Below are positions 1 through 64,000 of a stretch of 64,000 nucleotides of DNA, one piece after another (positions within the stretch are counted from its first letter, which is position 1; each line of letters opens with the position of its first letter). A model generated the notes under the pieces. That model was not told the origin of the DNA and did not search any database. It worked only from the letters and a program-made list of their open reading frames with translations. Origin of the DNA: Candidatus Woesearchaeota archaeon. Its GTDB lineage: Archaea > Nanobdellota > Nanobdellia > Woesearchaeales > DSVV01. The translations under genes were made by a program, and so were the position numbers. The stretch is taken from the NCBI GenBank assembly GCA_018303075.1, contig JAGVYW010000003.1, forward strand, positions 1,598 through 65,597, read 5' to 3'.

Positions 1-714
1 TGATATATGAAAGTCGTCAGAACCACTTAATATAGCGTTATCATAACCAACAATATTATGATAGACAAGATAATAATTCTTTCCTGGTTCTATTTGTTGA
101 GTATAGAATAAAAAAGGATTATATTTAAGATTATTAGTAAAATAAGAGTAATATTTTTTATCACTAAAAGGCATAGATGCTTGTGTCAAATAATCTACAA
201 ATAATCCCTCTGTTGTACCACCTAAAGAGATTGATTTTTGATTTTTTGTGCCTTCTATCTTTATTTGAGCACAAAACACGCACATATTATAGTAACTCAC
301 AGCTTTTCTATCAAATACAGCCCCTGTTGCTTCACCAAAGTTTTTCCAGCAGATTCTCATCCGTTCTGCTAATACTGGAAAAACTACCTGTGAGTTTAAT
401 GCTTTATATGAATCAACAATTATTTTTTTATTGCCATCTGCAATAGCTATAGGTGTTTTTTTTTGGTCAATCTCAAGATGATCTGGATAGAAACTAATAT
501 ATGTACGAGGGCATTCAATCGGCACAGGAGAAGAATCACCACCTAATATACCTACTTTTGTTGCCTTGTGAACAGCTGCTGTTGCTGCACATCTTTCATC
601 TTTTTCTTTTGAAAGCAGCTTTGCTAATAATGGAGCTTCAATTGAGAGCAATATTATCAAAGAAACAACTAGTATAATGATAGTATTAATCTTGGAAATA
701 CCTCTTTTCATCAT
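1..714 (-). CDS. secreted/membrane-anchored protein, partial (runs off window start); N-terminal signal-anchor MMKRGISKINTIIILVVSLIILLS
   Basis: Hand-translated minus-strand ORF open from ATG at 714/711 to position 1 (not in ORF track because no stop in window); hydrophobic N-terminus; preceded by the conserved leader motif shared with the pilin-like genes. Confidence 0.5.
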   Translation of the reverse strand, partial: MMKRGISKINTIIILVVSLIILLSIEAPLLAKLLSKEKDERCAATAAVHKATKVGILGGDSSPVPIECPRTYISFYPDHLEIDQKKTPIAIADGNKKIIVDSYKALNSQVVFPVLAERMRICWKNFGEATGAVFDRKAVSYYNMCVFCAQIKIEGTKNQKSISLGGTTEGLFVDYLTQASMPFSDKKYYSYFTNNLKYNPFLFYTQQIEPGKNYYLVYHNIVGYDNAILSGSDDFHIS

Positions 715-745
715 AAAAAACTTCACTCCGTTTGTTTTTTATTAT
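715..745 (-). promoter_or_regulatory. conserved TATA/operator/SD leader, copy A (gene orientation: ATAATAAAAAACAAACGGAGTGAAGTTTTTT-ATG)
   Basis: Near-identical to four other sites at 3948, 4299, 6753 and 7421, each immediately upstream of a minus-strand secreted-protein gene. Confidence 0.5.
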
Positions 746-1077
746 CTTGTATGTTTATTATAAACGCAATAGTTTTACAATACCATAAACAATCGACATC
801 AATATGATAAGTATTGCCATATATATGATTATTCTAACAATGGACGCTTTTTTATTCATAAAAACTTCACCTATAAAAGTCATAATCAGTACTGCAAATT
901 AATTTACGTTCAATTTTTTATTATTGGAAGCGATTGTATTTAAATGTAATGAGAATTTCATAAATTATTTAATTTGTATTTGTATGAGGTATAAACTTCA
1001 CAGTGATAACAAAAAATTTAAAAGTATCTTAGCTATTTTTATGTAATATTTTTAAAGTTGTAAATATTTCTTATCTT

Positions 1078-2718
1078 ATGATAAAAAGAAAAGATAGAGG
1101 ATTCTTAAGAGTTATTGATGGGTTTCGGAGTGATAAAAGCAGAAATGTTTTTGCTGCTCGTGAATTTACCACAATGTTATATGAAATTCAGGAAAGAAGA
1201 GAGGAAAGAATTGTTTCTAGCGAATATGCTGATATTCCTAATAAAGAAGAGAAGATGAGTATGCTTGAGAAAATGCTTCGCCATTATCCAGACAATCTTT
1301 GCATAAAGCTTTCTGCAGCAATTGATTATCTTGAGAGTAAAGAACATAAACATCTTGGACTGCTTGTATTAAGAGAGATTGAAGAAGCAATCACTATGAA
1401 TCCTATACTATTATCAGACCTGCATAATGAAGAGAGTTCTGTTGAGAGGATTGTTGAGGATGCAGATAATAATTTAGGTAATGCAGATCTACAGCTACGA
1501 AGATTGAATATTGCAAAACATTATCTTGATCTTTATAGAGTCATCTCATTAAAAAGTAATTCTCAAAAATTGTATGATATATTAATCAAAAGCTATGCTT
1601 ATGTCTTACTGCGAGATAATGATGCTGCTTTATCTCTCTTTAGGACTATTGAAGAAATACATCCTGACGCTATTTTCATCTATAATCTATATGCAAGAAG
1701 ACTGGAAGCAAGCAATTGCCATGAGGAAGCTGGAAAAAAAAGAGCATTGTTTTCCTCATGGGCATTGCATGACAGCAACACAATATTTGAACGTGTCTCT
1801 AATGCAATGAGAAGTGTATATAAACTAGGCAATGAAGCAGTTCCTGCTGTAAACAAGACATTGATCAGCATTAGAACAAAAAACAAGGATGAAATAAGTT
1901 ATGAACAAGGTGCAATCTTAAGAGCAAAAAGAATTGTACAAGATAATTATTGCTACAGAATAGTCGAGTCTGTACATACAGAATGTATTGATGGTGTGTA
2001 TTATCATGTGCTTAGAAGAAAAAGCGGAGATGTGCTGCTGTCTTTTCTCGAGAATGAGTATAATAAAAGCCAACAATTGCCCGTGCTATCTGAAATAATA
2101 AGATTCTTACAATTGCTGCAGTTTAATATGGGTATTGTAACTAAATGCAATAAGAAAGATTGTGAGAGTCTTGCAGCAAGTTTATCTGCAAGACTTGGCG
2201 GCAATAAAATAAGATTATCTACTGAAGTAAATGATTCAATTGCTGGGCTTTGCGAAAGCTTTCTTTCTGTTCCTATTGTTTATAATAAAGACAGCCATCC
2301 TGAGAATTGGATCATTGAAAAAGTTTATGGAACGCAAGAGATATACATAATCACTGCATTAGATTTTCAGAAAAAAACATCTGCACCCTGCGTATTTGAT
2401 ATTGCAAATCTATTGCGATACGGCAATTATATCTCTGAGAAAAATGAATCAGATTTATTAAGAGAATATTACATAAGAGGATGCAATAACTTGAGTTATC
2501 TAAATGATATAGATTATCAACAATTTCTTAATAGTTATTATGCTGGAGTTGTTTATAGAATGCTGTCTTTCTTTTGCGCATGGCAACATCCTAGAAAAGC
2601 TGGATATTATACCAGGATTCCTGTTGTATTGAATAATGCTGCTGCTGCAATTGACAAGGTTGAGGATAAACAATTTGATAAAGAAAGATTGAAAGAGCTT
2701 ATTTGTTCAATACGATAA
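1078..2718 (+). CDS. hypothetical cytoplasmic protein; C-terminal third carries protein-kinase-like/APH-type phosphotransferase motifs (YNKDSHPENWI catalytic-loop-like, IITALDFQ DFG-like)
   Basis: 546-aa ORF; motif resemblance to aminoglycoside/choline kinase fold (HxDxxxxN and DxD/DFG equivalents); family assignment is from memory of motifs only. Confidence 0.35.
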   Translation: MIKRKDRGFLRVIDGFRSDKSRNVFAAREFTTMLYEIQERREERIVSSEYADIPNKEEKMSMLEKMLRHYPDNLCIKLSAAIDYLESKEHKHLGLLVLREIEEAITMNPILLSDLHNEESSVERIVEDADNNLGNADLQLRRLNIAKHYLDLYRVISLKSNSQKLYDILIKSYAYVLLRDNDAALSLFRTIEEIHPDAIFIYNLYARRLEASNCHEEAGKKRALFSSWALHDSNTIFERVSNAMRSVYKLGNEAVPAVNKTLISIRTKNKDEISYEQGAILRAKRIVQDNYCYRIVESVHTECIDGVYYHVLRRKSGDVLLSFLENEYNKSQQLPVLSEIIRFLQLLQFNMGIVTKCNKKDCESLAASLSARLGGNKIRLSTEVNDSIAGLCESFLSVPIVYNKDSHPENWIIEKVYGTQEIYIITALDFQKKTSAPCVFDIANLLRYGNYISEKNESDLLREYYIRGCNNLSYLNDIDYQQFLNSYYAGVVYRMLSFFCAWQHPRKAGYYTRIPVVLNNAAAAIDKVEDKQFDKERLKELICSIR

Positions 2719-3613
2719 TTGATGCTGAAAAATCCGCAGTCTGTGTAAGAATCTGGCTGCAGATATTAAACAGAAACATCTCTGAGTGATTCCTTGCTTT
2801 GAAATTGATGAGTTCATTTTTTATTATCTCCTGCTGTTTGCTGATATGTGTAAGCTTCTCGAGAGAAAAATTGTAATAAAGATCATAATATAATGAAAAG
2901 AAAGAGTTTACTTTTTCAAACAAAGAAATTATTTCTTGAGATATCTGCTTGTCTTTATCATCCTGCTGTTCGAAATGGTTGCAGATGTATTTATAATTAT
3001 CACAGATTTTTTCTAAATTCCATAGAATAACATACAGAAAATTAGCTTTTTTGTATTCTATTATTCTATGCTTATTAAGGATGCGCTGGCAGAAGTTTGT
3101 CAGCTGATTGTTGAGAAGCTCTAGCTTTTTTGTCTGCTGAAAATTGTAATCTCTCTGTTTTATTTTTGCTGCAGTTTCATCTGCCATCTCTATTGTAACA
3201 CGAAATGCTCTCCTAAAAGAGTTATCAAACTGCTCCTGCTGCTCCTCTACAATTGCTGAGATTACTAATCTTTTTTCGGTTTTTTCTGTAATTGTGAATC
3301 CTGTAAATAAATCTTTGAGCAATTCATTAACTAATTGAAGCTGTTGAGTGTTGTTATAGAACAATTCTATTTCATCATAGCCAGACTTGTGCAGTGCAGA
3401 CAACAACCAGCGGATAACTCGATCATCAAGAGATTCAATCGAGACTGAGATGAACTGCCTGTTGTTCTTTACAGCTGCTGTTATAGTCAATTCATTGCTG
3501 TTTTCCTGAAGATTGAGTTCATCTCCTTTCTGCAGATTATATTTAGAAAGCCATGCTAATGGAAGCGTTATGACATAGGTTTTATCAGCAATCTTGATAA
3601 TCTTACGATACAT
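2699..3613 (-). CDS. AbrB/SpoVT-like N-terminal DNA-binding domain fused to helical PhoU-like region (putative regulator)
   Basis: N-terminus MYRKIIKIADKTYVITLPLAWLSKYNLQKGDELNL matches swapped-hairpin AbrB/MazE pattern; rest is helical, PhoU-like; converges on and overlaps previous gene by 20 bp. Confidence 0.35.
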   Translation of the reverse strand: MYRKIIKIADKTYVITLPLAWLSKYNLQKGDELNLQENSNELTITAAVKNNRQFISVSIESLDDRVIRWLLSALHKSGYDEIELFYNNTQQLQLVNELLKDLFTGFTITEKTEKRLVISAIVEEQQEQFDNSFRRAFRVTIEMADETAAKIKQRDYNFQQTKKLELLNNQLTNFCQRILNKHRIIEYKKANFLYVILWNLEKICDNYKYICNHFEQQDDKDKQISQEIISLFEKVNSFFSLYYDLYYNFSLEKLTHISKQQEIIKNELINFKARNHSEMFLFNICSQILTQTADFSASIIVLNK

Positions 3614-3647
3614 AGATATAGAAATGAAAGGTTATATATTAAAATAT

Positions 3648-3947
3648 TTATTTTAACAAAGGTATGCAACAAACTAAAGTATCATCTACTTCCTTAGTAC
3701 CTGGCTTTAAACAAACTCTTGATGGATCTGCTATATATCCTTCTGATTCTTTACAACCTACATTGAGTTCAACTCCTGCTGTTTTAGAATTACATTCTGC
3801 ACCTTGCACTGCTTTACATTCACTTAGATTTTTGTTGAATAATGCTAATCTTCCTGTAAAGATATATGTAATAACTACAAGAACAACAATTGCTATGATT
3901 GTAATGATCACAATATTTATTGAAAGGTCTGCTTTTCTTTTTATCAT
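3648..3947 (-). CDS. small (99 aa) Cys-rich secreted protein with pilin-like N-terminal signal/TM (MIKRKA|DLSINIVIITIIAIVVLVVITYIFTG), C-terminal CCxPL
   Basis: Basic N-terminus followed by ~25 hydrophobic residues, 8 Cys in the mature part; paralog of 4023..4298; conserved leader upstream. Confidence 0.6.
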   Translation of the reverse strand: MIKRKADLSINIVIITIIAIVVLVVITYIFTGRLALFNKNLSECKAVQGAECNSKTAGVELNVGCKESEGYIADPSRVCLKPGTKEVDDTLVCCIPLLK

Positions 3948-3978
3948 TAAAGACTCACTTCGTTTGTTTTTTATTGTT
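3948..3978 (-). promoter_or_regulatory. conserved TATA/operator/SD leader, copy B (GAACAATAAAAAACAAACGAAGTGAGTCTTTA-ATG)
   Basis: Alignment with copies A, C, D, E. Confidence 0.5.
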
Positions 3979-4022
3979 CTTAATTACTACAATATAAGAG
4001 AATAAAAAAATAGTAAAAATAA

Positions 4023-4298
4023 TTACTGTGCAAATGTTGGCAATGGCGAACAACAAGCATTGACTGTATCTGTGGAACTATCATCATTTAAGCAGACACG
4101 TGTTGAATCTTTGATGTAGTTTTCATCACAGTTTGGCCCCATATTACATCTATTGCCTTGTATTTTTAGACAGTCACTTAAGCCTTTGTTGAACAATGTA
4201 ATTCTTCCTGTAAAAATAAAGGTTATCAGAATTAATACAACTAATGCTATGACTGTAATGACTATTATATTTATTGATAAATCACCGTTCTTTTTCAT
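4023..4298 (-). CDS. small (91 aa) Cys-rich secreted protein, pilin-like N-terminus (MKKNG|DLSINIIVITVIALVVLILITFIFTG), C-terminal CCSPL; paralog of 3648..3947
   Basis: ORF track start 4313 is a GTG that reads the Shine-Dalgarno GTGAGGAGA as MRRFF; true ATG at 4298 lies 7 nt after GGAGA; ~65% identity to the neighbouring paralog over the N-terminal 45 aa. Confidence 0.6.
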   Translation of the reverse strand: MKKNGDLSINIIVITVIALVVLILITFIFTGRITLFNKGLSDCLKIQGNRCNMGPNCDENYIKDSTRVCLNDDSSTDTVNACCSPLPTFAQ

Positions 4299-4340
4299 AA
4301 AAAATCTCCTCACTTTGTTCGTTGTTTTTTAAGTATAGTT
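4299..4340 (-). promoter_or_regulatory. conserved TATA/operator/SD leader, copy C (CTATACTTAAAAAACAACGAACAAAGTGAGGAGATTTTTT-ATG)
   Basis: Alignment with copies A, B, D, E. Confidence 0.5.
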
Positions 4341-4439
4341 AGGTATATTAAACACAGTAAAATATACCTTGCTTTTGATTTTATTCAAAATGATTCTACT
4401 ACTATATAAATCTTTTTGAAATTTTTTCACGAAAAAATT

Positions 4440-5096
4440 TCAAATCTCAGGACATTCGCTGTTTATGCATAACCAAATCTCAACCACATTCATTGATGAA
4501 CCAGATAATGGCAAAATGTAGGGTTCGACACTTCCGGATGTTGCTGAGCTTAAGGTTTTCATTTTTTCCACATATTTCTCATCTGCTTCATCTGGGAGAG
4601 TGATAAATGGTTTTATAGCAGAATCACCACTAGTAACTTTCATCTCTAATTGATAAGGCATATTGAATTGACCAAGTGAATTATCAAATGAAGTTTGCAG
4701 TGCACATTTAAGATATTCATCTATCTTTTGTATATCTTTGCACTGCAGATTTTGGATTGATGATTGGTATTCTGCATCACATTGCATCATATTGTTTTTT
4801 GCAACTGCAACAATCAGATCCTCCATATCTGTGTCAGGCAAACAAAATGAGTTTGTTTTGAGAAATGCTGAAACCATACTTGAAGATAATTGCTGCTGAT
4901 TATATTCATCCAAAACTTTTGAAGACTTTTTGAAAAAAACAGTTGAAACTGTAAACATGATAATTAATGATATAATTATGAAAATGATTAATAATCCCAT
5001 GATTTCTGTTTGTGACTTTTTAGAAAATGGCTCAATGTGCAATTTTCTAAAGAGTTTTTTACTGTGATTCTTCGTGTTGTGTGTCTTTGCACTCAT
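4440..5096 (-). CDS. membrane-anchored secreted protein (218 aa), third gene of overlapping 3-gene operon; TM IMGLLIIFIIISLIIMFTVSTVFF
   Basis: Overlaps upstream gene by 4 bp; single N-terminal hydrophobic segment after a basic leader. Confidence 0.55.
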   Translation of the reverse strand: MSAKTHNTKNHSKKLFRKLHIEPFSKKSQTEIMGLLIIFIIISLIIMFTVSTVFFKKSSKVLDEYNQQQLSSSMVSAFLKTNSFCLPDTDMEDLIVAVAKNNMMQCDAEYQSSIQNLQCKDIQKIDEYLKCALQTSFDNSLGQFNMPYQLEMKVTSGDSAIKPFITLPDEADEKYVEKMKTLSSATSGSVEPYILPLSGSSMNVVEIWLCINSECPEI

Positions 5097-5659
5097 TTTG
5101 CTACCTCTATTCGAATGTAACCAAAACTGTATTGGTTTGTAATTGGATCATAAAATGTTATCGGCAAAAACATGCTATTAATGGATTTTACGTTTTTTAA
5201 CATATTGTCGAAAAGATTGTCTTTTTTTTCGATGGTTGTGTCAACTTCTTCTGAATTTTCTGAAGAAGCTGTATAGGTTGGATAAACTTCTTTTATTGAG
5301 ATCTTGACGTTTAGAAAGATGTTGTCATAGTATTGCTTAAATTTCTTGCTTTTATCTGAAGTATCCTCTAATCTACTCTTAAAGGCTTCAAACTTTAGCT
5401 TGTCAATGCAGTCAAATTCTTCAATTGCTGCTTGCGTGCAGATAAGTTCTGGCAATGATTTTACCTGCTGAGCAATCTTTAAGGTGTGGAGTTCTAACTG
5501 TTTCTTTTGTTCGTCTCCTGCAGAGATGCTTTGAATTTTAACATAGAAAACTGCACCAATTGTCACTAAAATGAAAAATATCATCAATACAAAGATTGTT
5601 TCTCCTATCTTTAGTTGAGATTTTCTTGTTAATAGTTTCATTAGTACAACCTCGGACAT
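5093..5659 (-). CDS. membrane-anchored secreted protein (188 aa), pilin-like N-terminus (KIG|ETIFVLMIFFILVTIGAVF)
   Basis: Overlaps flanking genes (19 bp and 4 bp); basic-G-E then hydrophobic stretch. Confidence 0.55.
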   Translation of the reverse strand: MSEVVLMKLLTRKSQLKIGETIFVLMIFFILVTIGAVFYVKIQSISAGDEQKKQLELHTLKIAQQVKSLPELICTQAAIEEFDCIDKLKFEAFKSRLEDTSDKSKKFKQYYDNIFLNVKISIKEVYPTYTASSENSEEVDTTIEKKDNLFDNMLKNVKSINSMFLPITFYDPITNQYSFGYIRIEVAK

Positions 5660-6732
5660 CTTCCACCTGGAGCTAAGAGAATCTCTTCATTGAGATCTTC
5701 AAGAGATTGCTTTGCTGCAACAGTAGCAGCAACATCACTTTCAATTTTTACATTAATGGTTGTTCCTAAATTGACATCACTGCCTAAATAATCATATGCG
5801 GTTTTATAATATACAGAACAATGACTTAATGAAGAATCATCTTTTAATTGCCAAGCTTTAAATTGATATAATGAACTAACATATTGGTAACGTTTAAAGG
5901 CTTTCAAAAGATTACATTGATAAACTAATTCATCTTCAGAAAAGATTACGCCAATTAATGTAGGAGTATCAAGATAATAGCTGCCATCTCCTTCTTTAAT
6001 ATTTTCAACTACTTTGTTATTCTTCTTTAATTTTGTAAATGAAAAGCTTCCAGATGGTTCTGGTCTTAACATAAGCACATCAATGTTTCTTGCTTCTTTT
6101 TCTTCTTTTATCTTATCTAACCATGAAGGAAGTTTTCCATCTTCTGAAATATAAATAAATCGCAACAGATACATATTATCAGGATATATTACTGAGGTTG
6201 CACTATTATCTAAAAATTCTACATTTAGAAATTGTGTTTCTGCCATCATACCATATAATTCCTTAGCAAATTGCTTGCTTTTGTCATCGTCATCAGCAAC
6301 AAAATAATAGTAAACATCATCTCTTGTGAGATAGAGCAAGTTGCTAACTTTAAATGGATAATTCCAGTCAAGCGTCCAGGTGATTAATTGTGATTTCTCA
6401 ATCTTTTTTGGAGAGAAGATTGGCAGAAATGCAGTGATTGGCAGAAATGCAGTGTCTTTAGCAATACCACTATCTCCTATCTCAATATTTGACTGACAAT
6501 TATTACCTTTGCATGAACATTCAAATGTTAATGCTGTGTCTTCGATGTTAATCTTGTTTGCTGATTTTGCTGCTTGAGATGCGCCAAGAATTGTTGTGTC
6601 AAGCTGCTGCAAAATGTTTGCGTTTATCTTGATCTCTTGGTTTGTCATGTATTTCTTTGCAATAACTATGAAAAAAACCAGAATAAGAGTACCAACTACT
6701 AAAATATAAATCCAATTGAGCTGCGCTTCCAT
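5641..6732 (-). CDS. membrane-anchored secreted protein (~363 aa), first gene of 3-gene operon; TM WIYILVVGTLILVFFIVIA; Cys-containing extracellular domain
   Basis: ORF track start 6768 again reads the SD as MRRFF; at the position homologous to the ATG of the other leader copies there is ATT (ATT ATA AAT AAG...); next ATG is 6732 (MEAQLNW). Confidence 0.55.
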   Translation of the reverse strand: MEAQLNWIYILVVGTLILVFFIVIAKKYMTNQEIKINANILQQLDTTILGASQAAKSANKINIEDTALTFECSCKGNNCQSNIEIGDSGIAKDTAFLPITAFLPIFSPKKIEKSQLITWTLDWNYPFKVSNLLYLTRDDVYYYFVADDDDKSKQFAKELYGMMAETQFLNVEFLDNSATSVIYPDNMYLLRFIYISEDGKLPSWLDKIKEEKEARNIDVLMLRPEPSGSFSFTKLKKNNKVVENIKEGDGSYYLDTPTLIGVIFSEDELVYQCNLLKAFKRYQYVSSLYQFKAWQLKDDSSLSHCSVYYKTAYDYLGSDVNLGTTINVKIESDVAATVAAKQSLEDLNEEILLAPGGRCPRLY

Positions 6733-6752
6733 AAATGCTTTCTTATTTATAA

Positions 6753-6791
6753 TAAAAAATCTCCTCACTTCGTTCGTCTATTTTTTAAACT
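6753..6791 (-). promoter_or_regulatory. conserved TATA/operator/SD leader, copy D (GAGTTTAAAAAATAGACGAACGAAGTGAGGAGATTTTTT-ATT)
   Basis: Alignment with copies A, B, C, E. Confidence 0.5.
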
Positions 6792-6843
6792 CAGTTAGTG
6801 TGATTGAACAACGTGAAATCGCTCAAAGTTCTTATTAAGTAAC

Positions 6844-7416
6844 TTAACTTGTTGTTGTTGACTTTATTGGTGGATTAGATACTTTTACTCCATTTCCTAA
6901 ACCTATAAATTTAACTTTTATCTCTCCAGCAATTGCTTTAAAACAGATTAATCCTGCAGAATCGTCAACTTTCATCTTTTCAACCAATAATGGATAATCA
7001 GGGACGAATGGAATTGTCATGACGTTCTGGTTTTTTCCAGTCTGCCATGCATCACATATTATTGGATCAACCATTTTCTTTTTATCAGCAGATATTAGTT
7101 GTGACCCTCCACCATCATTTCCACCACAGACAATAGATTTATTTGCTTTACTTGCACCTTCTTTAGATAAATCAAAGAAACAAACATACTGTACTTTTTT
7201 TGGTACAGGAATCTCTTCAATTGTCCATGAACCATATTTTGTGCTGTATTTTTTTGCTGTTGTTTCAAGCGATGTCTTTAAGCTCAGCAGATCAATATCT
7301 TCTGTTGTTTCCATCAATTTCATAATATATTTAACTCCAAAAAATAGGAGCATACCTATAATAACAATTCCTAAGATGTACATTAACATGTCTTGAACTT
7401 GTGCTTTCTTTTTCAT
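6844..7416 (-). CDS. secreted protein with archaeal class-III-like signal peptide (MKKKA|QVQDMLMYILGIVIIGMLLFF), 190 aa
   Basis: K-A-Q followed by hydrophobic helix matches the prepilin-peptidase substrate pattern; alternative start 7428. Confidence 0.55.
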   Translation of the reverse strand: MKKKAQVQDMLMYILGIVIIGMLLFFGVKYIMKLMETTEDIDLLSLKTSLETTAKKYSTKYGSWTIEEIPVPKKVQYVCFFDLSKEGASKANKSIVCGGNDGGGSQLISADKKKMVDPIICDAWQTGKNQNVMTIPFVPDYPLLVEKMKVDDSAGLICFKAIAGEIKVKFIGLGNGVKVSNPPIKSTTTS

Positions 7417-7420
7417 AATA

Positions 7421-7458
7421 AAAAACATCTCACTTTGTTCGTGTTTTTTATATACACA
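7421..7458 (-). promoter_or_regulatory. conserved TATA/operator/SD leader, copy E (GTGTATATAAAAAACACGAACAAAGTGAGATGTTTTTTATT-ATG)
   Basis: Alignment with copies A-D; clear TATA box TATATAAAAAA. Confidence 0.5.
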
Positions 7459-7471
7459 GTACCACGATTTT

Positions 7472-10400
7472 TTACTTCTTCACTTTCTTTCTCAATTCTT
7501 CAATCGCATTGCCTGACTTTCCTTTTACTGTCTTTGCTAATGCTGCGAATGGATCTTGTTTTGCTGCATCTTGCTTTGCTGCAGCTGGTTTTGCAGCAGA
7601 TTGCGGCGGGAATGATGATTTAGTCAGAGGTTGATTTAGTTTTCGATCAGTTGTTGTTGATTGCTTTGTTTGTGATTGTTGCGATACTGTTGTTTTTTCC
7701 TGCAGTTTTGGTGTATCTTTCTTTGCAGATAAACCTAATGAATCGAATTTGCTTAAAATATCTTCACGCTGTCTTTTTCTTAGCTCTTCTTTTTTCTTGC
7801 GCAATTCTGCTGACATAGGCATGAATCTTCCTGCAGATTGACGCGGGAATTGCTGCTGCGATGTGCTTAGAGGTTGTGACTGTGATTTTGAGCTTAATGG
7901 CGACAATTGCTGTGATGAAAATAACGACTTCTGCATAAATTTGATGTAATAATAATATCCTCCTCCACCTAATAAGATAAGGAATAAGAAAATTAGTAAG
8001 AGAATCGTACCTATGCCTGAGCTTTCTTCTTCTGGCTCTTCATCAAGTGATTCATCTGCTGGTTCTTGCCCTATTTCATCTCCTTCACATGCTTCACAGG
8101 ATTTTCCACCACAATCAATGTCTGCCTCATCACCATTTCTTTTGCCGTCAAAACATGATGGTTGAGTGCAAATATTTTTCTCGCAAGAATTTGTCGTACA
8201 ATCACTGTTGAAACTGCATGCTTTTCCTTTTTCACATGCATCGCATAATGTTCCACCGCAATCAATATCTGATTCATCTTGATTTAATATAGTATCTTCG
8301 CATGATGCTTTTTTACAAATATTGTTTAGACATTTTTTTGATGCACAGTCTGAGTCGTTTGTACAAGCGTTGTTATTGGAACATTTAGGACAATTGCCGC
8401 CACAATCTACACCTGACTCATTGATATCTTTCTTATTATTCTTACATAAATCAACTAAATCTGGTTTTCCAATAGTTACTAAACTTTCTGTACTTATTGT
8501 AACACCATCACTCGATGATACTTTCGAAGAAGTCAATCCAACATTGTTTGTTGCTTTTGCACTCCAATAATATTTAGTCTTGTTTAGCAATTTTAAACCT
8601 GAAACTGTAACTTTTGAATCTGTTGTATTTGCCCAACTAAAAACATCAGATGCTCCTTGTTTTGTACCTATTGCGAATTCATAGTATTTAATGCCAGATT
8701 CATTATCTTCATAATTAAACACTGCGCTTAGAGTGTCGAGACTGCTTGTGGTTATACCGTCGTCAATGCTTTTGAATAATGGAGCAGTTGTGTCAACGAT
8801 AAATGAATGGTAACCTAACATCAATTCATCTGCATTCATCAGTTTACAGCTGAAATAATAAGTATATTTTCCATCTTTGAAATCTTTTTCGTTTGATTCG
8901 TGATGTTTGTTTGCTTTATCTCCTTGTTTTGTTGTTGTTAAATTTTCTGTCAAACTATCTTCAATTTGACCAAAACTGCAGTATTCAACTTGCTTTTCTG
9001 TTTCAAGTATAATCTTATGCTTTTTTACTGACGTTAGTAATGGGGGAGATAAAAAGTTCATACCTATTCCATAACTTGTATCTACCTTAAATGTTAATGA
9101 TTTCTTTTCGCTAACGTATTTTGGATCTGTTAAACCATTGTCACACTGCACATAATAAGTGTAATCATCTTTACCATCTGACCTATCTTGTTTATCATCA
9201 ATCCTTTTTATATCTGCTGCAGGATATTCATTGCTTAGTTCTTCCTGATTTATAGTTTTTAATGGAATCTCACCATATCCTGGAAATTTATTGTTCATAT
9301 TAGAATAACTATAATCAGGCTGTCTTGTAAATTTACATTGTGTTAAGTCATCTGTTTTTACAACTAAATTTGTTTTTATTGGGAATTCTGTCAAGGCAGG
9401 AGGATCTTTGTTGTTGCTTGGATCAATTGTTAATGAAGTGATTATTGGAGTTGTATTGTCAAACACTAATAAGAATATCTGCTCTGCTTCTACTGAACCC
9501 TGCAAAAAACATTTTACATAGAATGTTTTTGGAATTCCCTGATCTGCGTCTGTTAATGTTATTTTTTCTGTAAATGTTTTTCCATTACCATTATTGAATT
9601 TATTAGATGGAACAAAGCTTTGCGATTGTGAATAGATACATTCTTTTGCTGTGATATCAAGAGATTCTTTTAGCTTAATCTTAAAATCAAAATCTGGCTT
9701 TTCAGAAATTCCATTAGATGGAGAAACTAATTGAATCAATTGCTCTTGTATTAATGTACGCAGGATGTAATATGATTTTGTTTCTTCAGCTCCAGATCTG
9801 TCAACAGCTGTAATTTTTACTTCATTTAAACCTTCAGCAAGATCAACTGTAATTGATAATTTTTCATTTGCTGGTTTTTCCTCAAAAAATACTGATTGAG
9901 CTGCATCAACACTGATAACTTCAACAGTTACTTTGTTGTTTGCAGGCGAATTTAATACTGCATCTGGATCTTCTATTGTTATCTCTAAATCATATGTTGA
10001 ACCATACCATTGCTTTGGGTTATCTGGAGTTGTAAATTGTGCAAGATAGTCAACGTCAATCTTTGGTGGAAGAGAATCAATCTGGAATTTAACACAATTC
10101 TTCTCTTCAAATAATCCTCCTTTGCCATCAATTACTTTCTCTTGTGATTTGTAGCAAAGCCATTGCTGTGATGCCTGTGAAAATGCTGCATCTATTGAAT
10201 AGATTGGATTGTAAATGTTTTCTTGTTTTGTTGGATCTGGTTCACAAAATGAGTTGCCTTCTGTGTTTTCAGTAATGCAAAAATATGTTTTGTCACAATC
10301 AAATCCTATTGCTGTTTGCCCAAAAAAAATGGACTTTGGATCATCTGAGCAGCTGAAGAATAATTTTTCTGCAATATCTGTTCCTTTGTAAAATAATGAT

Positions 10401-13400
10401 GTATCAAAAGGTTTTGCGTTAATATCTATAATTGTTGTTTTTGGCGCCTGCTTATCAAGCACAAATTGAATCTCATCTTCATGCTGTTGGCCATCAATTG
10501 TACATGAAATAGGATAGATGTATTCCTTGCTTTCACTTAGTGTTATCTTTGAAGAATATTTGTATGCTTTTCCTTCTGGAATCTCTATTTCTTGAGTTTC
10601 TTGGAATGCTGTGCCGCCAACTGTACAATCTGCTTCTGCCAATGTTGTTGCTTCTAATGTGATCTCACCATTGTCTAATATTCCTGTTGGCTGTACATTC
10701 TGGATCATCAAATCTGCATCTACTTTGAGCAAGAAAGAAGTCTCTCCTTTATTACCTAATGAATCTGTGCAAGAAACTGTGTATCTGTAAACTCCATCCT
10801 CTAAATTATTGTATTTTACCTGGAAAGCTTTGCCTGTGTCAATATCAATCTCACTGTTCTGATTATTCTCAAACTTATCTGTACATGTTGCTTCTTCATC
10901 TAATGTTACTGTTATCACAACACTTGATTCTATGTATGGATAGTCAGTATCAGGAATCACTTGATATTTCATAGTTATTTCAGGAGGTTTTCTGTCAACA
11001 TCTATTACTGCAGATTGAACTTCTTCAAGATTATCTGAATAATCAACTGAATAATAATATAGATTGTATAACCCATGATCAATTGGCAATGTAAATTGTT
11101 TGTCTGGTTCTGGTTTGTAGAGTTTGTCTGGATAACATTGAGGGTTAGTTGTTTTGTTATAACAGTAATATGTTTCTTTCAATCCACTTGATGGACGTCC
11201 TCGTACTGAGTCATCTGTCACTGAAAATAATAAATCAACTGTTCTTGTCTTTAATAGTGTCAACAGAATTGTTTTAGGAGGTGTGATGTCTAAAACATTG
11301 CCTAACATCTTATCACCTGGATCTTGAAATCCATCACCATCTGCATCTTTGTAACAATTCCAATCATAATTCTTTGAAGTGTTCCAGTAACATGTAGGAA
11401 TGTTCATGAAATTTATGCTTGGGGTAGTTATTTTATTTGTGCCAGAGATTCTTTTTCCATCTTTGTACTGCACGCCAATTTCTGATTGATCTCCACCATG
11501 ACATTCTTCTGATGTTAGAAAATCAGTGCAAGCGACTTCTGGTTCTGGCGAGCAGACGAAATCATTGACAGCAGTGCCTGCTTTGTAACATTTTGTTTGT
11601 TCTGAACTGAATTTTTTGCATTTGTTAACGTCACAATAATCAAAGATTGCATTGAATGATGATTGTTCACATTGGCTGCAAATATTGAAGTCTATGTTTG
11701 TTTCCTTGCAGATACCTATCCCTAACTCTGGATAAAGCATTGACCATTCACAGTCTCGTGTCAGACATTTGTTGTTAAATGCAACGTCTTTGTTTGTGTT
11801 TTTTAATGCTGAACATGATTCCTTGGTTTTGTAATCTGAACAAACATCAACACTCTTACACTCTTCAAATGCATCTTTGACTGTCTTTGTTGATTCATAA
11901 TAACATAATGGCACTTCCATGCAATCTTTTCCATTAAAATCATCATCATCATTTATTAATTTACTTTGTTTTGATGCATACATATTGAAAGGATTGCCGC
12001 AGAAGATGCAAGCGCTTTGATAGACGCAACTTGCAAATCCTTTTTCATCTGGACCATAGCAATATTTATTTGGACCTTGTTTTTCACAGAATGTATCTCC
12101 TGGATCATTTTTTCCTTTTGATTTTAACTGATTCTTTTCATCACAAGAATATATCTCTGTATCATAAGTTGTAAAATCTTTTAAAGGGGTTTTAATACAG
12201 AACTCTGAACCTTGTTTGTATGGTGTTATCAAACAAATTTCACTACCTGAACTTTCACAGACTACGTCTGAATCTATTTTTTTAGTTGTTTTGGGATAAT
12301 TTGCCCGCACTACATAACAATAGTTTTTGTTTGCTTCAATCTTATTATCAATTAAATCAGGTGAAAGAGTATTTTCAATATTAGGTGACCATTTACCTGT
12401 ATCTGCTGTTGCAGGTGTTAAACAATCTTCTTTTGTGCCAATACAACGAAGTAATGTTACAGGTACAGGACAATTTTTTATGTCATAATTAATGATAATC
12501 TCTTTTTTACCTGCAATATGATTTATTTTTGTGATTGTAAATGGTTTTGAGCTTGTTGCATCCTGACAAGCTGGACATTCATCACAAGAATCTGGAATAC
12601 CGTCTTTATCACAATCGTTTGATTCACCTGTACAGCATACCCAGAAATTGTTCACTGATTTGATATATTTTGCATAAGTTTTTGTTGAAACTTTACAAGC
12701 TGCAGGCCAAGTATCTGGAGATTTTGTTGGAGTTGTTGAATCATCACATTTTAAACCATTGCATTCAATATCTTCACAATCTATCTGCGAGTTATCGTTG
12801 TTATCAATGCCATCATTACAAATTTCTGTTTTTGGGCAGTTTTCTAGTTTAATTTCATCACCATATTTGCCATTTTTACATTCGATAACCTCCTGGCAAC
12901 CATCATCGTCAATACTAACTGCTAACTTGTCACCATCTTTACAATCTTTTGGCGGTTGATCTTCACATTTCTTTCCAATATATGAATCTTGTTTATCATA
13001 ACAGTATTTGCCAGCGCCACATTTCTTACCACCGCAATCACAATCTGTATCTGGCTTTGTTAAGCAAGTAGATAAGCCAAGCTCTGAATTCATTGCTTTT
13101 GAAGTACAATCTTGATCATTGCTTGCATCTGACCCATAATCTGTTTTTCCATCATCATCATTATCAATGCCGTCATCACAAGCAGTGCCTGTTTTTGGAG
13201 CTGTTGCATCTTTTTCCTGCTTACAATAATCCACACAATTTGCTGCAGTGTATGAATTATATTTATCATTGTCTTCAATGAGTGATTTTTTATTGAATAC
13301 ACCAACTTTATCATCTTCACAAAATTTTATTGATACGTCAAATTCTGCTCCAATTTGAGAATTAGATGCAGTATAACAGCAGCAACCTAACTCGCAAATC

Positions 13401-13615
13401 GTAGGAGCTTTTGGATCTGGATCAATAATACCATCTGAAGAACTGCATTCTTCGGCTGTTAATGCAGTACACTGCCCAGAACCAGGGATATAACATTCAA
13501 AGTAATCTGTATCATCAGCAGAAGTTTTTTGCAAATTTAAGAGAATACTAACTAATAAAACTATTAATATACCTATAACTACAACAAACCTCTTTTTACT
13601 TATGTATTTTAACAT
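7472..13615 (-). CDS. giant (2047 aa) type-I membrane surface protein: signal peptide, ~1850-aa Cys-rich ectodomain with DGIDNDDDG calcium-binding-like motifs and three CGGxxCxxCxxGxxC modules, TM (GIGTILLLIFLFLILLGGGGYYYY), ~160-aa S/Q/K/P-rich cytoplasmic tail
   Basis: Single uninterrupted ORF; N-terminal MLKYISKKRFVVVIGILIVLLVSILL signal; >120 Cys; C-terminal hydrophobic helix then low-complexity tail with KKKEELRKRQRE. Confidence 0.7.
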   Translation of the reverse strand: MLKYISKKRFVVVIGILIVLLVSILLNLQKTSADDTDYFECYIPGSGQCTALTAEECSSSDGIIDPDPKAPTICELGCCCYTASNSQIGAEFDVSIKFCEDDKVGVFNKKSLIEDNDKYNSYTAANCVDYCKQEKDATAPKTGTACDDGIDNDDDGKTDYGSDASNDQDCTSKAMNSELGLSTCLTKPDTDCDCGGKKCGAGKYCYDKQDSYIGKKCEDQPPKDCKDGDKLAVSIDDDGCQEVIECKNGKYGDEIKLENCPKTEICNDGIDNNDNSQIDCEDIECNGLKCDDSTTPTKSPDTWPAACKVSTKTYAKYIKSVNNFWVCCTGESNDCDKDGIPDSCDECPACQDATSSKPFTITKINHIAGKKEIIINYDIKNCPVPVTLLRCIGTKEDCLTPATADTGKWSPNIENTLSPDLIDNKIEANKNYCYVVRANYPKTTKKIDSDVVCESSGSEICLITPYKQGSEFCIKTPLKDFTTYDTEIYSCDEKNQLKSKGKNDPGDTFCEKQGPNKYCYGPDEKGFASCVYQSACIFCGNPFNMYASKQSKLINDDDDFNGKDCMEVPLCYYESTKTVKDAFEECKSVDVCSDYKTKESCSALKNTNKDVAFNNKCLTRDCEWSMLYPELGIGICKETNIDFNICSQCEQSSFNAIFDYCDVNKCKKFSSEQTKCYKAGTAVNDFVCSPEPEVACTDFLTSEECHGGDQSEIGVQYKDGKRISGTNKITTPSINFMNIPTCYWNTSKNYDWNCYKDADGDGFQDPGDKMLGNVLDITPPKTILLTLLKTRTVDLLFSVTDDSVRGRPSSGLKETYYCYNKTTNPQCYPDKLYKPEPDKQFTLPIDHGLYNLYYYSVDYSDNLEEVQSAVIDVDRKPPEITMKYQVIPDTDYPYIESSVVITVTLDEEATCTDKFENNQNSEIDIDTGKAFQVKYNNLEDGVYRYTVSCTDSLGNKGETSFLLKVDADLMIQNVQPTGILDNGEITLEATTLAEADCTVGGTAFQETQEIEIPEGKAYKYSSKITLSESKEYIYPISCTIDGQQHEDEIQFVLDKQAPKTTIIDINAKPFDTSLFYKGTDIAEKLFFSCSDDPKSIFFGQTAIGFDCDKTYFCITENTEGNSFCEPDPTKQENIYNPIYSIDAAFSQASQQWLCYKSQEKVIDGKGGLFEEKNCVKFQIDSLPPKIDVDYLAQFTTPDNPKQWYGSTYDLEITIEDPDAVLNSPANNKVTVEVISVDAAQSVFFEEKPANEKLSITVDLAEGLNEVKITAVDRSGAEETKSYYILRTLIQEQLIQLVSPSNGISEKPDFDFKIKLKESLDITAKECIYSQSQSFVPSNKFNNGNGKTFTEKITLTDADQGIPKTFYVKCFLQGSVEAEQIFLLVFDNTTPIITSLTIDPSNNKDPPALTEFPIKTNLVVKTDDLTQCKFTRQPDYSYSNMNNKFPGYGEIPLKTINQEELSNEYPAADIKRIDDKQDRSDGKDDYTYYVQCDNGLTDPKYVSEKKSLTFKVDTSYGIGMNFLSPPLLTSVKKHKIILETEKQVEYCSFGQIEDSLTENLTTTKQGDKANKHHESNEKDFKDGKYTYYFSCKLMNADELMLGYHSFIVDTTAPLFKSIDDGITTSSLDTLSAVFNYEDNESGIKYYEFAIGTKQGASDVFSWANTTDSKVTVSGLKLLNKTKYYWSAKATNNVGLTSSKVSSSDGVTISTESLVTIGKPDLVDLCKNNKKDINESGVDCGGNCPKCSNNNACTNDSDCASKKCLNNICKKASCEDTILNQDESDIDCGGTLCDACEKGKACSFNSDCTTNSCEKNICTQPSCFDGKRNGDEADIDCGGKSCEACEGDEIGQEPADESLDEEPEEESSGIGTILLLIFLFLILLGGGGYYYYIKFMQKSLFSSQQLSPLSSKSQSQPLSTSQQQFPRQSAGRFMPMSAELRKKKEELRKRQREDILSKFDSLGLSAKKDTPKLQEKTTVSQQSQTKQSTTTDRKLNQPLTKSSFPPQSAAKPAAAKQDAAKQDPFAALAKTVKGKSGNAIEELRKKVKK

Positions 13616-13729
13616 AGTATTTATCTTGTTTCAGAGAATTGAAGTATATATACTTTTGTATTTATCGTATGCCGAAAAATACAAAACATTTATATATAAC
13701 AATAACCTTACAAATTGTAGTGGAATTGT

Positions 13730-13972
13730 ATGGATACTGTAGAATATACAATAAGACCAACAAAACATTTCATATTTGGCTGGATGAAAAAATGGGATTA
13801 TGATATAGAATTACTCAGAACAGCTTTAGAAACAGCATATAAAATAGAAAAAGTTGGAAAAATTAAATATGAAGCTTATTTTAGAGCAAAAGGTAAAAGC
13901 AGAAAATTAATATTTGTTAAAGATGATGTTGCCAAAGATATAATCATAATAACAGGAGCTGAAGGAAAATGA
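13730..13972 (+). CDS. small toxin-like protein (80 aa), DUF4258-like (…KLIFVKDDVAKDIIIITGAEGK)
   Basis: ATGA 4-bp overlap with downstream zinc-ribbon gene; C-terminal h-x-h-V...IITay pattern recalled for DUF4258 toxins that pair with YgiT/MqsA-type antitoxins. Confidence 0.4.
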   Translation: MDTVEYTIRPTKHFIFGWMKKWDYDIELLRTALETAYKIEKVGKIKYEAYFRAKGKSRKLIFVKDDVAKDIIIITGAEGK

Positions 13973-14310
13973 AACAATGTAATATTTGTGAAAAAGGAAT
14001 GCTTGAAAAAGTAGAGGACATACTCCTTGAGATTGAGAATTATGCATTTGTTGTCAAGGGAGAAAGATGCAATTCCTGCAATGAAGAAATTCCTTTTGAA
14101 GAAGAGACACAAAAAACAATAAACACAGCTAGAAAACTCGGAGTTTGGCCTGAACCATTGAAATTATATAGACATTTTTCTCGAAGTGGGGGTGGACTTG
14201 TCTTTCGTGTTCCTAATGATTTAGAACGCCAAATGCATCTCTCTGAAAAAACAGAAATAGGCATAAGCAAAGTAGGCCGTAAAATTATTATTGAACCAAT
14301 TGAGAATTGA
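13969..14310 (+). CDS. antitoxin-like: YgiT/MqsA-type zinc ribbon (CNIC...CNSC) fused to AbrB/MazE-like C-terminal domain
   Basis: C5-x2-C8 ... C34-x2-C37 spacing typical of YgiT-type zinc finger; C-terminal GGGLVFRVPNDLERQMHL swapped-hairpin-like. Confidence 0.45.
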   Translation: MKQCNICEKGMLEKVEDILLEIENYAFVVKGERCNSCNEEIPFEEETQKTINTARKLGVWPEPLKLYRHFSRSGGGLVFRVPNDLERQMHLSEKTEIGISKVGRKIIIEPIEN

Positions 14311-14352
14311 TAAATGTATTTTTCGAATTTACCGCAAAAAACTAGTTGGTTA

Positions 14353-15918
14353 TTAAGATTCTGGCTTAGAAAAAACCAATACTCTCGCTAATTGATAATC
14401 ACATTTGTTTGCATCGTCGCAAGCAACTATCTTAATTGGATAATAACCTAGTTCTGGAAAAGAAACTTCTGTTACAAGTGTATCTGTGGATAACAAGTCA
14501 CAAGATTCAAATGATGATATGATTGAATCAAACTTATTTTTATCCAGAACATCGTTTGGATTTACAATACAAGGTGCAGAAGTTGATGTAGAATACATTG
14601 CGTAACTCTGTTGATCCATTGCACCAGCTATATGAAAATCTTCATCAGGATCATATGCTTTTACTTCAATTTGAGCAGCTGAACCTGCTTCTAAGACAAT
14701 ATCTACATATTTTCCTAATTCTACCATCTGGTGTGATTCTAAATCTTCTGCTGCACTTAAATCTTTAATTAGATCAATTGCAGGAACTCTGTTTTGGAGT
14801 GCAACTTGAAATCTATAAGGTTCTCCGTCAATAAGTTTTGATGAATCTTCAATCACTAATATGTCATCGTATGCTGGATCATTATTCTGGTCATTAGGGC
14901 TGCTTGAAATGCCAACATTGTTTAACTTGTAAATTTTCATCTTTTGTTTTAAGCATTGATATTTAATCAGTTTTCCGTCTTTAACTGCATCGCATAACTG
15001 CATGTCTTCATTTGCTGCATCTTGAGTCATGTCAAAGAAGATATTGTTAATATCATTTTTTATTAGATATGAAACTAAAGCATGAATCTGCTTGATATGA
15101 ATTGGAACAAGCACTTTGTTTTTAATGAATGCAATATCTGATTGCTGGCCTTCATTGATGATTTTGCCTGATAATGTTAAAACAGCTTCAACACCTTCTT
15201 CTTTGATAACAATTGTAGTATTTGCTTCTCCAAGAACAGCTTTTCCCTGATCAACTAATTCTTTTAATTCTGGAAAGTTTTCTAATTTAATGCAAGACTT
15301 GACTTTTTCATTAATGTATTTTTCTAACAAGTCTTGAATTGAAAATGATTCTGGCTTATTTAAATCATAACTATTTGGATGAGTGCCACAAAAAAATAAC
15401 TTTTTTTGATCCTCTGTTAATCTATTTAAGTCACATAATGGAACTAATGGCATAAAGCCGGGGTAATTTCCAAACGGATTTTGGATATTGTAGACTGATT
15501 TTGGATCTTTTACTAATTTTACAATACCATAAGGATACTGAGGAACATCAGGATGGTTGCCAAAAAATTTTGGGGCAGTTAATCCATAAGCAACTGTTGT
15601 TTTTGTTTCTGTCTTATCTTTATATTTGAGTGATTTCACATCTGTAATCTGCAAAGCTCCAGGAATTCCGTTTTCTGCTTCAAAGATTGCTCCGCCTTGT
15701 CTGCCAAGCAAAACTAAACCTTCAGTTGTTGTCTGCTCTAAGCAAGAATCAATATATTTATTGTACTTTTTTATCTTTGCCTGTATGTCTACCTGTTTCT
15801 GCTGCTCAACTTCTGACTTTTTTTCAGTTGAAGAATGTAATAAATTATAAACTAGGAAGATTGAACCTAATACAACAATACCTATTATTACAAAAAATGT
15901 GATTTGGGCTTTTTTCAT
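14353..15918 (-). CDS. secreted protein (521 aa) with class-III-like signal peptide (MKKA|QITFFVIIGIVVLGSIFLV)
   Basis: K-A-Q then hydrophobic helix; 6-bp gap to upstream giant gene, so a 2-gene operon. Confidence 0.6.
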   Translation of the reverse strand: MKKAQITFFVIIGIVVLGSIFLVYNLLHSSTEKKSEVEQQKQVDIQAKIKKYNKYIDSCLEQTTTEGLVLLGRQGGAIFEAENGIPGALQITDVKSLKYKDKTETKTTVAYGLTAPKFFGNHPDVPQYPYGIVKLVKDPKSVYNIQNPFGNYPGFMPLVPLCDLNRLTEDQKKLFFCGTHPNSYDLNKPESFSIQDLLEKYINEKVKSCIKLENFPELKELVDQGKAVLGEANTTIVIKEEGVEAVLTLSGKIINEGQQSDIAFIKNKVLVPIHIKQIHALVSYLIKNDINNIFFDMTQDAANEDMQLCDAVKDGKLIKYQCLKQKMKIYKLNNVGISSSPNDQNNDPAYDDILVIEDSSKLIDGEPYRFQVALQNRVPAIDLIKDLSAAEDLESHQMVELGKYVDIVLEAGSAAQIEVKAYDPDEDFHIAGAMDQQSYAMYSTSTSAPCIVNPNDVLDKNKFDSIISSFESCDLLSTDTLVTEVSFPELGYYPIKIVACDDANKCDYQLARVLVFSKPES

Positions 15919-15924
15919 AAAAAA

Positions 15925-18900
15925 CTATCCATTTACTGGTAATTCCATCTGATTGCTGCTTAAAATAGCAGCTAATTGCGGTGAGATAATTGGTTCTATT
16001 GCTGGAACAAGTGCTGGATTTATTGGAATTGCCTGCAGTTGCTGTCTTATGCGAAGCTTTGATGTAAGATCTGAAAATTTATTATAAGGAATTCCATTTT
16101 CGTCTTCTGTCTTTGTAAATAAGTAAGTCAATGAACTTGTAGATATTGGAATCATATTACAGTAAATATCCTGATCTGCCTGAGCAATTTTAGTACAGTC
16201 AATATTTTGATTGAATATGCCGATAATTGGATTGAAATAAATTATTGCCGTAAAATAACGAAGCGAATGGCTTCCTGTCTCTCCAGAGCTAGGATCCCAT
16301 TTTCTTTCTGTAATTCCAAATATCAATTGGTTTGCTGCAATGTTTTTTAGCAGATAGAAATTATTGAAATCTGCAATCTCAGCAATTATATCAGAACCTT
16401 GAAAACTCTTTGATTTAAATGCATCAAGCTCTTTTTGACTTGAATGTAATCCGATTAATGTATTTGCGAATCCTTTCAATTGGCTGTTGTGTTTATTATA
16501 ATTCTCCTGTATATCTTTTAAATTATTTATACCATTCTTATTATAGATAATTGCCTTTAGCTTGTTGTTGTAATAAAGATGTTCTGAACATTTCTTGTAG
16601 ATACCATAACGGGAGCTGTCTTCTTCTTTTATATCACATTTAGCTGCATCCTCATCAAAGAAATCCCCGCTTTTTACAAAGCCAAGTGTATTGAATAATT
16701 CTGTTGGATCAAATGTGATTGAATCTTGTTCTGTGTTTTCTGATTCAACCTTATTAACTGTAACACCAAGATAGGTTTGATCTTTGACCTTTAAAATACA
16801 GAAACTATTGACTGCATCTTTGATAAGAATATTTGCAGCTTCTGTTTCTGCTGATATAGAATTGTAATTTAATGTTTGGTCAGCTGGAGCACAATGCAAT
16901 GTGAATTCATTGTCTCCTGCGATGTCTAACAATTGTATTGCTAATACTTTTGTCCTGCTTGACCATTCTGCATTGACAAGCTGGTTGTTCTTGTAGACTG
17001 GCTCGCAGAGATGATCCTTGTGAAAAAAGAATTCTTTGTTAGTGCAGAGAGAGATACCCCCAGATTTCAATTCGAGGTCTTCTGCATATTCTTCGAGATT
17101 AAGCGAACCTTCTTTGATTGTTGTATATTTTTGATCACATTGATCTTCATCATCATATGCTGCGCTTGGACAAGCACATGAGAATGATTCTGTGCAAAGA
17201 TTGCTGCCGTCTTGTTTTAATGTTTCCAATTCAATTGTGTCATTGTACCAGTTATATTTTGGTGTTGGTTCTTTCCATTCTCCACCTTTGCAGATGTAGA
17301 ACTTACCATCTCCTGTTGTTTCAGATGATACTGCTTCCCCTTCACTAACACAATTTGGTCCATCTTCATCTTCTGCAGGATTCCAGCAGGAGTTTGCAAA
17401 ACAACAACTTGAATAATCATAAGAATCTTTATCTACCCATGGAACTGTGGAGAGTTTCATTGGAATCTCTTCGAGCTCTAAGTTCTTTGCTTTTGAATCT
17501 GTAAGAATTAACTCTTCTGCGGGATAACCTAGCTTTACTGCTGTTTTAAGTGCTTCTTTTTCTTCATCGCTTAAAGTATCTGTTTCTTTAATGTTGTCTT
17601 CATTAAACACTAAAAAAGTATTATCTGGCAAACATGCAGAAATATATTTGTTTGTATTATCAATTGCAATTCTTTTTGCTTGGCAAGTATTGTAGTTTCG
17701 TTCAAGAGAGAATAAAGGTTCTTCTTGAGGTTCTAAAGCATCATTGCTTGTGATAAAATGAAATGCTGATGGAATAATAGGTGTTATAGTTGCTGTTTGT
17801 AATGCATTACAAGTCCAGATTTTTCCTTTGACTGCGTAGTAGCCTTGTTTTGAATTATCATCAATTGGATCATTGAATGGTTTTGCATAATCAATGTAAG
17901 TTGATTTGACACAAGCGCCGTTTGGAATCTTTAAAAGATTGCCGTCAATACTGTCATGTGTTGGATTTTCTTCATTATAAGTTATTTCTTTTCTTTCTTT
18001 TGTTTCGTAATTAAATTCCTGCATACAACAACGAGAACCTGTCCATCTGCCACTTAAGTAGAAATTACAAACATTATGAAGATAAGGATCGAATTTATTT
18101 TCTTCTTCTGGAGATTTAAGATCTTCCTTTACATATTCAGGATTTTGGCGGAGAACTGCGGTATCTTCAGATTCTATGGTGAAATCAATATCACTCGTTG
18201 AACTTGTAATTTTTGCAGCTTCATCGAGAGTTATCCATTCAAAAACATCTCCTTTGCCTTGATCAAAGTAGTGATTGCAATAGAGTGGTACTTTTTTCTC
18301 CCCTAATTTATATAAACCTAAATCTGTTGTTCCTAATCCGCGCAGTTTAACTTTGTTTTTAGTTCCAAAGTTTCCTTTATCATAATCTTTTCGAGGATAT
18401 GGGTTGCTTGTACAACGATATGCACCTGTTTCTGAATCAATTATTTGTATTGGTTCTCCATATTCTTTGTTATCTACACCCTCAACAATAGTTGGATATA
18501 AACAGAGTTTTTCTTGATTAGAATAATCTACTATTTCTGTTTCCTCAGGATGATTCAATGATATCTTTTGCTTGTTTTCGTTATAATTAATTACTTTATT
18601 TGTCAACCATATATAATCGTCACCACAGCATGCAACTTTTGCATTGTTGTTAAAATTAGTAATACTTCCAATTTTTTGATTATCCATATATGTACCAATA
18701 CATTGATTAGAATTCCCATCCCAATCTACTTGGTACATAAATCCTGTTTCTTCACCAAACATTACTGCAGTTCCTAAATATTCTTTTTGATATGTTTTAA
18801 CCTCTTTTGTATATGTAATCTCTGGATTAGACTGAGATTCAACTGTTGTTTGTGTTGCTTCACCTGATCTTCCTGATAAACTAAAAACTCTTGGAATCTG

Positions 18901-19581
18901 CTCATCTGGTTTTTTTCCTTCATTCTTTTTATACCATTCTTGGTCATTTCTAATGTAATATCTACAATGCCCATCATTTCTTTTTGCTTCAGAAATAGTA
19001 TTGTCATAGTTATCATTTTTCTTTGCTTCATAACTTATAAAAAGTTCTCTATAAGGTTCAGAATTAAATACACCTGATTTATCAAATGGAATATTGATTG
19101 ATGGTGGATTTGATGAAAAATCAGTCTTAAGAAACTCATTAATTTTCCCATCATAACCCTCTTTATCAGCATATGTTTTTCTAATTACAAATGGTTTTCC
19201 AACGTAAGATTTTTTTATATCCTTATCTTTATCAGACTGAAGCCCATAATAATCTGGATTAAAACAGATTATTCCTACTTCTAATCTTAATTTCGTATCA
19301 CCTTCATAAGATTCTGTTGCTCCAGAACTACTTGGCTGTTTATTTGGATCCAATTCACCTTCATTATAGTTTTGATCTGTCAGAATTATATCTGATTCTT
19401 GTGGGGAGATTTTATCACTTTTTTCATCACCCTCGACTGAATCATCTTCAATTTCTTCAGGAGGTTCATCTCCTTGTTCAGCAACAATCACTTTAGAAAG
19501 CACACTTATTAGTACTATAATTAGAACTATAAATATCAAATACTTGCTTGTATTCCCCTTTTCCATAAATATCCTAATCAA
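15925..19581 (-). CDS. large (1218 aa) secreted/anchored surface protein, Cys-containing, no recognisable enzymatic motif
   Basis: N-terminus MEKG|NTSKYLIFIVLIIVLISVL hydrophobic; acidic linker then large globular region with paired Cys. Confidence 0.6.
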   Translation of the reverse strand: MIRIFMEKGNTSKYLIFIVLIIVLISVLSKVIVAEQGDEPPEEIEDDSVEGDEKSDKISPQESDIILTDQNYNEGELDPNKQPSSSGATESYEGDTKLRLEVGIICFNPDYYGLQSDKDKDIKKSYVGKPFVIRKTYADKEGYDGKINEFLKTDFSSNPPSINIPFDKSGVFNSEPYRELFISYEAKKNDNYDNTISEAKRNDGHCRYYIRNDQEWYKKNEGKKPDEQIPRVFSLSGRSGEATQTTVESQSNPEITYTKEVKTYQKEYLGTAVMFGEETGFMYQVDWDGNSNQCIGTYMDNQKIGSITNFNNNAKVACCGDDYIWLTNKVINYNENKQKISLNHPEETEIVDYSNQEKLCLYPTIVEGVDNKEYGEPIQIIDSETGAYRCTSNPYPRKDYDKGNFGTKNKVKLRGLGTTDLGLYKLGEKKVPLYCNHYFDQGKGDVFEWITLDEAAKITSSTSDIDFTIESEDTAVLRQNPEYVKEDLKSPEEENKFDPYLHNVCNFYLSGRWTGSRCCMQEFNYETKERKEITYNEENPTHDSIDGNLLKIPNGACVKSTYIDYAKPFNDPIDDNSKQGYYAVKGKIWTCNALQTATITPIIPSAFHFITSNDALEPQEEPLFSLERNYNTCQAKRIAIDNTNKYISACLPDNTFLVFNEDNIKETDTLSDEEKEALKTAVKLGYPAEELILTDSKAKNLELEEIPMKLSTVPWVDKDSYDYSSCCFANSCWNPAEDEDGPNCVSEGEAVSSETTGDGKFYICKGGEWKEPTPKYNWYNDTIELETLKQDGSNLCTESFSCACPSAAYDDEDQCDQKYTTIKEGSLNLEEYAEDLELKSGGISLCTNKEFFFHKDHLCEPVYKNNQLVNAEWSSRTKVLAIQLLDIAGDNEFTLHCAPADQTLNYNSISAETEAANILIKDAVNSFCILKVKDQTYLGVTVNKVESENTEQDSITFDPTELFNTLGFVKSGDFFDEDAAKCDIKEEDSSRYGIYKKCSEHLYYNNKLKAIIYNKNGINNLKDIQENYNKHNSQLKGFANTLIGLHSSQKELDAFKSKSFQGSDIIAEIADFNNFYLLKNIAANQLIFGITERKWDPSSGETGSHSLRYFTAIIYFNPIIGIFNQNIDCTKIAQADQDIYCNMIPISTSSLTYLFTKTEDENGIPYNKFSDLTSKLRIRQQLQAIPINPALVPAIEPIISPQLAAILSSNQMELPVNG

Positions 19582-19711
19582 TTTTTGATGTGCAAATATA
19601 TAAATGTTTCTTTGAGAATTTTGCTATCCGACAAAATTCTCTTATTTACGCCTGTCTTTGAAAAAATTCATATATTTTATTATTTAGTAAATCTACGCAG
19701 GAGTACAAGTA

Positions 19712-20902
19712 ATGAGCATTCTTAAGTGGATACAAATATATATATACTCTAATAAATTAGTTTTCTATCAGATGTCAAAATTAACAGATTATATAGAAAA
19801 AGAACTAAAAAAAGGGTTTTCTATCGAGAAGATAAAGGAAACACTCCTTAAGTATAAGTATCCTGAAGATGAGATAAATGAAGCTTTAGTTGAGGTTAAA
19901 CAATATGAATTTCCACAGCATAAATGGAAAAAACCTTTATTGTGGGAAATGATAGGGGTTGTTGGAGGGTTGATATTAATAATTATTCTGCTGATTTATC
20001 CTTTTGACAGAGTTGGAGAAGGAGTTCAGGAGAAAATAGTTCCAGAGAAACCATTAACTGTACCAGAATGTGATGGGTTGCAGCCAGCAAAGAGAGATGT
20101 TTGTGTATTGAGATTAGCTGCACAAAGGAATGAAACAGAGATTTGTGTTGTGATGAATGATGTTTCTCGAAAGATTGACTGCTATCAGAAAATTTGGGAG
20201 AAGAATGAATGCAGATATCTGGAGATTATTGGAGAGGATGCGGATGAGTGTTATGTGGGGAAGGCGGTTCTGGAAATGGATTTTACATATTGTTATAAAA
20301 CAAAAGATGTTGAGAAATGTTTTGAAAAACTGTTTTTATTAAATAATACTAAAGATATTTGTTTGAAAGAAGGTTATTTGGATAAAGACTGTCTTGATTA
20401 TTATATCAGCACGACTAATGAAATTTCTTTATGTGATAACTTTGATATATATAAAAAAGGTTTTTGTATTTATGATATAGCTATCAGAACAAACAATAAA
20501 GAGTTATGCAACTATGATTTCGGTAAACCACTTACAACATTTTCTTGTAAGTTTAAAATTGCGTCTAATAAAATGGAAAAAGAAAACATAATAAAAGAAT
20601 TTCAACAATTAATGATTGAGAAATATGAAAAAGGACATATTAACACCAATGAATTTATCTTTGATATTGCAGTAATAGAAAAAGATATAAATTATTGTAA
20701 ATTAACAACTAATGATAAAATCGAATCAATAAACAGTTTAAAAAATAATACATTTTATAATATGTGTTTACTAATAGTTGCATTACAGAATAATCAATCA
20801 GATATTTGCGAACAGATATCTGACATCACTGATCAAAAGGTATGTAAAGAAATAGTAAAAGATCAATGCAAAATTAATAAATATGTTGATATTTGTAATT
20901 AA
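19712..20902 (+). CDS. type-II membrane protein: ~80-aa cytoplasmic N-domain, TM (LLWEMIGVVGGLILIIILLIY), extracellular domain of ~10 degenerate ~30-aa Cys-containing repeats (C-x10-12-C-Y/F)
   Basis: Periodic Cys spacing visible in translation; likely start at second Met (MSKLTDYIEKELKKG). Confidence 0.5.
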   Translation: MSILKWIQIYIYSNKLVFYQMSKLTDYIEKELKKGFSIEKIKETLLKYKYPEDEINEALVEVKQYEFPQHKWKKPLLWEMIGVVGGLILIIILLIYPFDRVGEGVQEKIVPEKPLTVPECDGLQPAKRDVCVLRLAAQRNETEICVVMNDVSRKIDCYQKIWEKNECRYLEIIGEDADECYVGKAVLEMDFTYCYKTKDVEKCFEKLFLLNNTKDICLKEGYLDKDCLDYYISTTNEISLCDNFDIYKKGFCIYDIAIRTNNKELCNYDFGKPLTTFSCKFKIASNKMEKENIIKEFQQLMIEKYEKGHINTNEFIFDIAVIEKDINYCKLTTNDKIESINSLKNNTFYNMCLLIVALQNNQSDICEQISDITDQKVCKEIVKDQCKINKYVDICN

Positions 20903-20915
20903 AGGTTGATATGAT

Positions 20916-21506
20916 ATGAATTTAAAAAAATGTTTTAAAAAGTCATTATTGTTGATTATATTTATATCCTTATGTGGAATAGCTTTATCTGCTCCTGAAG
21001 GTTATATCACCAAATTACATTACAATGACTGCGATGGGGGAGCTGTTAGTGAAGATGTTGGTGAATGCTTAGTTTCTTGCGTAGTTAGTTGTGATACTCT
21101 CGATAAAGGAAAAATAGTTGCAGAGCAGTTTGTAAAAGCTGGAACTGAGGATGGATATGGTAATGAAGGCTGGATGGATAGTTGGGTTGATCTCTACTTT
21201 CCTGATGGAAAAAAACTAACAGTTAATACAAAAAATAACAAAGATCATTTCAATTTTGAAAACTTTAATAGCGGTGATTATTCCGGTAGTTATAAAAATC
21301 TATTAGTTGGAGTGAATATAAAATTACAACAGAATGAATTAATAGTAGAAACAGCTAATAAATTCAGTGGTGCATGTCCAGGAACATTTTTAAATTGGTA
21401 CGCTAGTTATGATACAGGCAATTTAGATCATTATTGTTATTGTGCGTCACATCAAAATAATGAGAAGTTAGAAGATATATCTTATGATGGCAGCTGTGAT
21501 ACGTAA
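20916..21506 (+). CDS. secreted protein (196 aa) with Sec signal peptide MNLKKCFKKSLLLIIFISLCGIALSAPEG
   Basis: Classic n-h-c signal peptide; Cys-rich mature region. Confidence 0.55.
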   Translation: MNLKKCFKKSLLLIIFISLCGIALSAPEGYITKLHYNDCDGGAVSEDVGECLVSCVVSCDTLDKGKIVAEQFVKAGTEDGYGNEGWMDSWVDLYFPDGKKLTVNTKNNKDHFNFENFNSGDYSGSYKNLLVGVNIKLQQNELIVETANKFSGACPGTFLNWYASYDTGNLDHYCYCASHQNNEKLEDISYDGSCDT

Positions 21507-21732
21507 TAAATGAAAGAGAGATTTTTGGATTAGAAGAATTTCAAAGGAGGCATAGAGCATTTTCTCAATTACTTGTTACTGAATCAATTTCAAAAGCAGT
21601 ATTATCAGTGAATCTGTTATATGGATAGAGCATTGCAAAATAAAGATATAGGGAACTGCAAAAGTTTACTGGAAATAATAGATTGAACTGCAAAAAGTTT
21701 TATGAAATAAAGGATATTATTACTTGAAACAG

Positions 21733-23007
21733 TTAAAGTAAACACTTCCAAAAATGAAAAGGCAACCTTAGTATCAATCCTTTTTTCTTTTTCTGAGAAC
21801 TCAGATTGACAAGATATGCTTTTTTCATAGGATATTCTTTTAGAAATGATTGTAAACCTAAGAAATCATCATTTTTCAGCATTTTTTTGTATTTTACTTC
21901 AATAGGGATTTGTTTTTGTTTTTCATCAATAATTATATCTACTTCATGCTTGTTTTTATCCTGCCAGAATTTTATCATTTCTGGATGTATGCCTGATTTT
22001 AGCAATTCTGTAATACAATATGCTTCAAAAAGAGTTCCTTGATCATGGCGAAGATGCAGCACTGTGAAATTATTAGTAAAATAGTTTCGTACACCATTGT
22101 CAATAAAATAAATCTTCGGAATCTTTACAAGTTCTTTATTTTTATTTGTGAAAAATGGCCGTACAACTGCAATAAGATATGTTTCTTTTATTATTTCAAT
22201 ATAATTTATCACTTCATTATAATCTAAGCTGCTCACTTGACAAATCTCTTCATATTTTATTTTTTGGCCATTATTAACTGCGATATATTCAATTAATTTC
22301 TTTACATTCATGATCTTATTAATATTTAAGTATTCCACCAAATCTTTTTTAATGTATAAATCAAAAATGCTTTCGAGCACAGCAATCTTTTCTTCTTTTT
22401 TGTTTTTTAATACTACTTCAGGATAGCCTCCAAAAATAAGAAACTCATTTAATAAATCATTGAGTTTTCCAATTGCTTGGAAAAGATTCTCACCTTTGAT
22501 AGAAACAACATTCTTCAAATGTTTTATTGCTTCTGCATCTTCTTTAAACCATAAGAATTCTTCAAAGTCCAAAGGATATATATTATTGATTATCTTCCTG
22601 CCCGCCAAAGATTCCTGAATTAACGATTTTATCTTTAGAGAAGAGGAACCTGATGCATATACTTTTACTGATGGAAGATTATCATACAAATTCTTCATAA
22701 TAATTGATATATCACCATAGCGTTGGAATTCATCCAAAAAGAGATAAAAATTTTCTTTCTTTTTCTCCTGAAATCCATTTATTTTCAACGTATTTAATAC
22801 ATTTTCATAAGTATTTACTTTCTCATAATTTGTGAAAATATCCAAATCCAAAAATAATCCTTTCTCTTTCTGATTTACACACAATTCTTCAAAAAGAGTT
22901 TTCAGTAATGTAGTCTTGCCTACTTGCCTTGCACCCAGTAAAAGAGATACTTTCCGTTCATTTTTTTGCTTCAGTAGATGTGCATATATTTTTCGCGGTT
23001 TTGCCAT
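21733..23007 (-). CDS. AAA-superfamily ATPase with C-terminal DUF4143-like domain
   Basis: Walker A LLLGARQVGKTTLLK, Walker B-like FLFLDEFQ; domain architecture typical of archaeal AAA_14/DUF4143 proteins. Confidence 0.6.
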   Translation of the reverse strand: MAKPRKIYAHLLKQKNERKVSLLLGARQVGKTTLLKTLFEELCVNQKEKGLFLDLDIFTNYEKVNTYENVLNTLKINGFQEKKKENFYLFLDEFQRYGDISIIMKNLYDNLPSVKVYASGSSSLKIKSLIQESLAGRKIINNIYPLDFEEFLWFKEDAEAIKHLKNVVSIKGENLFQAIGKLNDLLNEFLIFGGYPEVVLKNKKEEKIAVLESIFDLYIKKDLVEYLNINKIMNVKKLIEYIAVNNGQKIKYEEICQVSSLDYNEVINYIEIIKETYLIAVVRPFFTNKNKELVKIPKIYFIDNGVRNYFTNNFTVLHLRHDQGTLFEAYCITELLKSGIHPEMIKFWQDKNKHEVDIIIDEKQKQIPIEVKYKKMLKNDDFLGLQSFLKEYPMKKAYLVNLSSQKKKKGLILRLPFHFWKCLL

Positions 23008-23105
23008 AATCTAAACCTTTACAATTTTTAATTTTAGATTAATCTAAAATTTATGTGTTTATAATTTTAGAATAAACTAGTATATAAATCTTGTTGTTTA
23101 TACAA

Positions 23106-23142
23106 CTTCAATCCCATCAGCTATAATCTTTCCTTCTGATTT
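23106..23142. repeat. 37-bp perfect direct repeat, copy 1 (CTTCAATCCCATCAGCTATAATCTTTCCTTCTGATTT), 20 bp beyond HEPN stop
   Basis: Identical to 24384..24420; imperfect match continues ~10 bp on each side. Confidence 0.9.
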
Positions 23143-23161
23143 GTCTTTGTTCCATCTCTAA

Positions 23162-23614
23162 TCACATAATTATTTTTCCCTTTATTCTTTGATAGAAATA
23201 ACTTAATTCTTGTATTGCTTTTATTGAGAATCCCTTGTCTAACATTCTGCCATAATATAATACATCATTTCTTATTTTCCTATAACGATCAAATATCATA
23301 AATAGCTCTCTGTCATTTTCATTATCACGCAGAAAATATGCTAAACATATATGGTTCTGCACCTTATAGCCTTTTTGAGCAACAAATGCATGCAATAACT
23401 CTAAACAACCTTCATACATATCGCTGAAGATAATCTCTGCATTAGTATCATCTATCTTATGGTTCTCAACAAAATCTTTTCTTCGTTTTGCAGAATGCAA
23501 TAATGATTTTATTCTTTCTGAATTGGAAGTCATCTTTATTGCATTTTTGTCATCTATACAACTATGCCAATCCATATTAAAACACCTTGACCATGCCACG
23601 TACGATAATCCCAT
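23162..23614 (-). CDS. HEPN-domain protein (putative toxin of HEPN/MNT pair)
   Basis: Follows and overlaps the MNT gene; C-terminal YRKIRNDVLYYG resembles HEPN RN-x3-HG region (His replaced); start ambiguous (Met1/Met14/Met28). Confidence 0.45.
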   Translation of the reverse strand: MGLSYVAWSRCFNMDWHSCIDDKNAIKMTSNSERIKSLLHSAKRRKDFVENHKIDDTNAEIIFSDMYEGCLELLHAFVAQKGYKVQNHICLAYFLRDNENDRELFMIFDRYRKIRNDVLYYGRMLDKGFSIKAIQELSYFYQRIKGKIIM

Positions 23615-24125
23615 TAATAATACTGTTAAGCAATTCTTTATTCTTTTTTTTTAATTGGTTCACCCCTTTTTTATCATAAACAAATAATTGTATCGGCGCA
23701 CCAAACTGCTGTTCAAATCTCTGCAAATCCAAATCTAACCCTTTCTTTGTTTCTGTAAAAAGTGCAATATCATAGTCACTTTTCTCAGTATCTTCACCAA
23801 TTGCATGAGAACCAAAAAGAACAATCGTCGGATAATTCAACTGCTGTTCAAGATATGCAATCAATCCGCTTTTTTCCAGCTGCATCAGTGAATCTGTTAT
23901 CTTGTATACTTTATACCTCTGATTTTCTCTGTTTGCTAAATAGAAAAAGTTTGAATGTATCTTTTTTTTGATAATGAGCTGCTCACCTTCTAATTGTTTA
24001 ACATATCTGATTACAGAAGGCAGCCCTAAATTTAATTTCCTGCTTATTTCCCGCAACCTAAACAGTTCAGTAGAATTATGTAAAAATAGTTCTAATATAC
24101 GGTAGCCATTATAATTTTGTATCAT
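23577..24125 (-). CDS. minimal nucleotidyltransferase (MNT) with N-terminal winged-helix domain (putative antitoxin)
   Basis: IVLFGSHAIGEDTEKSDYDIALF = GS-x9-D-x-D nucleotidyltransferase motif; N-terminal HTH ISRKLNLGLPSVIRYVKQLEGEQLI. Confidence 0.65.
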   Translation of the reverse strand: MIQNYNGYRILELFLHNSTELFRLREISRKLNLGLPSVIRYVKQLEGEQLIIKKKIHSNFFYLANRENQRYKVYKITDSLMQLEKSGLIAYLEQQLNYPTIVLFGSHAIGEDTEKSDYDIALFTETKKGLDLDLQRFEQQFGAPIQLFVYDKKGVNQLKKKNKELLNSIINGIIVRGMVKVF

Positions 24126-24375
24126 GCGATATCTAAATATATCATTTGATATATAAATATATCGAAATTTTGTACGTAATAAACGAAAGTTATGTGTTTC
24201 ATGGGGGAACTGCTATTTGGCGCTGTTATAACGGAAATATATTTTAATGAGAAGATTGATGTGAATACAGTAAATAACATTAAAAATAAAATCGATAAAG
24301 ATAAATTAAAACAGTATCTTAAATAATATTCAAAGATGCTGAAAGCAAAAATACTAAAGTATTTCTAATTTTGGA

Positions 24376-25038
24376 TTAAACTTCTTCAATCCCATCAGCT
24401 ATAATCTTTCCTTCTGATTTAGTTTTGTTTAGTTTATATCTAAAATATACATTTTCTAATGACTGCTTTGCTGATGATTCATTCATGCCTAATGTAACAA
24501 AGAAACTAACAATATCTTTTGGATTTTTCATCTGATAGGGATGTACTGCAAATGATGCAATGATGCAATTTAATTTATGTTTTTGTGCTAAACTTATGTT
24601 TTGCATTACTCTGCCAAGATAATCTTCGTCATTGCTCTTTATGTTCTGCAATGAAAATGCAAGCAGTATCTTATTTTTTACCATGAGCTCTGCAAGAACA
24701 TTGTTTAGACCAGAAGAGCGCTGCTTAATTGTATCTTTGCGTTCAAATCTCTCTAAGTTAATAATTGCAGCTGGTTTTTCATTCTCAATCAATTGACGAT
24801 TATCAGCTGAATCTGCTTCATAAATAACCAAAGCAGGAAATTTTTTAGCCTTAGAAAAATCTTTTTTTGACGCAATTATTGCAGAGAAAATATGAAGCCT
24901 TGTTGTTTCCTGAAAGGATTTCTTCTTTACAAAATTCTCCAATGAATATAAAAAACAAAGACTTTTGTAACTAAGAGCTTCTGCTATCTTGATGAATTGT
25001 TCTTCATTATTGTTTGGAATTACGATGTCGCAGTACAT
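24376..25038 (-). CDS. rnp3: RNase P protein component 3 (Rpp30 homolog)
   Basis: Collinear similarity to Pyrococcus Rpp30 (VLAELMVKNKILLAFSLQNI vs VLAKLMVKKNVALGFSL; TIM-barrel length 220 aa). Confidence 0.55.
   Translation of the reverse strand: MYCDIVIPNNNEEQFIKIAEALSYKSLCFLYSLENFVKKKSFQETTRLHIFSAIIASKKDFSKAKKFPALVIYEADSADNRQLIENEKPAAIINLERFERKDTIKQRSSGLNNVLAELMVKNKILLAFSLQNIKSNDEDYLGRVMQNISLAQKHKLNCIIASFAVHPYQMKNPKDIVSFFVTLGMNESSAKQSLENVYFRYKLNKTKSEGKIIADGIEEV
24384..24420. repeat. 37-bp perfect direct repeat, copy 2, coincident with the last 12 codons (KSEGKIIADGIEE) of the Rpp30 gene
   Basis: Identical to 23106..23142. Confidence 0.9.
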
Positions 25039-25057
25039 TGTTAAAACCTTACCATAC

Positions 25058-25429
25058 CTACAGCTTAATAATCTGCAATCCGTTTATTCTCTCAAAATCT
25101 TTATCAAGAGTCAACAGTTCAACATCATGCACTAAACATGTTGCTGCAATAAGAATGTCAACTCTCCCAGTCATAATACCATGATTTATAAGATACTCCT
25201 CAATCTCTACACCCTTATAAGCAACTTTATCATCAATAGATAATATATGCACACTTCTTATAAATTGCATCAATATTTCTTTTTTGTTTGGATGCGCATC
25301 AACAAGAAGTTCATTAATAGTTAGCGCGCTAATTGCAGCTGAATGCAGTTGAATCTGTTGTTGGATCTCTTTGTATTTACCCCTACCTGAGAATAATTCA
25401 ATTATTGCTGAAGTATCAAGAATAATCAT
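25058..25429 (-). CDS. vapC: PIN-domain ribonuclease VapC (toxin)
   Basis: MIILDTSAIIELF N-terminus, conserved acidic residues; start overlaps stop of upstream antitoxin (ATGA-type junction at 25429). Confidence 0.7.
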   Translation of the reverse strand: MIILDTSAIIELFSGRGKYKEIQQQIQLHSAAISALTINELLVDAHPNKKEILMQFIRSVHILSIDDKVAYKGVEIEEYLINHGIMTGRVDILIAATCLVHDVELLTLDKDFERINGLQIIKL

Positions 25430-25683
25430 TATAATCTTTCTCTCATATTTTTAGAACGCTGAACAAATTCAATATTCATTTCTTCTCTTCTTTTTCTAAC
25501 TTTTTCTTTCCACTGTTTTGTTTCTGATTCACTCATCTTTAACGCTCCAGCAAATCTTGCAGCTGCACCTATCTTTTCTTTTGATAGCCTTAAAACTACA
25601 TCACTGAAACTTTCATCACCATATTTAACTGATTTTAACGCATTGTATGCTTCTTCTGTAATAGTTAATGATTTTATTACCAT
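25429..25683 (-). CDS. vapB: VapB-like antitoxin (84 aa)
   Basis: Small protein immediately upstream of and overlapping vapC; sequence MVIKSLTITEEAYNALKSV is antitoxin-like. Confidence 0.5.
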   Translation of the reverse strand: MVIKSLTITEEAYNALKSVKYGDESFSDVVLRLSKEKIGAAARFAGALKMSESETKQWKEKVRKRREEMNIEFVQRSKNMRERL

Positions 25684-25708
25684 GTTACCGTTAAGTGTAC
25701 ACTTATAT

Positions 25709-26623
25709 TTAAATATATTGCTTGTTTTCTAATAACACACATGTCTTACAAACTGCTGTTGCACTTGGTTCTTTACAGTGATTACAATAGTTTACTTTTT
25801 TTTCATGCTTAATGGAGAGCTTCATTAATTTCTTCTTATTCTTTAAGAAGAGATTAATAATATTTTTCTTTGCGTCTTGGTGCTTTTGTTCATACTTATT
25901 AAGTAATTCTCCAATAACACCTCTGTATGCCTGCACAACATAAGGACATTCACCGTATTCAATGTTAAACTTCATCAGAAAAGAATATGCTGCAATCTGT
26001 TTTTCTGGAATAAAATATAATGGTTTTATCCTTGGAACAAACAAATCATCTTCAATAACACCTGTTTGAGGGCCCAAGCGAGCAGATAGTTGTGGAGTGC
26101 CTCTTAAAAGATTCATTATTATTGCTTGAGATTCATCGTCAAGATTGTGACCTGTTGCAAGCTTTGATGCAGAATAAATACGTGCGTATTTATTCAGTAA
26201 TGTTCTGCGAAATGCACCACATAAAGTACATGGTTTTGTGTTTTTATGTGTTGTTGCTAAGAATTTATCCAAAGATTTTCCAAAAGAATCCTTGTATGAA
26301 ACAATATTTAATGAGATTGCATGTTGTTTACAAAAATCGTTTACTGTTACTAATGTCTTATTACGATAACCAGCAATACCTTCGTCAATTGCAAGAGCTG
26401 CAAGAGTGAATGATAATTTTGGTTTAAGTTTATTAAGAATATATAACAAAGTTATACTGTCTTTTCCACCTGAAACAGCAACAACTATGTGATCATTTTT
26501 CTGGATAAGGCTGTGTCTCTTTATTGTTTTTTCAACTGTTTTTTCAATATACAATAAAAAATGTTGTTTACAAAATGTTGGATTAATGTATACAGCATTG
26601 TTTGTACATTTGGTGCAATGCAT
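25709..26623 (-). CDS. ncsA: tRNA 2-thiolation PP-loop ATPase NcsA/Ncs6/TtcA family
   Basis: PP-loop VAVSGGKDS; N-terminal zinc finger MHCTKCTNNAVYINPTFCKQH and C-terminal CNHCKEPSATAVCKTC; ORF-track start 26683 would overlap the SAMP gene by 58 bp; ATG at 26623 leaves a 2-bp gap. Confidence 0.7.
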   Translation of the reverse strand: MHCTKCTNNAVYINPTFCKQHFLLYIEKTVEKTIKRHSLIQKNDHIVVAVSGGKDSITLLYILNKLKPKLSFTLAALAIDEGIAGYRNKTLVTVNDFCKQHAISLNIVSYKDSFGKSLDKFLATTHKNTKPCTLCGAFRRTLLNKYARIYSASKLATGHNLDDESQAIIMNLLRGTPQLSARLGPQTGVIEDDLFVPRIKPLYFIPEKQIAAYSFLMKFNIEYGECPYVVQAYRGVIGELLNKYEQKHQDAKKNIINLFLKNKKKLMKLSIKHEKKVNYCNHCKEPSATAVCKTCVLLENKQYI

Positions 26624-26625
26624 TT

Positions 26626-26820
26626 TTACCCACCAGAAACTACTGAAAGAATTTTTACTGAATCTGAATTCTTGAGCTTGCAATCATTTGTAACTAACTC
26701 ATTGTTGACTGCAACAAGAACTGCTTCAGGATTTTGATTTAATTTTTTTAACAATCCATTAACTGTACCTGTAAATTGTAAGTTTATTATTTGATTTTTT
26801 CTTTCAATCAATATTTTCAT
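26626..26820 (-). CDS. ubiquitin-like small archaeal modifier/sulfur carrier (ThiS/MoaD/SAMP-like), C-terminal ...VVSGG
   Basis: 64-aa beta-grasp-sized protein ending in Gly-Gly directly before stop, sandwiched 1-2 bp between ThiI-like and NcsA genes. Confidence 0.65.
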   Translation of the reverse strand: MKILIERKNQIINLQFTGTVNGLLKKLNQNPEAVLVAVNNELVTNDCKLKNSDSVKILSVVSGG

Positions 26821-26821
26821 C

Positions 26822-27757
26822 TTATGCACCATCCGTAAATAGATGCAATTGATCATTTACTTCTGTATCATCTAATAATGCAATAGGATTCAACTGAACG
26901 ATCTGCTGATTAAATAGTTTTTCCTCTAAAAAATATGCACCAGTAACTATTGCAGGAATATTGTACTTTTCCATAAGCTGCAGTATCTGCTGAATATTTT
27001 TTTGTTTATTTTGTGCACTATAAATTGGTTCTGTTTTATAAATGATTGTATTGTCTAATACAGATTGATAGTTATCAAGTATTTGTTTCTCCCCGAAAAA
27101 TATAACCTTACAGCCACGCTTGAGCATTAATATTGCAGCAAGTATTGAACGTTTATCTTCAATAGATACTATAATAGTGCCTTCAATACCTACAGGCAGA
27201 CCACCAAATGCTACAACTTTGCTTGTAAATAAAAATGCTTTGTTCTCTAATAATTCAATACCTAAATCTAATTCAGCATGCTTAAGATTAACTTTTTTCT
27301 GAAATGTATTGACAACAAATTCACCTATTGCTTTGTCTAACTCAATCGATGGAATTGCATCTTTATCAATACGCTGTGTTGAAATACGAAAAGTTGTACA
27401 ATTCTTTAATTGTGCTGAAAAATAAGAAGTAATTGCTTGTTTTATATTGTTAATACTATCATCTATAACTATTGCAATGCTGTAAGAAGCAATACCAAAA
27501 ACATACCTTAATCTTCTTATCAATAGATTGTATTCGTCGAGAATACTATTATAATCATATGATATAGATTTATCAAATGATTTTAGATGCAACAAGATTC
27601 TTCCCCTAGGATTGCTTAAAGAGATATACTGTATAGTTAGTTTATTCAATAATTGTTTGATATTTTCCATCAATTGTTCCTCAAAAACAAATCTGTTTTT
27701 TCCCTTTGTAGCTATCTCTGCATATCTAATTATACAATAAACTTCATTTTTTGTCAT
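26822..27757 (-). CDS. THUMP-domain ThiI-like protein with degenerate PP-loop (SIEDKRS in place of SGGxDS)
   Basis: N-terminus IIRYAEIATKGKNRFVFEEQLMENIK matches ThiI/THUMP; downstream GTIIVSIEDKRSILAAILMLKRGCKVI aligns with ThiI PP-loop region but lacks SGG. Confidence 0.5.
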   Translation of the reverse strand: MTKNEVYCIIRYAEIATKGKNRFVFEEQLMENIKQLLNKLTIQYISLSNPRGRILLHLKSFDKSISYDYNSILDEYNLLIRRLRYVFGIASYSIAIVIDDSINNIKQAITSYFSAQLKNCTTFRISTQRIDKDAIPSIELDKAIGEFVVNTFQKKVNLKHAELDLGIELLENKAFLFTSKVVAFGGLPVGIEGTIIVSIEDKRSILAAILMLKRGCKVIFFGEKQILDNYQSVLDNTIIYKTEPIYSAQNKQKNIQQILQLMEKYNIPAIVTGAYFLEEKLFNQQIVQLNPIALLDDTEVNDQLHLFTDGA

Positions 27758-28005
27758 TTTATGATAAGGATTTTTTGCTTCTATTAAAAATATTGCGGAA
27801 AAACTGAGAAAAAGATTATTTTTTTCAGAAAAAGTGTTTATTCTTCCAAAATATCCGAAAAATATCCGAAAAACTCGCCGAGTGGTTGTAGATTAGTCGC
27901 TATTAGCTACTTGCCGATAACTACTCTCTAACTTACCACAGTATTTAAATATAACTTGTTATTTATAAAGCCTTTATATATAATTATTACTTGGGGTGTG
28001 ACATT

Positions 28006-28587
28006 ATGGCAAAGAAGAATATTGAAAAAACTGAAAAAATCGATAAAACAAAACGTGATATACAAGTTGTAAATATTGTAGTAAGTACATCATTAGAGCA
28101 TGATATCCCTTTAGAAAAAATGGCTGCTACATTGAGCAATACAGAATATAATCCTGAACAATTTCCAGGATTGGTGCTTCGTATACGAGAACCAAAAACA
28201 TCTGCATTAATATTCAGCTCTGGAAAGGTTGTTTGTACAGGAGCACGATCAATGGATAAGGTGGAAGAGTCTATCAAGAAGATTATCAAAAGTTTAGAGA
28301 AGATCAATGTCAAAATAACAGTAAAACCAAAAATCAATATCCAAAATATTGTTGCATCTGGTTCTGTTGGAATGGATCTAAACTTAAATGTTCTAGCAAT
28401 GAAATTAGAGAACACAGAATATGAACCTGAACAATTTCCAGGATTAGTCTATAAATTACCTCAAGCAAAAGCAACATTTCTATTGTTTAGTAATGGTAAA
28501 ATTGTCTGTACAGGAACAAAAAGCGAAGATGAAGTACATGTTGCAGTTGACAAATTGATTGAAAACTTGAGAAAAGTAAGAAAATAA
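28006..28587 (+). CDS. tbp: TATA-box binding protein
   Basis: Two direct repeats each with EQFPGLVxR...SGKVVCTG; unmistakable TBP. Confidence 0.95.
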   Translation: MAKKNIEKTEKIDKTKRDIQVVNIVVSTSLEHDIPLEKMAATLSNTEYNPEQFPGLVLRIREPKTSALIFSSGKVVCTGARSMDKVEESIKKIIKSLEKINVKITVKPKINIQNIVASGSVGMDLNLNVLAMKLENTEYEPEQFPGLVYKLPQAKATFLLFSNGKIVCTGTKSEDEVHVAVDKLIENLRKVRK

Positions 28588-28649
28588 AAATGAAAACTTT
28601 TCCATTTTTTTAATAATCTATTTAAAATGCAACAATATTCTTACTAATT

Positions 28650-30671
28650 ATGGAAGTAGCTGAACAAATAAGCAAGTTTCAAGAATTTCTGGAAATGCAT
28701 TATCATGCAAAATTACTAGAAATAGCACGATTAGGACAGAAGTTTATTGAGATTGATTTTGAAGAATTAAGCAAATTTTCTCCAGAATTAGTTGATGATT
28801 TAATAGAATACCCTGAAGAAACCATTAAAGCTTTTGAACTCTCTTGCAGCAATTTTGATCTCCCAAATGAAACAAAAGAGATTAGAATAAGAATATTTAA
28901 TCTAACTGCAGAGCAAAGAATTCTTATTAGAAATATTCGTTCAACACATATTGGAAAACTTATTTGGTTTGAAGGTGTTGTCAGGCAGAAGAGTGATGTA
29001 AGACCACAGGTTACCTCTGCACGATTTGAATGCCCTAGCTGCGGAAATATAATCACAGTATTACAACTAGATACAAAGTTTAAAGAACCAACACGCTGCG
29101 GCTGTGGAAGAAAAGGGAAATTCAGATTATTAACAAAAGAACTTGTTGATGCACAAGGTTTGGTACTTGAGGAATCCACAAAAGATCTAGATGGAGGGGA
29201 ACAACCAAAAAGAATCAATGTCTTCTTGAAAAATGATTTAGTTTCTCCAATATCTGAGAAAAGAACAAATCCTGGAAGTTCTGTTAGATTATCTGGGATT
29301 ATTAAAGAAGTACCAATCATATTAAAATCAGGAGGACAATCAACAAAATTTGACCTTATTGTTGAAGCAAATCATGTTGAAGCAATACAAGAAGATTATA
29401 CTAATATCAACATCTCAGAGGAAGAAGAAAAGAAAATACGAGAATTATCACAAGACCTAAAATTAATGGAAAAACTAACCCAGGCACTTGCTCCAGGAAT
29501 ATTTGGACATGATAGAATCAAAGAAGCTCTTTTGATGCAGTTTGCTGGAGGAGTGACTAAAACAAGAGATGATGGTGTAAAGACGAGAGGAGATATTCAC
29601 GTTCTTTTAATAGGAGACCCTGGTTCAGGAAAATCTCAGCTCCTTAAACGAGCATCTGTCGTTGCGCCTAAGTCAAGATACGTAAGCGGCAAGGGTACAT
29701 CCGGAGCAGGATTGACTGCTTCAGTTGTAAAAGATGAATTTCTCTCTGGATGGAGCCTAGAAGCAGGAGCAATTGTGCTTGCAAATCGCGGTGTATTGAT
29801 GATTGATGAATTAGATAAAATGAGCGATGATGACAGAAGTGCAATGCATGAAGCGCTTGAACAGCAAACAGTCTCTATATCCAAAGCAAATATCCAAGCA
29901 ACATTGCGATGTGAAACTACTGTGCTAGCGGCAGCAAATCCTAAATTTGGAAGATTTGATCCTTATGAAAATATTGCAAAACAAATAGATCTGCCTCCTG
30001 CATTAATCAACAGATTTGATCTTATCTTTACAATCAAAGATGTACCCAATGAAGAACGTGATGAGAGAATGGCAAAATTCATCCTAACAATGCATAAGGA
30101 GAAATTAACTGAAGAACCTGAAATTCCAACAGACTTACTTAGAAAATATCTTATCTATACACGACAAAAAATCTCTCCAATATTAACTGATGCTGCGCTT
30201 GATGAGCTTAAAGAATATTATGTTAAGATAAGATCAACAGGCACAAGCGAAGAATCTGCAATAAAATCAGTGCCAATATCTCCAAGACAATTGGAAGCAT
30301 TGATAAGACTTTCTGAAGCATCTGCTAAATTAAGATTGAGCGATAAGATCACAAAAAAGGATGCAAAAAAAGCTATTGCTATCTTAATGTATTGTTTAGA
30401 ACAAGTCGGATTAGATCCTGAAACTGGAAAGATAGATATTGATAAAATAACCTCTGGAATTACATCCTCTGAAAGAAGCAAGATTATAATTGTAAAAGAA
30501 ATTATCAATGAATTAGAAGTTAAGTTTGGAAAAATGATCCCTATTGAAGAAATTGTCAAGACAGCAGCTGAAAAGAATATTGATGCAGATAAAGTAGAAG
30601 AAACAATTGAAAAGCTAAAAAGAACAGGTGACTTGTTTGAACCAAAACCTGGAAAAGTGCAGAAGATCTAG
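28650..30671 (+). CDS. mcm: MCM replicative helicase
   Basis: Zinc finger CPSCGN..CGCG, Walker A IHVLLIGDPGSGKSQLLK, Walker B MIDELDKM, arginine finger region; 673 aa, no intein. Confidence 0.95.
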   Translation: MEVAEQISKFQEFLEMHYHAKLLEIARLGQKFIEIDFEELSKFSPELVDDLIEYPEETIKAFELSCSNFDLPNETKEIRIRIFNLTAEQRILIRNIRSTHIGKLIWFEGVVRQKSDVRPQVTSARFECPSCGNIITVLQLDTKFKEPTRCGCGRKGKFRLLTKELVDAQGLVLEESTKDLDGGEQPKRINVFLKNDLVSPISEKRTNPGSSVRLSGIIKEVPIILKSGGQSTKFDLIVEANHVEAIQEDYTNINISEEEEKKIRELSQDLKLMEKLTQALAPGIFGHDRIKEALLMQFAGGVTKTRDDGVKTRGDIHVLLIGDPGSGKSQLLKRASVVAPKSRYVSGKGTSGAGLTASVVKDEFLSGWSLEAGAIVLANRGVLMIDELDKMSDDDRSAMHEALEQQTVSISKANIQATLRCETTVLAAANPKFGRFDPYENIAKQIDLPPALINRFDLIFTIKDVPNEERDERMAKFILTMHKEKLTEEPEIPTDLLRKYLIYTRQKISPILTDAALDELKEYYVKIRSTGTSEESAIKSVPISPRQLEALIRLSEASAKLRLSDKITKKDAKKAIAILMYCLEQVGLDPETGKIDIDKITSGITSSERSKIIIVKEIINELEVKFGKMIPIEEIVKTAAEKNIDADKVEETIEKLKRTGDLFEPKPGKVQKI

Positions 30672-30749
30672 GATGAAAAGATTTAATTTTGTCAATTTTT
30701 ATGATTAGTTGTTAGTTATATTTTTAAATGAATAAGGATTTCTACTATT

Positions 30750-31433
30750 ATGGCGTCAAAAAGACAAGCTGCGTATATTATGAGCATTCATGATGTGTTA
30801 AAATTGCCATCCCTTTTTGAAGATAAAAATAATCTTCCAAAAGTAAATGTTGTAGGGATTGTTGTTTCTGTTGATATTGATCCACAAATAAGCACTGTTG
30901 TTGTAGATGATGGAACTTCTTCTATCGTATTGCGATTTTTTGAAATGCATGAACTATTGAATTCATTAACTATTGGAAATATTGTGAAAATAATAGGAAG
31001 TCCGAGATATTTACATAATGAGATATATGTTGTTCCTGAAATAATCAAAAAAATTGATAAGCATAAATGGATTGAATACAGAAATCTTGAGCTAAAAATA
31101 TTAAAGCCATTGTATGACTCATTATTACAAACACCATTGGTAGAACAACCTAAAGAAAATAATAACAATGATAAAATTACTGAAGAAACTGTCGTAGGAG
31201 ATATGATTGTAGAAGAAGAAGTTGTACAAAATGAAGAGATTAAGATTGAAAAAAGCGAGAATATCCTTGATAAAATATTAATAACTATAGCTAAACTTGA
31301 TACTGGAAAAGGAGCAGCATATGATGAACTTGTTTCTGCAATCAATCATCAAGATTGTGAAAAATTACTAAAGAAATTAATAGAGCAAGGCGAAATCTTT
31401 GAGGTAAAACCAGGAAGGATCAAGGTGCTGTAG
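30750..31433 (+). CDS. OB-fold plus C-terminal winged-helix protein, RPA32/Stn1-like ssDNA-binding subunit
   Basis: VNVVGIVVSV...VVVDDGTSSIVLRFFE OB-fold pattern; C-terminal ILITIAKLDTGKGAAYDELVSAI wH; directly downstream of mcm. Confidence 0.45.
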   Translation: MASKRQAAYIMSIHDVLKLPSLFEDKNNLPKVNVVGIVVSVDIDPQISTVVVDDGTSSIVLRFFEMHELLNSLTIGNIVKIIGSPRYLHNEIYVVPEIIKKIDKHKWIEYRNLELKILKPLYDSLLQTPLVEQPKENNNNDKITEETVVGDMIVEEEVVQNEEIKIEKSENILDKILITIAKLDTGKGAAYDELVSAINHQDCEKLLKKLIEQGEIFEVKPGRIKVL

Positions 31434-31436
31434 AAT

Positions 31437-32276
31437 TTAGAATACTCTATAAGAAACATAAACTTCTATGACTGCTGCGAATACTAATACTGCAATTGAG
31501 ATTACTAATAACTCTGAAACATCAAATACTATGTTTTTGAATGCTTTTGTACCAACTTTGTGGCGAATGACCGCAATTGAGATTAATCCTCCAGCTAATG
31601 CTGCAATAAAGTATGACAAAATTTCAAAAATACCGTGAACCATATACTTAGAAATACCTATGGATACAATATTGATTACACCTGCTGAAGAAGCATAACC
31701 TGTTACATTTACTAATTGCTTTTTGATAAATGTACCAATCGCAGCTGCTATAACTGTAGCATTCCATGTAAGAATAAACATTGCACCAACACCATAAATA
31801 AATGAAAATAAGACGCAGATAATTAAAACACGCAGATTGTTCAATAAGATATTAGTAAAATAATCAAAGTGAAAAGCATTGCCAGATATTTGACCATTAA
31901 TAGAACTAATAGTATCAATTTGAGATTTAAATAAAAAACTTGTATAAGAATCCGGAAGCAATACATACCATAATGTTAATGAGAGCATTATACCCAAAAA
32001 GAGAAACATAAACACAAACAATGCTTTTGAATGTTCTACTAATAATGTTTTTTCTGAAAGGTTTAATTCGTCTTTTTGCTCCTCAAATTTAATAGTGTTG
32101 TATACGATAGGAAAAGATAATAAAACAACTAGAAAAACCATTATCAACGACGATTGTGTTTTGAATATAAAATAACTTACAAACATTGCAATTGTTGAAA
32201 AAAGTATTCCTAAGAAAAACATCTGCCATGGCTGCTTCTCTGCATCCACTGGCTTGAAAAGATTATCTAATACCAT
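31437..32276 (-). CDS. polytopic membrane protein (6+ TM), possibly SpoIIM/DUF95-like
   Basis: Multiple hydrophobic helices in translation. Confidence 0.35.
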   Translation of the reverse strand: MVLDNLFKPVDAEKQPWQMFFLGILFSTIAMFVSYFIFKTQSSLIMVFLVVLLSFPIVYNTIKFEEQKDELNLSEKTLLVEHSKALFVFMFLFLGIMLSLTLWYVLLPDSYTSFLFKSQIDTISSINGQISGNAFHFDYFTNILLNNLRVLIICVLFSFIYGVGAMFILTWNATVIAAAIGTFIKKQLVNVTGYASSAGVINIVSIGISKYMVHGIFEILSYFIAALAGGLISIAVIRHKVGTKAFKNIVFDVSELLVISIAVLVFAAVIEVYVSYRVF

Positions 32277-32376
32277 GATTATCTTGTGGAATAAATTATT
32301 TATAAAGCTTTAGTATTTTTTGCTGTGTTGCATAAATAGATATACATTTATATACCTCTTAAGAAACCATTGCTCT

Positions 32377-32775
32377 ATGGATAGTTATGAAGAATTATTG
32401 AATAAAGCATATGAGAAATTGCCGCAGCAAAGCTTAGAAACTACTAGATTTGAGATTCCAAAAGTAAGAGGGCATATTCAAGGTAATAACACTATTATCA
32501 GCAATTTTCATCAAATTGCTGATACTTTACAAAGAACTCCTGAACATATTCTTAAATTTGTGCTTAAAGAACTTGCTACACCAGGGGAATTAAAAAAGTC
32601 TGGTGTAATAATTGGTACAAAAATCCCAGCTTCCAGGATTAATGAAAAAATTGAGAGATATACTGAAGAATTTGTAATATGCAAACAATGCAAAAAACCA
32701 GATACAAAGCTAACTAAAGAAGGAAATTATACATTCCTTAAATGTATGGCATGTGGAAGCAAATATTCAGTTTAA
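32377..32775 (+). CDS. eif2b: translation initiation factor aIF2 beta subunit
   Basis: C-terminal zinc ribbon CKQCKKPDT...CMACGS and aIF2-beta core; start at MDSYEELL (ORF-track start is upstream extension). Confidence 0.85.
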   Translation: MDSYEELLNKAYEKLPQQSLETTRFEIPKVRGHIQGNNTIISNFHQIADTLQRTPEHILKFVLKELATPGELKKSGVIIGTKIPASRINEKIERYTEEFVICKQCKKPDTKLTKEGNYTFLKCMACGSKYSV

Positions 32776-32835
32776 TTCTTGCGAATTTCATTCAGCAAGA
32801 ATTGACTTTTAGAGAATAAAGATTTTGTTGAAAAC

Positions 32836-33189
32836 GTGGGTAATATGATAAATCAGCAAGAGATAAAAAAATCTGAAGAATTTTCTATAGTTAAAAAACA
32901 TGTAACACCACAAGGATTTCTTATGCTGGCAGTTTGTGATGAAAATTTGTTAGGGAAAAGATTTGAAGAAGGAAAACTACAGCTTGATTTAACAGTTAAT
33001 TATTACAACGGAGATCGTGTTGATGAAACTGAACTTCTTCAATTATTGAAAAAAACTTATCAAGGTAATTTTGTTGGAGAATCTTGTATTGCAATTGCAA
33101 TCAAACATCATTTTCTTTCTAAAGAAAGCATTAAACATATTGCTGGGATTGCTTATGCAAATATGTGCCAAATTGATGAGATAAAGTAG
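32836..33189 (+). CDS. conserved small archaeal protein (DUF424-like) commonly linked to aIF2-beta
   Basis: Position and LLAVCDENLLGK motif; weak recollection. Confidence 0.3.
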   Translation: MGNMINQQEIKKSEEFSIVKKHVTPQGFLMLAVCDENLLGKRFEEGKLQLDLTVNYYNGDRVDETELLQLLKKTYQGNFVGESCIAIAIKHHFLSKESIKHIAGIAYANMCQIDEIK

Positions 33190-33208
33190 TTATGATTGCA
33201 TATCTTAG

Positions 33209-36200
33209 TTAAGGTAAGGATTCATTTTCATTCTGAGCAAGAGAACTAAACCATTTTCCCAAACCTTCTTGAACCTCTGCTTCTTTACCAAAAACACTTT
33301 CAATCCTTATTTTGAGAAGGCTTAATGTCTGTTTCAAATAAGGAGGGATGTTGAACTCTGCAGCTAAAGAAATACTTTTGTCAAGATATTTGACAACTGA
33401 GCCTTCACTTACTGTAAACAATAACTTACCTGAACATTTTGTGCACTTGCCTATCAAAGGAGGCCTGCGAAAGATCTCATTGCATTTTACACAGCGAAAA
33501 GCCTGCTGTGAAAATTTTCTAAGATTCCCTTTTGTATCTTTAAGAAAATGACGTTCAATCACTAATCTTGCAACATCTGTCTCATCAACTGCACGGATTA
33601 ATTTTGCTAACTCCATCTGACCATGTAATTTCTCATCCATTGAAGGCAATGCTTTATATGCTGAACATGCCACTCCTTGATTGATGTCAGAAGTATCATG
33701 TGTAAATCCCATCCCTTCATATTGTTTTTCAGTTCCAATCCTATGCTTAATCTGCTCAATCTTTACATCTCCTGCTGGCTTGTACTCAGCAGCTGCTTCA
33801 TAGAACTCAAGAGGATAAAACCAAGCAGTGTCTAACCCATGAGCTTGATCATCAACTTCTGAAGGATTTAATAATGATGTTAATACTAATGGAGCATCCA
33901 TTGTTTTTGCACCACGAGTGTTTGGCAGAAAATTGCTTGAAAAATTAAGCAAACAATCTAAAAGCATACTTACACTTGCTTCGTCACCATCACAGTCGCG
34001 TCTCAAAGATGCATGAAACAACGGATGCGCAAACATTGCCTGTGTTTTTGAAAAACCAATAATCCTTCCAACCATTCCTGAAGAGATGTGAGGAGCTAAT
34101 GCAAGAACTAACTGACCAACAAGATCTTGCTTTGAATTAAGATTATAATAAGAAGGTAGTTTATAAAAATCTTGCAATAAATCATCAATAAAGTTTGCAA
34201 CCCTAAATAATACTTCATATGATGTTTCATCCAATGCTTCCTTTGATGCTGGAAGAATAATATCTTGAGTCTTAATCTCAAGAACTTGATTTTCGTGTAT
34301 TAGCTCTTTCCCATTTATATCATGTGAGTAACCTAATTCTTTGAGTTTTTCTATTGAAGTAGCTATTTCTTTTGGTTTGAAATGAGTGATTGGCAGTTCT
34401 GACATGTCAAAACGAATTGTACCATCTTTATTAACATAGACATCATGTTTTGCACGAATAATCCCTTTGATAAGATTTTCAGGTATATGGTCTTTATTGC
34501 TTGTTCCACGTACACCTTTTATTAAATCTGGGTAATTTCTTGTCTGCAACCTTTTTAATGCTGAATTAATATATTCGTTGATATCAATCTCCTGCGATGT
34601 ATAAGTTTTTGCATTACCATGTACACATGATTCTTTCTCTATGACGCCACAGAGTTTACAAGAATATCTTTTTTCTGCAGTTGCATAACATTTATGACAT
34701 TTCTTATAAACTGTGTTCATATTGCATTGCACACAATAATAGATTGGAAAATCTGCATTTATCTTTCCAACGCCCATTGCAGATTGAAAACTCCTTAATC
34801 TTGCACCTTCTTCTCCTACTGGAAATAATACTTGTGGAGAACCATTTAGCTTACGCATCTTTGCTTTTTCTGGCCTGCCCATCCTTGCACCAATAAATGT
34901 TCCAGATTTATCCCTTATTCTTATTGAAAAAATATTGTTTATATTCTCTATCGTTGAGCTTGTTTCATCAAATGAGAATTTTGCAGAAGGACTGCAATAA
35001 TTATTTTTATACATTCCAAGAGTTGCAAGCATAGCTCGAGCATCTTCTTTTTCAATTACAATAAACTCATTATTTACAACTAAATGAGGCAATCCTATTA
35101 ACTCAAGTATTATTTTTAATCCACCATCAAAATTGAAAATAATCTTAATTATTTTGTTATCTTCTTGAATTATTTTTGCGCTGATTATATATTGAATCAA
35201 TTTACTTAATTGGTTTACAGTTATCAATCGCCAATGATAAGTGTAATAAGGATGTAATGGTATATCAAACTTTTCTGAAAGCATAAGTGCATCATTTGCT
35301 TTAATCGGAAAAAGCCTGTCATTTAACAGATTTTTAATAAGATCTTTAGAAACTCCTGAAAATTCAGACATCATCATTGCAATTGTCTCTGAATTATTCT
35401 CTGTATTGCAACTGCATTTTTCTCTTGCTGCTTTTTGAAGCTCTAACAACCACCATTCTTCATTATATCCACAAGGTACTAGTATGTGCCCATTTTCAGA
35501 AAAATCCCCATAACTAAATAAAATGTCACCCATAAATAAGATCTTATCAATATTTGGTAGATTGCTAACTGCAGCTTCAATTGTATTTATTCTTACAACT
35601 GAACTGTTTTTTAATCGAATGATTGGACCTTCAAGCTGATCACATGTTGTAATGGCAGAAGCCTTCCCTGGACGCTCCATCTTTAATTGTGTTGCAATTG
35701 CAATATATTTTCTTAATAAGTACATAGTTGCTGGATTAATTGCAGAAGCTGAAAATCCTGTTGTTCTTGCTCTTCCATAACGCAGACGAAAACCACCATC
35801 TCTCATAGGATATGTTAAGACAGGTCTTCCAGCAACTATATCTGCAATAAATGTATAATTTGGTGAAATCTTCTCTTTTTTTGTATCACCTGTTACTTTT
35901 TTTGCTTTTATTTGTTTTTGTAATCTGAGAAATTCATCTAGAAAATCCCATTCTAACTGCATCTCTTTGCCCCATTTCTCTAAACGTTTCCATATTTTTG
36001 CTGCTTTTTGTGCAAGTCCCTCTGCCATTACTAAGCAGATTCCACCACGAATCCTATTTGTTTCAATCCTTGGGATATCCTTAAAATTTGAAACTTCAAA
36101 TTTCTCTGTTGGATCACCATCAATCTGTATTGGTACATTTCTTGCAAGAAATTCTATCTCTTCTTGTGAAGGAAAATACTGCAGATTTGTTACACGTTCA

Positions 36201-36799
36201 TGATAATCAATTATCTCTGTCTTAAATCGTTTAATCTCATTTTCAGTAGGATCATATTTCGCATATCCCATCTTTACTCTAACATAATCTGTGATTAAAA
36301 GAGAAAATGCTGCTGCAGTTCCGCCAGCACCCCTGATCGGACCAGCATAACAAGGAGCAAAGTATTCTTCACCTGATGATGTTTTTTTAATCCGCAATTC
36401 AATAAATCCTTCTAAAGGAGCAGAAACAATCCCTCCTGTTTGATATGCAAATCCTGTTCTTATGCCTACTTCCATAGCTTCTTTTTTATCTTTAAAACTA
36501 CAAAACTTTTGTTCTGCAACTTCATGAGCAATAATTAAAGCTATTCTCCAATCTAAATGGGAATATAATTTTTCTAGTTCTAAGATCCTATTTGTTACAC
36601 CTGAACCTATTAATTGGGGTGCAACTACACTAATCAACCCTTCTACTCTTTCAGCCATATTTTTTGCCAATTTGATATCTACTTTTGGTTCTGGGTCAAA
36701 ATTTAATTGCCTTGCTGTTTGTGCAAGTTTATAACATTTTATTAGCTCTGCATCAATTGTTTGGAAATAATGCTGCATTTTTGCTGAACATACAACCAT
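33209..36799 (-). CDS. polD2: DNA polymerase D (PolD) large subunit DP2
   Basis: 1196 aa; catalytic DCDGDE, multiple CxxC zinc fingers; N-terminus from MQHYFQTIDAE (alt. start 36778) resembles Pyrococcus DP2. Confidence 0.9.
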   Translation of the reverse strand: MVVCSAKMQHYFQTIDAELIKCYKLAQTARQLNFDPEPKVDIKLAKNMAERVEGLISVVAPQLIGSGVTNRILELEKLYSHLDWRIALIIAHEVAEQKFCSFKDKKEAMEVGIRTGFAYQTGGIVSAPLEGFIELRIKKTSSGEEYFAPCYAGPIRGAGGTAAAFSLLITDYVRVKMGYAKYDPTENEIKRFKTEIIDYHERVTNLQYFPSQEEIEFLARNVPIQIDGDPTEKFEVSNFKDIPRIETNRIRGGICLVMAEGLAQKAAKIWKRLEKWGKEMQLEWDFLDEFLRLQKQIKAKKVTGDTKKEKISPNYTFIADIVAGRPVLTYPMRDGGFRLRYGRARTTGFSASAINPATMYLLRKYIAIATQLKMERPGKASAITTCDQLEGPIIRLKNSSVVRINTIEAAVSNLPNIDKILFMGDILFSYGDFSENGHILVPCGYNEEWWLLELQKAAREKCSCNTENNSETIAMMMSEFSGVSKDLIKNLLNDRLFPIKANDALMLSEKFDIPLHPYYTYHWRLITVNQLSKLIQYIISAKIIQEDNKIIKIIFNFDGGLKIILELIGLPHLVVNNEFIVIEKEDARAMLATLGMYKNNYCSPSAKFSFDETSSTIENINNIFSIRIRDKSGTFIGARMGRPEKAKMRKLNGSPQVLFPVGEEGARLRSFQSAMGVGKINADFPIYYCVQCNMNTVYKKCHKCYATAEKRYSCKLCGVIEKESCVHGNAKTYTSQEIDINEYINSALKRLQTRNYPDLIKGVRGTSNKDHIPENLIKGIIRAKHDVYVNKDGTIRFDMSELPITHFKPKEIATSIEKLKELGYSHDINGKELIHENQVLEIKTQDIILPASKEALDETSYEVLFRVANFIDDLLQDFYKLPSYYNLNSKQDLVGQLVLALAPHISSGMVGRIIGFSKTQAMFAHPLFHASLRRDCDGDEASVSMLLDCLLNFSSNFLPNTRGAKTMDAPLVLTSLLNPSEVDDQAHGLDTAWFYPLEFYEAAAEYKPAGDVKIEQIKHRIGTEKQYEGMGFTHDTSDINQGVACSAYKALPSMDEKLHGQMELAKLIRAVDETDVARLVIERHFLKDTKGNLRKFSQQAFRCVKCNEIFRRPPLIGKCTKCSGKLLFTVSEGSVVKYLDKSISLAAEFNIPPYLKQTLSLLKIRIESVFGKEAEVQEGLGKWFSSLAQNENESLP

Positions 36800-36808
36800 G
36801 TATTCACC

Positions 36809-38281
36809 TTAAAATTTTAAAATTCTTACTTCTCTTGTTTGCAGATTAATTATTGGTACTCTGCAAGGCTCAGGATGATGGCCCATCTTTTCCTGAAATT
36901 TTGTTGTGTCCTGCCAACAAGAACTTGAAACTAATGTAATATTTCTATAATTCGAAGCTGAAACCTTATGAAGATGACCTGTACAAAATAGATCTGGCAC
37001 CATTGTGATAACAGCTGGATCAAACTCTGTCTCTGGAATATATAATGTTGCTGAATGTGTTGGAGCAAGATGACGTTTTTGAAGCAAAAACTTCATAACC
37101 AAATCTGCCCTGTCATATCCCCCATTGTTTCTAACCTCATCAATATTTGCAATGAAATAATCAAAACTATAACCGTGATACATCAAAACATCTATTCCTG
37201 CAAATGTTTCTGTTGCAGCTATGTTTACTATTGCAGGATTGCTTACAAAAAAAGCATTTTTTAGCTGATATAATTCTTTTGCAAACTCTTTGTCGAGCTG
37301 AGGCTGAGGCTCGCATAATCTTACAGCATCGTGATTTCCAGGACAAATAATCATACTTATATGATTTGGTACTTTCTCCAGCAGTTTTGCCAATGCTATA
37401 TATTGCTGTGTTATATCAGTTATTAGTAATTCTTTTTCTTGCGCTGGATAAATACCTACGCCATCAACTAAATCACCTACTATAAAGAGATATTTTATCT
37501 TTTCTGCTATTTTTTTGTATGTTTCATTTCCTATTTCGCTATTGAGAAAACAAATAAATTTCTTAAACTGTTCTTCTAAAAAGAAACGTGAACCTGTATG
37601 AATATCTGATATAAATACAGCATATTCTTCTTCAGGAGCTTTTTTTAATTCTTTGCTTAAAGGAATGTCAGGCAAGAATAAAGAAGAGATGTAAATTACT
37701 TTATTTTTTGGAAGCCCAACAATACCTATAATCTCATCCAATACTAGATTTTTTGCAAGTTCATACATCTCTGGCTTGTTTTTATTTATTATCGCTATGA
37801 TCTCTCCAGATGGGTCTTCTAATTTAATAACAATATTATTGTTTTTTGTAATTGTCTTTTCAATGATTATACCAATAATCGCAATCTGTTCTTTTTCTGT
37901 CTTTGAAAATATTTTGTTAATAGAAATAGCTGCTGATAATTCCATACGATTTAATAGAATCTTTTTTATCTGCTGGTAACGTTTATTATAATAAGTAATA
38001 AAATCTGCTACTGTTCTTTTTTTTGATTGTTCTGTGTAACTTACAACTATTTTTACTTTTCTTTCTTGTGATTTTTGATTGATTGCTGAGTTGTTTTCTT
38101 GAAGATATAAATTAATCTCATTCAGCAGAACTTCTTCATCTTGAGGTTTTGTAGAAAAATTATTATAAAAATTATCAAAATTGAAATTTTCAGGTATTGC
38201 ATTAAGAACTTGTTCAGTAACTAAAACTTCATTTTCTAATAATGATTTTACAAGTTTTGATCTTTGTTGAGAGAGCATCAT
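36809..38281 (-). CDS. polD1: DNA polymerase D small subunit DP1 (calcineurin-like phosphoesterase exonuclease)
   Basis: CPGNHD and GHxH phosphoesterase motifs, N-terminal OB region; 10-bp from DP2. Confidence 0.85.
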   Translation of the reverse strand: MMLSQQRSKLVKSLLENEVLVTEQVLNAIPENFNFDNFYNNFSTKPQDEEVLLNEINLYLQENNSAINQKSQERKVKIVVSYTEQSKKRTVADFITYYNKRYQQIKKILLNRMELSAAISINKIFSKTEKEQIAIIGIIIEKTITKNNNIVIKLEDPSGEIIAIINKNKPEMYELAKNLVLDEIIGIVGLPKNKVIYISSLFLPDIPLSKELKKAPEEEYAVFISDIHTGSRFFLEEQFKKFICFLNSEIGNETYKKIAEKIKYLFIVGDLVDGVGIYPAQEKELLITDITQQYIALAKLLEKVPNHISMIICPGNHDAVRLCEPQPQLDKEFAKELYQLKNAFFVSNPAIVNIAATETFAGIDVLMYHGYSFDYFIANIDEVRNNGGYDRADLVMKFLLQKRHLAPTHSATLYIPETEFDPAVITMVPDLFCTGHLHKVSASNYRNITLVSSSCWQDTTKFQEKMGHHPEPCRVPIINLQTREVRILKF

Positions 38282-38284
38282 AAA

Positions 38285-39493
38285 TTATAAATCTAGTGAT
38301 TGTTCCAATACAGAACGTATCTTTGGCAATACAGTTAATGGTATAGCTAAGGTAATGTCTCTTGTCCTTCCAAATCTTCCTTTAGAAATGACTTTTGCAT
38401 TTATGATGCCAAGCATGTCTAATTCTGAGATAATATCTGATAATCTACGCTGCGTTAATGGACGAAGAGCTATCTTTTCGCAAATTTCTGCATATAATGC
38501 ATAAACATCTCCTGTAAAAATAGCTCCTATTCTCTTTGCAGCAATATATACTATTGCAAGCAATGCTGCCTGCTGCTGCTTTGGCTGAGTTTTTACTATA
38601 TCTAATACCCTATCACGTTCTATCTTTTCTTCTGCTTCATCAATATCTGTTAACTCAATCTTTTCCTTTCCAGCTCTTTCTGCTAATTCTCCAGCTACAC
38701 GTAAAAGTTCCAATGCTCTTCTTGCATCACCATGTTCACGAGCAGCATATGCAGAACATTTTTCAATAACCCCTTCCCCTATAACACTTTCTTTGAATGC
38801 TAGTTTTGATCTCTTATGAAGAATGTCTTGCAATTGTATTGCATTATAAGGGGGAAAGATAATTTCTTCTTCACTTAATGATGATTTCACTCTTGGATCA
38901 ATATGATCTGTAAAGAGAAGATCATTTGATATTCCGATAATACTTATCTGACTATTTTTTAATTCACTATTAACTCTAGTTAAATTATAAATTATGCCAT
39001 CTCCTGCTTTTTTTACTAATTGGTCAATCTCATCTAATATAATTATTACTATTTGTTTTTTTGATTCTAATATAGTGTAAAATACCTTATATATCTCTTC
39101 TGTCGGTAATCCTGTTGCTGGAATCTCTTTACCTAAATCTCTTGATAATTGTGCAATGAGCCTGTATTCAGTATCTGCTATTTTATTAAGTTTACAATTA
39201 AGATAAAGTATTGTAATTGGAATATTTCTTTGCTCTGCAACTTGAAGAATTTTGGCAGTTGTGTATCTTGCTGTTAATGTTTTTCCTGTACCTGTTTTTC
39301 CATATAAAAAAACATTAGATGGACGATCTACACGTAAAGCTGGTGCAAGGATGTTTGCTAGCTGCTTTATTTCATTATCCCTATGAACAATCGCAGAAGG
39401 TGTGTAGGAAGATTGTAAGACCTTCTTTTCTTGGAATAAAGACTCTTTGTTTAAAAAATCTTCAAATAGCCCAGTTATCCCCTTTTCAATCAT
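38285..39493 (-). CDS. cdc6: Orc1/Cdc6 replication initiator
   Basis: Walker A LYGKTGTGKTLTARY, AAA+ sensor motifs, C-terminal winged helix; 3 bp from DP1, so a cdc6-dp1-dp2 operon as in Pyrococcus. Confidence 0.9.
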   Translation of the reverse strand: MIEKGITGLFEDFLNKESLFQEKKVLQSSYTPSAIVHRDNEIKQLANILAPALRVDRPSNVFLYGKTGTGKTLTARYTTAKILQVAEQRNIPITILYLNCKLNKIADTEYRLIAQLSRDLGKEIPATGLPTEEIYKVFYTILESKKQIVIIILDEIDQLVKKAGDGIIYNLTRVNSELKNSQISIIGISNDLLFTDHIDPRVKSSLSEEEIIFPPYNAIQLQDILHKRSKLAFKESVIGEGVIEKCSAYAAREHGDARRALELLRVAGELAERAGKEKIELTDIDEAEEKIERDRVLDIVKTQPKQQQAALLAIVYIAAKRIGAIFTGDVYALYAEICEKIALRPLTQRRLSDIISELDMLGIINAKVISKGRFGRTRDITLAIPLTVLPKIRSVLEQSLDL

Positions 39494-39550
39494 GAATTTC
39501 CATAAGAAACCTAGGTAATATAAATGTTGTGGTTTTGGTTAAAGGAGTGA

Positions 39551-39571
39551 CCCCTTGAGTTCCGATGGAAC
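39551..39571 (-). repeat. ORB1 (minus orientation GTTCCATCGGAACTCAAGGGG)
   Basis: 19/21 identical to ORB2 in inverted orientation. Confidence 0.85.
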
Positions 39572-39905
39572 TTTTTGTTTTTTGTGAGTGAAAACTTGTT
39601 TTTTGTATTTTTTGTTTGTTCGCTTTGTTTACAATACAAAAAATGTTGTAATTTTTTTAATTTCTTTTTATGATGAAGTATTATGTATGAACTATAGTTT
39701 GATTTTATTTTTTTAGATGACAATTGTTTGTTTTTTTATTGTTTTTATTATATCCTATCATTTTTATTAAGTATTATATATAATATAATATATATAATTG
39801 TATATTTATTTTAGATATATAAAATTAATATTTTTTATTTTTTATAAAGTAATAAAAAAATAGATTTTTTGTTAAAATGGAATAGGTTTTTTCATAGGAA
39901 ATGAT

Positions 39906-39926
39906 TTTCCATAGGAACTCAAGGGG
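39906..39926 (+). repeat. ORB2 (TTTCCATAGGAACTCAAGGGG)
   Basis: Inverted partner of ORB1; matches euryarchaeal ORB logic (TTCCAnnGGAA + CTC..GGGG). Confidence 0.85.
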
Positions 39927-39986
39927 TAGGTAGATGGAATATAATTTAATCTTAAAAATATTTGTCTTACAACAAAGAGTGTTTTT

Positions 39987-40370
39987 TTACAAATACCGCT
40001 TTGGTCTTGGACTCTGTGATATCTGAGTCCTGTTCTTAAAAAGTTCATCAGAAAAATTAATTGCTTTTTCTAAACCTATAACTCCACAAAGGTTTGCTCC
40101 CTGAAGATTTGCTTCAGAAAAGTCTGTTTCAATTGCTTTAACAAAAGGAAGATATAGATTCTTTGCTATTATCACTCTAAGGCTAGAATTGCTTAAATCT
40201 ATTGGCTCTTCCCTATGATTACAAGATTTAAGATATTTTTGCATTTCATTATAACGTTCATAAGAAGATAAGTTAATATCATCTAATCCAATTCCAACAA
40301 AATATTTTTCTCCAGCTAAAACTTTTTGGATAAATTCTGCTACACCCATCCTAATTAATTTTTCTATCAT
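39987..40370 (-). CDS. small protein with pentapeptide-repeat-like C-terminus (ANLQGANLCGV)
   Basis: Only 2-3 pentapeptide units visible. Confidence 0.3.
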   Translation of the reverse strand: MIEKLIRMGVAEFIQKVLAGEKYFVGIGLDDINLSSYERYNEMQKYLKSCNHREEPIDLSNSSLRVIIAKNLYLPFVKAIETDFSEANLQGANLCGVIGLEKAINFSDELFKNRTQISQSPRPKRYL

Positions 40371-40505
40371 TATCAGAGAAAAGTAAAACTTATATATAAA
40401 TATTTTTGTTTTGTAGTTACTAGTAAATAATAATAAACCTTTTTATAGTAGCGTATTATAATTTTAATTATTTAGATTTATTAGTTAAGTTTATTATAAA
40501 GGAGG

Positions 40506-40775
40506 ATGTTTTATATGGCAATTACTGATCCATTAGAAGTTGTTATTCTTTCAATTATAGTTGGTACATTAGCTGCGATTGTGTATAGTTTACGAGTATT
40601 GGTTATTCTTGAACGAAGAATTGCTCGTATGGATTTAAATGTTGAGCGGATAGCACGCAAAATTGCAGCTGAAGAAATGAAGATTGAAGAAGAAGAAGCA
40701 AAAATATTAGCAGAGCAAAGAATGATTGAAGCAAAGCTTGGAATTAAACCTAAAAATGCTAAAAAGAAGAAATAA
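40506..40775 (+). CDS. membrane-anchored coiled-coil protein with Lys-rich tail
   Basis: N-terminal TM ILSIIVGTLAAIVYSL then EEMKIEEEEAKILAEQRMIEAKL. Confidence 0.4.
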   Translation: MFYMAITDPLEVVILSIIVGTLAAIVYSLRVLVILERRIARMDLNVERIARKIAAEEMKIEEEEAKILAEQRMIEAKLGIKPKNAKKKK

Positions 40776-40870
40776 CTTAAAAAATTGCGAACTGCGTTCA
40801 GCAATTTTTAGTTTTTTATTATTCTTGGATTATTCTTATTATATAAATGTATATTTGTAAAATAAATAGA

Positions 40871-41749
40871 TTATAGTTTTTCTGCAATAATATCAGCAAC
40901 ACTTATCTTGTTTGTTTTATGCACTATTGTGTTTGTTGTGATTATTTCTTTATAATATTTTTTTAATTTAGGATAACAATTGTCTGCAAATATACCATGT
41001 ACTACAATTGCTGCAAGATTGTTGTATCCTTTGTTTCTGAAAAATTTTCCAATATATAATAAAGTGACACCACTACTGATGATATCGTCAATTATTATTA
41101 TTTTCTGAGTTTTTGGAATCTGTTCAAGCTCTTTTGTGGTGTAAATCTTTACTTTTGTTCCACTATAGCGAACTTTGTTAAGTATAATTGCTTTTGCTCC
41201 AATGTTGTCTGCTATTGTTTTTGCCCATTGGTATGATTCACCATCAGGACCAATTATAAATGGAGATTTATAATTTTTTCTGATATAATTTTCAATATTT
41301 TTTATTGCTGTAAGAGTTACTGTTTTTGTGGTATATACTTGACTTAATTTTTTAATCCTATGCAAGTGCGGGTCAATTGTAATAAGTTTGTCAATATATC
41401 TTGATAGTAGTTGTGCAATTATTTTTGCAGAAATACCCTGACCTCGTTTGAATTGTCTGTCTTGGCGCATGTAACAAAGGTAAGGTGCAATCAAAGTTAT
41501 TTTTTGTGCACTATTATTTTTACATGCTTCACAAGTAAAAATAATATCAATTAATTTTTGGTTTGGTTCATTGAGTGAAGCAATGAGAATAACTTCAGCG
41601 TTTTTTACTTGTGTTGGTATTGTTATAATTGTTTCTTGATCTGGAAGTGTTGTTTTATTCACTATAAATATAGGTAATTTTTTGATTTTTGAAATTTCTT
41701 TTGCTAGAGAAAGAGAATAATCAAAACTCAATAAGATTTTTTTCATCAT
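40871..41749 (-). CDS. prs: ribose-phosphate pyrophosphokinase (PRPP synthase)
   Basis: PRPP-binding IIIDDIISSGVTLL and N-terminal Prs core. Confidence 0.8.
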   Translation of the reverse strand: MMKKILLSFDYSLSLAKEISKIKKLPIFIVNKTTLPDQETIITIPTQVKNAEVILIASLNEPNQKLIDIIFTCEACKNNSAQKITLIAPYLCYMRQDRQFKRGQGISAKIIAQLLSRYIDKLITIDPHLHRIKKLSQVYTTKTVTLTAIKNIENYIRKNYKSPFIIGPDGESYQWAKTIADNIGAKAIILNKVRYSGTKVKIYTTKELEQIPKTQKIIIIDDIISSGVTLLYIGKFFRNKGYNNLAAIVVHGIFADNCYPKLKKYYKEIITTNTIVHKTNKISVADIIAEKL

Positions 41750-41799
41750 AAAAATTTCACTTCTTTCAATTTTTACAGGTTATAGCTACGAACTTCTTA

Positions 41800-42195
41800 T
41801 TAAAACTTTCCAATCAATTCTTCAAACAATAATCCTTTTTGTTTGATATAATCTGTTGCAATGACATAATTATTGCTTTTTGTCTGCTGGATATCATCTA
41901 AACTCAAAAAATACCATTCATAATTGTTAAAACGTATACCAAACCATGCTTCTGCACCAAATAAAGCAGCATATGTTTTAATTTGATCAATGTCTTCTTG
42001 GAGTAGATAGATAGAGTTGTTTTTGCTAGCTTTGCATTCAATTGCTAGTTTTCTTATAATGTTTCCTGCAACTATGTCAGGAGAAGGATATTTGTTTGAG
42101 CCAGAACCAGCTGTTCTTATAGCTGTCCAATTATTTTTCCAAAACAAATGAATGAGTTCACGTTCTGCATTGATTCCTTTAGATTTATGGCTCAT
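41800..42195 (-). CDS. hjc: Holliday junction resolvase Hjc
   Basis: GINAERELIHLFW...AIRTAGSG...PDIVAG...LAIECKASK collinear with archaeal Hjc. Confidence 0.85.
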   Translation of the reverse strand: MSHKSKGINAERELIHLFWKNNWTAIRTAGSGSNKYPSPDIVAGNIIRKLAIECKASKNNSIYLLQEDIDQIKTYAALFGAEAWFGIRFNNYEWYFLSLDDIQQTKSNNYVIATDYIKQKGLLFEELIGKF

Positions 42196-42272
42196 TTGTT
42201 TTATAGAAAAGTTGTAGTTTAAATGAATTATGAATCTGAGATGATAAAAATAGAATAAAAAAGAAAAATTAT

Positions 42273-42488
42273 CTATTTCTTTTTCTTTGTAGTTTTTGTT
42301 GATGTTTGAACACTACAACAACCACAACCTGTAGGTTTAACTATCATTATTAATCCATTTAATGTAATTAATAAACCTATTACTAATCCCCAATGTAAGC
42401 CAATCCATGTGTTTAATATAACAATCAAACCAACAATTAACATTCCTATACCTTTACATTTTGCACATACATTTTCACAACATCTCAT
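42273..42488 (-). CDS. small 2-TM membrane protein with Cys clusters (CENVCAKC ... CGCCS)
   Basis: ORF with two hydrophobic helices. Confidence 0.35.
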   Translation of the reverse strand: MRCCENVCAKCKGIGMLIVGLIVILNTWIGLHWGLVIGLLITLNGLIMIVKPTGCGCCSVQTSTKTTKKKK

Positions 42489-42500
42489 TTGTAATCACCT

Positions 42501-42737
42501 TTAATTTGTTTTTGTAGCCAGCTTTATATCGCCAGATTTAATTGTTTTTCTACCAGCATGTTTTGCAAGGCGAACAGCGTTTATAGCAATTTCGTCTGCT
42601 TTATCTTCTATGATGTTTTTTAAAGCAATCTTTGCCTTATCTGAGACTCTTTCAGCTCCACATTTCTTTAATATCTTTTCCATGGCTGCCAATGGCAGTA
42701 AACGTTTTACACTGGTCATGATTTTGCCCCAAAACAA
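42501..42737 (-). CDS. archaeal histone (HMf-like histone fold)
   Basis: [61 protein letters not shown] matches HMfB (…AGAERVSDDA…[21 protein letters not shown]). Confidence 0.85.
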
Positions 42738-42778
42738 TTATTTGTAATTATTTATTGGTTTCTCTTATATAAAACTTT

Positions 42779-43747
42779 CTAAAAGATATTTAAACAAGAC
42801 GAATTCCACTTGTCTATTGACAGGTGGTGGAATTCGTAAGCGTCAAGAACCACCTTAGGTGTTATCGATAAGCATGCCACTGGTTTATTTGAAAAGATGT
42901 TTTTTGCATCTTCTTGGACTTCTGAAATATTCTTATAACGCTGTGAGAAATGGGTAAGGATGAGCTTTTTTACATTGCTTTGTGAAGCTAAATTAGCTGC
43001 TTGTTTTGCAGTCATATGTTTATATTGTTCTGCTTTATTCTCTAAATCTGAAGAGTAAACACATTCACTTACTAAAATATCTGCATTTTCAGCTAATTCA
43101 TAACAACCATTACATAGCTGTGTATCAAGAATAAATGAAATCTTTATCCCAGGAACTTGCTCGCAAATCTCATCAGGTGAAATTGTCCTATTATTGAACT
43201 TAATAGATTTTCCTTCTTTGATATCAGCTAATATAGGTGATTCTTTTAAACCAAATTGTTTTGCCTTCTGCATGTTGATATTCAGCTTGTCTTTTTCAAC
43301 GAAAGAGTAACCTATACAAGGAACTGTATGATCAAGTTTTGCAGCGTATAACTTATATTCCTTTGTTTCAAGGAAGCAGGTTAGTTTCTTTGGATTAATC
43401 TCAGTTACTTTGATATTTACTTTGTTGTAAAACATGCACGATTGAAGTAGATGTTTCATGTACTTTTTACTACCTTTTGGACCATATATCTCTAAAATCT
43501 TATGTTCTTCAATATTTCCAATTGTTTGTATTAAACCAATCAATCCAGAGGTATGATCACCATGCCAATGACTAATCAATATCTTTCTGACTTTATTTCT
43601 GTTGATTCCATTGATGTTCATCTGACGTTGTGTGCCTTCTCCACAATCTATGAGAAAGCCTTCTCCTTTGTAATCGAGGTAAATTCCTTGGACATTTCTC
43701 TCCTTTGTTGGAACCATTGAGCTTGTTCCTAAAAAAACTATTTCCAT
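42779..43747 (-). CDS. rnz: ribonuclease Z (tRNA 3'-processing, metallo-beta-lactamase fold)
   Basis: ISHWHGDHTSGL HxHxDH motif, 322 aa. Confidence 0.8.
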   Translation of the reverse strand: MEIVFLGTSSMVPTKERNVQGIYLDYKGEGFLIDCGEGTQRQMNINGINRNKVRKILISHWHGDHTSGLIGLIQTIGNIEEHKILEIYGPKGSKKYMKHLLQSCMFYNKVNIKVTEINPKKLTCFLETKEYKLYAAKLDHTVPCIGYSFVEKDKLNINMQKAKQFGLKESPILADIKEGKSIKFNNRTISPDEICEQVPGIKISFILDTQLCNGCYELAENADILVSECVYSSDLENKAEQYKHMTAKQAANLASQSNVKKLILTHFSQRYKNISEVQEDAKNIFSNKPVACLSITPKVVLDAYEFHHLSIDKWNSSCLNIF

Positions 43748-43878
43748 AATAAATCCTATAAAATACAGTTTATATATATAAATTTAGAGGTATTTTTAAG
43801 AATTTATAAGATAAATCTTGAGTAATAGAGGGTTAAAACAAAAAGGCTTATATAAGTCAGAGGTATAATTATGTAAAA

Positions 43879-44442
43879 ATGGCAAAGAAAGATAAGCAAG
43901 AATCAGTTAGACGAGAATCAATAGTCAAAGCTTATTTAGTAGATAATGAACGTGTAATTACTGAAGACAGCAATGCTGCCCGCGAGTTTTATAATAAAAG
44001 CAGATTTGGAATATTAGTTGAAACAAAAGTTGAGCTTGGTTTGATTGAAGCATATTATTTAGTTGATAAATCTAAGTTTGAACTTCTTACTATTTGTGAT
44101 AAAATTATTTCTAAAGAAAAGTTTTTCTCTTTTTGCAGCAGAAAAGAAAAAAACTTTTGGGTTAAATATTGCGTTTATAAAGATCTGCGTGATAGGGGAT
44201 ACATCGTAAAGACTGCGTTGAAGTTTGGAGCAGATTTTCGGGTTTATGACAGAGGAGTATTTCCAGGAGATGATCATGCAAAATGGATTGTTTATCCTGT
44301 ACATGAAAAAAAACATCTAACATGGCATGATTTTTCTGCTAAAAATAGGGTAGCACATAGCACAAAGAAAAGATTACTTTTAGGAATAGTTGATGAAGAA
44401 GGAGATGTGAGTTATTGGGAATCACGTTGGCTACGACCATAA
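43879..44442 (+). CDS. endA: tRNA-splicing endonuclease EndA (homotetramer-type)
   Basis: GADFRVY, catalytic H/K (AHSTKKRLLL) motifs, 187 aa. Confidence 0.8.
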   Translation: MAKKDKQESVRRESIVKAYLVDNERVITEDSNAAREFYNKSRFGILVETKVELGLIEAYYLVDKSKFELLTICDKIISKEKFFSFCSRKEKNFWVKYCVYKDLRDRGYIVKTALKFGADFRVYDRGVFPGDDHAKWIVYPVHEKKHLTWHDFSAKNRVAHSTKKRLLLGIVDEEGDVSYWESRWLRP

Positions 44443-44591
44443 AGAAAACTATTTAAACAAACCAAATATCACTTTTTCTATGTTAGATAAATTGTTGAAT
44501 AAAGAGGATGTGTTGAAGTATGTGCAGTTTAAGGGTCCTTTGATTCCCGTGCATCTTGTTTCTTTATTAAAATCAAATACTATCATGATAG

Positions 44592-45425
44592 GTGCTGCTT
44601 TGTCAGAGCTTGCAAGCGACGGCAAGGTTTAATGAAAAAGATAGGAGAACATTTGATGAGCTTAAACGGCAAAAGGTATTGCGAGATAGTGTTGTTACAC
44701 CATTGTTAAGGATTTCATTACGAAATATAAAAGATTTTGCTGTTCCTATTGAAATTGAGCATAATAGTGTCAAAGAATTGTTCTGGCGATGGTATCTGCT
44801 GGATAAACAAGAAGCTGTTGGTATCATTAAGTCATTGCTTTTTATTAATTCTGTCAAAAAAGAAGAGATTAGAAAAGAAACAGCTGTTGAAACTACTGGA
44901 AAATCAGCTGAAATCAAACAAACTTCTGCAATACAACAAGCTACGCAAAATCCGGCTGTAAAAGCTGAGAATCCTGAATCAAATATTGCTAAGAAAAAAG
45001 AGAAAACAGAGAAAGTTGCTGATAGACAAGAGCGACAGAAGGTTGAAGAGTTCATTAAACCAACATCAGAACAAACATCACTATTATCAGCGCAAACATT
45101 GCTTGATACATGTGAAGATCAATTAATACAAAAGTGTAAGATTTTTTTCAATCAAAAATCAATTATTGTAAAAGAATTAAATATTATAAAAAAAGAGAAA
45201 GAAGCCACAGCAATCATTCGTGTACCTTCTTCAATCGGTGATGTTGATTATTATTGCAGTATCAGAAATAAAAAGAGAATGACTGATGTGGACTTAGCAG
45301 CTGTTTATCTAGAAGCACAAAACAAGAAACTGCTTGCTGTTGTATTAACTACAGGAGAGTTTACTAAAAAAGCATATGAGAAAGTACATAATCAATTTTA
45401 TAATATGAAACTACTAACTATATAA
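44592..45425 (+). CDS. hypothetical protein (GTG start or frameshifted continuation of upstream 50-aa ORF 44480..44632)
   Basis: No in-frame ATG for ~240 codons; reading frame opens right after a TAG; upstream small ORF MLDKLLNKEDVLKYVQFKG... overlaps by 41 nt in the -1 frame. Confidence 0.4.
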   Translation: MLLCQSLQATARFNEKDRRTFDELKRQKVLRDSVVTPLLRISLRNIKDFAVPIEIEHNSVKELFWRWYLLDKQEAVGIIKSLLFINSVKKEEIRKETAVETTGKSAEIKQTSAIQQATQNPAVKAENPESNIAKKKEKTEKVADRQERQKVEEFIKPTSEQTSLLSAQTLLDTCEDQLIQKCKIFFNQKSIIVKELNIIKKEKEATAIIRVPSSIGDVDYYCSIRNKKRMTDVDLAAVYLEAQNKKLLAVVLTTGEFTKKAYEKVHNQFYNMKLLTI

Positions 45426-45546
45426 CATTTTTGACGAAGGAGAAAATATACTATCATTGCATATAATACATCTGGTGAGAGAAATGAAAAAATTGTTTTT
45501 ATGTCAGATTAGGGAAATAATAAGAAAATTTGAATGGTGATTATTT

Positions 45547-46584
45547 TTGGGGATAGCATTTAAAGATCTGCTTATTGCAAAAGAAATAAATATAGATTAT
45601 CTACAGAATAAAATTGTTGCAGTTGATACTAATAATTTACTTTATCAGTTTTTGACAACTATACGTTCTCGTGATGGTACTGTGCTTACTGATTCTCAAG
45701 GCCACACAACTTCACATCTTGTCGGTATGTTTTCAAGAACAACAAGTTTGATGCAAAAGGGAATAAAATTTATCTTTGTATTTGACGGTGAATATCCTGC
45801 TTTAAAGAAAAAAGAGCAAGAAAGGAGATATGAGATTAAGAAAGAGGCACAGCAGGCATATGAGGTTGCAAAAGAGAGAGAGGATATTGATGCAATGAAA
45901 AAGTATGCTTCAAGAACAGCATATTTAACTGCTGAGATGAAACAAGAAGCCAAAGAATTAATATCTGCATTAGGATTTCCTGTCGTCGATGCGCCAAGCG
46001 AGGGAGAAGCACAGGTTGCGGAGTTAGTAAAAGAAGGAAAGGCTTATGCAGCAGTTTCCCAGGATTATGATACTTTGCTGTATTCTACACCTTTTCTGAT
46101 ACGCAATCTGTCAATTGCAGGCAAAAGAAAAAAAGCAAATACTTTAGCTTATACAACAGTTGAGCCAGAAATGCTTAGCTTAAGTGATAATTTGAATGCT
46201 CTTGGAATTGATAAAGAACAATTGATTGCATTAGCAATGCTGATAGGAACAGATTATAATTACGGCGGAATACATGGAATTGGACCAAAAAAGGCTTTGA
46301 AGCTTGTTAAAGAGCATGGGCATAAGTTTGATGAGATGTTTAATTCTGTAAAATGGAGTGAAAGCTTTTCTGTCTCTTGGAAAGAGGTGTATGATACTTT
46401 TTTGCACTTGCCAGTGCAAAAAAATCTTAAGATTGAATATTCTGAATTGAATCAGGAAAGGTTGTATATGTTATTATGTGATAAACATGATTTTTCCAGA
46501 GAAAGAGTAGATTCAGCATTTGGAAAACTAGCTGATGTTGCTAAAGATAAAAAGCAGAAAGGGCTTGGAGAATTTTTTCACTAA
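45547..46584 (+). CDS. fen: flap endonuclease FEN1
   Basis: MGIAFKDLL...VDTNNLLYQF N-domain, I-domain and PIP-like C-terminus (QKGLGEFF). Confidence 0.9.
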   Translation: MGIAFKDLLIAKEINIDYLQNKIVAVDTNNLLYQFLTTIRSRDGTVLTDSQGHTTSHLVGMFSRTTSLMQKGIKFIFVFDGEYPALKKKEQERRYEIKKEAQQAYEVAKEREDIDAMKKYASRTAYLTAEMKQEAKELISALGFPVVDAPSEGEAQVAELVKEGKAYAAVSQDYDTLLYSTPFLIRNLSIAGKRKKANTLAYTTVEPEMLSLSDNLNALGIDKEQLIALAMLIGTDYNYGGIHGIGPKKALKLVKEHGHKFDEMFNSVKWSESFSVSWKEVYDTFLHLPVQKNLKIEYSELNQERLYMLLCDKHDFSRERVDSAFGKLADVAKDKKQKGLGEFFH

Positions 46585-46617
46585 AGATTTATATACTTAC
46601 CTACTTTTTTATTTTGT

Positions 46618-47655
46618 ATGTTAACTGTTAAAGTTTTATTGCGAGATGCTGAGAAAGTAAAACAGTATCTGTTTGAGAAGAAGCTTTTTGATAATAGATT
46701 TGTTTTAGAAAGAGATAAAGAATATATCTATTTCCCTATAATAAAAAAATTTAGTCACTTCGTTCCTAAGATTTTTTTATCATTTCAAGAAAGAAGAGAT
46801 AAACTTAAAATATGTCAAGAACATGATCTGCGAAAAGTTCTTGAGAAAAAACTTACAAAAAAAGAATTAGAACATCTTAAGACTGCATTTGATATTGTTG
46901 GAGATATTGCTATTCTTGAAATTGATGATCAGCTTGTTAAAAAGCAAAAGCTTATTGCTAAAACAGTTTTGATATTGCATAGCAATATCAAAACTGTTGT
47001 AAAGAAGAAAGGAGAGCATAAAGGAAAATTGCGGATACAAGAACATATTTATTTAGCAGGAGAAAAAAAGTTTGAAACAATCCATAAAGAAAATGGTGTG
47101 TTGCTGAAGCTTGATATCAATAAAGTATATTTCTCTCCAAGAATGGCTTCTGAAAGAAAAAGAATAATGGAGCAGGTGAAAAAAGGAGAAACTGTGCTTG
47201 TTATGTTTTCTGGGATTGGGCCATACTGCTGTGTGTTTGGAAAAAATAGTCTGGCTAAAGAAGTTTATGGTATTGAATTGAATAAAGCTGGGCATAAGTA
47301 TGCAATTGAGAATGTGCAGCTGAATAAATTACAAAATGTCATGCTGTTACAAGGAGATGTGCATAATGTTGTTAAGAAATTTGTTGCAGAGAAGAAAGTC
47401 TTTGACAGAATATTGATGCCTTTACCAAAAGGAGCAGAAGACTTTTTATCAGATGCGTTAGCAGTTGCACATAAAAATACAATTATACATTTTTATGACT
47501 TTTTGTACGAGAAAGATTTTGACAAAGCTTTACGGAAGATTGAAAAATCTTGCAAGAAAGCGAAGAAAAAATATAAAATATTACGATTAGTAAAGTGCGG
47601 ACAGCATTCTCCGTATGTGTTTAGAATATGCGTTGATTTTCAATTGCTTGGGTAA
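46618..47655 (+). CDS. trm5: tRNA (m1G37) methyltransferase Trm5/Taw22 family
   Basis: Class I MTase MFSGIGPY, Met-10+ like architecture. Confidence 0.7.
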   Translation: MLTVKVLLRDAEKVKQYLFEKKLFDNRFVLERDKEYIYFPIIKKFSHFVPKIFLSFQERRDKLKICQEHDLRKVLEKKLTKKELEHLKTAFDIVGDIAILEIDDQLVKKQKLIAKTVLILHSNIKTVVKKKGEHKGKLRIQEHIYLAGEKKFETIHKENGVLLKLDINKVYFSPRMASERKRIMEQVKKGETVLVMFSGIGPYCCVFGKNSLAKEVYGIELNKAGHKYAIENVQLNKLQNVMLLQGDVHNVVKKFVAEKKVFDRILMPLPKGAEDFLSDALAVAHKNTIIHFYDFLYEKDFDKALRKIEKSCKKAKKKYKILRLVKCGQHSPYVFRICVDFQLLG

Positions 47656-47699
47656 ATTATTTTGAGATTATATTGAGAAATCAGTTACTTCTCTGTCAA

Positions 47700-48464
47700 T
47701 TAATCGTTCTTCTGCCAAAAAACCATTTTTTGTTCAATATAATCAACGAAATAAAAAAACAATACACCTGCTAATGAAATCATCACTATCCCTGAAAACA
47801 TTAAGCTAGTATCCAAATAGTACGATGCATTGACGATAAGATGTCCTATTCCCATGGATGAGCCAGTAAATTCTGCTATGGTTGCACCAACTACTGATAA
47901 TGTTGTGGATATTTTTAGAGCTGTAAAAATATATGGCAGTGCGTTTGGGAGTCGTAATTTAGTAAAAACTTGCCATTTTGATGCAGAAAGAGAACGAAAT
48001 AAATCATAACTCTCTTGTTCGACTGAAGTAAGTCCTTTTACTGTATTCACTAAGATAGGAAAAAATGCCACTAATGCAGACATTACTATCTTTGAAAATA
48101 TTCCACTGCCAAACCACATAACTAAAAGTGGAGCAAGTGCATACAAAGGTGTTGCCTTCAAAGCAATAGCGTAAGGATAAAATGCTTGCTTAGCTTTTGA
48201 AAAATACACAAATAATATCGCTATTAATATCCCAATCAATGTTCCTATTATAAAACCAAACAAAGCTTCGATCATAGTAATGCTTGTATGTTTGATAAGA
48301 ATGTTCCAGTTGGTGATAATTGAAATCAAAATGGTATATGGATCCGGAAGAATAATCTTGTTTATATTAAAAACATCTGTGGAGATTTCCCATATTCCTA
48401 TAATTACCACAAATGCTAATAATGGTAATCTCCATGAATTTATTCTATTCTTTCTCTTATCCAT
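47700..48464 (-). CDS. ABC transporter permease (NitT/TauT family)
   Basis: 6 TM, EAA-like loop; overlaps ATPase gene. Confidence 0.75.
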   Translation of the reverse strand: MDKRKNRINSWRLPLLAFVVIIGIWEISTDVFNINKIILPDPYTILISIITNWNILIKHTSITMIEALFGFIIGTLIGILIAILFVYFSKAKQAFYPYAIALKATPLYALAPLLVMWFGSGIFSKIVMSALVAFFPILVNTVKGLTSVEQESYDLFRSLSASKWQVFTKLRLPNALPYIFTALKISTTLSVVGATIAEFTGSSMGIGHLIVNASYYLDTSLMFSGIVMISLAGVLFFYFVDYIEQKMVFWQKND

Positions 48465-49177
48465 TTTACATACCGTTGAAATTCCAGAGTTTCTTTTATT
48501 TCTAACTTTCTAGATCTTGGTAAATCTATACTTAAAATCTCTTTAACTTTTGCAGGTCTTTTTGTCAGAATAATTATTCTGTCAGAAAGAAAAACTGCGT
48601 CTGAGATAGAATGAGTAACAAAAATAATAGTTGGTCTTAATTCTTTCCAGATTTTTAATAATTCAAGATTCAATCTATTTCTGTTTACCTCATCAAGTGA
48701 ACTAAACGGTTCATCCATCAACAATAAAGTTGGATTCAAAATTAAAGCTCTCGCTATTGCTACTCGTTGCTGCATTCCACCTGATAATTCATCTGGATAG
48801 TTGTTCTCAAATTCTTGCAATCCAACAAGATGTATCTTTTCATAAACATTTTTATTCAATGGTAAATTATTTAATTCATTAGGAAGTTGAATATTCTCTT
48901 TTATTTTCCTCCAGGGTAATAATATTGGATTCTGGAATACAATACTCAATCTTTGAGGCGATTTTTGGTTAGTTGCTTTATCATTCAGCAGAATTTGACC
49001 TTTTGTTGGTTCTAATAAACCTGCAATCAATTTTAGAAGTGTTGTTTTTCCGCAGCCACTTGGCCCAATAATTGAAATGAATTCTCCTTTATTGATGGAT
49101 AAATTAATATCTTCTATTGTTAACAGTGAAATTTTATCGTTCTGCCATGTTTTATGAATATTCTTTAACTCAATCAT
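48440..49177 (-). CDS. ABC transporter ATP-binding protein (NitT/TauT family)
   Basis: Walker A GPSGCGKTT, signature LSGGMQQRVAIARAL, Walker B LLLMDEPFSSLD. Confidence 0.85.
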   Translation of the reverse strand: MIELKNIHKTWQNDKISLLTIEDINLSINKGEFISIIGPSGCGKTTLLKLIAGLLEPTKGQILLNDKATNQKSPQRLSIVFQNPILLPWRKIKENIQLPNELNNLPLNKNVYEKIHLVGLQEFENNYPDELSGGMQQRVAIARALILNPTLLLMDEPFSSLDEVNRNRLNLELLKIWKELRPTIIFVTHSISDAVFLSDRIIILTKRPAKVKEILSIDLPRSRKLEIKETLEFQRYVKWIRERIE

Positions 49178-49199
49178 TTTGCCTCAAAAATAAAGAAAT

Positions 49200-50000
49200 T
49201 TAAGAATAGATTTCATCAAGGAATTTGGTTGTGAATGCATTGCTAACATCAAAATCGTTTGCTAAAACTTTTTCTTCTTTTAACCTGTCATACGTTTCTT
49301 GGAACATTTTTTTGTCCATGTATCCTGGAGGATATTGTTTGGTAGCACTTGTTACTTTATTGTATTCCTCTAACCTTTCGCGTTCAATTTCTTTATTTAG
49401 GATTACTTCTCTTTTCAACACATATTCTAAGGCAGTATCAGGATTGTTGACAGTATATTCAACACCTTTGAGTGTAGCCTTCAAGAATTTCTTAACTAAT
49501 TCAGGATTATTCTTAATCATATCTTCAGTAGTGAAAATAGTATAACCATGCGTGTTGATCCCATAATCTTTAGGGGTGATTACATTGATTCCAATACCTT
49601 TCTTAGGAAGATTTATGCCTGCGGTTGTTCTAAACGCCCATTCTGCATCTATTTGCCCAGCAATAAGCGGATTGTAATTAAATCCAACATCAACCTCTTC
49701 AACATTTATGTTGTTCTTTCTTAAGACATTCCTCAATACATCTGTGGAAATATGTCCATAAAAAAAGCCAACTTTTTTACCCTGTAAATCTTCTAATTTG
49801 GTTAATCCAGAACTTTTTAATGTTAGAATAACTGGGAAATTAGAATCTTTATGAATTACACCTATTGCAACGAGTAGCTGACCATTAGATCTTGCCACTA
49901 ACAAAGTATCAGGACCACCCATATTTGCACACCCAACTAAACTAACTATGAGTAAGATACTAACTAATAAATTAATCATCTGCCTATTTGTCAGTTTCAT
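49200..50000 (-). CDS. ABC transporter substrate-binding lipoprotein (NMT1/SsuA-like)
   Basis: Lipobox-like LVGC after signal peptide; periplasmic-binding fold. Confidence 0.65.
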   Translation of the reverse strand: MKLTNRQMINLLVSILLIVSLVGCANMGGPDTLLVARSNGQLLVAIGVIHKDSNFPVILTLKSSGLTKLEDLQGKKVGFFYGHISTDVLRNVLRKNNINVEEVDVGFNYNPLIAGQIDAEWAFRTTAGINLPKKGIGINVITPKDYGINTHGYTIFTTEDMIKNNPELVKKFLKATLKGVEYTVNNPDTALEYVLKREVILNKEIERERLEEYNKVTSATKQYPPGYMDKKMFQETYDRLKEEKVLANDFDVSNAFTTKFLDEIYS

Positions 50001-50109
50001 CTTTTCATCACGGAGAAAAATAATACTTAAAACTATATTAATATTCCCACCCCCTATGGTGGTGATGATTTCAAAAGATTTATAAATTTCCTACAATTAT
50101 AGGTATTAC

Positions 50110-50859
50110 ATGGATACAGAAATATTAGAACAAATAGGGTTAAGCAAAAATGAGATTAAGATATATTTCACGTTATTAGAGTTGGAACAATCAACAGCTA
50201 CCCCAATTGTCAAGAAATCAGGAATTCCAAACTCTAAAATTTATCCAACGCTTGACAAATTAATAAAAAGAGGGTTAGTTTCATATGTTATTAAAAATAA
50301 TGTTAAATCCTTCCAAGCCTCAGATCCTAAGAATCTTATAGATATTTTGAGTACTAAAGAAAAACTTATAGCACAACAAAAAAATGAGATAGAAAAGTTA
50401 ATCCCTGAAATTGAACGTAAAAGAAAATTTGCTAAAGAAAAACAAGAAGCAACTATTTACGAGGGATTAGACGGGATAAAAGCCGCTTTTAATCATCTTC
50501 TTACCATAGTTCAAAAAGAAAAAGAATATTATGTTTTTACGCTTGGTGAAGAACTAGCAAGAGAAGACCTTAGAAGATTTTTCCAGAATTACCACAAAAA
50601 AAGAATAGAAAAAAAGATTAAAGTAAAATTGATTGCAAATGGAAAGATAAGAGAAACATTTACAAAGTATCATAAATATAGGAATATGAGAATAAAATAT
50701 TCAAAACAAAAATTGCCAACAGGTATTTTCATTTATGAAGATTGTGTTATGACTGTGGTTTGGAAGGGAGAACCGACTGCGTTTATAATAAAATCAAAAA
50801 ATAACGCTCAGCGATACAAAGAATTTTTTAATGAAATTTGGGAAAAGACAAATAATTAA
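50110..50859 (+). CDS. TrmB-family transcriptional regulator
   Basis: N-terminal LSKNEIKIYFTLLELEQSTATPIVKKSGIPNSKIYPTLDKLIKRGLV wHTH. Confidence 0.7.
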   Translation: MDTEILEQIGLSKNEIKIYFTLLELEQSTATPIVKKSGIPNSKIYPTLDKLIKRGLVSYVIKNNVKSFQASDPKNLIDILSTKEKLIAQQKNEIEKLIPEIERKRKFAKEKQEATIYEGLDGIKAAFNHLLTIVQKEKEYYVFTLGEELAREDLRRFFQNYHKKRIEKKIKVKLIANGKIRETFTKYHKYRNMRIKYSKQKLPTGIFIYEDCVMTVVWKGEPTAFIIKSKNNAQRYKEFFNEIWEKTNN

Positions 50860-50943
50860 TCTTTTATGAATATAAAGAAGAACTAATTACGAAATCCATC
50901 AATAAACAACAATATTTATATAGTTATTCGTAATCTTTTAATT

Positions 50944-51345
50944 ATGGATGAACTAGATCATAAAATATTACACGCTTTGCAGAAAGATTCACGTGTTGCT
51001 TTTCTACAATTGGCAAAGCAGTTTAATGTTACTGAAGGTACAATAAGGCATCGTGTCAAAAAGCTGCAAGAAGAAGGTGTACTGCAGCAGTTTACTATCA
51101 AGATAAGGTCTGATGCTTCTTGTATTATTGAGATTATAACTACTGCGCATGTGCCAACTGCTGTTATCAGCCAAAAAATCAAACAATTAGGTGTTTCACA
51201 AATCTATGAAGTTGCAGGAAGGGCAAGTATTGTTTGTGTGCTTCAAGCGAAGAATCTGGAAGAGATAAATGAGATTATTGAGAAGATCAGAGTTATCAAA
51301 GGCGTGATGCAGACAGAAACTTTGCCTATATTGAAAATAATATAA
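50944..51345 (+). CDS. Lrp/AsnC-family transcriptional regulator
   Basis: LDHKILHALQKDSRVAFLQLAKQFNVTEGTIRHRVKKLQEEGVL HTH + RAM domain, 133 aa. Confidence 0.8.
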   Translation: MDELDHKILHALQKDSRVAFLQLAKQFNVTEGTIRHRVKKLQEEGVLQQFTIKIRSDASCIIEIITTAHVPTAVISQKIKQLGVSQIYEVAGRASIVCVLQAKNLEEINEIIEKIRVIKGVMQTETLPILKII

Positions 51346-51430
51346 TTTTTGCGACTTAATTTTTGCGAATTCACTTCGTTCATTCAGCAAAAATTATCAT
51401 AGGGAGAGAAGGAAAGATAGGGAATTAGTT

Positions 51431-52687
51431 ATGGAGATTAAAAAAAATAAACTTTATTTTGGAAAATATTGTGCTGAAGATCTGCTGAAGAAATTTGGCT
51501 GTCCTTTGTATGTGTATGAAGAAGAAATTATTCGATGTCAGATTAAAAAGTTAAAGAATTGTATAAACTACAATTCTTTAAAATTATATTATGCATGCAA
51601 AGCAAATACAAATCTGGCAATCATGAAAATAATGTTAGAAGAAGGATGCTGCATTGATACAGTCTCTTGTGGAGAAGTTTATGCAGCTCTGAAAGCAGGG
51701 TTTAAAGCTGAGCAAATATTGTATACTGGCAATAATGTGACTGATGATGAATTCAGATGGCTGATCGAAAGAGAAATTTTGGTTAATATTGGAAGTTTAA
51801 GTGAATTGGCAAGATATGGCAGAATTAATCAAGAGATTGGGAGTAAAGCGAAGACCAATAAGATCTGTGTAAGGATAAATTCAGATGCAGGAGCTGGGTT
51901 TCATGATCATGTAATAACTAGCGGTGTTGACTGTAAATTTGGGATTTATTATAAATATATAGATGAGATTATTGCAAAAGCCAACCAATATAAATTAAAA
52001 ATAATAGGGATACATCATCATATTGGTTCAGGGATACTTGATGTTGAAACATTCTTATATTCTATGAATGTTTTGTTAAAGTATGCTGTCAAATTTAAAG
52101 AGCTGGAGTTTGTTGATTTTGGCGGCGGATTTGGTGTACCTTATAATCATGAGAAAAAATTAAATATTGATGTTCTTGGAATGAAAATAAAACAAGTCTT
52201 TGAAAAATTCTGTGTAAAGTATGGAAAAGAACTAAGTCTGTTTTTTGAGCCAGGAAGATATTTAGTTGCAGAGGCAGGTGTGCTGCTCTGCAGGGTAAAT
52301 ACATTAAATAAGACGCCAAAATATGAGTTTGTTGGGGTTGATACTGGGTTTAATCATTTAGTAAGGGTTGTGATGTATGGAAGCTACCATGAGATAATAA
52401 ATGCGTCTAATCTTGATGATACTAAGAAGAAATATATAGTTGGTGGAAATATCTGCGAGTCAGGAGATATTTTTACAATGGATTCAAAAGGATTAAAATT
52501 GAGAGAAATTTCTAATATAAAAGAAGGTGATGTTTTAGCAATATTAACTGCTGGAGCATATGGTATGAGCATGGCTTCAAATTATAATATGAGAGTGCTG
52601 CCTGCTGAAGTGCTGATAAATAGAGAAGATGCTAAGCTGATCAGAAGACGGCAGAGTTTTGATGATTTATTGAAAGAGCAGATATAA
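51431..52687 (+). CDS. PLP-dependent decarboxylase, Orn/DAP/Arg family (LysA-like)
   Basis: YYACKANTN PLP-lysine motif, GGGFGVPY, EPGRYLVAEAG. Confidence 0.75.
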   Translation: MEIKKNKLYFGKYCAEDLLKKFGCPLYVYEEEIIRCQIKKLKNCINYNSLKLYYACKANTNLAIMKIMLEEGCCIDTVSCGEVYAALKAGFKAEQILYTGNNVTDDEFRWLIEREILVNIGSLSELARYGRINQEIGSKAKTNKICVRINSDAGAGFHDHVITSGVDCKFGIYYKYIDEIIAKANQYKLKIIGIHHHIGSGILDVETFLYSMNVLLKYAVKFKELEFVDFGGGFGVPYNHEKKLNIDVLGMKIKQVFEKFCVKYGKELSLFFEPGRYLVAEAGVLLCRVNTLNKTPKYEFVGVDTGFNHLVRVVMYGSYHEIINASNLDDTKKKYIVGGNICESGDIFTMDSKGLKLREISNIKEGDVLAILTAGAYGMSMASNYNMRVLPAEVLINREDAKLIRRRQSFDDLLKEQI

Positions 52688-52934
52688 AATAAGTGCAATC
52701 CAAAAAATAGAATGCATATGCAAAAAGCAATTATACTTTGGTTGTTGGGGATGGATCGAGTAATTTAAAAAAGACATATGCTCATAAGTTACTTCCGTAA
52801 ATCATTGGGTTCAACCTCAGATGGTGTTCACATATTCACTGCATATGCCATAATTGTTAAGAAAACTGTGTTTTTTAAAAACTTTCTGTTTTAAATCACA
52901 ATAATTATAAATAAGAGAATCCATAAAAATAATT

Positions 52935-53474
52935 ATGCCATTTGCTGTAACTCATATATTGGTTCCGATTGTGATTGTTGATTTGATTAGGCATCATATT
53001 CTTGAAAAAGAACATATTCAGAAACATTCATTTTCTATGTGGTATGTGCTTATTGCAGGATTAGCTGGGCTGTTGCCAGATATTGATTTTGTCGTGCAGT
53101 GGGTGTATAATTATCTGTTTAGCACTAATATATATATTCATAGAACATTTACCCATACAATTTATCCAGTTATAGCTGTGTTTGTATTTGCAGTGCTTTT
53201 TTATGTATGGAAATTTAAGTTATTTGGGTTTACAAACAAACAATATTCATTGTTATTCTTTATGCTGTTTGCTGGTTTTTTTACACACGTGTTATTGGAC
53301 TGCTCAATCACTGGAGAGATTGATCTTTTGTATCCTTTTGAAGAAACATCTTTCTGCAGAGGATTAATCAGAGAAGATATCAGCGGCGTAAAATTAGCTG
53401 GGTTAGATGCAATTCTTCTGATAATTTGGTTGATTTATGAAGAGCAAAGGCATAAGATTAGAGATTTTCTTTAA
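52935..53474 (+). CDS. membrane-bound metal-dependent hydrolase, DUF457/YdjM-like
   Basis: MPFAVTHILV N-terminus and 4-5 TM with His residues. Confidence 0.4.
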   Translation: MPFAVTHILVPIVIVDLIRHHILEKEHIQKHSFSMWYVLIAGLAGLLPDIDFVVQWVYNYLFSTNIYIHRTFTHTIYPVIAVFVFAVLFYVWKFKLFGFTNKQYSLLFFMLFAGFFTHVLLDCSITGEIDLLYPFEETSFCRGLIREDISGVKLAGLDAILLIIWLIYEEQRHKIRDFL

Positions 53475-53499
53475 AGCAATATTGAAATAATCTATAAAT

Positions 53500-53769
53500 C
53501 TATATTTTTTTATTATTTTGCAGATTATACTTGTGGTAGTTTGGAAGATTAATAATCAAATAATACATTGAAATACCAACCCAAATAAATTCTAAAGCAA
53601 TGAAAATATAACTTTGGATAACAATTGCATAGACACCAAGGATTAAAGAGCCAATTAGATTTAAAAGATTATATTCTCTATGTTTCTTATCATATTTGCC
53701 TGTGTTTTCATGGTAAAATGCAAATAATAGCAAAATTAGTCCAATCGATGCAAATATTTCGATATACAT
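53500..53769 (-). CDS. small 3-TM membrane protein
   Basis: Hydrophobic ORF. Confidence 0.35.
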   Translation of the reverse strand: MYIEIFASIGLILLLFAFYHENTGKYDKKHREYNLLNLIGSLILGVYAIVIQSYIFIALEFIWVGISMYYLIINLPNYHKYNLQNNKKI

Positions 53770-53812
53770 ATTTAACCTCTTTAACTTTTTGTCCTATTTT
53801 TAATCATCATTT

Positions 53813-54961
53813 TTATCCAAACATTTCGATGTATGTTTTATCTTCTTGTTCTTTTTGTTTTACTTTTTCTACTGCATCAAGCAAGTCTTTTCCAGTTATC
53901 TTTTCTCTGTTTTTCCTAATCGCAAAATAACCTGCTTCTGTACATACTGCGCGTACTTCTGCACCAGAAAAGTTTTCCATCTTTTTAATTATCTTCTCAA
54001 TATTTATTGCTTTGTCAAGATTCATAGGTTTTGTATGAATCTCAAATATCTTTTTTAAACCTTCTTTATTGGGAAGAGAAACTTCAATCAATCTGTCAAA
54101 TCTTCCTGGCCGTATCAATGCCGGATCTAAAATATCTTTTCTGTTAGTGCAACCAACAATCTTAACATTGCCTAGGTTTTTGAAACCATCTAATTCAGCA
54201 AGCAGCTGCATAAATGTTCTTTGGACTTCTCTTTCTCCAGAGGTGCCAAGCTCGATTCTTTTTGAAGCTAATGCGTCAATCTCATCAATAAATACAATGC
54301 TTGGTGCCTTGTCTCTTGCAAGCTGAAAAATCTCTTTTATTAATTTTGCACCTTCTCCTATAAACTTCTGGACTAATTCAGAACCAACAATCTCAATGAA
54401 TGTGCTGTTTGTTGAATTTGCAACTGCTTTTGCAAGCAATGTTTTTCCTGTTCCAGGAGGACCATATAATAAAATTCCTTTCGGAGGAGTAATGCCTATT
54501 TTCTTGAATAATTCTGGATTTTTTAATGGTAATTCAACAACTTCTTTAATCTCTTGTATCTGAGAATCAAGACCACCTAAATCAGACCAAACAATCTGTG
54601 GTTTTTCCATGATTACAAATTTTTCAACATTAAATCTTCTATTACTATTTATCTTTCTGATAACTGTCAGATTTTTTTGTTCAACTAATACTGTATCGCC
54701 AGTCTTTATGTTTTTGCAGTCGCTCATAATATTTACATAGAACTTATTTCCATTTGGTGTTTTAATTATTGCTTTGTCCTCTATCATATCTGCAATATCA
54801 CATACCATCAATGCTGGCAGCTTTAATTTTTCAATCTCATTCTGTAATTGAGAAACAGTTTCTCTTAGAAGCTTATTTTCACTTTCTAATCTACTAGTGT
54901 TTATAGTATAACTGAACATAACACTTTCTAATGGATCTTTTGTATTTGATTTTGCTTCCAT
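53813..54961 (-). CDS. pan: proteasome-activating nucleotidase PAN (AAA+ ATPase)
   Basis: N-terminal coiled coil, OB domain, Walker A GPPGTGKTLLAKA, Walker B IVFIDEIDA. Confidence 0.85.
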   Translation of the reverse strand: MEAKSNTKDPLESVMFSYTINTSRLESENKLLRETVSQLQNEIEKLKLPALMVCDIADMIEDKAIIKTPNGNKFYVNIMSDCKNIKTGDTVLVEQKNLTVIRKINSNRRFNVEKFVIMEKPQIVWSDLGGLDSQIQEIKEVVELPLKNPELFKKIGITPPKGILLYGPPGTGKTLLAKAVANSTNSTFIEIVGSELVQKFIGEGAKLIKEIFQLARDKAPSIVFIDEIDALASKRIELGTSGEREVQRTFMQLLAELDGFKNLGNVKIVGCTNRKDILDPALIRPGRFDRLIEVSLPNKEGLKKIFEIHTKPMNLDKAINIEKIIKKMENFSGAEVRAVCTEAGYFAIRKNREKITGKDLLDAVEKVKQKEQEDKTYIEMFG

Positions 54962-55009
54962 TGTTTTATGATTTATCGTAAAGTATATATATTTTTGTAT
55001 TTTTCGAGT

Positions 55010-56104
55010 TCACTGTATAATCATAAGCTGTTCAGTTGATTTTGTTAATTTTTCTAATCCATTTTTTGTGATTATATAATCATCTTCAATACGGATACCT
55101 AATTCTTCTGAAAAATAAATGCCAGGTTCGATGGTGAATACTGCATTCTCCAGAAATATGTCTTTTGATCTGCAGCTTATATTAGGTGATTCATGAACAT
55201 CTAAACCAACACCATGGCCTAAGCCGTGTATAAACTTCTTTTGCAGGATTCCCAGTTCTTTTCTAGCTGCTTTTTCTGCTGTACTGCATCTCTTGTTTAA
55301 TCTGATGCTAAATTCTGCTGCTTTTTTTGTTGATAATACTGTCTTGTAAAGTTTTATCTGTTTTGCAGTGGGTTTGCCAATGAAAACTGTCCGTGTCATA
55401 TCAGAACAATATTCTTTGTATTTACAGCCAAAATCTATAATACAAAAACCATTGTTCAATGGAATATCTTTAGGCAGATAATGCGGAATTGCTGCGTTTT
55501 TTCCAGAAGCAATAATTGTTGGAAATGATTCAGTAACATTGTAATGATAGAATCTTTGTCTAATGAAATCTGCAATGTTTTGCTCTGTCTTGAAGTTCTT
55601 GAAATTGTTTAATATCTCTGTAAATACCTTATCTGTAATTTCACATGCTTTTTTGATGAATTCTTGCTCTTGTTTTGTTTTTTGCTGCCGTATCTTTGTT
55701 AGTATATCAGAGCAATCAATCATTTTTGTATTGAGGACTTTCTTAAACTTGTTGTATTCGTTTATTATCATACAGTTAAAATTGACTGCAAGTTTTTTTA
55801 TCTTTTCTTTCTTTAGCTGGTAATTGATCATCCTAGAAATTGGTTTGTTTATTACAACAACTTCATAAGGCAAAATATTCTTTACTCTTTCTGATTCTAA
55901 GATAGAGGTATATACTATAACTTTTTTCTGTCCTGCTAAAATCAATAAAAAACAATATTCTATATCTAATCCTGTAAGATAATATAGATGTTTATCTTTA
56001 TTGGCGAGATTATAAATTAATGCTGCATCAATCTTATTCTTGATCAATTCTGTTATAAATAAATTTATCTTCCTACTAGTATCCTGCATATTCTTGTTTA
56101 ACAA
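55010..56104 (-). CDS. Xaa-Pro aminopeptidase/dipeptidase (M24 family)
   Basis: HGLGHGVGLDVHE metal-binding motif, pita-bread C-domain. Confidence 0.75.
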   Translation of the reverse strand: MLNKNMQDTSRKINLFITELIKNKIDAALIYNLANKDKHLYYLTGLDIEYCFLLILAGQKKVIVYTSILESERVKNILPYEVVVINKPISRMINYQLKKEKIKKLAVNFNCMIINEYNKFKKVLNTKMIDCSDILTKIRQQKTKQEQEFIKKACEITDKVFTEILNNFKNFKTEQNIADFIRQRFYHYNVTESFPTIIASGKNAAIPHYLPKDIPLNNGFCIIDFGCKYKEYCSDMTRTVFIGKPTAKQIKLYKTVLSTKKAAEFSIRLNKRCSTAEKAARKELGILQKKFIHGLGHGVGLDVHESPNISCRSKDIFLENAVFTIEPGIYFSEELGIRIEDDYIITKNGLEKLTKSTEQLMIIQ

Positions 56105-56113
56105 TTGTTGTAT

Positions 56114-56980
56114 TTATAACTTTGCCTTTGCTTCTTGATTCAGATTCAATGCTTTAATCTCTTCTAAACATTCTTCAATATCATTTATAACTGTGCCAAC
56201 CATTGTCTTTTTCATAGGGTCAGTTCTTTCAATCTCATAGAGCTGTGCAATCTCTTGGAATATGTCTAAGAATTTCTTACCATTATCTTTTGGCAATGAA
56301 AATAATATATTCACAAATTCTTCTTCGTTTATATCTTCTACTTCATTAATATCCACTAGTTTTCCAGCTGTTTTTTCATCTAATAAGTTGAAGAATTCAT
56401 CTTCTGTAATTGCTGGAAATTTGCGTTTGATCTCTTCAGATGCTTTCATCGTCACTTCCATATTGTTTCTAAATGCTTCTAATAACCGAATTATTGGGTA
56501 GAAATCAACTTGTTTTGCTGTTTCTGTGTCATGCATTCTTGAATGATGCTCATCAAAGTCTTCTACGAATTTTAAGATATCAAATCTAAAAAATTCTTCT
56601 TCTTTCAAGTGTTCTGCTGTTTTCTCTTCCCATCTTGAAGTTATTGTACTTTTGTTCTCTAAAAGATAATTTCTAAAGAATGTTAAATCTACACCCTTTG
56701 CATCTGAAAAATCACATAAATCTAGGAATATCTGGAATACAACTGTTGTTTCAATAGCAGTTAAGTCCATGTAATCAAGATAATTTTGGAATAAATCGTC
56801 GAGATGTTCTTCTTTAAATTCCTTGAGATGCAATGCATTATCTGCAAGAAAATCTCTAAAATCACAGAAAAAGTCCTCCATATAAGTAGCAATTGTGCCA
56901 TGTTTATTCTCTAGAAAATCCCAAAATTCATTGTATAATTTATCATCCATTATATTCACCTCAAAAAAATTGCTTTGCAA
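56114..56980 (-). CDS. acidic hypothetical protein
   Basis: ORF only; many D/E, no motif recognised. Confidence 0.35.
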   Translation of the reverse strand: MQSNFFEVNIMDDKLYNEFWDFLENKHGTIATYMEDFFCDFRDFLADNALHLKEFKEEHLDDLFQNYLDYMDLTAIETTVVFQIFLDLCDFSDAKGVDLTFFRNYLLENKSTITSRWEEKTAEHLKEEEFFRFDILKFVEDFDEHHSRMHDTETAKQVDFYPIIRLLEAFRNNMEVTMKASEEIKRKFPAITEDEFFNLLDEKTAGKLVDINEVEDINEEEFVNILFSLPKDNGKKFLDIFQEIAQLYEIERTDPMKKTMVGTVINDIEECLEEIKALNLNQEAKAKL

Positions 56981-57139
56981 TTTTTTATCTACTTATAATC
57001 AGAAACGTTCACTATTGACTTTGTAGTCATAAATGAAGTTTTTTGTAATGCAATGTGCTATCCCTTTTTATTTGTTTCGGAGAAATAGTACTCCCTTGTT
57101 ACTCTTTTTGATGAAATAATCGACAGGGAGTTTGAATTT

Positions 57140-58222
57140 TTATCTTGTCACTTCAAATGTTTTTATCTCTTCTCTCATCTTTTTTATTTTTGGATCATTT
57201 AATATTTTATTTCTTATTGGTTCTATTAATTTGTTAATATACTCAGCTGCTGTGTTTTTTAAATCCATCGGATGAATCTTTTTATTTTCAAATAGTTTTT
57301 CTAACTCAGCATAACTTTTTAAAACAATATTTCCACCGAATTTTTCAGGTCTTTTAACCTCTATTTCATCAACTAATTCAAAAATAATATATCTAAAATA
57401 TTCTAAAATTGGGTTTTCTGCAATAGTTCCTTCAGGACACCAAGCTTTTTTTACTTTTCTTTTTATATCTTCTTCAGAATCTGTCATGAAAATAGCTGTG
57501 TCTGGTTTTGATTTTGACATCTTTAATTCAATTGCCCTGTCAACTGTAGAAGTATCTGTTTTTGGCGGTTCTGCTAATCCAGCAAGCATATGGTGACTTA
57601 TAATAATTGGTTTCCAAAATCCAAGATCTTGTGCTAATTCCCTTGCCAACATACTTACCTTACGCTGATCCATCCCTAATTGACAAATGTCAACTTTTAA
57701 ATGAAATATATCTGCAGTCTGCATACATGGATAAAATATCTGCGATGCTTGAAGATTATCAGATTCAGATCTTCCCATGATCTGCACTGTTCTGAGAACT
57801 CTTTTTAATGTGCTTTTTCTTGCAATCTGCATCACTGTTTTCCAATATTCTGTATCATCTAACAAATCAGATGCCCATACAAATTCAATATTCTTTAAAT
57901 CCATCCCGCATGCTTTCCATACTTCAATATAATAATGCCCTACTTTTTGGATTTTCTCTAAATCTCCACCCATCTTATTGTTTGCCCAAGCATGCCAATC
58001 TGCAACAAGCATCTTAAATTTAATGCCTACTTTTGTCATCTTATTAATATTAATTGAACGCATTAAACCTTGAGCTATGTGAATATCTGTGCCAGAAGGC
58101 TCGAAACCATCATATGCAACAGGATGTGTTTTTGTCTCAAGCAGTGTTTTCAATTCTTCTTCTGTGACTATTTCTTCTCCTACTTGTTTAATAAGATCAA
58201 GCTTTGTTTGAATATCCATCAT
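57140..58222 (-). CDS. tyrS: tyrosyl-tRNA synthetase (archaeal type)
   Basis: Collinear with M. jannaschii TyrRS incl. KMSKS and C-terminal KRPEKFGG...HPMDLKN. Confidence 0.85.
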   Translation of the reverse strand: MMDIQTKLDLIKQVGEEIVTEEELKTLLETKTHPVAYDGFEPSGTDIHIAQGLMRSININKMTKVGIKFKMLVADWHAWANNKMGGDLEKIQKVGHYYIEVWKACGMDLKNIEFVWASDLLDDTEYWKTVMQIARKSTLKRVLRTVQIMGRSESDNLQASQIFYPCMQTADIFHLKVDICQLGMDQRKVSMLARELAQDLGFWKPIIISHHMLAGLAEPPKTDTSTVDRAIELKMSKSKPDTAIFMTDSEEDIKRKVKKAWCPEGTIAENPILEYFRYIIFELVDEIEVKRPEKFGGNIVLKSYAELEKLFENKKIHPMDLKNTAAEYINKLIEPIRNKILNDPKIKKMREEIKTFEVTR

Positions 58223-58281
58223 ACAAGCATTTTTATTTTATTATATAAATGTTTTTAAATTAATGAGGTATTCTAGCTTCT

Positions 58282-58839
58282 ATGCTTTCAGTATCTGATA
58301 TATTGATGTACAACTATTGCCAGCGAAAACTTTTTTTGCAGAAGGTTCTTGGTATTATAGAGAAAGCACCAAAAGAAATTACTTTTTCTGGAACAATTAA
58401 ACATCAGGTGAGTTCTTCTATTCTTGGATTGCGAGGTGTTATTGACCAGCTTGAGATATCTGGAGAATCAGTTATACCTGTTGAATTAAAGACAGGAAAA
58501 GCACCAAAACAAGGAGTGTATGAACAGCACCAGTTACAATTAGCTGCATATATTTTACTTCTACAAGAACAATACCCAACTGCAACTTATGGCTATGTTT
58601 ATTATCTTGCAAGCAATGAGAAGAAAAAAGTACTGATTAATCCTTTTCTTAAGCAGGAGGTGATGCAGCTGCTTAATTCCTCTAAAAAACTGCTTTCTAA
58701 ACAAGTACTACCTTCATATTGTGAAAATAAGCAAAAATGTCTGAATTGTGAGATAAAAAAGTATTGCTATCATGAATCGTATGTAGCTGAGAAAATGCAA
58801 AATATTATGAATCATTCGAAAGCTTTAAATAATACTTAA
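58282..58839 (+). CDS. Cas4-like PD-(D/E)xK nuclease with Fe-S Cys cluster (stand-alone, no CRISPR nearby)
   Basis: N-terminal Cys (YNYCQRK), D...E-L-K core (IDQLEI...VELKTGK), C-terminal CENKQKCLNCEIKKYC. Confidence 0.6.
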   Translation: MLSVSDILMYNYCQRKLFLQKVLGIIEKAPKEITFSGTIKHQVSSSILGLRGVIDQLEISGESVIPVELKTGKAPKQGVYEQHQLQLAAYILLLQEQYPTATYGYVYYLASNEKKKVLINPFLKQEVMQLLNSSKKLLSKQVLPSYCENKQKCLNCEIKKYCYHESYVAEKMQNIMNHSKALNNT

Positions 58840-58916
58840 GGCTCACTCTTTTTGTGCATGTTACTCTTGAAAAATAGGTATTGTAGCGTGTTAAAAATGA
58901 TAATTAATAATATGTA

Positions 58917-59204
58917 ATGATTTATAAAGAGGGAAATTCAATGGCAGATGAAGATAAGAAATTTTCAAAACAATTGCTTGGTAAGACAGTTGTATCAAAA
59001 TCAGGAAAAAGATTTGGTGAAGTAGGAGATTTAATATTTGAAACACGTTCTGGTGAACTAATCCACATGGTATTAGTTAATCCAACAAGTTATACTGAAA
59101 AACTTGAACTAGAACGCGATAAAGAAGGAAATATCCTTGTGCCATTTTCAGCAGTTATTGCAATCGGCGATTTTATGGTTATTTCTGAAGAGGATATTAT
59201 TTAA
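58917..59204 (+). CDS. PRC-barrel domain protein
   Basis: LLGKTVVSKSGKRFGEVGDLIFETRSGEL typical PRC barrel. Confidence 0.6.
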   Translation: MIYKEGNSMADEDKKFSKQLLGKTVVSKSGKRFGEVGDLIFETRSGELIHMVLVNPTSYTEKLELERDKEGNILVPFSAVIAIGDFMVISEEDII

Positions 59205-59271
59205 TTGATTTTTTTCTATAAAATCTCAGAAAAAATAAAGCTTTTATAGTAGTTCTTTCAGAAAAGCAACA

Positions 59272-59535
59272 ATGGCACGAAAAGCAAAGAAATTTACTGA
59301 TCATGAGAAAGAAAAGCTTGAGAAAGAACAAGCATACCTCTCTAATGAAAGGACTTTACTTTCTTTTATTAGAACTTCATTAACATTTATTTTAGTTGGA
59401 TTAGGTATTTTTACTCTTTCAGAGAATACACATCGGTTGTATCTTGCATTCTTATTTGTTGCTGTAGGGTTGATTTTTGGAGTTTATGGGTATAAGAACT
59501 TCAGAAAGGTAAAATCACTAATATCCCTTTTATAA
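59272..59535 (+). CDS. DUF202/YidH-like small membrane protein
   Basis: ERTLLSFIRTSLTFILVGLGIF signature. Confidence 0.5.
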   Translation: MARKAKKFTDHEKEKLEKEQAYLSNERTLLSFIRTSLTFILVGLGIFTLSENTHRLYLAFLFVAVGLIFGVYGYKNFRKVKSLISLL

Positions 59536-59656
59536 TCAACTTTAGTCTCTTTTTAGTGGGTTTATTGTTTTTTACAAAATTTTAAGGAAAGCTTTTTAAA
59601 TAGCTAATTTTTTCTAGTATCTTAATAATAAAAGATTAAGAAGTGAGGCATATATT

Positions 59657-59926
59657 ATGGTAGAACCAAAATTAAGATCACGATCATTTAAGAGAACACA
59701 TGTAGTTACACCTGGAAATAGGAATGTTCTTCATTATAGAAGAAGGAATCCTAATCCTGTTAAATGCAGATTGTGCAAAGGTGTATTAAAAGGAATCCCT
59801 CGTGTAAGGTCAAATGCATTACGACAATTAGCTAAGTCAAAGAAAACAGTTGCTAGACCATATGGCGGCAATTTGTGCAGTAGATGCACTAGAGCATTGT
59901 TAAAAGATAAAGCAAGAACTATGTAA
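59657..59926 (+). CDS. rpl34e: 50S ribosomal protein L34e
   Basis: RSRSFKR...TPGNR...zinc-ribbon CRLC...CSRC; length 89 aa. Confidence 0.8.
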   Translation: MVEPKLRSRSFKRTHVVTPGNRNVLHYRRRNPNPVKCRLCKGVLKGIPRVRSNALRQLAKSKKTVARPYGGNLCSRCTRALLKDKARTM

Positions 59927-60038
59927 ACTTGTTTTATTCTGAGTAGTCTCTTTATGTTATTGGTGACAATAATGGCCTAAGTTTAGAGAAAAAGAGGCAT
60001 GAACTATAATTATAATATTAAGTGATATAATAAATTAA

Positions 60039-60341
60039 TTGTGTGGTGAGACTATGTTTAGTATTGGAAGAGTTTGTTTAAAAATAGCAGGAAGAGATTC
60101 TGACTGCAAATGTGTAATTATTGATGTTATTGACAGTAATTATGTTCTTATTGATGGGCAAACAAGAAGAAGAAAATGCAATATTGACCATCTTGAGCCA
60201 TTGCCGCAAAGAGTTGAAATTGAGAAAAATGCTTTGTATGATGCTGTTGTCAAAGCATTGCAGATAGTTGGTGTTGTCTGCGAAGAGAAAAAAGAAGCAA
60301 AAATTCCTAAAGCTGAGAAGAAAGAAGCAGATAAGGAATAA
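60039..60341 (+). CDS. rpl14e: 50S ribosomal protein L14e
   Basis: KOW-like GRVCLKIAGRDSD...VIIDVID...VLIDG. Confidence 0.7.
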   Translation: MCGETMFSIGRVCLKIAGRDSDCKCVIIDVIDSNYVLIDGQTRRRKCNIDHLEPLPQRVEIEKNALYDAVVKALQIVGVVCEEKKEAKIPKAEKKEADKE

Positions 60342-60370
60342 ATCTGTTTATTATTTCTTAATTTTTTATT

Positions 60371-62026
60371 TCAATTATTTTTACTTACTAATTCAAATAA
60401 CATATTGCAATCTAATTCACATACAGCTATAGGTGTATCAATTGTAAAATTAGTTAATACTGTCGGATGTAATTCTCCTAGAAAACCAAGTGATATTTTG
60501 TTTACAATTACTTCTGCAACTCTTCCTGGAATAAATGATGGATGCGCTGTTTCTTTGATTGTGTATTCTATTGAAAACATACGCAGGAGATAATCAATAA
60601 CTTGTTTTATTTTGGTGTAATCTATTTCTGGATTGCATAATACTATAGAAAGATGCTGTTTTTCGTCGACAAGTGTTGCTTTTTGCTTGTCTGGCAGAAA
60701 AACTGTTGCAATTTCGAAAATATTTTGTGGATATTCATTGTGCTTGTTTTCCTTTAAAATCTGTAATAAGCTTGGCAATAACCAACTGCGTAAGGTATTG
60801 TATTCAATGCTTATAGGATCAACTAGTGGAATAACTTCTGATTGAATATTCATATTGTTTAATTGCAGTGTTTTTGGGATAAGGTGGTATGAGTTTGTTT
60901 CTAAAAAGTTTAAACCAATAAGCAGATAGATTATCTTTTTCTTGAATTTTTCAAATTCATCTTCTTGTGCAATAGTTGCAACTTTTGGAATAATCTCCTC
61001 TAAATTCTCATAACCATAAGCTATTGCGATATCTTCAATCAAATCTACTTGATGCAAAATATCAGCTCTATATGATGGAATCAATGCTTTGCCATTCTTA
61101 TAACCAAAACCCATTGATGCAAGATATTTTATCATCTCTTTTTCATTTAAATTTAAACCTAGACGTTTATTCACATAATTTATATCTATTTTCATCTCAG
61201 AAGGGTTTAAATTTGGAGTTGTAGATGTTTTGTTAGGGTATATCATTTCTATTGAATAGATTTCACCACCCATATCTGCTAATGTTGTCACAAACATGTT
61301 TAATGCAATCTCTACGTTCTGATAATCTGTACCTGTACATTCAATAAATACATCTTTTGTAGTCTCATCAATCTTTCCAAGATCGTCTGAATTAGTATAT
61401 GGCAGCATTGAAAGAACTTTTCCTTTGCAGTCGATATAGAATGGATACTTTGTCCAAGATTCTGTGATTTGTTTGTATTCTTTTCCTGTTGGATGTAATT
61501 CTTCTATCTTATCTGCTGGAATATCTTCTTTGAAACCAAGAGGTTTAAATTTTATTGTTTTTGGATCTTTTGCAATATAAGTTATAGGGAAATTAATTTT
61601 TTGTAATGGATAAATACCATAACATGATTTTTTTCTTTTTCTTCCATGTGTTGTTGCTAATTTTTCCTGCATTTGTATTATTTCCCTGATGCGTTCATCA
61701 TTAAACTTAAGATTCTTTACAATTGCACATGCTGTATATGGGCGCATAGCTACTGATTTATCTACAATTACTTTACAATTAGAAGATTTAATCTTATATT
61801 CCCTTAATCCTGTCTTAATCCCTATAAATGAAGAAAATGCTCTTGCAAAACCTTGTTCAGATAATAAATCAGGCCTGTTTGGAAAAATCTCAACATGAAT
61901 TTCGTCACTTTCGATTTTCTCTAAATTAGTACCTAACATTGAAATCCTATCTTTAAGCTTATCAATAGGGAGTTTCTTTCCAATAACTTTCTCAAGTACA
62001 CTTTTTTTTAATACGATTGTTGGCAT
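60371..62026 (-). CDS. pheT: phenylalanyl-tRNA synthetase beta subunit
   Basis: 551 aa, archaeal PheT architecture downstream of pheS. Confidence 0.85.
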   Translation of the reverse strand: MPTIVLKKSVLEKVIGKKLPIDKLKDRISMLGTNLEKIESDEIHVEIFPNRPDLLSEQGFARAFSSFIGIKTGLREYKIKSSNCKVIVDKSVAMRPYTACAIVKNLKFNDERIREIIQMQEKLATTHGRKRKKSCYGIYPLQKINFPITYIAKDPKTIKFKPLGFKEDIPADKIEELHPTGKEYKQITESWTKYPFYIDCKGKVLSMLPYTNSDDLGKIDETTKDVFIECTGTDYQNVEIALNMFVTTLADMGGEIYSIEMIYPNKTSTTPNLNPSEMKIDINYVNKRLGLNLNEKEMIKYLASMGFGYKNGKALIPSYRADILHQVDLIEDIAIAYGYENLEEIIPKVATIAQEDEFEKFKKKIIYLLIGLNFLETNSYHLIPKTLQLNNMNIQSEVIPLVDPISIEYNTLRSWLLPSLLQILKENKHNEYPQNIFEIATVFLPDKQKATLVDEKQHLSIVLCNPEIDYTKIKQVIDYLLRMFSIEYTIKETAHPSFIPGRVAEVIVNKISLGFLGELHPTVLTNFTIDTPIAVCELDCNMLFELVSKNN

Positions 62027-62044
62027 AATTCACCTATCAACTAA

Positions 62045-63592
62045 TTATTTTATCCATAACTTCATTTCTCTTAATTGTTTTAAATCGTTTTTGTACATAT
62101 CTCGAATATCAGTAATACCATAATATGAACTGACTATTCTTCCTGTGCCTAAACCCCATGCTAATACAGGAATGTCTTCGCCAAGCAATGGAATAACAAC
62201 TTCTGGACGGAAAATACCAGCACCGCCTAGTTCAATCCATTCTTTTTTTACTGGATGAAGCACATCAACTTCAACAGAAGGTTCTGTGTAAGGAAAATGT
62301 GCTGGCCTGATTCGTACATCTGGGTATCCCATCTTTCCGAAAAATTCTCTCAGATAGCCTTTGAGATGCTTAAAATTAGCATTTGGATCAATAACAATAC
62401 CATCAATCTGATAAAATTCAAATAAATGTTTCCAGTCCAAAGCTTCATTTCTGAATACTTTGCCGACTGTAAAAAATTTGGCGGGAAGATCTTGTTTTTT
62501 TAATTGTTGTAATTTTAATGCACTTAATACTGTTGTATGCGTTCTAAGTAAAATTTTACTAGCTTCTTCTTCACTCCATTTATATCTCCAACCTTTACTG
62601 CCAGTATCTGCACCATTTTCATGGACATATTTTATCTTCTTGAAATCTTTTGGAAGTCTGCCATGCATTATTTTTTTATTGCCTAAGTAAAATGTGTCTT
62701 GCATTGTTCTAGCCGGATGATCTTGTGGGACAAAAAGCATATCTAAATCTTGGTATGCAGTATGCACATAATTACCTGTCATTTCTTTAAAACCCATGTC
62801 TAACCAGATCTGTTTTACATATTCAATTGCTTGATTCTCAAAATGGCGTTTGCCCCCAGTAATCTTTGGGACATTAATCTCAACGTCAAATCGCCTGAAT
62901 TTTGCATCTTTCCAAGAATTATTTTTTAACATCTCTTGTGTTAATTTTTCTGTGATGCTCACAGAAAAATTCATTTTTGATAGTTCTTTACCAATTTCTG
63001 TGAGTGAGATTGTTTTTGGTTTTCTTAGTTCTATTCTAATAATATCTTTTCTCTGTTTTAATTCATTCATGCTTTCTGTTTCATCAAGAGTCAAAGAAGC
63101 AATGTCTCGTTCTTCTGCTGTAAGTGATCTTAAGAACTGATAATCATATTTTTGTTTTTCTAATACTTTCTTTCCTTCCTCTGTTATTGTTATCTGGAGA
63201 TTGTTTGCTTCTTTTTTTATTGTGACTGCATTTTTTCTTCGTAATAAACCAATACATACTGAATATTCAGCTTCATCGAGTTTTGCAAATTTCTTTATTT
63301 CATCTGTCATTTGAGAAGAAGATTTTATTGCTTCAAGAAATCTTTGTTCAGGGAGACCAATCTTGCTGTAGGTTCTGCCATTATTATCTAACAAAACAAC
63401 TTCTTTAAGCTCTTCTTTTGTTGTAATTATCTTTTTGTTCTCTAACCATTGCAATGCTCTAATCACTTCAACTTCCTGCAATTTTGATGCTAAAACTATC
63501 TTATCTGGTGTGTTGTTTTCTTTTATCAGAGGAAGAACTTTTCTTTCTAATGGATGCAATTTTTCAAAGAGTATTTGTATGTCTTGCTGCAT
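62045..63592 (-). CDS. pheS: phenylalanyl-tRNA synthetase alpha subunit
   Basis: Class II core motifs (FPYTEPS, GAGIFRPEV), N-terminal wH repeats. Confidence 0.9.
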   Translation of the reverse strand: MQQDIQILFEKLHPLERKVLPLIKENNTPDKIVLASKLQEVEVIRALQWLENKKIITTKEELKEVVLLDNNGRTYSKIGLPEQRFLEAIKSSSQMTDEIKKFAKLDEAEYSVCIGLLRRKNAVTIKKEANNLQITITEEGKKVLEKQKYDYQFLRSLTAEERDIASLTLDETESMNELKQRKDIIRIELRKPKTISLTEIGKELSKMNFSVSITEKLTQEMLKNNSWKDAKFRRFDVEINVPKITGGKRHFENQAIEYVKQIWLDMGFKEMTGNYVHTAYQDLDMLFVPQDHPARTMQDTFYLGNKKIMHGRLPKDFKKIKYVHENGADTGSKGWRYKWSEEEASKILLRTHTTVLSALKLQQLKKQDLPAKFFTVGKVFRNEALDWKHLFEFYQIDGIVIDPNANFKHLKGYLREFFGKMGYPDVRIRPAHFPYTEPSVEVDVLHPVKKEWIELGGAGIFRPEVVIPLLGEDIPVLAWGLGTGRIVSSYYGITDIRDMYKNDLKQLREMKLWIK

Positions 63593-63677
63593 TATTGATT
63601 TAGATGATTAACTGGTATATAAGTATTTCTGAGTTTTTAATCAACTTTATATATCTCTTAGCCAATAAATTAAATCT

Positions 63678-64000
63678 ATGGGTATTAAAGATAATTTATT
63701 GAACAGCAATAAAAAAGCAATGGCTACTTTTGGAACAATTGTTGCTGTTATGGGCAGTGTTCTTATTGCAGTAGGGATTGCTTGGTTTCTTGCTAAGAAT
63801 TGGCATCAGATCTCTTCTTTCTTAAAGATTATAATCCTTCTAACTTTTACTTCTGCAGCGTATATTGCAGGGGTAATGTTGCCAACAAAGGGATATGCAG
63901 GTACAGGTAAAGCATTGCTTTTGTTAGGTGGATTGTTGTATACATTGAGTATTTTTTTAATTGCGCAGATATTTTTTACATCTTCGAATCTACAAGGGCA
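63678..64000 (+). CDS. membrane protein, partial (runs off window end)
   Basis: Hand-translated ORF MGIKDNLLNSNKKAMATFGTIVAVMGSVLIAVGIAWF... open to the end of the window. Confidence 0.4.
   Translation, partial: MGIKDNLLNSNKKAMATFGTIVAVMGSVLIAVGIAWFLAKNWHQISSFLKIIILLTFTSAAYIAGVMLPTKGYAGTGKALLLLGGLLYTLSIFLIAQIFFTSSNLQG

Follow-up and report, generated by a model that had tools for sequence, protein, structure and literature searches.

Why does a ThiI-like protein that has lost its catalytic motifs lie directly upstream of a sulfur carrier and a complete thiolase in a woesearchaeal genome, and what does it do there? The question is raised by a locus of contig JAGVYW010000003.1 from a Candidatus Woesearchaeota archaeon (GCA_018303075.1), of which a stretch of 64,000 nucleotides, called here the 64-kb window, was analyzed. 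The genes and the candidate promoter element of the locus are as follows.

27782..27790, minus strand: candidate archaeal TATA box, TTTTTAATA, found by eye about 29 nt 5′ of the ATG of gene A
26822..27757, minus strand: gene A, 311 aa
26626..26820, minus strand: gene B, 64 aa, starting MKILIE and ending ...VVSGG
25709..26623, minus strand: gene C, 304 aa, starting MHCTKC
25058..25683: VapB/VapC pair, located between gene C and the gene for RNase P p30
24376..25038, minus strand: RNase P subunit p30 (Pfam RNase_P_p30), a conserved downstream member of the gene array

A preliminary description of this DNA had seen three tightly packed minus-strand genes, and this holds: genes A, B, and C are separated by spacers of 1 nt (A/B junction, ...GCA TAA g ATG...) and 2 nt (B/C junction, ...GGT GGG TAA aa ATG...). 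Relatives with 76% and 42% identity share the gene order A-B-C, and the dN/dS values relative to the 76%-identity relative are 0.20 for A, 0.19 for B, and 0.14 for C, showing purifying selection on all three. The recurrence of the order in both relatives, together with the low dN/dS, puts the arrangement beyond chance. The position of the candidate TATA box would mean that the operon transcript is nearly leaderless. No terminator-like site was found on the minus strand from gene A to the p30 gene, in a scan of the sigma-70/terminator type, which is not applicable to archaea. A tRNA scan of the 64-kb window found no tRNA genes. The annotation of the VapB/VapC pair (VAPB_antitox and PIN) comes from the syntenic relative L081.

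What is left of ThiI in gene A? The domains of the protein were assigned from Pfam matches and from an alignment with five full-length ThiI sequences and 75 short forms.

27479..27736, minus strand: ferredoxin-like domain at the N-terminus (NFLD), residues 8–93, Pfam PF22025 ThiI_fer (4e-16), containing the RYAEIATKGKNR loop
27224..27457, minus strand: THUMP domain, residues 101–178, Pfam PF02926 (4.2e-9)
26825..27205, minus strand: degenerate Rossmann-like C-terminal domain, residues 185–311, from the alignment and dN/dS
27146..27166, minus strand: dead PP-loop SIEDKRS, residues 198–204, the counterpart of SGGIDS in ThiI

In the alignment, the SGGIDS column reads IEDKR-S in gene A, and none of the 75 short forms carries the motif S[GA]G.[DE]S. 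The C-terminal domain keeps the GGLPVG, KRGC, and (L/N)RP(L/I) motifs; it has neither the CxxC insert nor GQVASQT nor the cysteine region at the C-terminus, and there is no rhodanese domain. The Pfam scan of gene A gave no match to the ThiI domain, PF02568, and TIGR00342 scored 119.2 bits (cutoff, 264.5), covering only profile positions 2–201 of 373. Thus, the earlier reading of gene A as a THUMP/ThiI-like protein with SIEDKRS in place of the PP-loop, and therefore probably not adenylating, is confirmed by the ThiI_fer and THUMP matches and by the absence of the PP-loop and of the catalytic and Fe-S cysteines. Judged by its motifs, this ThiI-like protein is without the catalytic apparatus but still has the NFLD/THUMP tRNA-binding module intact. 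Its C-terminal stump is predicted to be incapable of binding ATP in the manner of a PP-loop, adenylating uridine, or holding an Fe-S cluster or a persulfide.

Among 56 family members, the NFLD loop, RYxEIxxKGxNR, shows little or no variation, with E14, K18, and N21 invariant and R11, Y12, G19, and R22 at least 90% conserved. In ThiI, the acceptor stem is bound by this loop; in TmThiI, the loop Arg10–Lys19 is RNA-binding (PMC4041423). Of the three domains, THUMP shows the lowest dN/dS (0.146); that of the dead C-terminal domain is 0.233. The AF2 model of gene A has a pLDDT of 90.8, and Foldseek matches it over its full length to PDB entry 1VBK (TM 0.80/0.81, E = 3.6e-26; phmmer, 3.8e-29), which it covers better than any ThiI. 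We considered whether gene A is a pseudogene, but a dN/dS of 0.20 and a family this large reject that idea. The dN/dS (0.23 even for the dead domain), the pLDDT of the model, and the at least 124 sequence clusters described below show that gene A is functional and not decaying.

The preliminary description was right that gene A is a dead ThiI-like protein, but it is not an oddity of one genome: it belongs to a large DPANN family of pseudo-ThiI proteins of 245–312 aa. A search with the C-terminal domain alone against 1.84 billion representatives gave at least 124 clusters (50% identity level), mostly of 195–313 aa; the others are some shorter fragments and two long proteins of repetitive sequence. 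No protein of the usual ThiI length (about 360–400 aa) is among these clusters, and no fusion of the dead ThiI with a thiolase was found among the matches. Throughout the family, the PP-loop and GQVASQT have been lost, as have the cysteines for catalysis and for the Fe-S cluster.

The family has a member of known structure, PH1313 of Pyrococcus (PDB 1VBK), with a crystal structure from 2005. PH1313 has nearly the same length as gene A (307 vs 311 aa) and the same three-domain fold, and in place of its PP-loop it likewise has an acidic stretch that is shorter by one residue (HDELS vs EDKRS), although the two proteins are only 26% identical. At the KRGC position, PH1313 has Val, whereas the Cys is nearly invariant in the DPANN family. 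The crystal form is a homodimer, and recent reviews treat PH1313 as a ThiI-like protein without confirmed activity (PMC9957541). Orthologues are present in cultivable species of Pyrococcus, Thermococcus, and Palaeococcus; NCBI labels those of Thermococcales tRNA 4-thiouridine(8) synthase, a label that is excluded by the sequence. Unlike gene A, which heads a ThiS-thiolase operon, the P. furiosus orthologue has no adjoining ThiS or thiolase gene. A ThiS/SAMP2 gene lies 3 kb from it, as part of an AOR cluster.

Gene B had been described as a 64-aa ThiS/MoaD-like protein ending in GG, and the profile search agrees. It matches Pfam ThiS, PF02597, at 4.7e-10 (40.3 bits vs a cutoff of 22.5), and its terminus is VVSGG; the PDB matches are TtuB (3.3e-4) and SAMP2 (7.1e-4). 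It falls below the cutoffs of the individual orthologue groups: SAMP2 NF041919 (22.5 vs 70), PF21965 (24.8 vs 27), thiS TIGR01683 (30.6 vs 37.45), and moaD (23.5 vs 66). By homology, gene B is a β-grasp sulfur carrier of the ThiS/TtuB/SAMP2 type with a C-terminal GG.

Gene C matches Pfam ATP_bind_3 at 3.5e-17, and its C-terminal part scores 72.4 bits with TIGR00269, against a cutoff of 62.75. Its PP-loop is intact:

26456..26473, minus strand: SGGKDS, gene C residues 51–56, aligning to the SGGKDS of PhTtuA, MmNcsA, and TtTtuA

The CTLC motif and the Cys of GECPY align to the cluster cysteines of PhTtuA (CxxC plus C), and there are two zinc-finger motifs, an N-terminal CxxC...C..H and a C-terminal CNHC...CKTC. 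On these motifs, gene C is identified as a complete TtuA/Ncs6-family [4Fe-4S] PP-loop tRNA 2-thiouridine synthetase. The best PDB matches are PhTtuA, at 162.8 bits (9e-47), and MmNcsA, at 155.2 bits (1.9e-44). Gene C resembles MmNcsA in its IDEGIAGYR motif and loop length, and its NCBIfam score is higher for NcsA (2.8e-62, 210.7 bits) than for TtuA (4.4e-51, 173.8 bits), both far under the respective cutoffs of 500 and 450. A neighbor-joining tree with three reference sequences, themselves rebuilt from PDB alignments, did not resolve its placement. Of the other thiolases that accompany a dead ThiI, most get the higher score with the TtuA model. Thus, of the earlier identification of gene C as NcsA/Ncs6, the intact SGGKDS and the two zinc fingers stand, but NcsA can be only a tentative label, and the modified position could be U34 (as for NcsA) or U54 (as for TtuA). 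Of the proposed products, s2U or s2C, the latter has no specific support (the TtcA model gives 109 bits).

Is the rest of the sulfur relay encoded nearby? A search for an E1 partner (UbaA/MoeB) had been suggested, and none was found within the 64-kb window. With phmmer on the six-frame translation of the window, there was no match for ThiF, IscS, or IscU with queries from other loci (L172 for ThiF), and likewise none for a rhodanese, a second ThiI, NcsA or ThiS, or an MtaB-like protein. Pfam scans of 20 of the approximately 66 open reading frames in the window gave no ThiF or other sulfur-relay domain.

The neighborhoods of other family members show how regular the association with a thiolase is. 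A TtuA/NcsA-family gene is located directly 3′ and on the same strand at 19/36 loci with the short form (17/34 non-redundant), but directly 3′ of full-length ThiI at only 2/132 loci (Fisher p = 2.6e-13, the loci not being independent). The dead ThiI and its TtuA/NcsA gene often overlap, by 26–98 nt. An Rpp30 homologue lies 3′ of the dead ThiI at 19 of the 34 non-redundant loci. IscS-IscU is directly 5′ of the short form in five loci; in a sixth, IscS occupies this position alone. At L011, ThiS and the thiolase are separated by a rhodanese gene. In one clade of short forms, the next gene encodes a methylthiotransferase of the MiaB/MtaB family. At 7/34 non-redundant loci (L013, L050, L085, L092, L094, L119, and L126), no gene for a sulfur-inserting enzyme is found 3′ of the short form. 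Seen from the thiolase side, the linkage to a dead ThiI is not universal, since two of three close homologues of gene C, on other contigs, have no THUMP or ThiS neighbor. We also considered whether the catalytic neighbor always lacks an RNA-binding module of its own. This is only partially so: many TtuA-like neighbors of dead ThiI have no N-terminal zinc finger, and the TRAM domain is missing in three of the five complete methylthiotransferases, but gene C has its own zinc finger.

We favor, by a little over even chances, the interpretation that the locus is a co-transcribed tRNA-thiolation module in which gene A acts as a noncatalytic tRNA-docking subunit, in trans, of a live thiolase. The interpretation starts from the observed domain content, motif loss, purifying selection, fold, and conserved neighborhood, and it agrees with the earlier suggestion that the THUMP protein serves only as an RNA-binding or targeting module, which is the best-supported reading of a protein with lost catalytic motifs and an intact tRNA module. 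ThiI is a homodimer held together through its PPase domains. Gene A, a pseudo-ThiI of the PH1313 type with the PP-loop domain shrunk to a noncatalytic Rossmann-like stump, would dock the tRNA and pair in trans with a separately encoded, live sulfur-inserting enzyme. The contact would probably be made by the dead PP-loop domain, the dimerization surface of ThiI, so that the heteromer recreates the cross-subunit geometry of the ThiI homodimer, where a single tRNA is acted on by one chain's THUMP domain and by the active site of its partner chain. In the operon, the live enzyme would be gene C alone, and the sulfur donor would be the thiocarboxylated GG terminus of gene B, activated by an E1 encoded outside the window. 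As the partner of gene A, either the neighboring TtuA/NcsA enzyme or a ThiI domain split off and encoded elsewhere is conceivable. A trans-acting design is suggested by the TtuA-like neighbors that lack the N-terminal zinc finger and by Palaeococcus, in which a live stand-alone ThiI catalytic domain is encoded 14 nt 3′ of the PH1313 orthologue. However, the linkage of A and C may reflect shared regulation of tRNA maturation or inherited DPANN synteny, with no complex, since RNase P p30 is also part of the conserved array. THUMP domains usually measure from the CCA end to positions 6–12 or 54/55; with this reach, U34 would be a geometrically awkward target if gene C is NcsA-like. Furthermore, gene C may need no adaptor, because it has the full set of zinc fingers.

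The stand-alone live ThiI domains adjoining or near family members mean that the dead ThiI may have a partner other than gene C, and they point to a split s4U8 synthetase. Gene A would then be the noncatalytic tRNA-binding subunit of a two-gene enzyme whose catalytic domain, of about 190–217 aa, is encoded outside the window, and its adjacency to ThiS and TtuA/NcsA would reflect a shared sulfur supply rather than contact with gene C. We regard this as possible, though appreciably short of probable. At L001, L003, and L008, stand-alone ThiI domains lie 2.3–4.7 kb from the dead ThiI, inside IscS-IscU or SufBC clusters. The stand-alone domains match Pfam ThiI (PF02568) from end to end with 180–201 bits; those of L003 and L008 have the PP-loop SGGIDS and that of L001 has SQGIDS, and all three have the CxxC, the GQVASQT motif, and the C-terminal Cys. 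The Palaeococcus pair fits a two-gene enzyme, as does L172, with the gene order ThiF, an 81-aa gene, a stand-alone ThiI domain, ThiS, and a TtuA/NcsA gene. NifZ is paired with ThiI in Bacillus, and the IscS genes directly 5′ of some short forms parallel the IscS neighborhood of many full-length ThiI loci. Moreover, a THUMP domain and pseudo-PPase combined with a live PPase correspond to the minimal functional unit of the ThiI dimer (PMC4041423). However, a stand-alone ThiI domain is absent from the 64-kb window and from L081 and L083, which represent the two closest relatives, and one is found within about 6 kb at only 3/34 DPANN loci. The linkage to TtuA/NcsA is far tighter, with genes that often overlap, and a split ThiI leaves the MtaB-linked clade unexplained. 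A broader and more speculative idea, to which we give a somewhat lower probability still, is that PH1313-type proteins are a general docking subunit in trans, an NFLD/THUMP clamp on a dead dimerization domain, for varied live sulfur-inserting enzymes. The candidate partners are stand-alone ThiI domains, TtuA/NcsA thiolases (often without a zinc finger), and MtaB-like methylthiotransferases (sometimes without TRAM). DPANN archaea and some Thermococcales would then run a modular, split tRNA thiolation fed by IscS/IscU and ThiS.

The homodimer in the PH1313 crystal, and the lack of a thiolase neighbor both for the P. furiosus orthologue and at the seven loci named above, speak against the docking model. 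They would be expected if gene A binds tRNA as an independent homodimer, for instance to chaperone it or to sense the CCA end, with the array reflecting co-regulation and no enzyme partner; RNase P p30, conserved in the array and also at thiolase-less loci, fits this as well. We think this unlikely, since the neighbors are strongly enriched for TtuA/NcsA, MtaB-like proteins, the ThiI domain, IscS/IscU, ThiS, and rhodanese, and the dead PPase domain, the surface for dimerization in ThiI, is kept under purifying selection. It is very improbable that gene A is itself still a thiolase or another enzyme, with the degenerate domain binding nucleotide or sulfur in a noncanonical way and the Cys of KRGC perhaps involved. 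This Cys, C216, reaches 96% conservation among the short forms but varies in full-length ThiI, and the NCBI name of the Thermococcales orthologues implies activity. However, PH1313 has Val at this position, the PP-loop, the CxxC and third Cys, GQVASQT, and the region equivalent to E. coli C344 are all missing, and no activity of PH1313 is known (PMC9957541).

If gene A is a docking subunit, what would follow? The operon suggests a tRNA-docking role for a family with a structure from 2005 but no function, and the conserved neighborhoods turn the orphan PH1313 into a genetically testable hypothesis, that of a pseudo-enzyme lending tRNA binding to a thiolase. If true, this would be a sixth functional class of THUMP protein and a prokaryotic pair of dead PP-loop and live subunits, comparable to eukaryotic Ctu1/Ctu2. 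It would also mean that genome-reduced DPANN archaea assemble their tRNA-thiolation enzymes out of separate parts.

Among known systems, ThiI/TtuI (2C5S, 4KR6/4KR7) shares with gene A the NFLD, the THUMP domain, the GGLPVG linker, the KRG helix, the LRPL strand, and the fold (TM about 0.72–0.77 on the query), and with some relatives of gene A the IscS neighborhood. Gene A differs in a C-terminal domain about 70–90 residues shorter, without the PP-loop, the catalytic and Fe-S cysteines, GQVASQT, or the rhodanese domain. TtuA-TtuB of Thermus and Pyrococcus and NcsA-SAMP2 of Haloferax and Methanococcus have the same defining motifs and the same ThiS-thiolase adjacency as genes B and C; this adjacency in archaea was noted by Makarova and Koonin in 2010 (PMC2948915). 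Gene C can be assigned to neither the TtuA nor the NcsA orthologue group, and the descriptions of both systems, unlike the operon in the window, contain no THUMP or pseudo-ThiI component. In eukaryotic s2U34 synthesis, the live PP-loop thiolase Ncs6/Ctu1 works with Ncs2/Ctu2, a paralogue with a degenerate PP-loop. However, Ncs2/Ctu2 lacks a THUMP domain, and its paralogue is Ncs6 rather than ThiI. Tan1/THUMPD1 is a noncatalytic THUMP tRNA-binding partner of Kre33/NAT10, which forms ac4C12 (PMC9957541). Although Tan1 has no pseudo-enzyme domain and the chemistry of its enzyme is unrelated, this pair is the closest functional precedent for gene A, for which we propose a similar partnership.

The operon consists of three tightly packed minus-strand ORFs, laid out exactly as in the preliminary description, with spacers of 1 nt between genes A and B and 2 nt between genes B and C.

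26822..27757, minus strand: gene A, ORF of 311 aa
26626..26820, minus strand: gene B, ORF of 64 aa, C-terminus VVSGG
25709..26623, minus strand: gene C, ORF of 304 aa

Pfam ThiI_fer and THUMP were matched in gene A, and the ThiI catalytic domain was not matched in the same scan. The ThiI equivalog model TIGR00342 (cutoff 264.5 bits) scored 119 bits, and only profile positions 2-201 of 373 are covered. In a homologue search with gene A, dozens of proteins of 245-312 aa rank ahead of any full-length ThiI, and SGGxDS is absent from all of these short homologues. An alignment set the short forms against five genuine ThiI proteins. In the short forms SGGIDS gives way to an acidic stretch that is shorter by one residue and commonly reads EDxxS or ENxxS; gene A has IEDKR-S there, which bears out the dead PP-loop proposed for this THUMP/ThiI-like protein. 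The insert bearing the archaeal CxxC, the GQVASQT motif, and the C-terminal segment bearing the catalytic/cluster cysteine are also missing, while the NFLD loop RYxEIxxKGxNR, the GGLPVG linker, KRGC, and LRPL are kept. Comparison with the 76%-identical orthologue gives a dN/dS of 0.20 for the whole gene and 0.23 for its dead domain, so gene A is not decaying. The AF2 model is confident (pLDDT 90.8). The dead domain alone, searched against 1.84 billion representatives, matched 124 clusters, most of 195-313 aa and none of full-ThiI length. Judged from its sequence, gene A is a dead ThiI, yet a conserved one; it is incapable of adenylation or thiolation in the manner of ThiI, and it keeps a tRNA-binding module and a dimerisation-type domain, both under selection.

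The nearest solved structure is Pyrococcus horikoshii PH1313 (1VBK), by sequence (E 3.8e-29) and by fold (TM 0.80/0.81), and gene A thus belongs to a structurally known family lacking an assigned function. PH1313 reads HDELS at the PP-loop position. It has been described as lacking conserved ThiI residues, with activity not confirmed (Hori 2023 review, PMC9957541), and elsewhere as a "truncated TtuI" (PMC9825150). The Thermococcales orthologues of PH1313 (P0241-P0247) are named "tRNA 4-thiouridine(8) synthase ThiI" by NCBI and UniRef although they have no PP-loop. Since every catalytic motif is missing from these sequences, this is probably a systematic mis-annotation.

One genome scan, one metagenome scan, and direct look-ups gave 168 ThiI-family loci, with a complete short form in 36 (34 non-redundant) and full-length ThiI in 132. 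A TtuA/NcsA-family gene directly follows the short form on the same strand in 19/36 loci (17/34 non-redundant), often with an overlap of 26-98 nt, compared with 2/132 for such a neighbour beside full-length ThiI (Fisher's p = 2.6e-13, for loci that are phylogenetically non-independent). The 64-aa ThiS ending in GG sits between short form and thiolase in the window clade and in two further loci (L004 and L011), with a rhodanese gene also present there in L011. The gene pair immediately upstream of dead ThiI is IscS-IscU in five loci, and a sixth locus has IscS alone at that place; RNase P p30 is downstream in 19/34 non-redundant loci, some of them thiolase-free. Short forms of 245-263 aa make up a separate clade, in which a MiaB/MtaB-family methylthiotransferase takes the place of the thiolase; five of these enzymes are complete, and TRAM is missing from three of the five. 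These three are of 346-365 aa, and their dead ThiI neighbours are of 245-257 aa; relatives in L002 and L096 have a TRAM-like tail.

L087:5771-6814, L088:7008-8048 and L012:6750-7847: TRAM-less methylthiotransferases (UPF0004 plus radical SAM), each just downstream of dead ThiI
L001:4484-5998: IscU (NifU_N) gene, upstream of dead ThiI, interrupted by an intein that carries a homing-endonuclease domain of the LAGLIDADG type

The array is conserved as a block and combines sulfur genes with genes of tRNA maturation; gene A is persistently encoded alongside tRNA enzymes that insert sulfur and alongside the suppliers of that sulfur. Adjacency by itself is no proof of a physical A-C complex.

The window itself is archaeal, with a GC content of about 31%; it encodes TBP, MCM, and RNase P p30, and the nearest relatives of the operon genes found by homologue search are annotated Candidatus Woesearchaeota (DPANN). 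TBP and MCM are also divergently upstream of dead ThiI in L001, L081, L083, and L085. The VapB/VapC insertion recurs in the 76% relative L081 and is absent from L083. The two giant ORFs are probably surface proteins of a type common in DPANN archaea.

7472-13615, minus strand: ORF of 2047 aa, hydrophobic N-terminal segment
15925-19581, minus strand: ORF of 1218 aa, hydrophobic N-terminal segment
21733-23007, minus strand: AAA_14/DUF4143 ATPase
25058-25683, minus strand: VapB-like antitoxin (84 aa) and PIN-domain VapC (123 aa), between thiolase gene and RNase P p30
27991-31433 (plus) and 33209-39493 (minus): replication/transcription cluster around the operon, including TBP, MCM and an OB-fold protein, then 1196-aa ORF, PolD small-subunit-like protein (DNA_pol_E_B/Metallophos), 402-aa ORF
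46618-47655, plus strand: Trm5/TYW2-type tRNA methyltransferase
58282-58839, plus strand: stand-alone Cas4-like PD-(D/E)XK nuclease, no CRISPR array noticed

Gene B is a ThiS-family protein by Pfam, as its GG-ending ThiS/MoaD-like character had suggested, and among solved structures TtuB and SAMP2 are closest to it. Gene C has the intact SGGKDS PP-loop and both zinc fingers that had been claimed, and a CxxC plus Cys cluster triad; the name NcsA is not secured, since the window clade scores 210.7 bits with the NcsA model and 173.8 bits with the TtuA model, each far under its cutoff. In the PDB search gene C matches PhTtuA (9e-47) and MmNcsA (1.9e-44) near-equally, PhTtuA slightly ahead; the window clade resembles MmNcsA in having the IDEGIxGYR motif and a loop of the same length, and most other dead-ThiI-linked thiolases score higher with the TtuA model. 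As the target of gene C, U54 would be a better match than U34 to the geometry of THUMP domains. Pus10, which uses a THUMP domain, modifies positions 54/55 (PMC9957541).

We suggest that gene A may be a non-catalytic tRNA-docking subunit acting in trans with a live enzyme. Gene C is the local candidate partner, and would receive its sulfur from thiocarboxylated gene B. We lean toward this general adaptor role, with gene C as local partner, at modest confidence. The main alternative, less probable, is a split ThiI, in which gene A has as its true partner a stand-alone ThiI domain whose gene lies elsewhere, together making s4U8, and ThiS and TtuA/NcsA are merely operon-mates. ThiI is a homodimer joined through its PPase domains (PMC4041423), so a natural minimal unit would be a heterodimer in which one chain supplies THUMP plus pseudo-PPase and the other is a bare live PPase. 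Candidates for such a partner exist. In Palaeococcus ferrophilus, the PH1313 orthologue (311 aa, LSGPNS at the PP-loop position) is followed after 14 nt by a 188-aa ORF that is apparently a ThiI catalytic domain, complete and live (SGGIDS, CVLCK, GDSIGQVASQT, ECWC), and the pair has the look of a ThiI split in nature, in an archaeon that can be cultivated. A search of all loci with the 188-aa sequence as query found stand-alone domains of 208-210 aa, each matching PF02568 over its full length (180-201 bits), 2.3-4.7 kb from dead ThiI in three Woesearchaeota-type loci, within IscS-IscU or SufBC clusters.

L170:6001-7517: PH1313 orthologue and live ThiI domain pair, Palaeococcus ferrophilus LANF01000019.1
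L001:2151-2777, minus strand: stand-alone ThiI domain, PF02568, PP-loop SQGIDS, not SGGIDS
L003:3094-3720, minus strand: stand-alone ThiI domain, PF02568 end to end
L008:1330-1962, minus strand: stand-alone ThiI domain, PF02568 end to end
L003:3717-3983 (minus) and L172:2450-2695 (plus): small protein of 81-88 aa, immediately 5' of the stand-alone ThiI domain in both

The small proteins match each other across unrelated loci (E about 1e-10), with a weak DUF3378 hit as sole Pfam match; L172, the locus of a gene C relative, has the order ThiF, 81-aa gene, stand-alone ThiI domain, ThiS, thiolase. Against the split ThiI, no stand-alone domain gene was found in the window or in the available sequence of its two closest relatives. 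Pairing of gene A with gene C and a split ThiI are compatible with each other, not mutually exclusive. That gene A is an independent tRNA binder is improbable, and residual catalysis by it more improbable still, to the point of being barely credible.

The ThiS-thiolase pairing was known before (PMC2948915), and the pseudo-ThiI fold is already known from 1VBK. In the literature searched, we found no description of pseudo-ThiI as a conserved first gene of thiolation operons, of pseudo-ThiI encoded next to ThiI catalytic domains that stand alone, or of the functional hypothesis arising from these placements. The nearest functional precedents for an adaptor role of gene A are Tan1/THUMPD1 with Kre33/NAT10, and Ctu1 with Ctu2.

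Follow-up and report, generated by a model that had tools for sequence, protein, structure and literature searches.

Does the 0.5-kb gap upstream of orc1 (positions 39494-39986), within the 64-kb stretch of Candidatus Woesearchaeota archaeon DNA that we analyzed and refer to as the window, contain the site at which this chromosome begins to replicate? The first-pass annotation had proposed a chromosomal oriC here, and our analysis supports that proposal: with high probability, the gap is an Orc1-dependent, oriC1-type chromosomal replication origin. All the testable sequence-level hallmarks of Orc1-dependent origins in archaea are present, namely, origin recognition boxes (ORBs) that stand out statistically, their arrangement as an inverted pair around an A+T-rich element, their polarity, an adjoining gene whose product is an initiator of the Orc1-1 class by both its identity and its DNA-contact residues, and conservation of this architecture in relatives. 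The locus very probably follows the canonical archaeal plan, in which two inverted initiator-binding boxes enclose an A+T-rich stretch, and would be an origin of the ordinary kind that changes no concept. That replication initiates within 39494-39986 is what we infer from these features of the sequence.

The two boxes (Table 1) had been described as 19/21 identical, inverted, and located at 39551-39571 and 39906-39926, all of which is right: the 21-nt core of ORB1 reads GTTCCATCGGAACTCAAGGGG on the minus strand, and that of ORB2 reads TTTCCATAGGAACTCAAGGGG on the plus strand. Because a conserved T continues both boxes, we treat them as 23-nt sites (39549-39571 and 39906-39928). In the output of a repeat finder, no inverted pair in the region is longer; the 21-nt arms are 95% complementary and lie 336 nt apart. 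When both strands of the 64 kb were searched for TTCCATNGGAACTCAAGGGG with at most 3 mismatches, only the places of ORB1 and ORB2 matched, against an expectation of 0.01 matches, and two matches were obtained in none of 100 shuffles. Each box combines a TTCCA-N2-GGAA dyad with a G-string 6 nt beyond it, and this motif fits the published ORB consensus, GTTCCAGTGGAAAC-AAA----GGGGG (PMC1868953). The dyads face the spacer, and the G-strings occupy the outer ends (CCCC at 39551-39554 and GGGG at 39923-39926). ORB1 lies 56 to 78 nt upstream of the orc1 ATG and points at orc1.

Table 1. Features of the predicted origin and its gene neighborhood, in window coordinates
Feature	Position	Strand	Remarks
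MCM	28650..30671	+	Presumed to be the helicase loaded here; gene 9 kb from the origin; MCM, MCM_OB, MCM_lid, MCM_N, and MCM_WH_arc domains
PolD large subunit DP2	33209..36799	-	9 nt after DP1
PolD small subunit DP1	36809..38281	-	3 nt after the orc1 stop codon
orc1/cdc6, initiator	38285..39493	-	402 aa; Orc1-1 class; Cdc6_C, Cdc6_lid, and AAA domains
Mini-ORB, presumed Orc1 operator	39497..39510	+	TTTCCATAAGAAAC; between TATA box and orc1 ATG
orc1 TATA box	39518..39524	-	TTTATAT; -31 to -25 from ATG
ORB1, proximal box	39549..39571	-	GTTCCATCGGAACTCAAGGGGTC; 33.6 bits; same place and orientation in most relatives
A+T-rich spacer, presumed duplex unwinding element	39572..39905	.	334 bp; 85.0% A+T
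Degenerate palindrome copy	39806..39825	-	ATTTTATATATCTAAAATAA; weak (7.3 bits, reached by 3-6% of shuffled spacers)
Mini-ORB without G-string	39889..39902	+	TTTTCATAGGAAAT; 14.9 bits; tandem with ORB2, 3 nt away
ORB2, distal box	39906..39928	+	TTTCCATAGGAACTCAAGGGGTA; 33.1 bits; inverted relative to ORB1
Hjc	41800..42195	-	Replication-gene neighborhood
Histone	42501..42737	-	Replication-gene neighborhood
FEN1	45547..46584	+	Passes the TIGR03674 equivalog

The spacer between the boxes is indeed the A+T-rich element that had been claimed, one nucleotide shorter than the 335 bp given for it. On its plus strand, T makes up 54% and A 31%, compared with an average A+T content of 68.5% in the window. 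Among all 334-nt stretches of the 64-kb window, 39572-39905 shows both the maximum of A+T and the minimum of nearest-neighbor stability, its weakest 100 nt being 39762-39861. An Rfam scan of 38500-41000 gave no family match at an E value of 1 or lower, and a tRNA scan of the 64-kb window found none. A 70-aa open reading frame with a TTG start (39511-39723, minus strand), running across ORB1 and the spacer, was judged spurious.

We compared 80 related genome loci, whose encoded Orc1 proteins are 57-69% identical to that of the window. In 19 of the 80, a strict box pattern was matched immediately before orc1 in the sense orientation of that gene, and a 23-nt box matrix built from 27 sites, with the consensus (G/T)TTCCAyAGGAAAT-nAA-GGGGT, was then used to scan all loci. 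Upstream of orc1, the first 1.5 kb holds 149 matches scoring 14 bits or more, compared with 15 elsewhere, a 76-fold higher density. Where the flanks were complete (50 loci), 68 of the 87 matches scoring 18 bits or more fall within 500 nt of the ATG. Of the 63 loci for which 1 kb or more of upstream sequence was available, 47 contain an inverted pair (46 of the 62 relatives plus the window itself). In these 47 loci, the proximal box lies 30-270 nt before orc1 and points at it, with the distal box inverted. The orientation is strict, with sense-strand boxes proximal and antisense boxes distal, and the G-strings point outward in 48 of the 50 loci that carry both boxes. The 47 spacers vary from 90 to 992 nt (median, 252 nt), and their median A+T content is 82%, versus 62% for whole loci. 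In the closest relative (L081; Orc1 identity, 86%), the proximal box, the TATA box, and the ATG-side mini-box align with those of the window, and a distal box also occurs, at a greater distance; the spacer is otherwise unalignable. Such conservation is what one would see if functional protein-binding sites flanked a region whose composition alone is under constraint.

The initiator encoded next to the boxes passes the NCBIfam ORC1 equivalog NF001625 (513 bits, with a cut-off of 501). Its best matches among solved structures are Orc1-1 of S. solfataricus (2QBY_A; E=8e-105) and ORC1 of A. pernix (2V1U; E=1e-92), both of which were crystallized on ORB DNA. Dueber et al. 2011 (PMC3089459) describe the mutagenesis of G120/L121 (ISM), R341 (recognition helix), and R365 (wing) as DNA contacts of Orc1-1; two arginine mutants listed there raise the Kd at least 15-fold, and two ISM double mutants show a smaller rise, from 0.39 to 0.6-2.2 uM. 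These contacts align to G128/L129, R349, and R373 of the protein studied here, and all of these residues are invariant across 23 Woesearchaeota homologs.

Downstream of the boxes, the proposed cdc6-dp1-dp2 operon is borne out, with orc1, DP1, and DP2 following one another on the same strand at the short distances given in Table 1 and the boxes directly upstream. This gene order is shared by relatives: DP1 lies directly downstream of orc1 in 76 of 77 related loci, and DP2 follows on the same strand in 68 of 68. The wider neighborhood of replication genes could likewise be confirmed, as MCM, Hjc, a histone, and FEN1 are all present within 9 kb; the protein encoded at 30750-31433, which had been called RPA32-like, gives a threshold-level OB-fold match only. 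Upstream of the gap, a minus-strand gene (39987-40370) faces the region with its 3' end. Since the close homologs of Orc1 all come from Woesearchaeota or Nanoarchaeota assemblies, the genome is that of a DPANN archaeon and not of a euryarchaeon. Thus, the first-pass annotation was correct in assigning the boxes to the ORB type but not in the euryarchaeal affiliation that it gave them, and what it called a Pyrococcus-type arrangement is a resemblance in gene order rather than a sign of kinship.

Half sites of the box accompany the two full ORBs. With a 14-nt mini-box matrix, a scan of the whole window placed four of six matches inside the 430-bp origin region, at 39497-39510 (+), 39558-39571 (-), 39889-39902 (+), and 39906-39919 (+). 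Two such sites had been noted before: TTCATAGGAAA is found at 39891-39901 as claimed, and TTCCATAAGAAAC, which had been assigned to position 39517, is actually located at 39498-39510. Tandem distal boxes like the one formed with ORB2 also occur in several relatives. The mini-box on the other side belongs to the orc1 promoter. When 82 loci were anchored on the orc1 ATG, the motif TTTAWAW had 52 matches within 60 nt upstream of the ATG, 41 of which begin between -34 and -27; in 28 of the 82, a mini-box scoring 9 bits or more lies within 60 nt of the ATG, and the module TTTAWAW-ACCT-n3-TTTCnnnTGGAA-n3-5-ATG recurs upstream of orc1 in many relatives. The spacing between TATA box and ATG points to a leaderless or nearly leaderless orc1 mRNA, with the dyad mini-box over the transcription start. 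Lying between TATA box and ATG, the mini-box at 39497-39510 therefore looks like an autoregulatory operator and not like part of the unwinding apparatus, and autorepression by Orc1 through this site is probably the simplest reading of the layout, by analogy with other replicator-initiator pairs.

This promoter context invites the reading that the boxes are nothing but Orc1 operators in the control region of orc1-DP1-DP2, or else that they mark a dormant origin, with replication starting elsewhere in either case. The region does overlap the promoter, with the mini-box in the position just described and ORB1 about 25 nt upstream of the orc1 TATA box, and dormant ORB-bearing origins do exist in archaea, as described for the haloarchaeon Haloferax mediterranei (PMC4595724). 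Neither another full box in inverted orientation 335 nt upstream nor an intervening stretch that is the least stable DNA of the window, however, is needed for promoter control, and the inverted geometry, the outward G-strings, and the A+T-rich spacer are kept in 47 of 63 loci. Furthermore, ORC1 is single-copy across Nanobdellota (preprint 10.64898/2026.05.13.725050), so that no other Orc1-type origin is expected. We thus regard initiation elsewhere as improbable.

The strand-corrected GC skew, inconsistent in the window and, in relatives, opposite to the bacterial expectation, could also be cited in favor of initiation at another site. At first sight, the raw G-C curve looks supportive: accumulated over the window, which lies on a contig of about 71 kb, it reaches its minimum at 39141, 0.4 kb from the predicted origin, with skew values of -0.029 on the left and +0.042 on the right. 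The left flank, however, consists mostly of minus-strand genes, and strand-separated skew values are inconsistent across the 64 kb. For 298 pooled flanking genes of relatives, a sample biased by recurring syntenic gene families, fork-codirectional genes have a lower coding-strand GC skew (0.083 versus 0.164; p=1e-4), which is opposite in direction to the bacterial pattern. Because gene orientation confounds the window and syntenic families bias the pooled sample, we treat skew as uninformative. In another DPANN archaeon with a closed genome, the skew-defined origin adjoins cdc6 (PMC5905446), which we count in favor of an origin beside orc1.

Far less probable still is a mobile element. Inverted ends of about 21 bp around a 334-bp A+T-rich, noncoding interior do have the outline of a MITE inserted upstream of orc1, with the two repeats as its terminal inverted repeats, but no further copy of the ends with 3 or fewer mismatches exists in the 64 kb, and the outer edges lack a visible target-site duplication or flanking direct repeat. 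In addition, the repeat fits the pan-archaeal ORB consensus, and boxes keep their position with respect to orc1 even in genomes with just 57-70% Orc1 identity and unrelated spacers. With two box matches only and a position fixed relative to orc1, a MITE or other nonautonomous transposon is effectively refuted. That the pair arose by chance in a stretch of the A+T-rich intergenic DNA so common here, one holding no more than the terminator of the upstream gene and the orc1 promoter, is similarly far-fetched and is refuted by the match statistics (two observed, 0.01 expected), by the G+C-containing nature of the repeat and its location at the edges of the A+T-rich block rather than inside it, and by the conservation statistics across related loci, including the box positions in relatives and the 76-fold upstream enrichment. 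The combination of kept boxes and diverged spacers therefore excludes both chance and a mobile element.

Taking the locus as an Orc1-dependent origin, we propose the following model for its function. One Orc1 monomer would bind each inverted box, with its winged-helix domain on the TTCCA-N2-GGAA dyad at the spacer side and the initiator-specific motif of its AAA+ domain on the GGGG at the outer side. As the dyads point inward and the G-strings outward, the bound initiators would face each other across the 334-bp spacer, and the DNA would be bent and underwound. MCM hexamers could then be recruited onto the spacer, where melting would begin, most easily at about 39762-39861 in a TATATA-rich core, and forks would depart bidirectionally. 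The mini-box adjoining ORB2 may hold a second Orc1. The mini-box between TATA box and ATG, which has no G-string, might let Orc1 repress its own promoter; such autorepression would couple the supply of the initiator, together with the cotranscribed PolD genes, to origin occupancy. For binding, distortion, MCM loading, melting, bidirectional forks, and a second Orc1 at the mini-box, the model draws on homology with model archaea, from which firing and autoregulation are also extrapolated.

The polarity on which this model is built has direct parallels. The G-string is contacted by the AAA+ domain, and in Haloarcula hispanica oriC1, a pair of inverted boxes around the A+T-rich region carries its two essential G-strings on the outside (PMC3936714). 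Opposite box polarity turns the winged-helix domains toward one another, with the unwinding element, the place of MCM loading, between them (PMC6742236; see also PMC12141716). In Sulfolobus oriC1, each inverted box is individually required (PMC12141716). The boxes of the window have the same polarity as those of H. hispanica oriC1 and of the facing-winged-helix model. The correspondence with H. hispanica (oriC1m; Wu et al. 2014, PMC3936714) extends to the box geometry as a whole, both boxes being required there. [quoted passage not shown]

In gene context, the locus resembles Pyrococcus, where a single cdc6 adjoins the origin among replication genes (PMC4010727). The oriC of Pyrococcus abyssi and Pyrococcus furiosus shares with the locus described here the placement of cdc6 beside the origin, the surrounding replication genes, and ORB-type repeats. 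We take cdc6 to be followed there, too, by the genes for the two PolD subunits. In Pyrococcus, the origin extends over about 0.8 kb and contains numerous mini-ORBs besides two long ORBs, whereas the predicted origin in the window, from another phylum, has two full and two mini boxes. The Pyrococcus origin has reportedly been validated by 2D gels, initiation-point mapping, and ChIP, in work said to be that of Myllykallio and colleagues in 2000 and of Matsunaga and colleagues in 2001 and 2003, while that in the window is predicted from sequence. With bacterial oriC-dnaA regions, the locus has in common that the initiator gene lies beside its own sites and an A+T-rich unwinding element, and that initiator boxes within the gene's own promoter provide for autoregulation (here presumed). 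The likeness is one of analogy only, as the two systems have unrelated initiators, box sequences, and chemistries of helicase loading.

The oriC1-type replicator-initiator class is considered in reviews to be widely conserved among archaea and probably ancestral (PMC4010727), and the findings presented here suggest that the ancestral Orc1-1/ORB replicator has stayed intact in reduced, probably symbiotic archaea. A literature search yielded no study of ORBs or origins in Woesearchaeota or other DPANN archaea. To our knowledge, experimental mapping of an origin has not been reported for any DPANN archaeon. In a recent study, 208 closed Nanobdellota genomes were rotated to ORC1 as "the origin," the origin DNA not being examined (preprint 10.64898/2026.05.13.725050); based on this locus and its 80 relatives, rotating Woesearchaeota genomes to orc1 appears to be a justified convention. 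The box consensus and the architecture should be usable for origin annotation and for orienting and checking closed genomes, and the origin position can anchor growth-rate estimates from peak-to-trough coverage in metagenomes. The architecture can also explain why short-read assemblies frequently break just upstream of orc1.

Among characterized origins, Sulfolobus/Saccharolobus oriC1 (Robinson et al. 2004; Dhanaraju et al. 2025, PMC12141716) is close to the locus in its design. It has full ORBs made up of dyad and G-string, each taking up one monomer of an Orc1-1-class protein with defined polarity, as we predict here, and its inverted boxes flank an A+T-rich unwinding element beside orc1-1. 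Sso Orc1-1 is also the solved structure to which the window initiator is closest. The two differ in that the host studied here is a DPANN archaeon with PolD, an enzyme that Crenarchaeota, as far as we know, do not have. They also differ in dimensions, the ORB3-DUE-ORB2 region of Sulfolobus measuring about 130 bp, compared with a spacer of 334 bp here. Finally, Sulfolobus requires an 11-bp motif, ucm (ATTATACAAAC), midway between its inverted boxes (PMC12141716). Allowing up to 1 mismatch, ucm is absent from the predicted origin and has a single match in the window, at 17650; relatives of the window genome carry a different, palindromic mid-spacer motif instead.

This motif emerged from a k-mer screen of the 47 ORB-flanked spacers as the palindrome TTTTCTATATAGAAAA(TAA). 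CTATATAGA occurs in 13 of these spacers, compared with 0.1 expected, and a matrix for the palindrome gives at least 14 bits in 25 of the 47. The palindrome is always at least 33 nt from a box and usually 0.35-0.6 of the way across the spacer; in the two shortest spacers, of 90 nt, it sits at the exact center. The surrounding DNA shows a mirror asymmetry, being T-rich on the distal and A-rich on the proximal side when read on the orc1-sense strand (Wilcoxon p=2e-7). In position, the palindrome is thus similar to the Sulfolobus ucm, to which its sequence is unrelated. An exact 19-mer scanned against metagenome contigs hit 80 loci, 14 of them in an orc1 or ORB context (12 that have orc1 as well as a box in the vicinity, plus two short contigs carrying boxes only); the remainder are heterogeneous and look unrelated. 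The 19-mer is enriched at origins but not diagnostic, and we rejected it as a stand-alone origin marker.

In the window, the palindrome found in about half of the related origins is represented just by a degenerate copy (Table 1), an observation that we counted against the origin reading, and no good copy exists elsewhere in the 64 kb. The palindrome may be followed up as a lead, apart from the verdict on the window origin. One tentative idea, which we hold to be possible rather than probable, is that it constitutes a new third cis-element, the binding site of a putative origin factor that separates or positions the two MCM hexamers, functionally analogous to ucm/UBP and decaying in the window lineage at 39806-39825. 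If this is true, the decay would imply that the origin factor has become dispensable in this lineage or has changed in specificity. The degenerate copy forms the center of the only significant local alignment between the window spacer and that of L081 (p about 0.007).

A palindrome, TTTTCTATATAGAAAA(TAA), is present in 25 of the 47 ORB-flanked spacers, the A+T-rich stretches between the two inverted origin recognition boxes, of the window and its related loci. A minimum of 33 nt separates it from each box, and it occupies a roughly central position in the spacer. Its sequence is unrelated to that of ucm, the mid-spacer motif of Sulfolobus oriC1, and in metagenomes its exact 19-mer also turns up in unrelated surroundings. 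The window holds a degenerate copy. Separately, one related locus, L007, holds the palindrome ATTTTCTATATAGAAAATAA a second time, as a perfect copy at -4.7 kb from orc1, well away from that genome's origin.

The spacers of the same 47 loci furthermore display a mirror-image A/T asymmetry, in which, on the orc1-sense strand, the 40 nt adjoining the distal box are T-rich and the 40 nt adjoining the proximal box are A-rich (medians of +0.24 and -0.33, respectively; p=2e-7). The window spacer fits this pattern on the proximal side only. With respect to assembly, the contig ends 85 to 275 nt upstream of the orc1 ATG in 14 of 80 genome contigs, and three other assemblies whose Orc1 is identical to that of the window (L083-L085) end 51 to 429 nt upstream of orc1. 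The A+T-rich origin spacer is evidently a place where short-read assemblies break.

Both window boxes have GGAACT in place of the GGAAAT of the family consensus, and the box at -83 of a related locus, L051, has the same substitution. Its recurrence in both window copies and in L051 suggests that the two box sites may change in concert with their initiator.

A promoter module of conserved order emerged from the window and from the 60-nt stretches preceding orc1 in the related loci, L001-L081: the TATA box begins between -34 and -27, and ACCT, a dyad mini-box and the ATG follow in that order. This layout implies that the orc1 mRNA is probably leaderless, with a predicted Orc1 site over the transcript start. 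In some relatives, about 20 nt with GGGGGT lie between the module and the ATG, an insert that would either complete a full box in the sense orientation or form a leader resembling a Shine-Dalgarno sequence.

On the other side of the origin, a 127-aa gene with a marginal pentapeptide-repeat match and no NCBIfam match lies just distal to ORB2. This gene is missing from the closest relative, L081, which has a 686-nt intergenic region instead, so the genes present at the origin's distal edge vary. Among the flanking genes of L001-L081, coding-strand-corrected GC skew was lower in those co-directional with the presumed forks than in head-on genes (0.083 versus 0.164; p=1e-4), the opposite of the bacterial leading-strand pattern. 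Recurrence of the same syntenic gene families probably confounds this difference.

Coordinates of origin-associated features in the window and related loci
Feature	Sequence	Position	Strand
Palindrome, example copy	L042	5872-5891
Palindrome, example copy	L066	5841-5860
Palindrome, example copy	L062	5877-5896
Palindrome, degenerate copy	Window	39806-39825
Palindrome, second copy	L007	1278-1293
Spacer	Window	39572-39905
GGAACT site, proximal box	Window	39558-39571	-
GGAACT site, distal box	Window	39906-39919	+
Promoter module	Window	39497-39524
127-aa gene	Window	39987-40370	-
Intergenic region	L081	4037-4722
Lone box and repeat	L023	269
Lone box and repeat	L048	833-880
Lone box and repeat	L055	185
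Lone box and repeat	L067	1067
Lone box and repeat	L068	2195
Lone box and repeat	L069	833
Lone box and repeat	L079	2837
Lone box and repeat	L058	1947
Contig ends upstream of orc1	L003, L006, L008, L009, L010, L018, L020, L027, L028, L041, L047, L049, L053, L074

At 3.2 to 5.8 kb upstream of orc1, eight related loci carry a near-perfect lone box, GTTCCAcAGGAAATnAAGGGGTC, with matrix scores of 28 to 39 bits (at least 35 in seven of the eight). An inverted partner is absent at all eight, and the surrounding DNA is not enriched in A+T relative to the remainder of its locus (100-nt bins mostly 60-75%, maximum 84%). The 64-kb window has no counterpart of this unit. Directly after the G-string follows a short tandem repeat, C/A-rich on the box strand, that varies by genome: (CATT)n, (AATC)n, (CCGAACAATG)n, (CCAACAGACAAA)n, or (CACG)n. 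The lone box of L048 falls inside a 219-aa ORF without a Pfam match. Box and repeat together could serve as an additional site for Orc1 or as a titration locus, or could code for a repeat protein.
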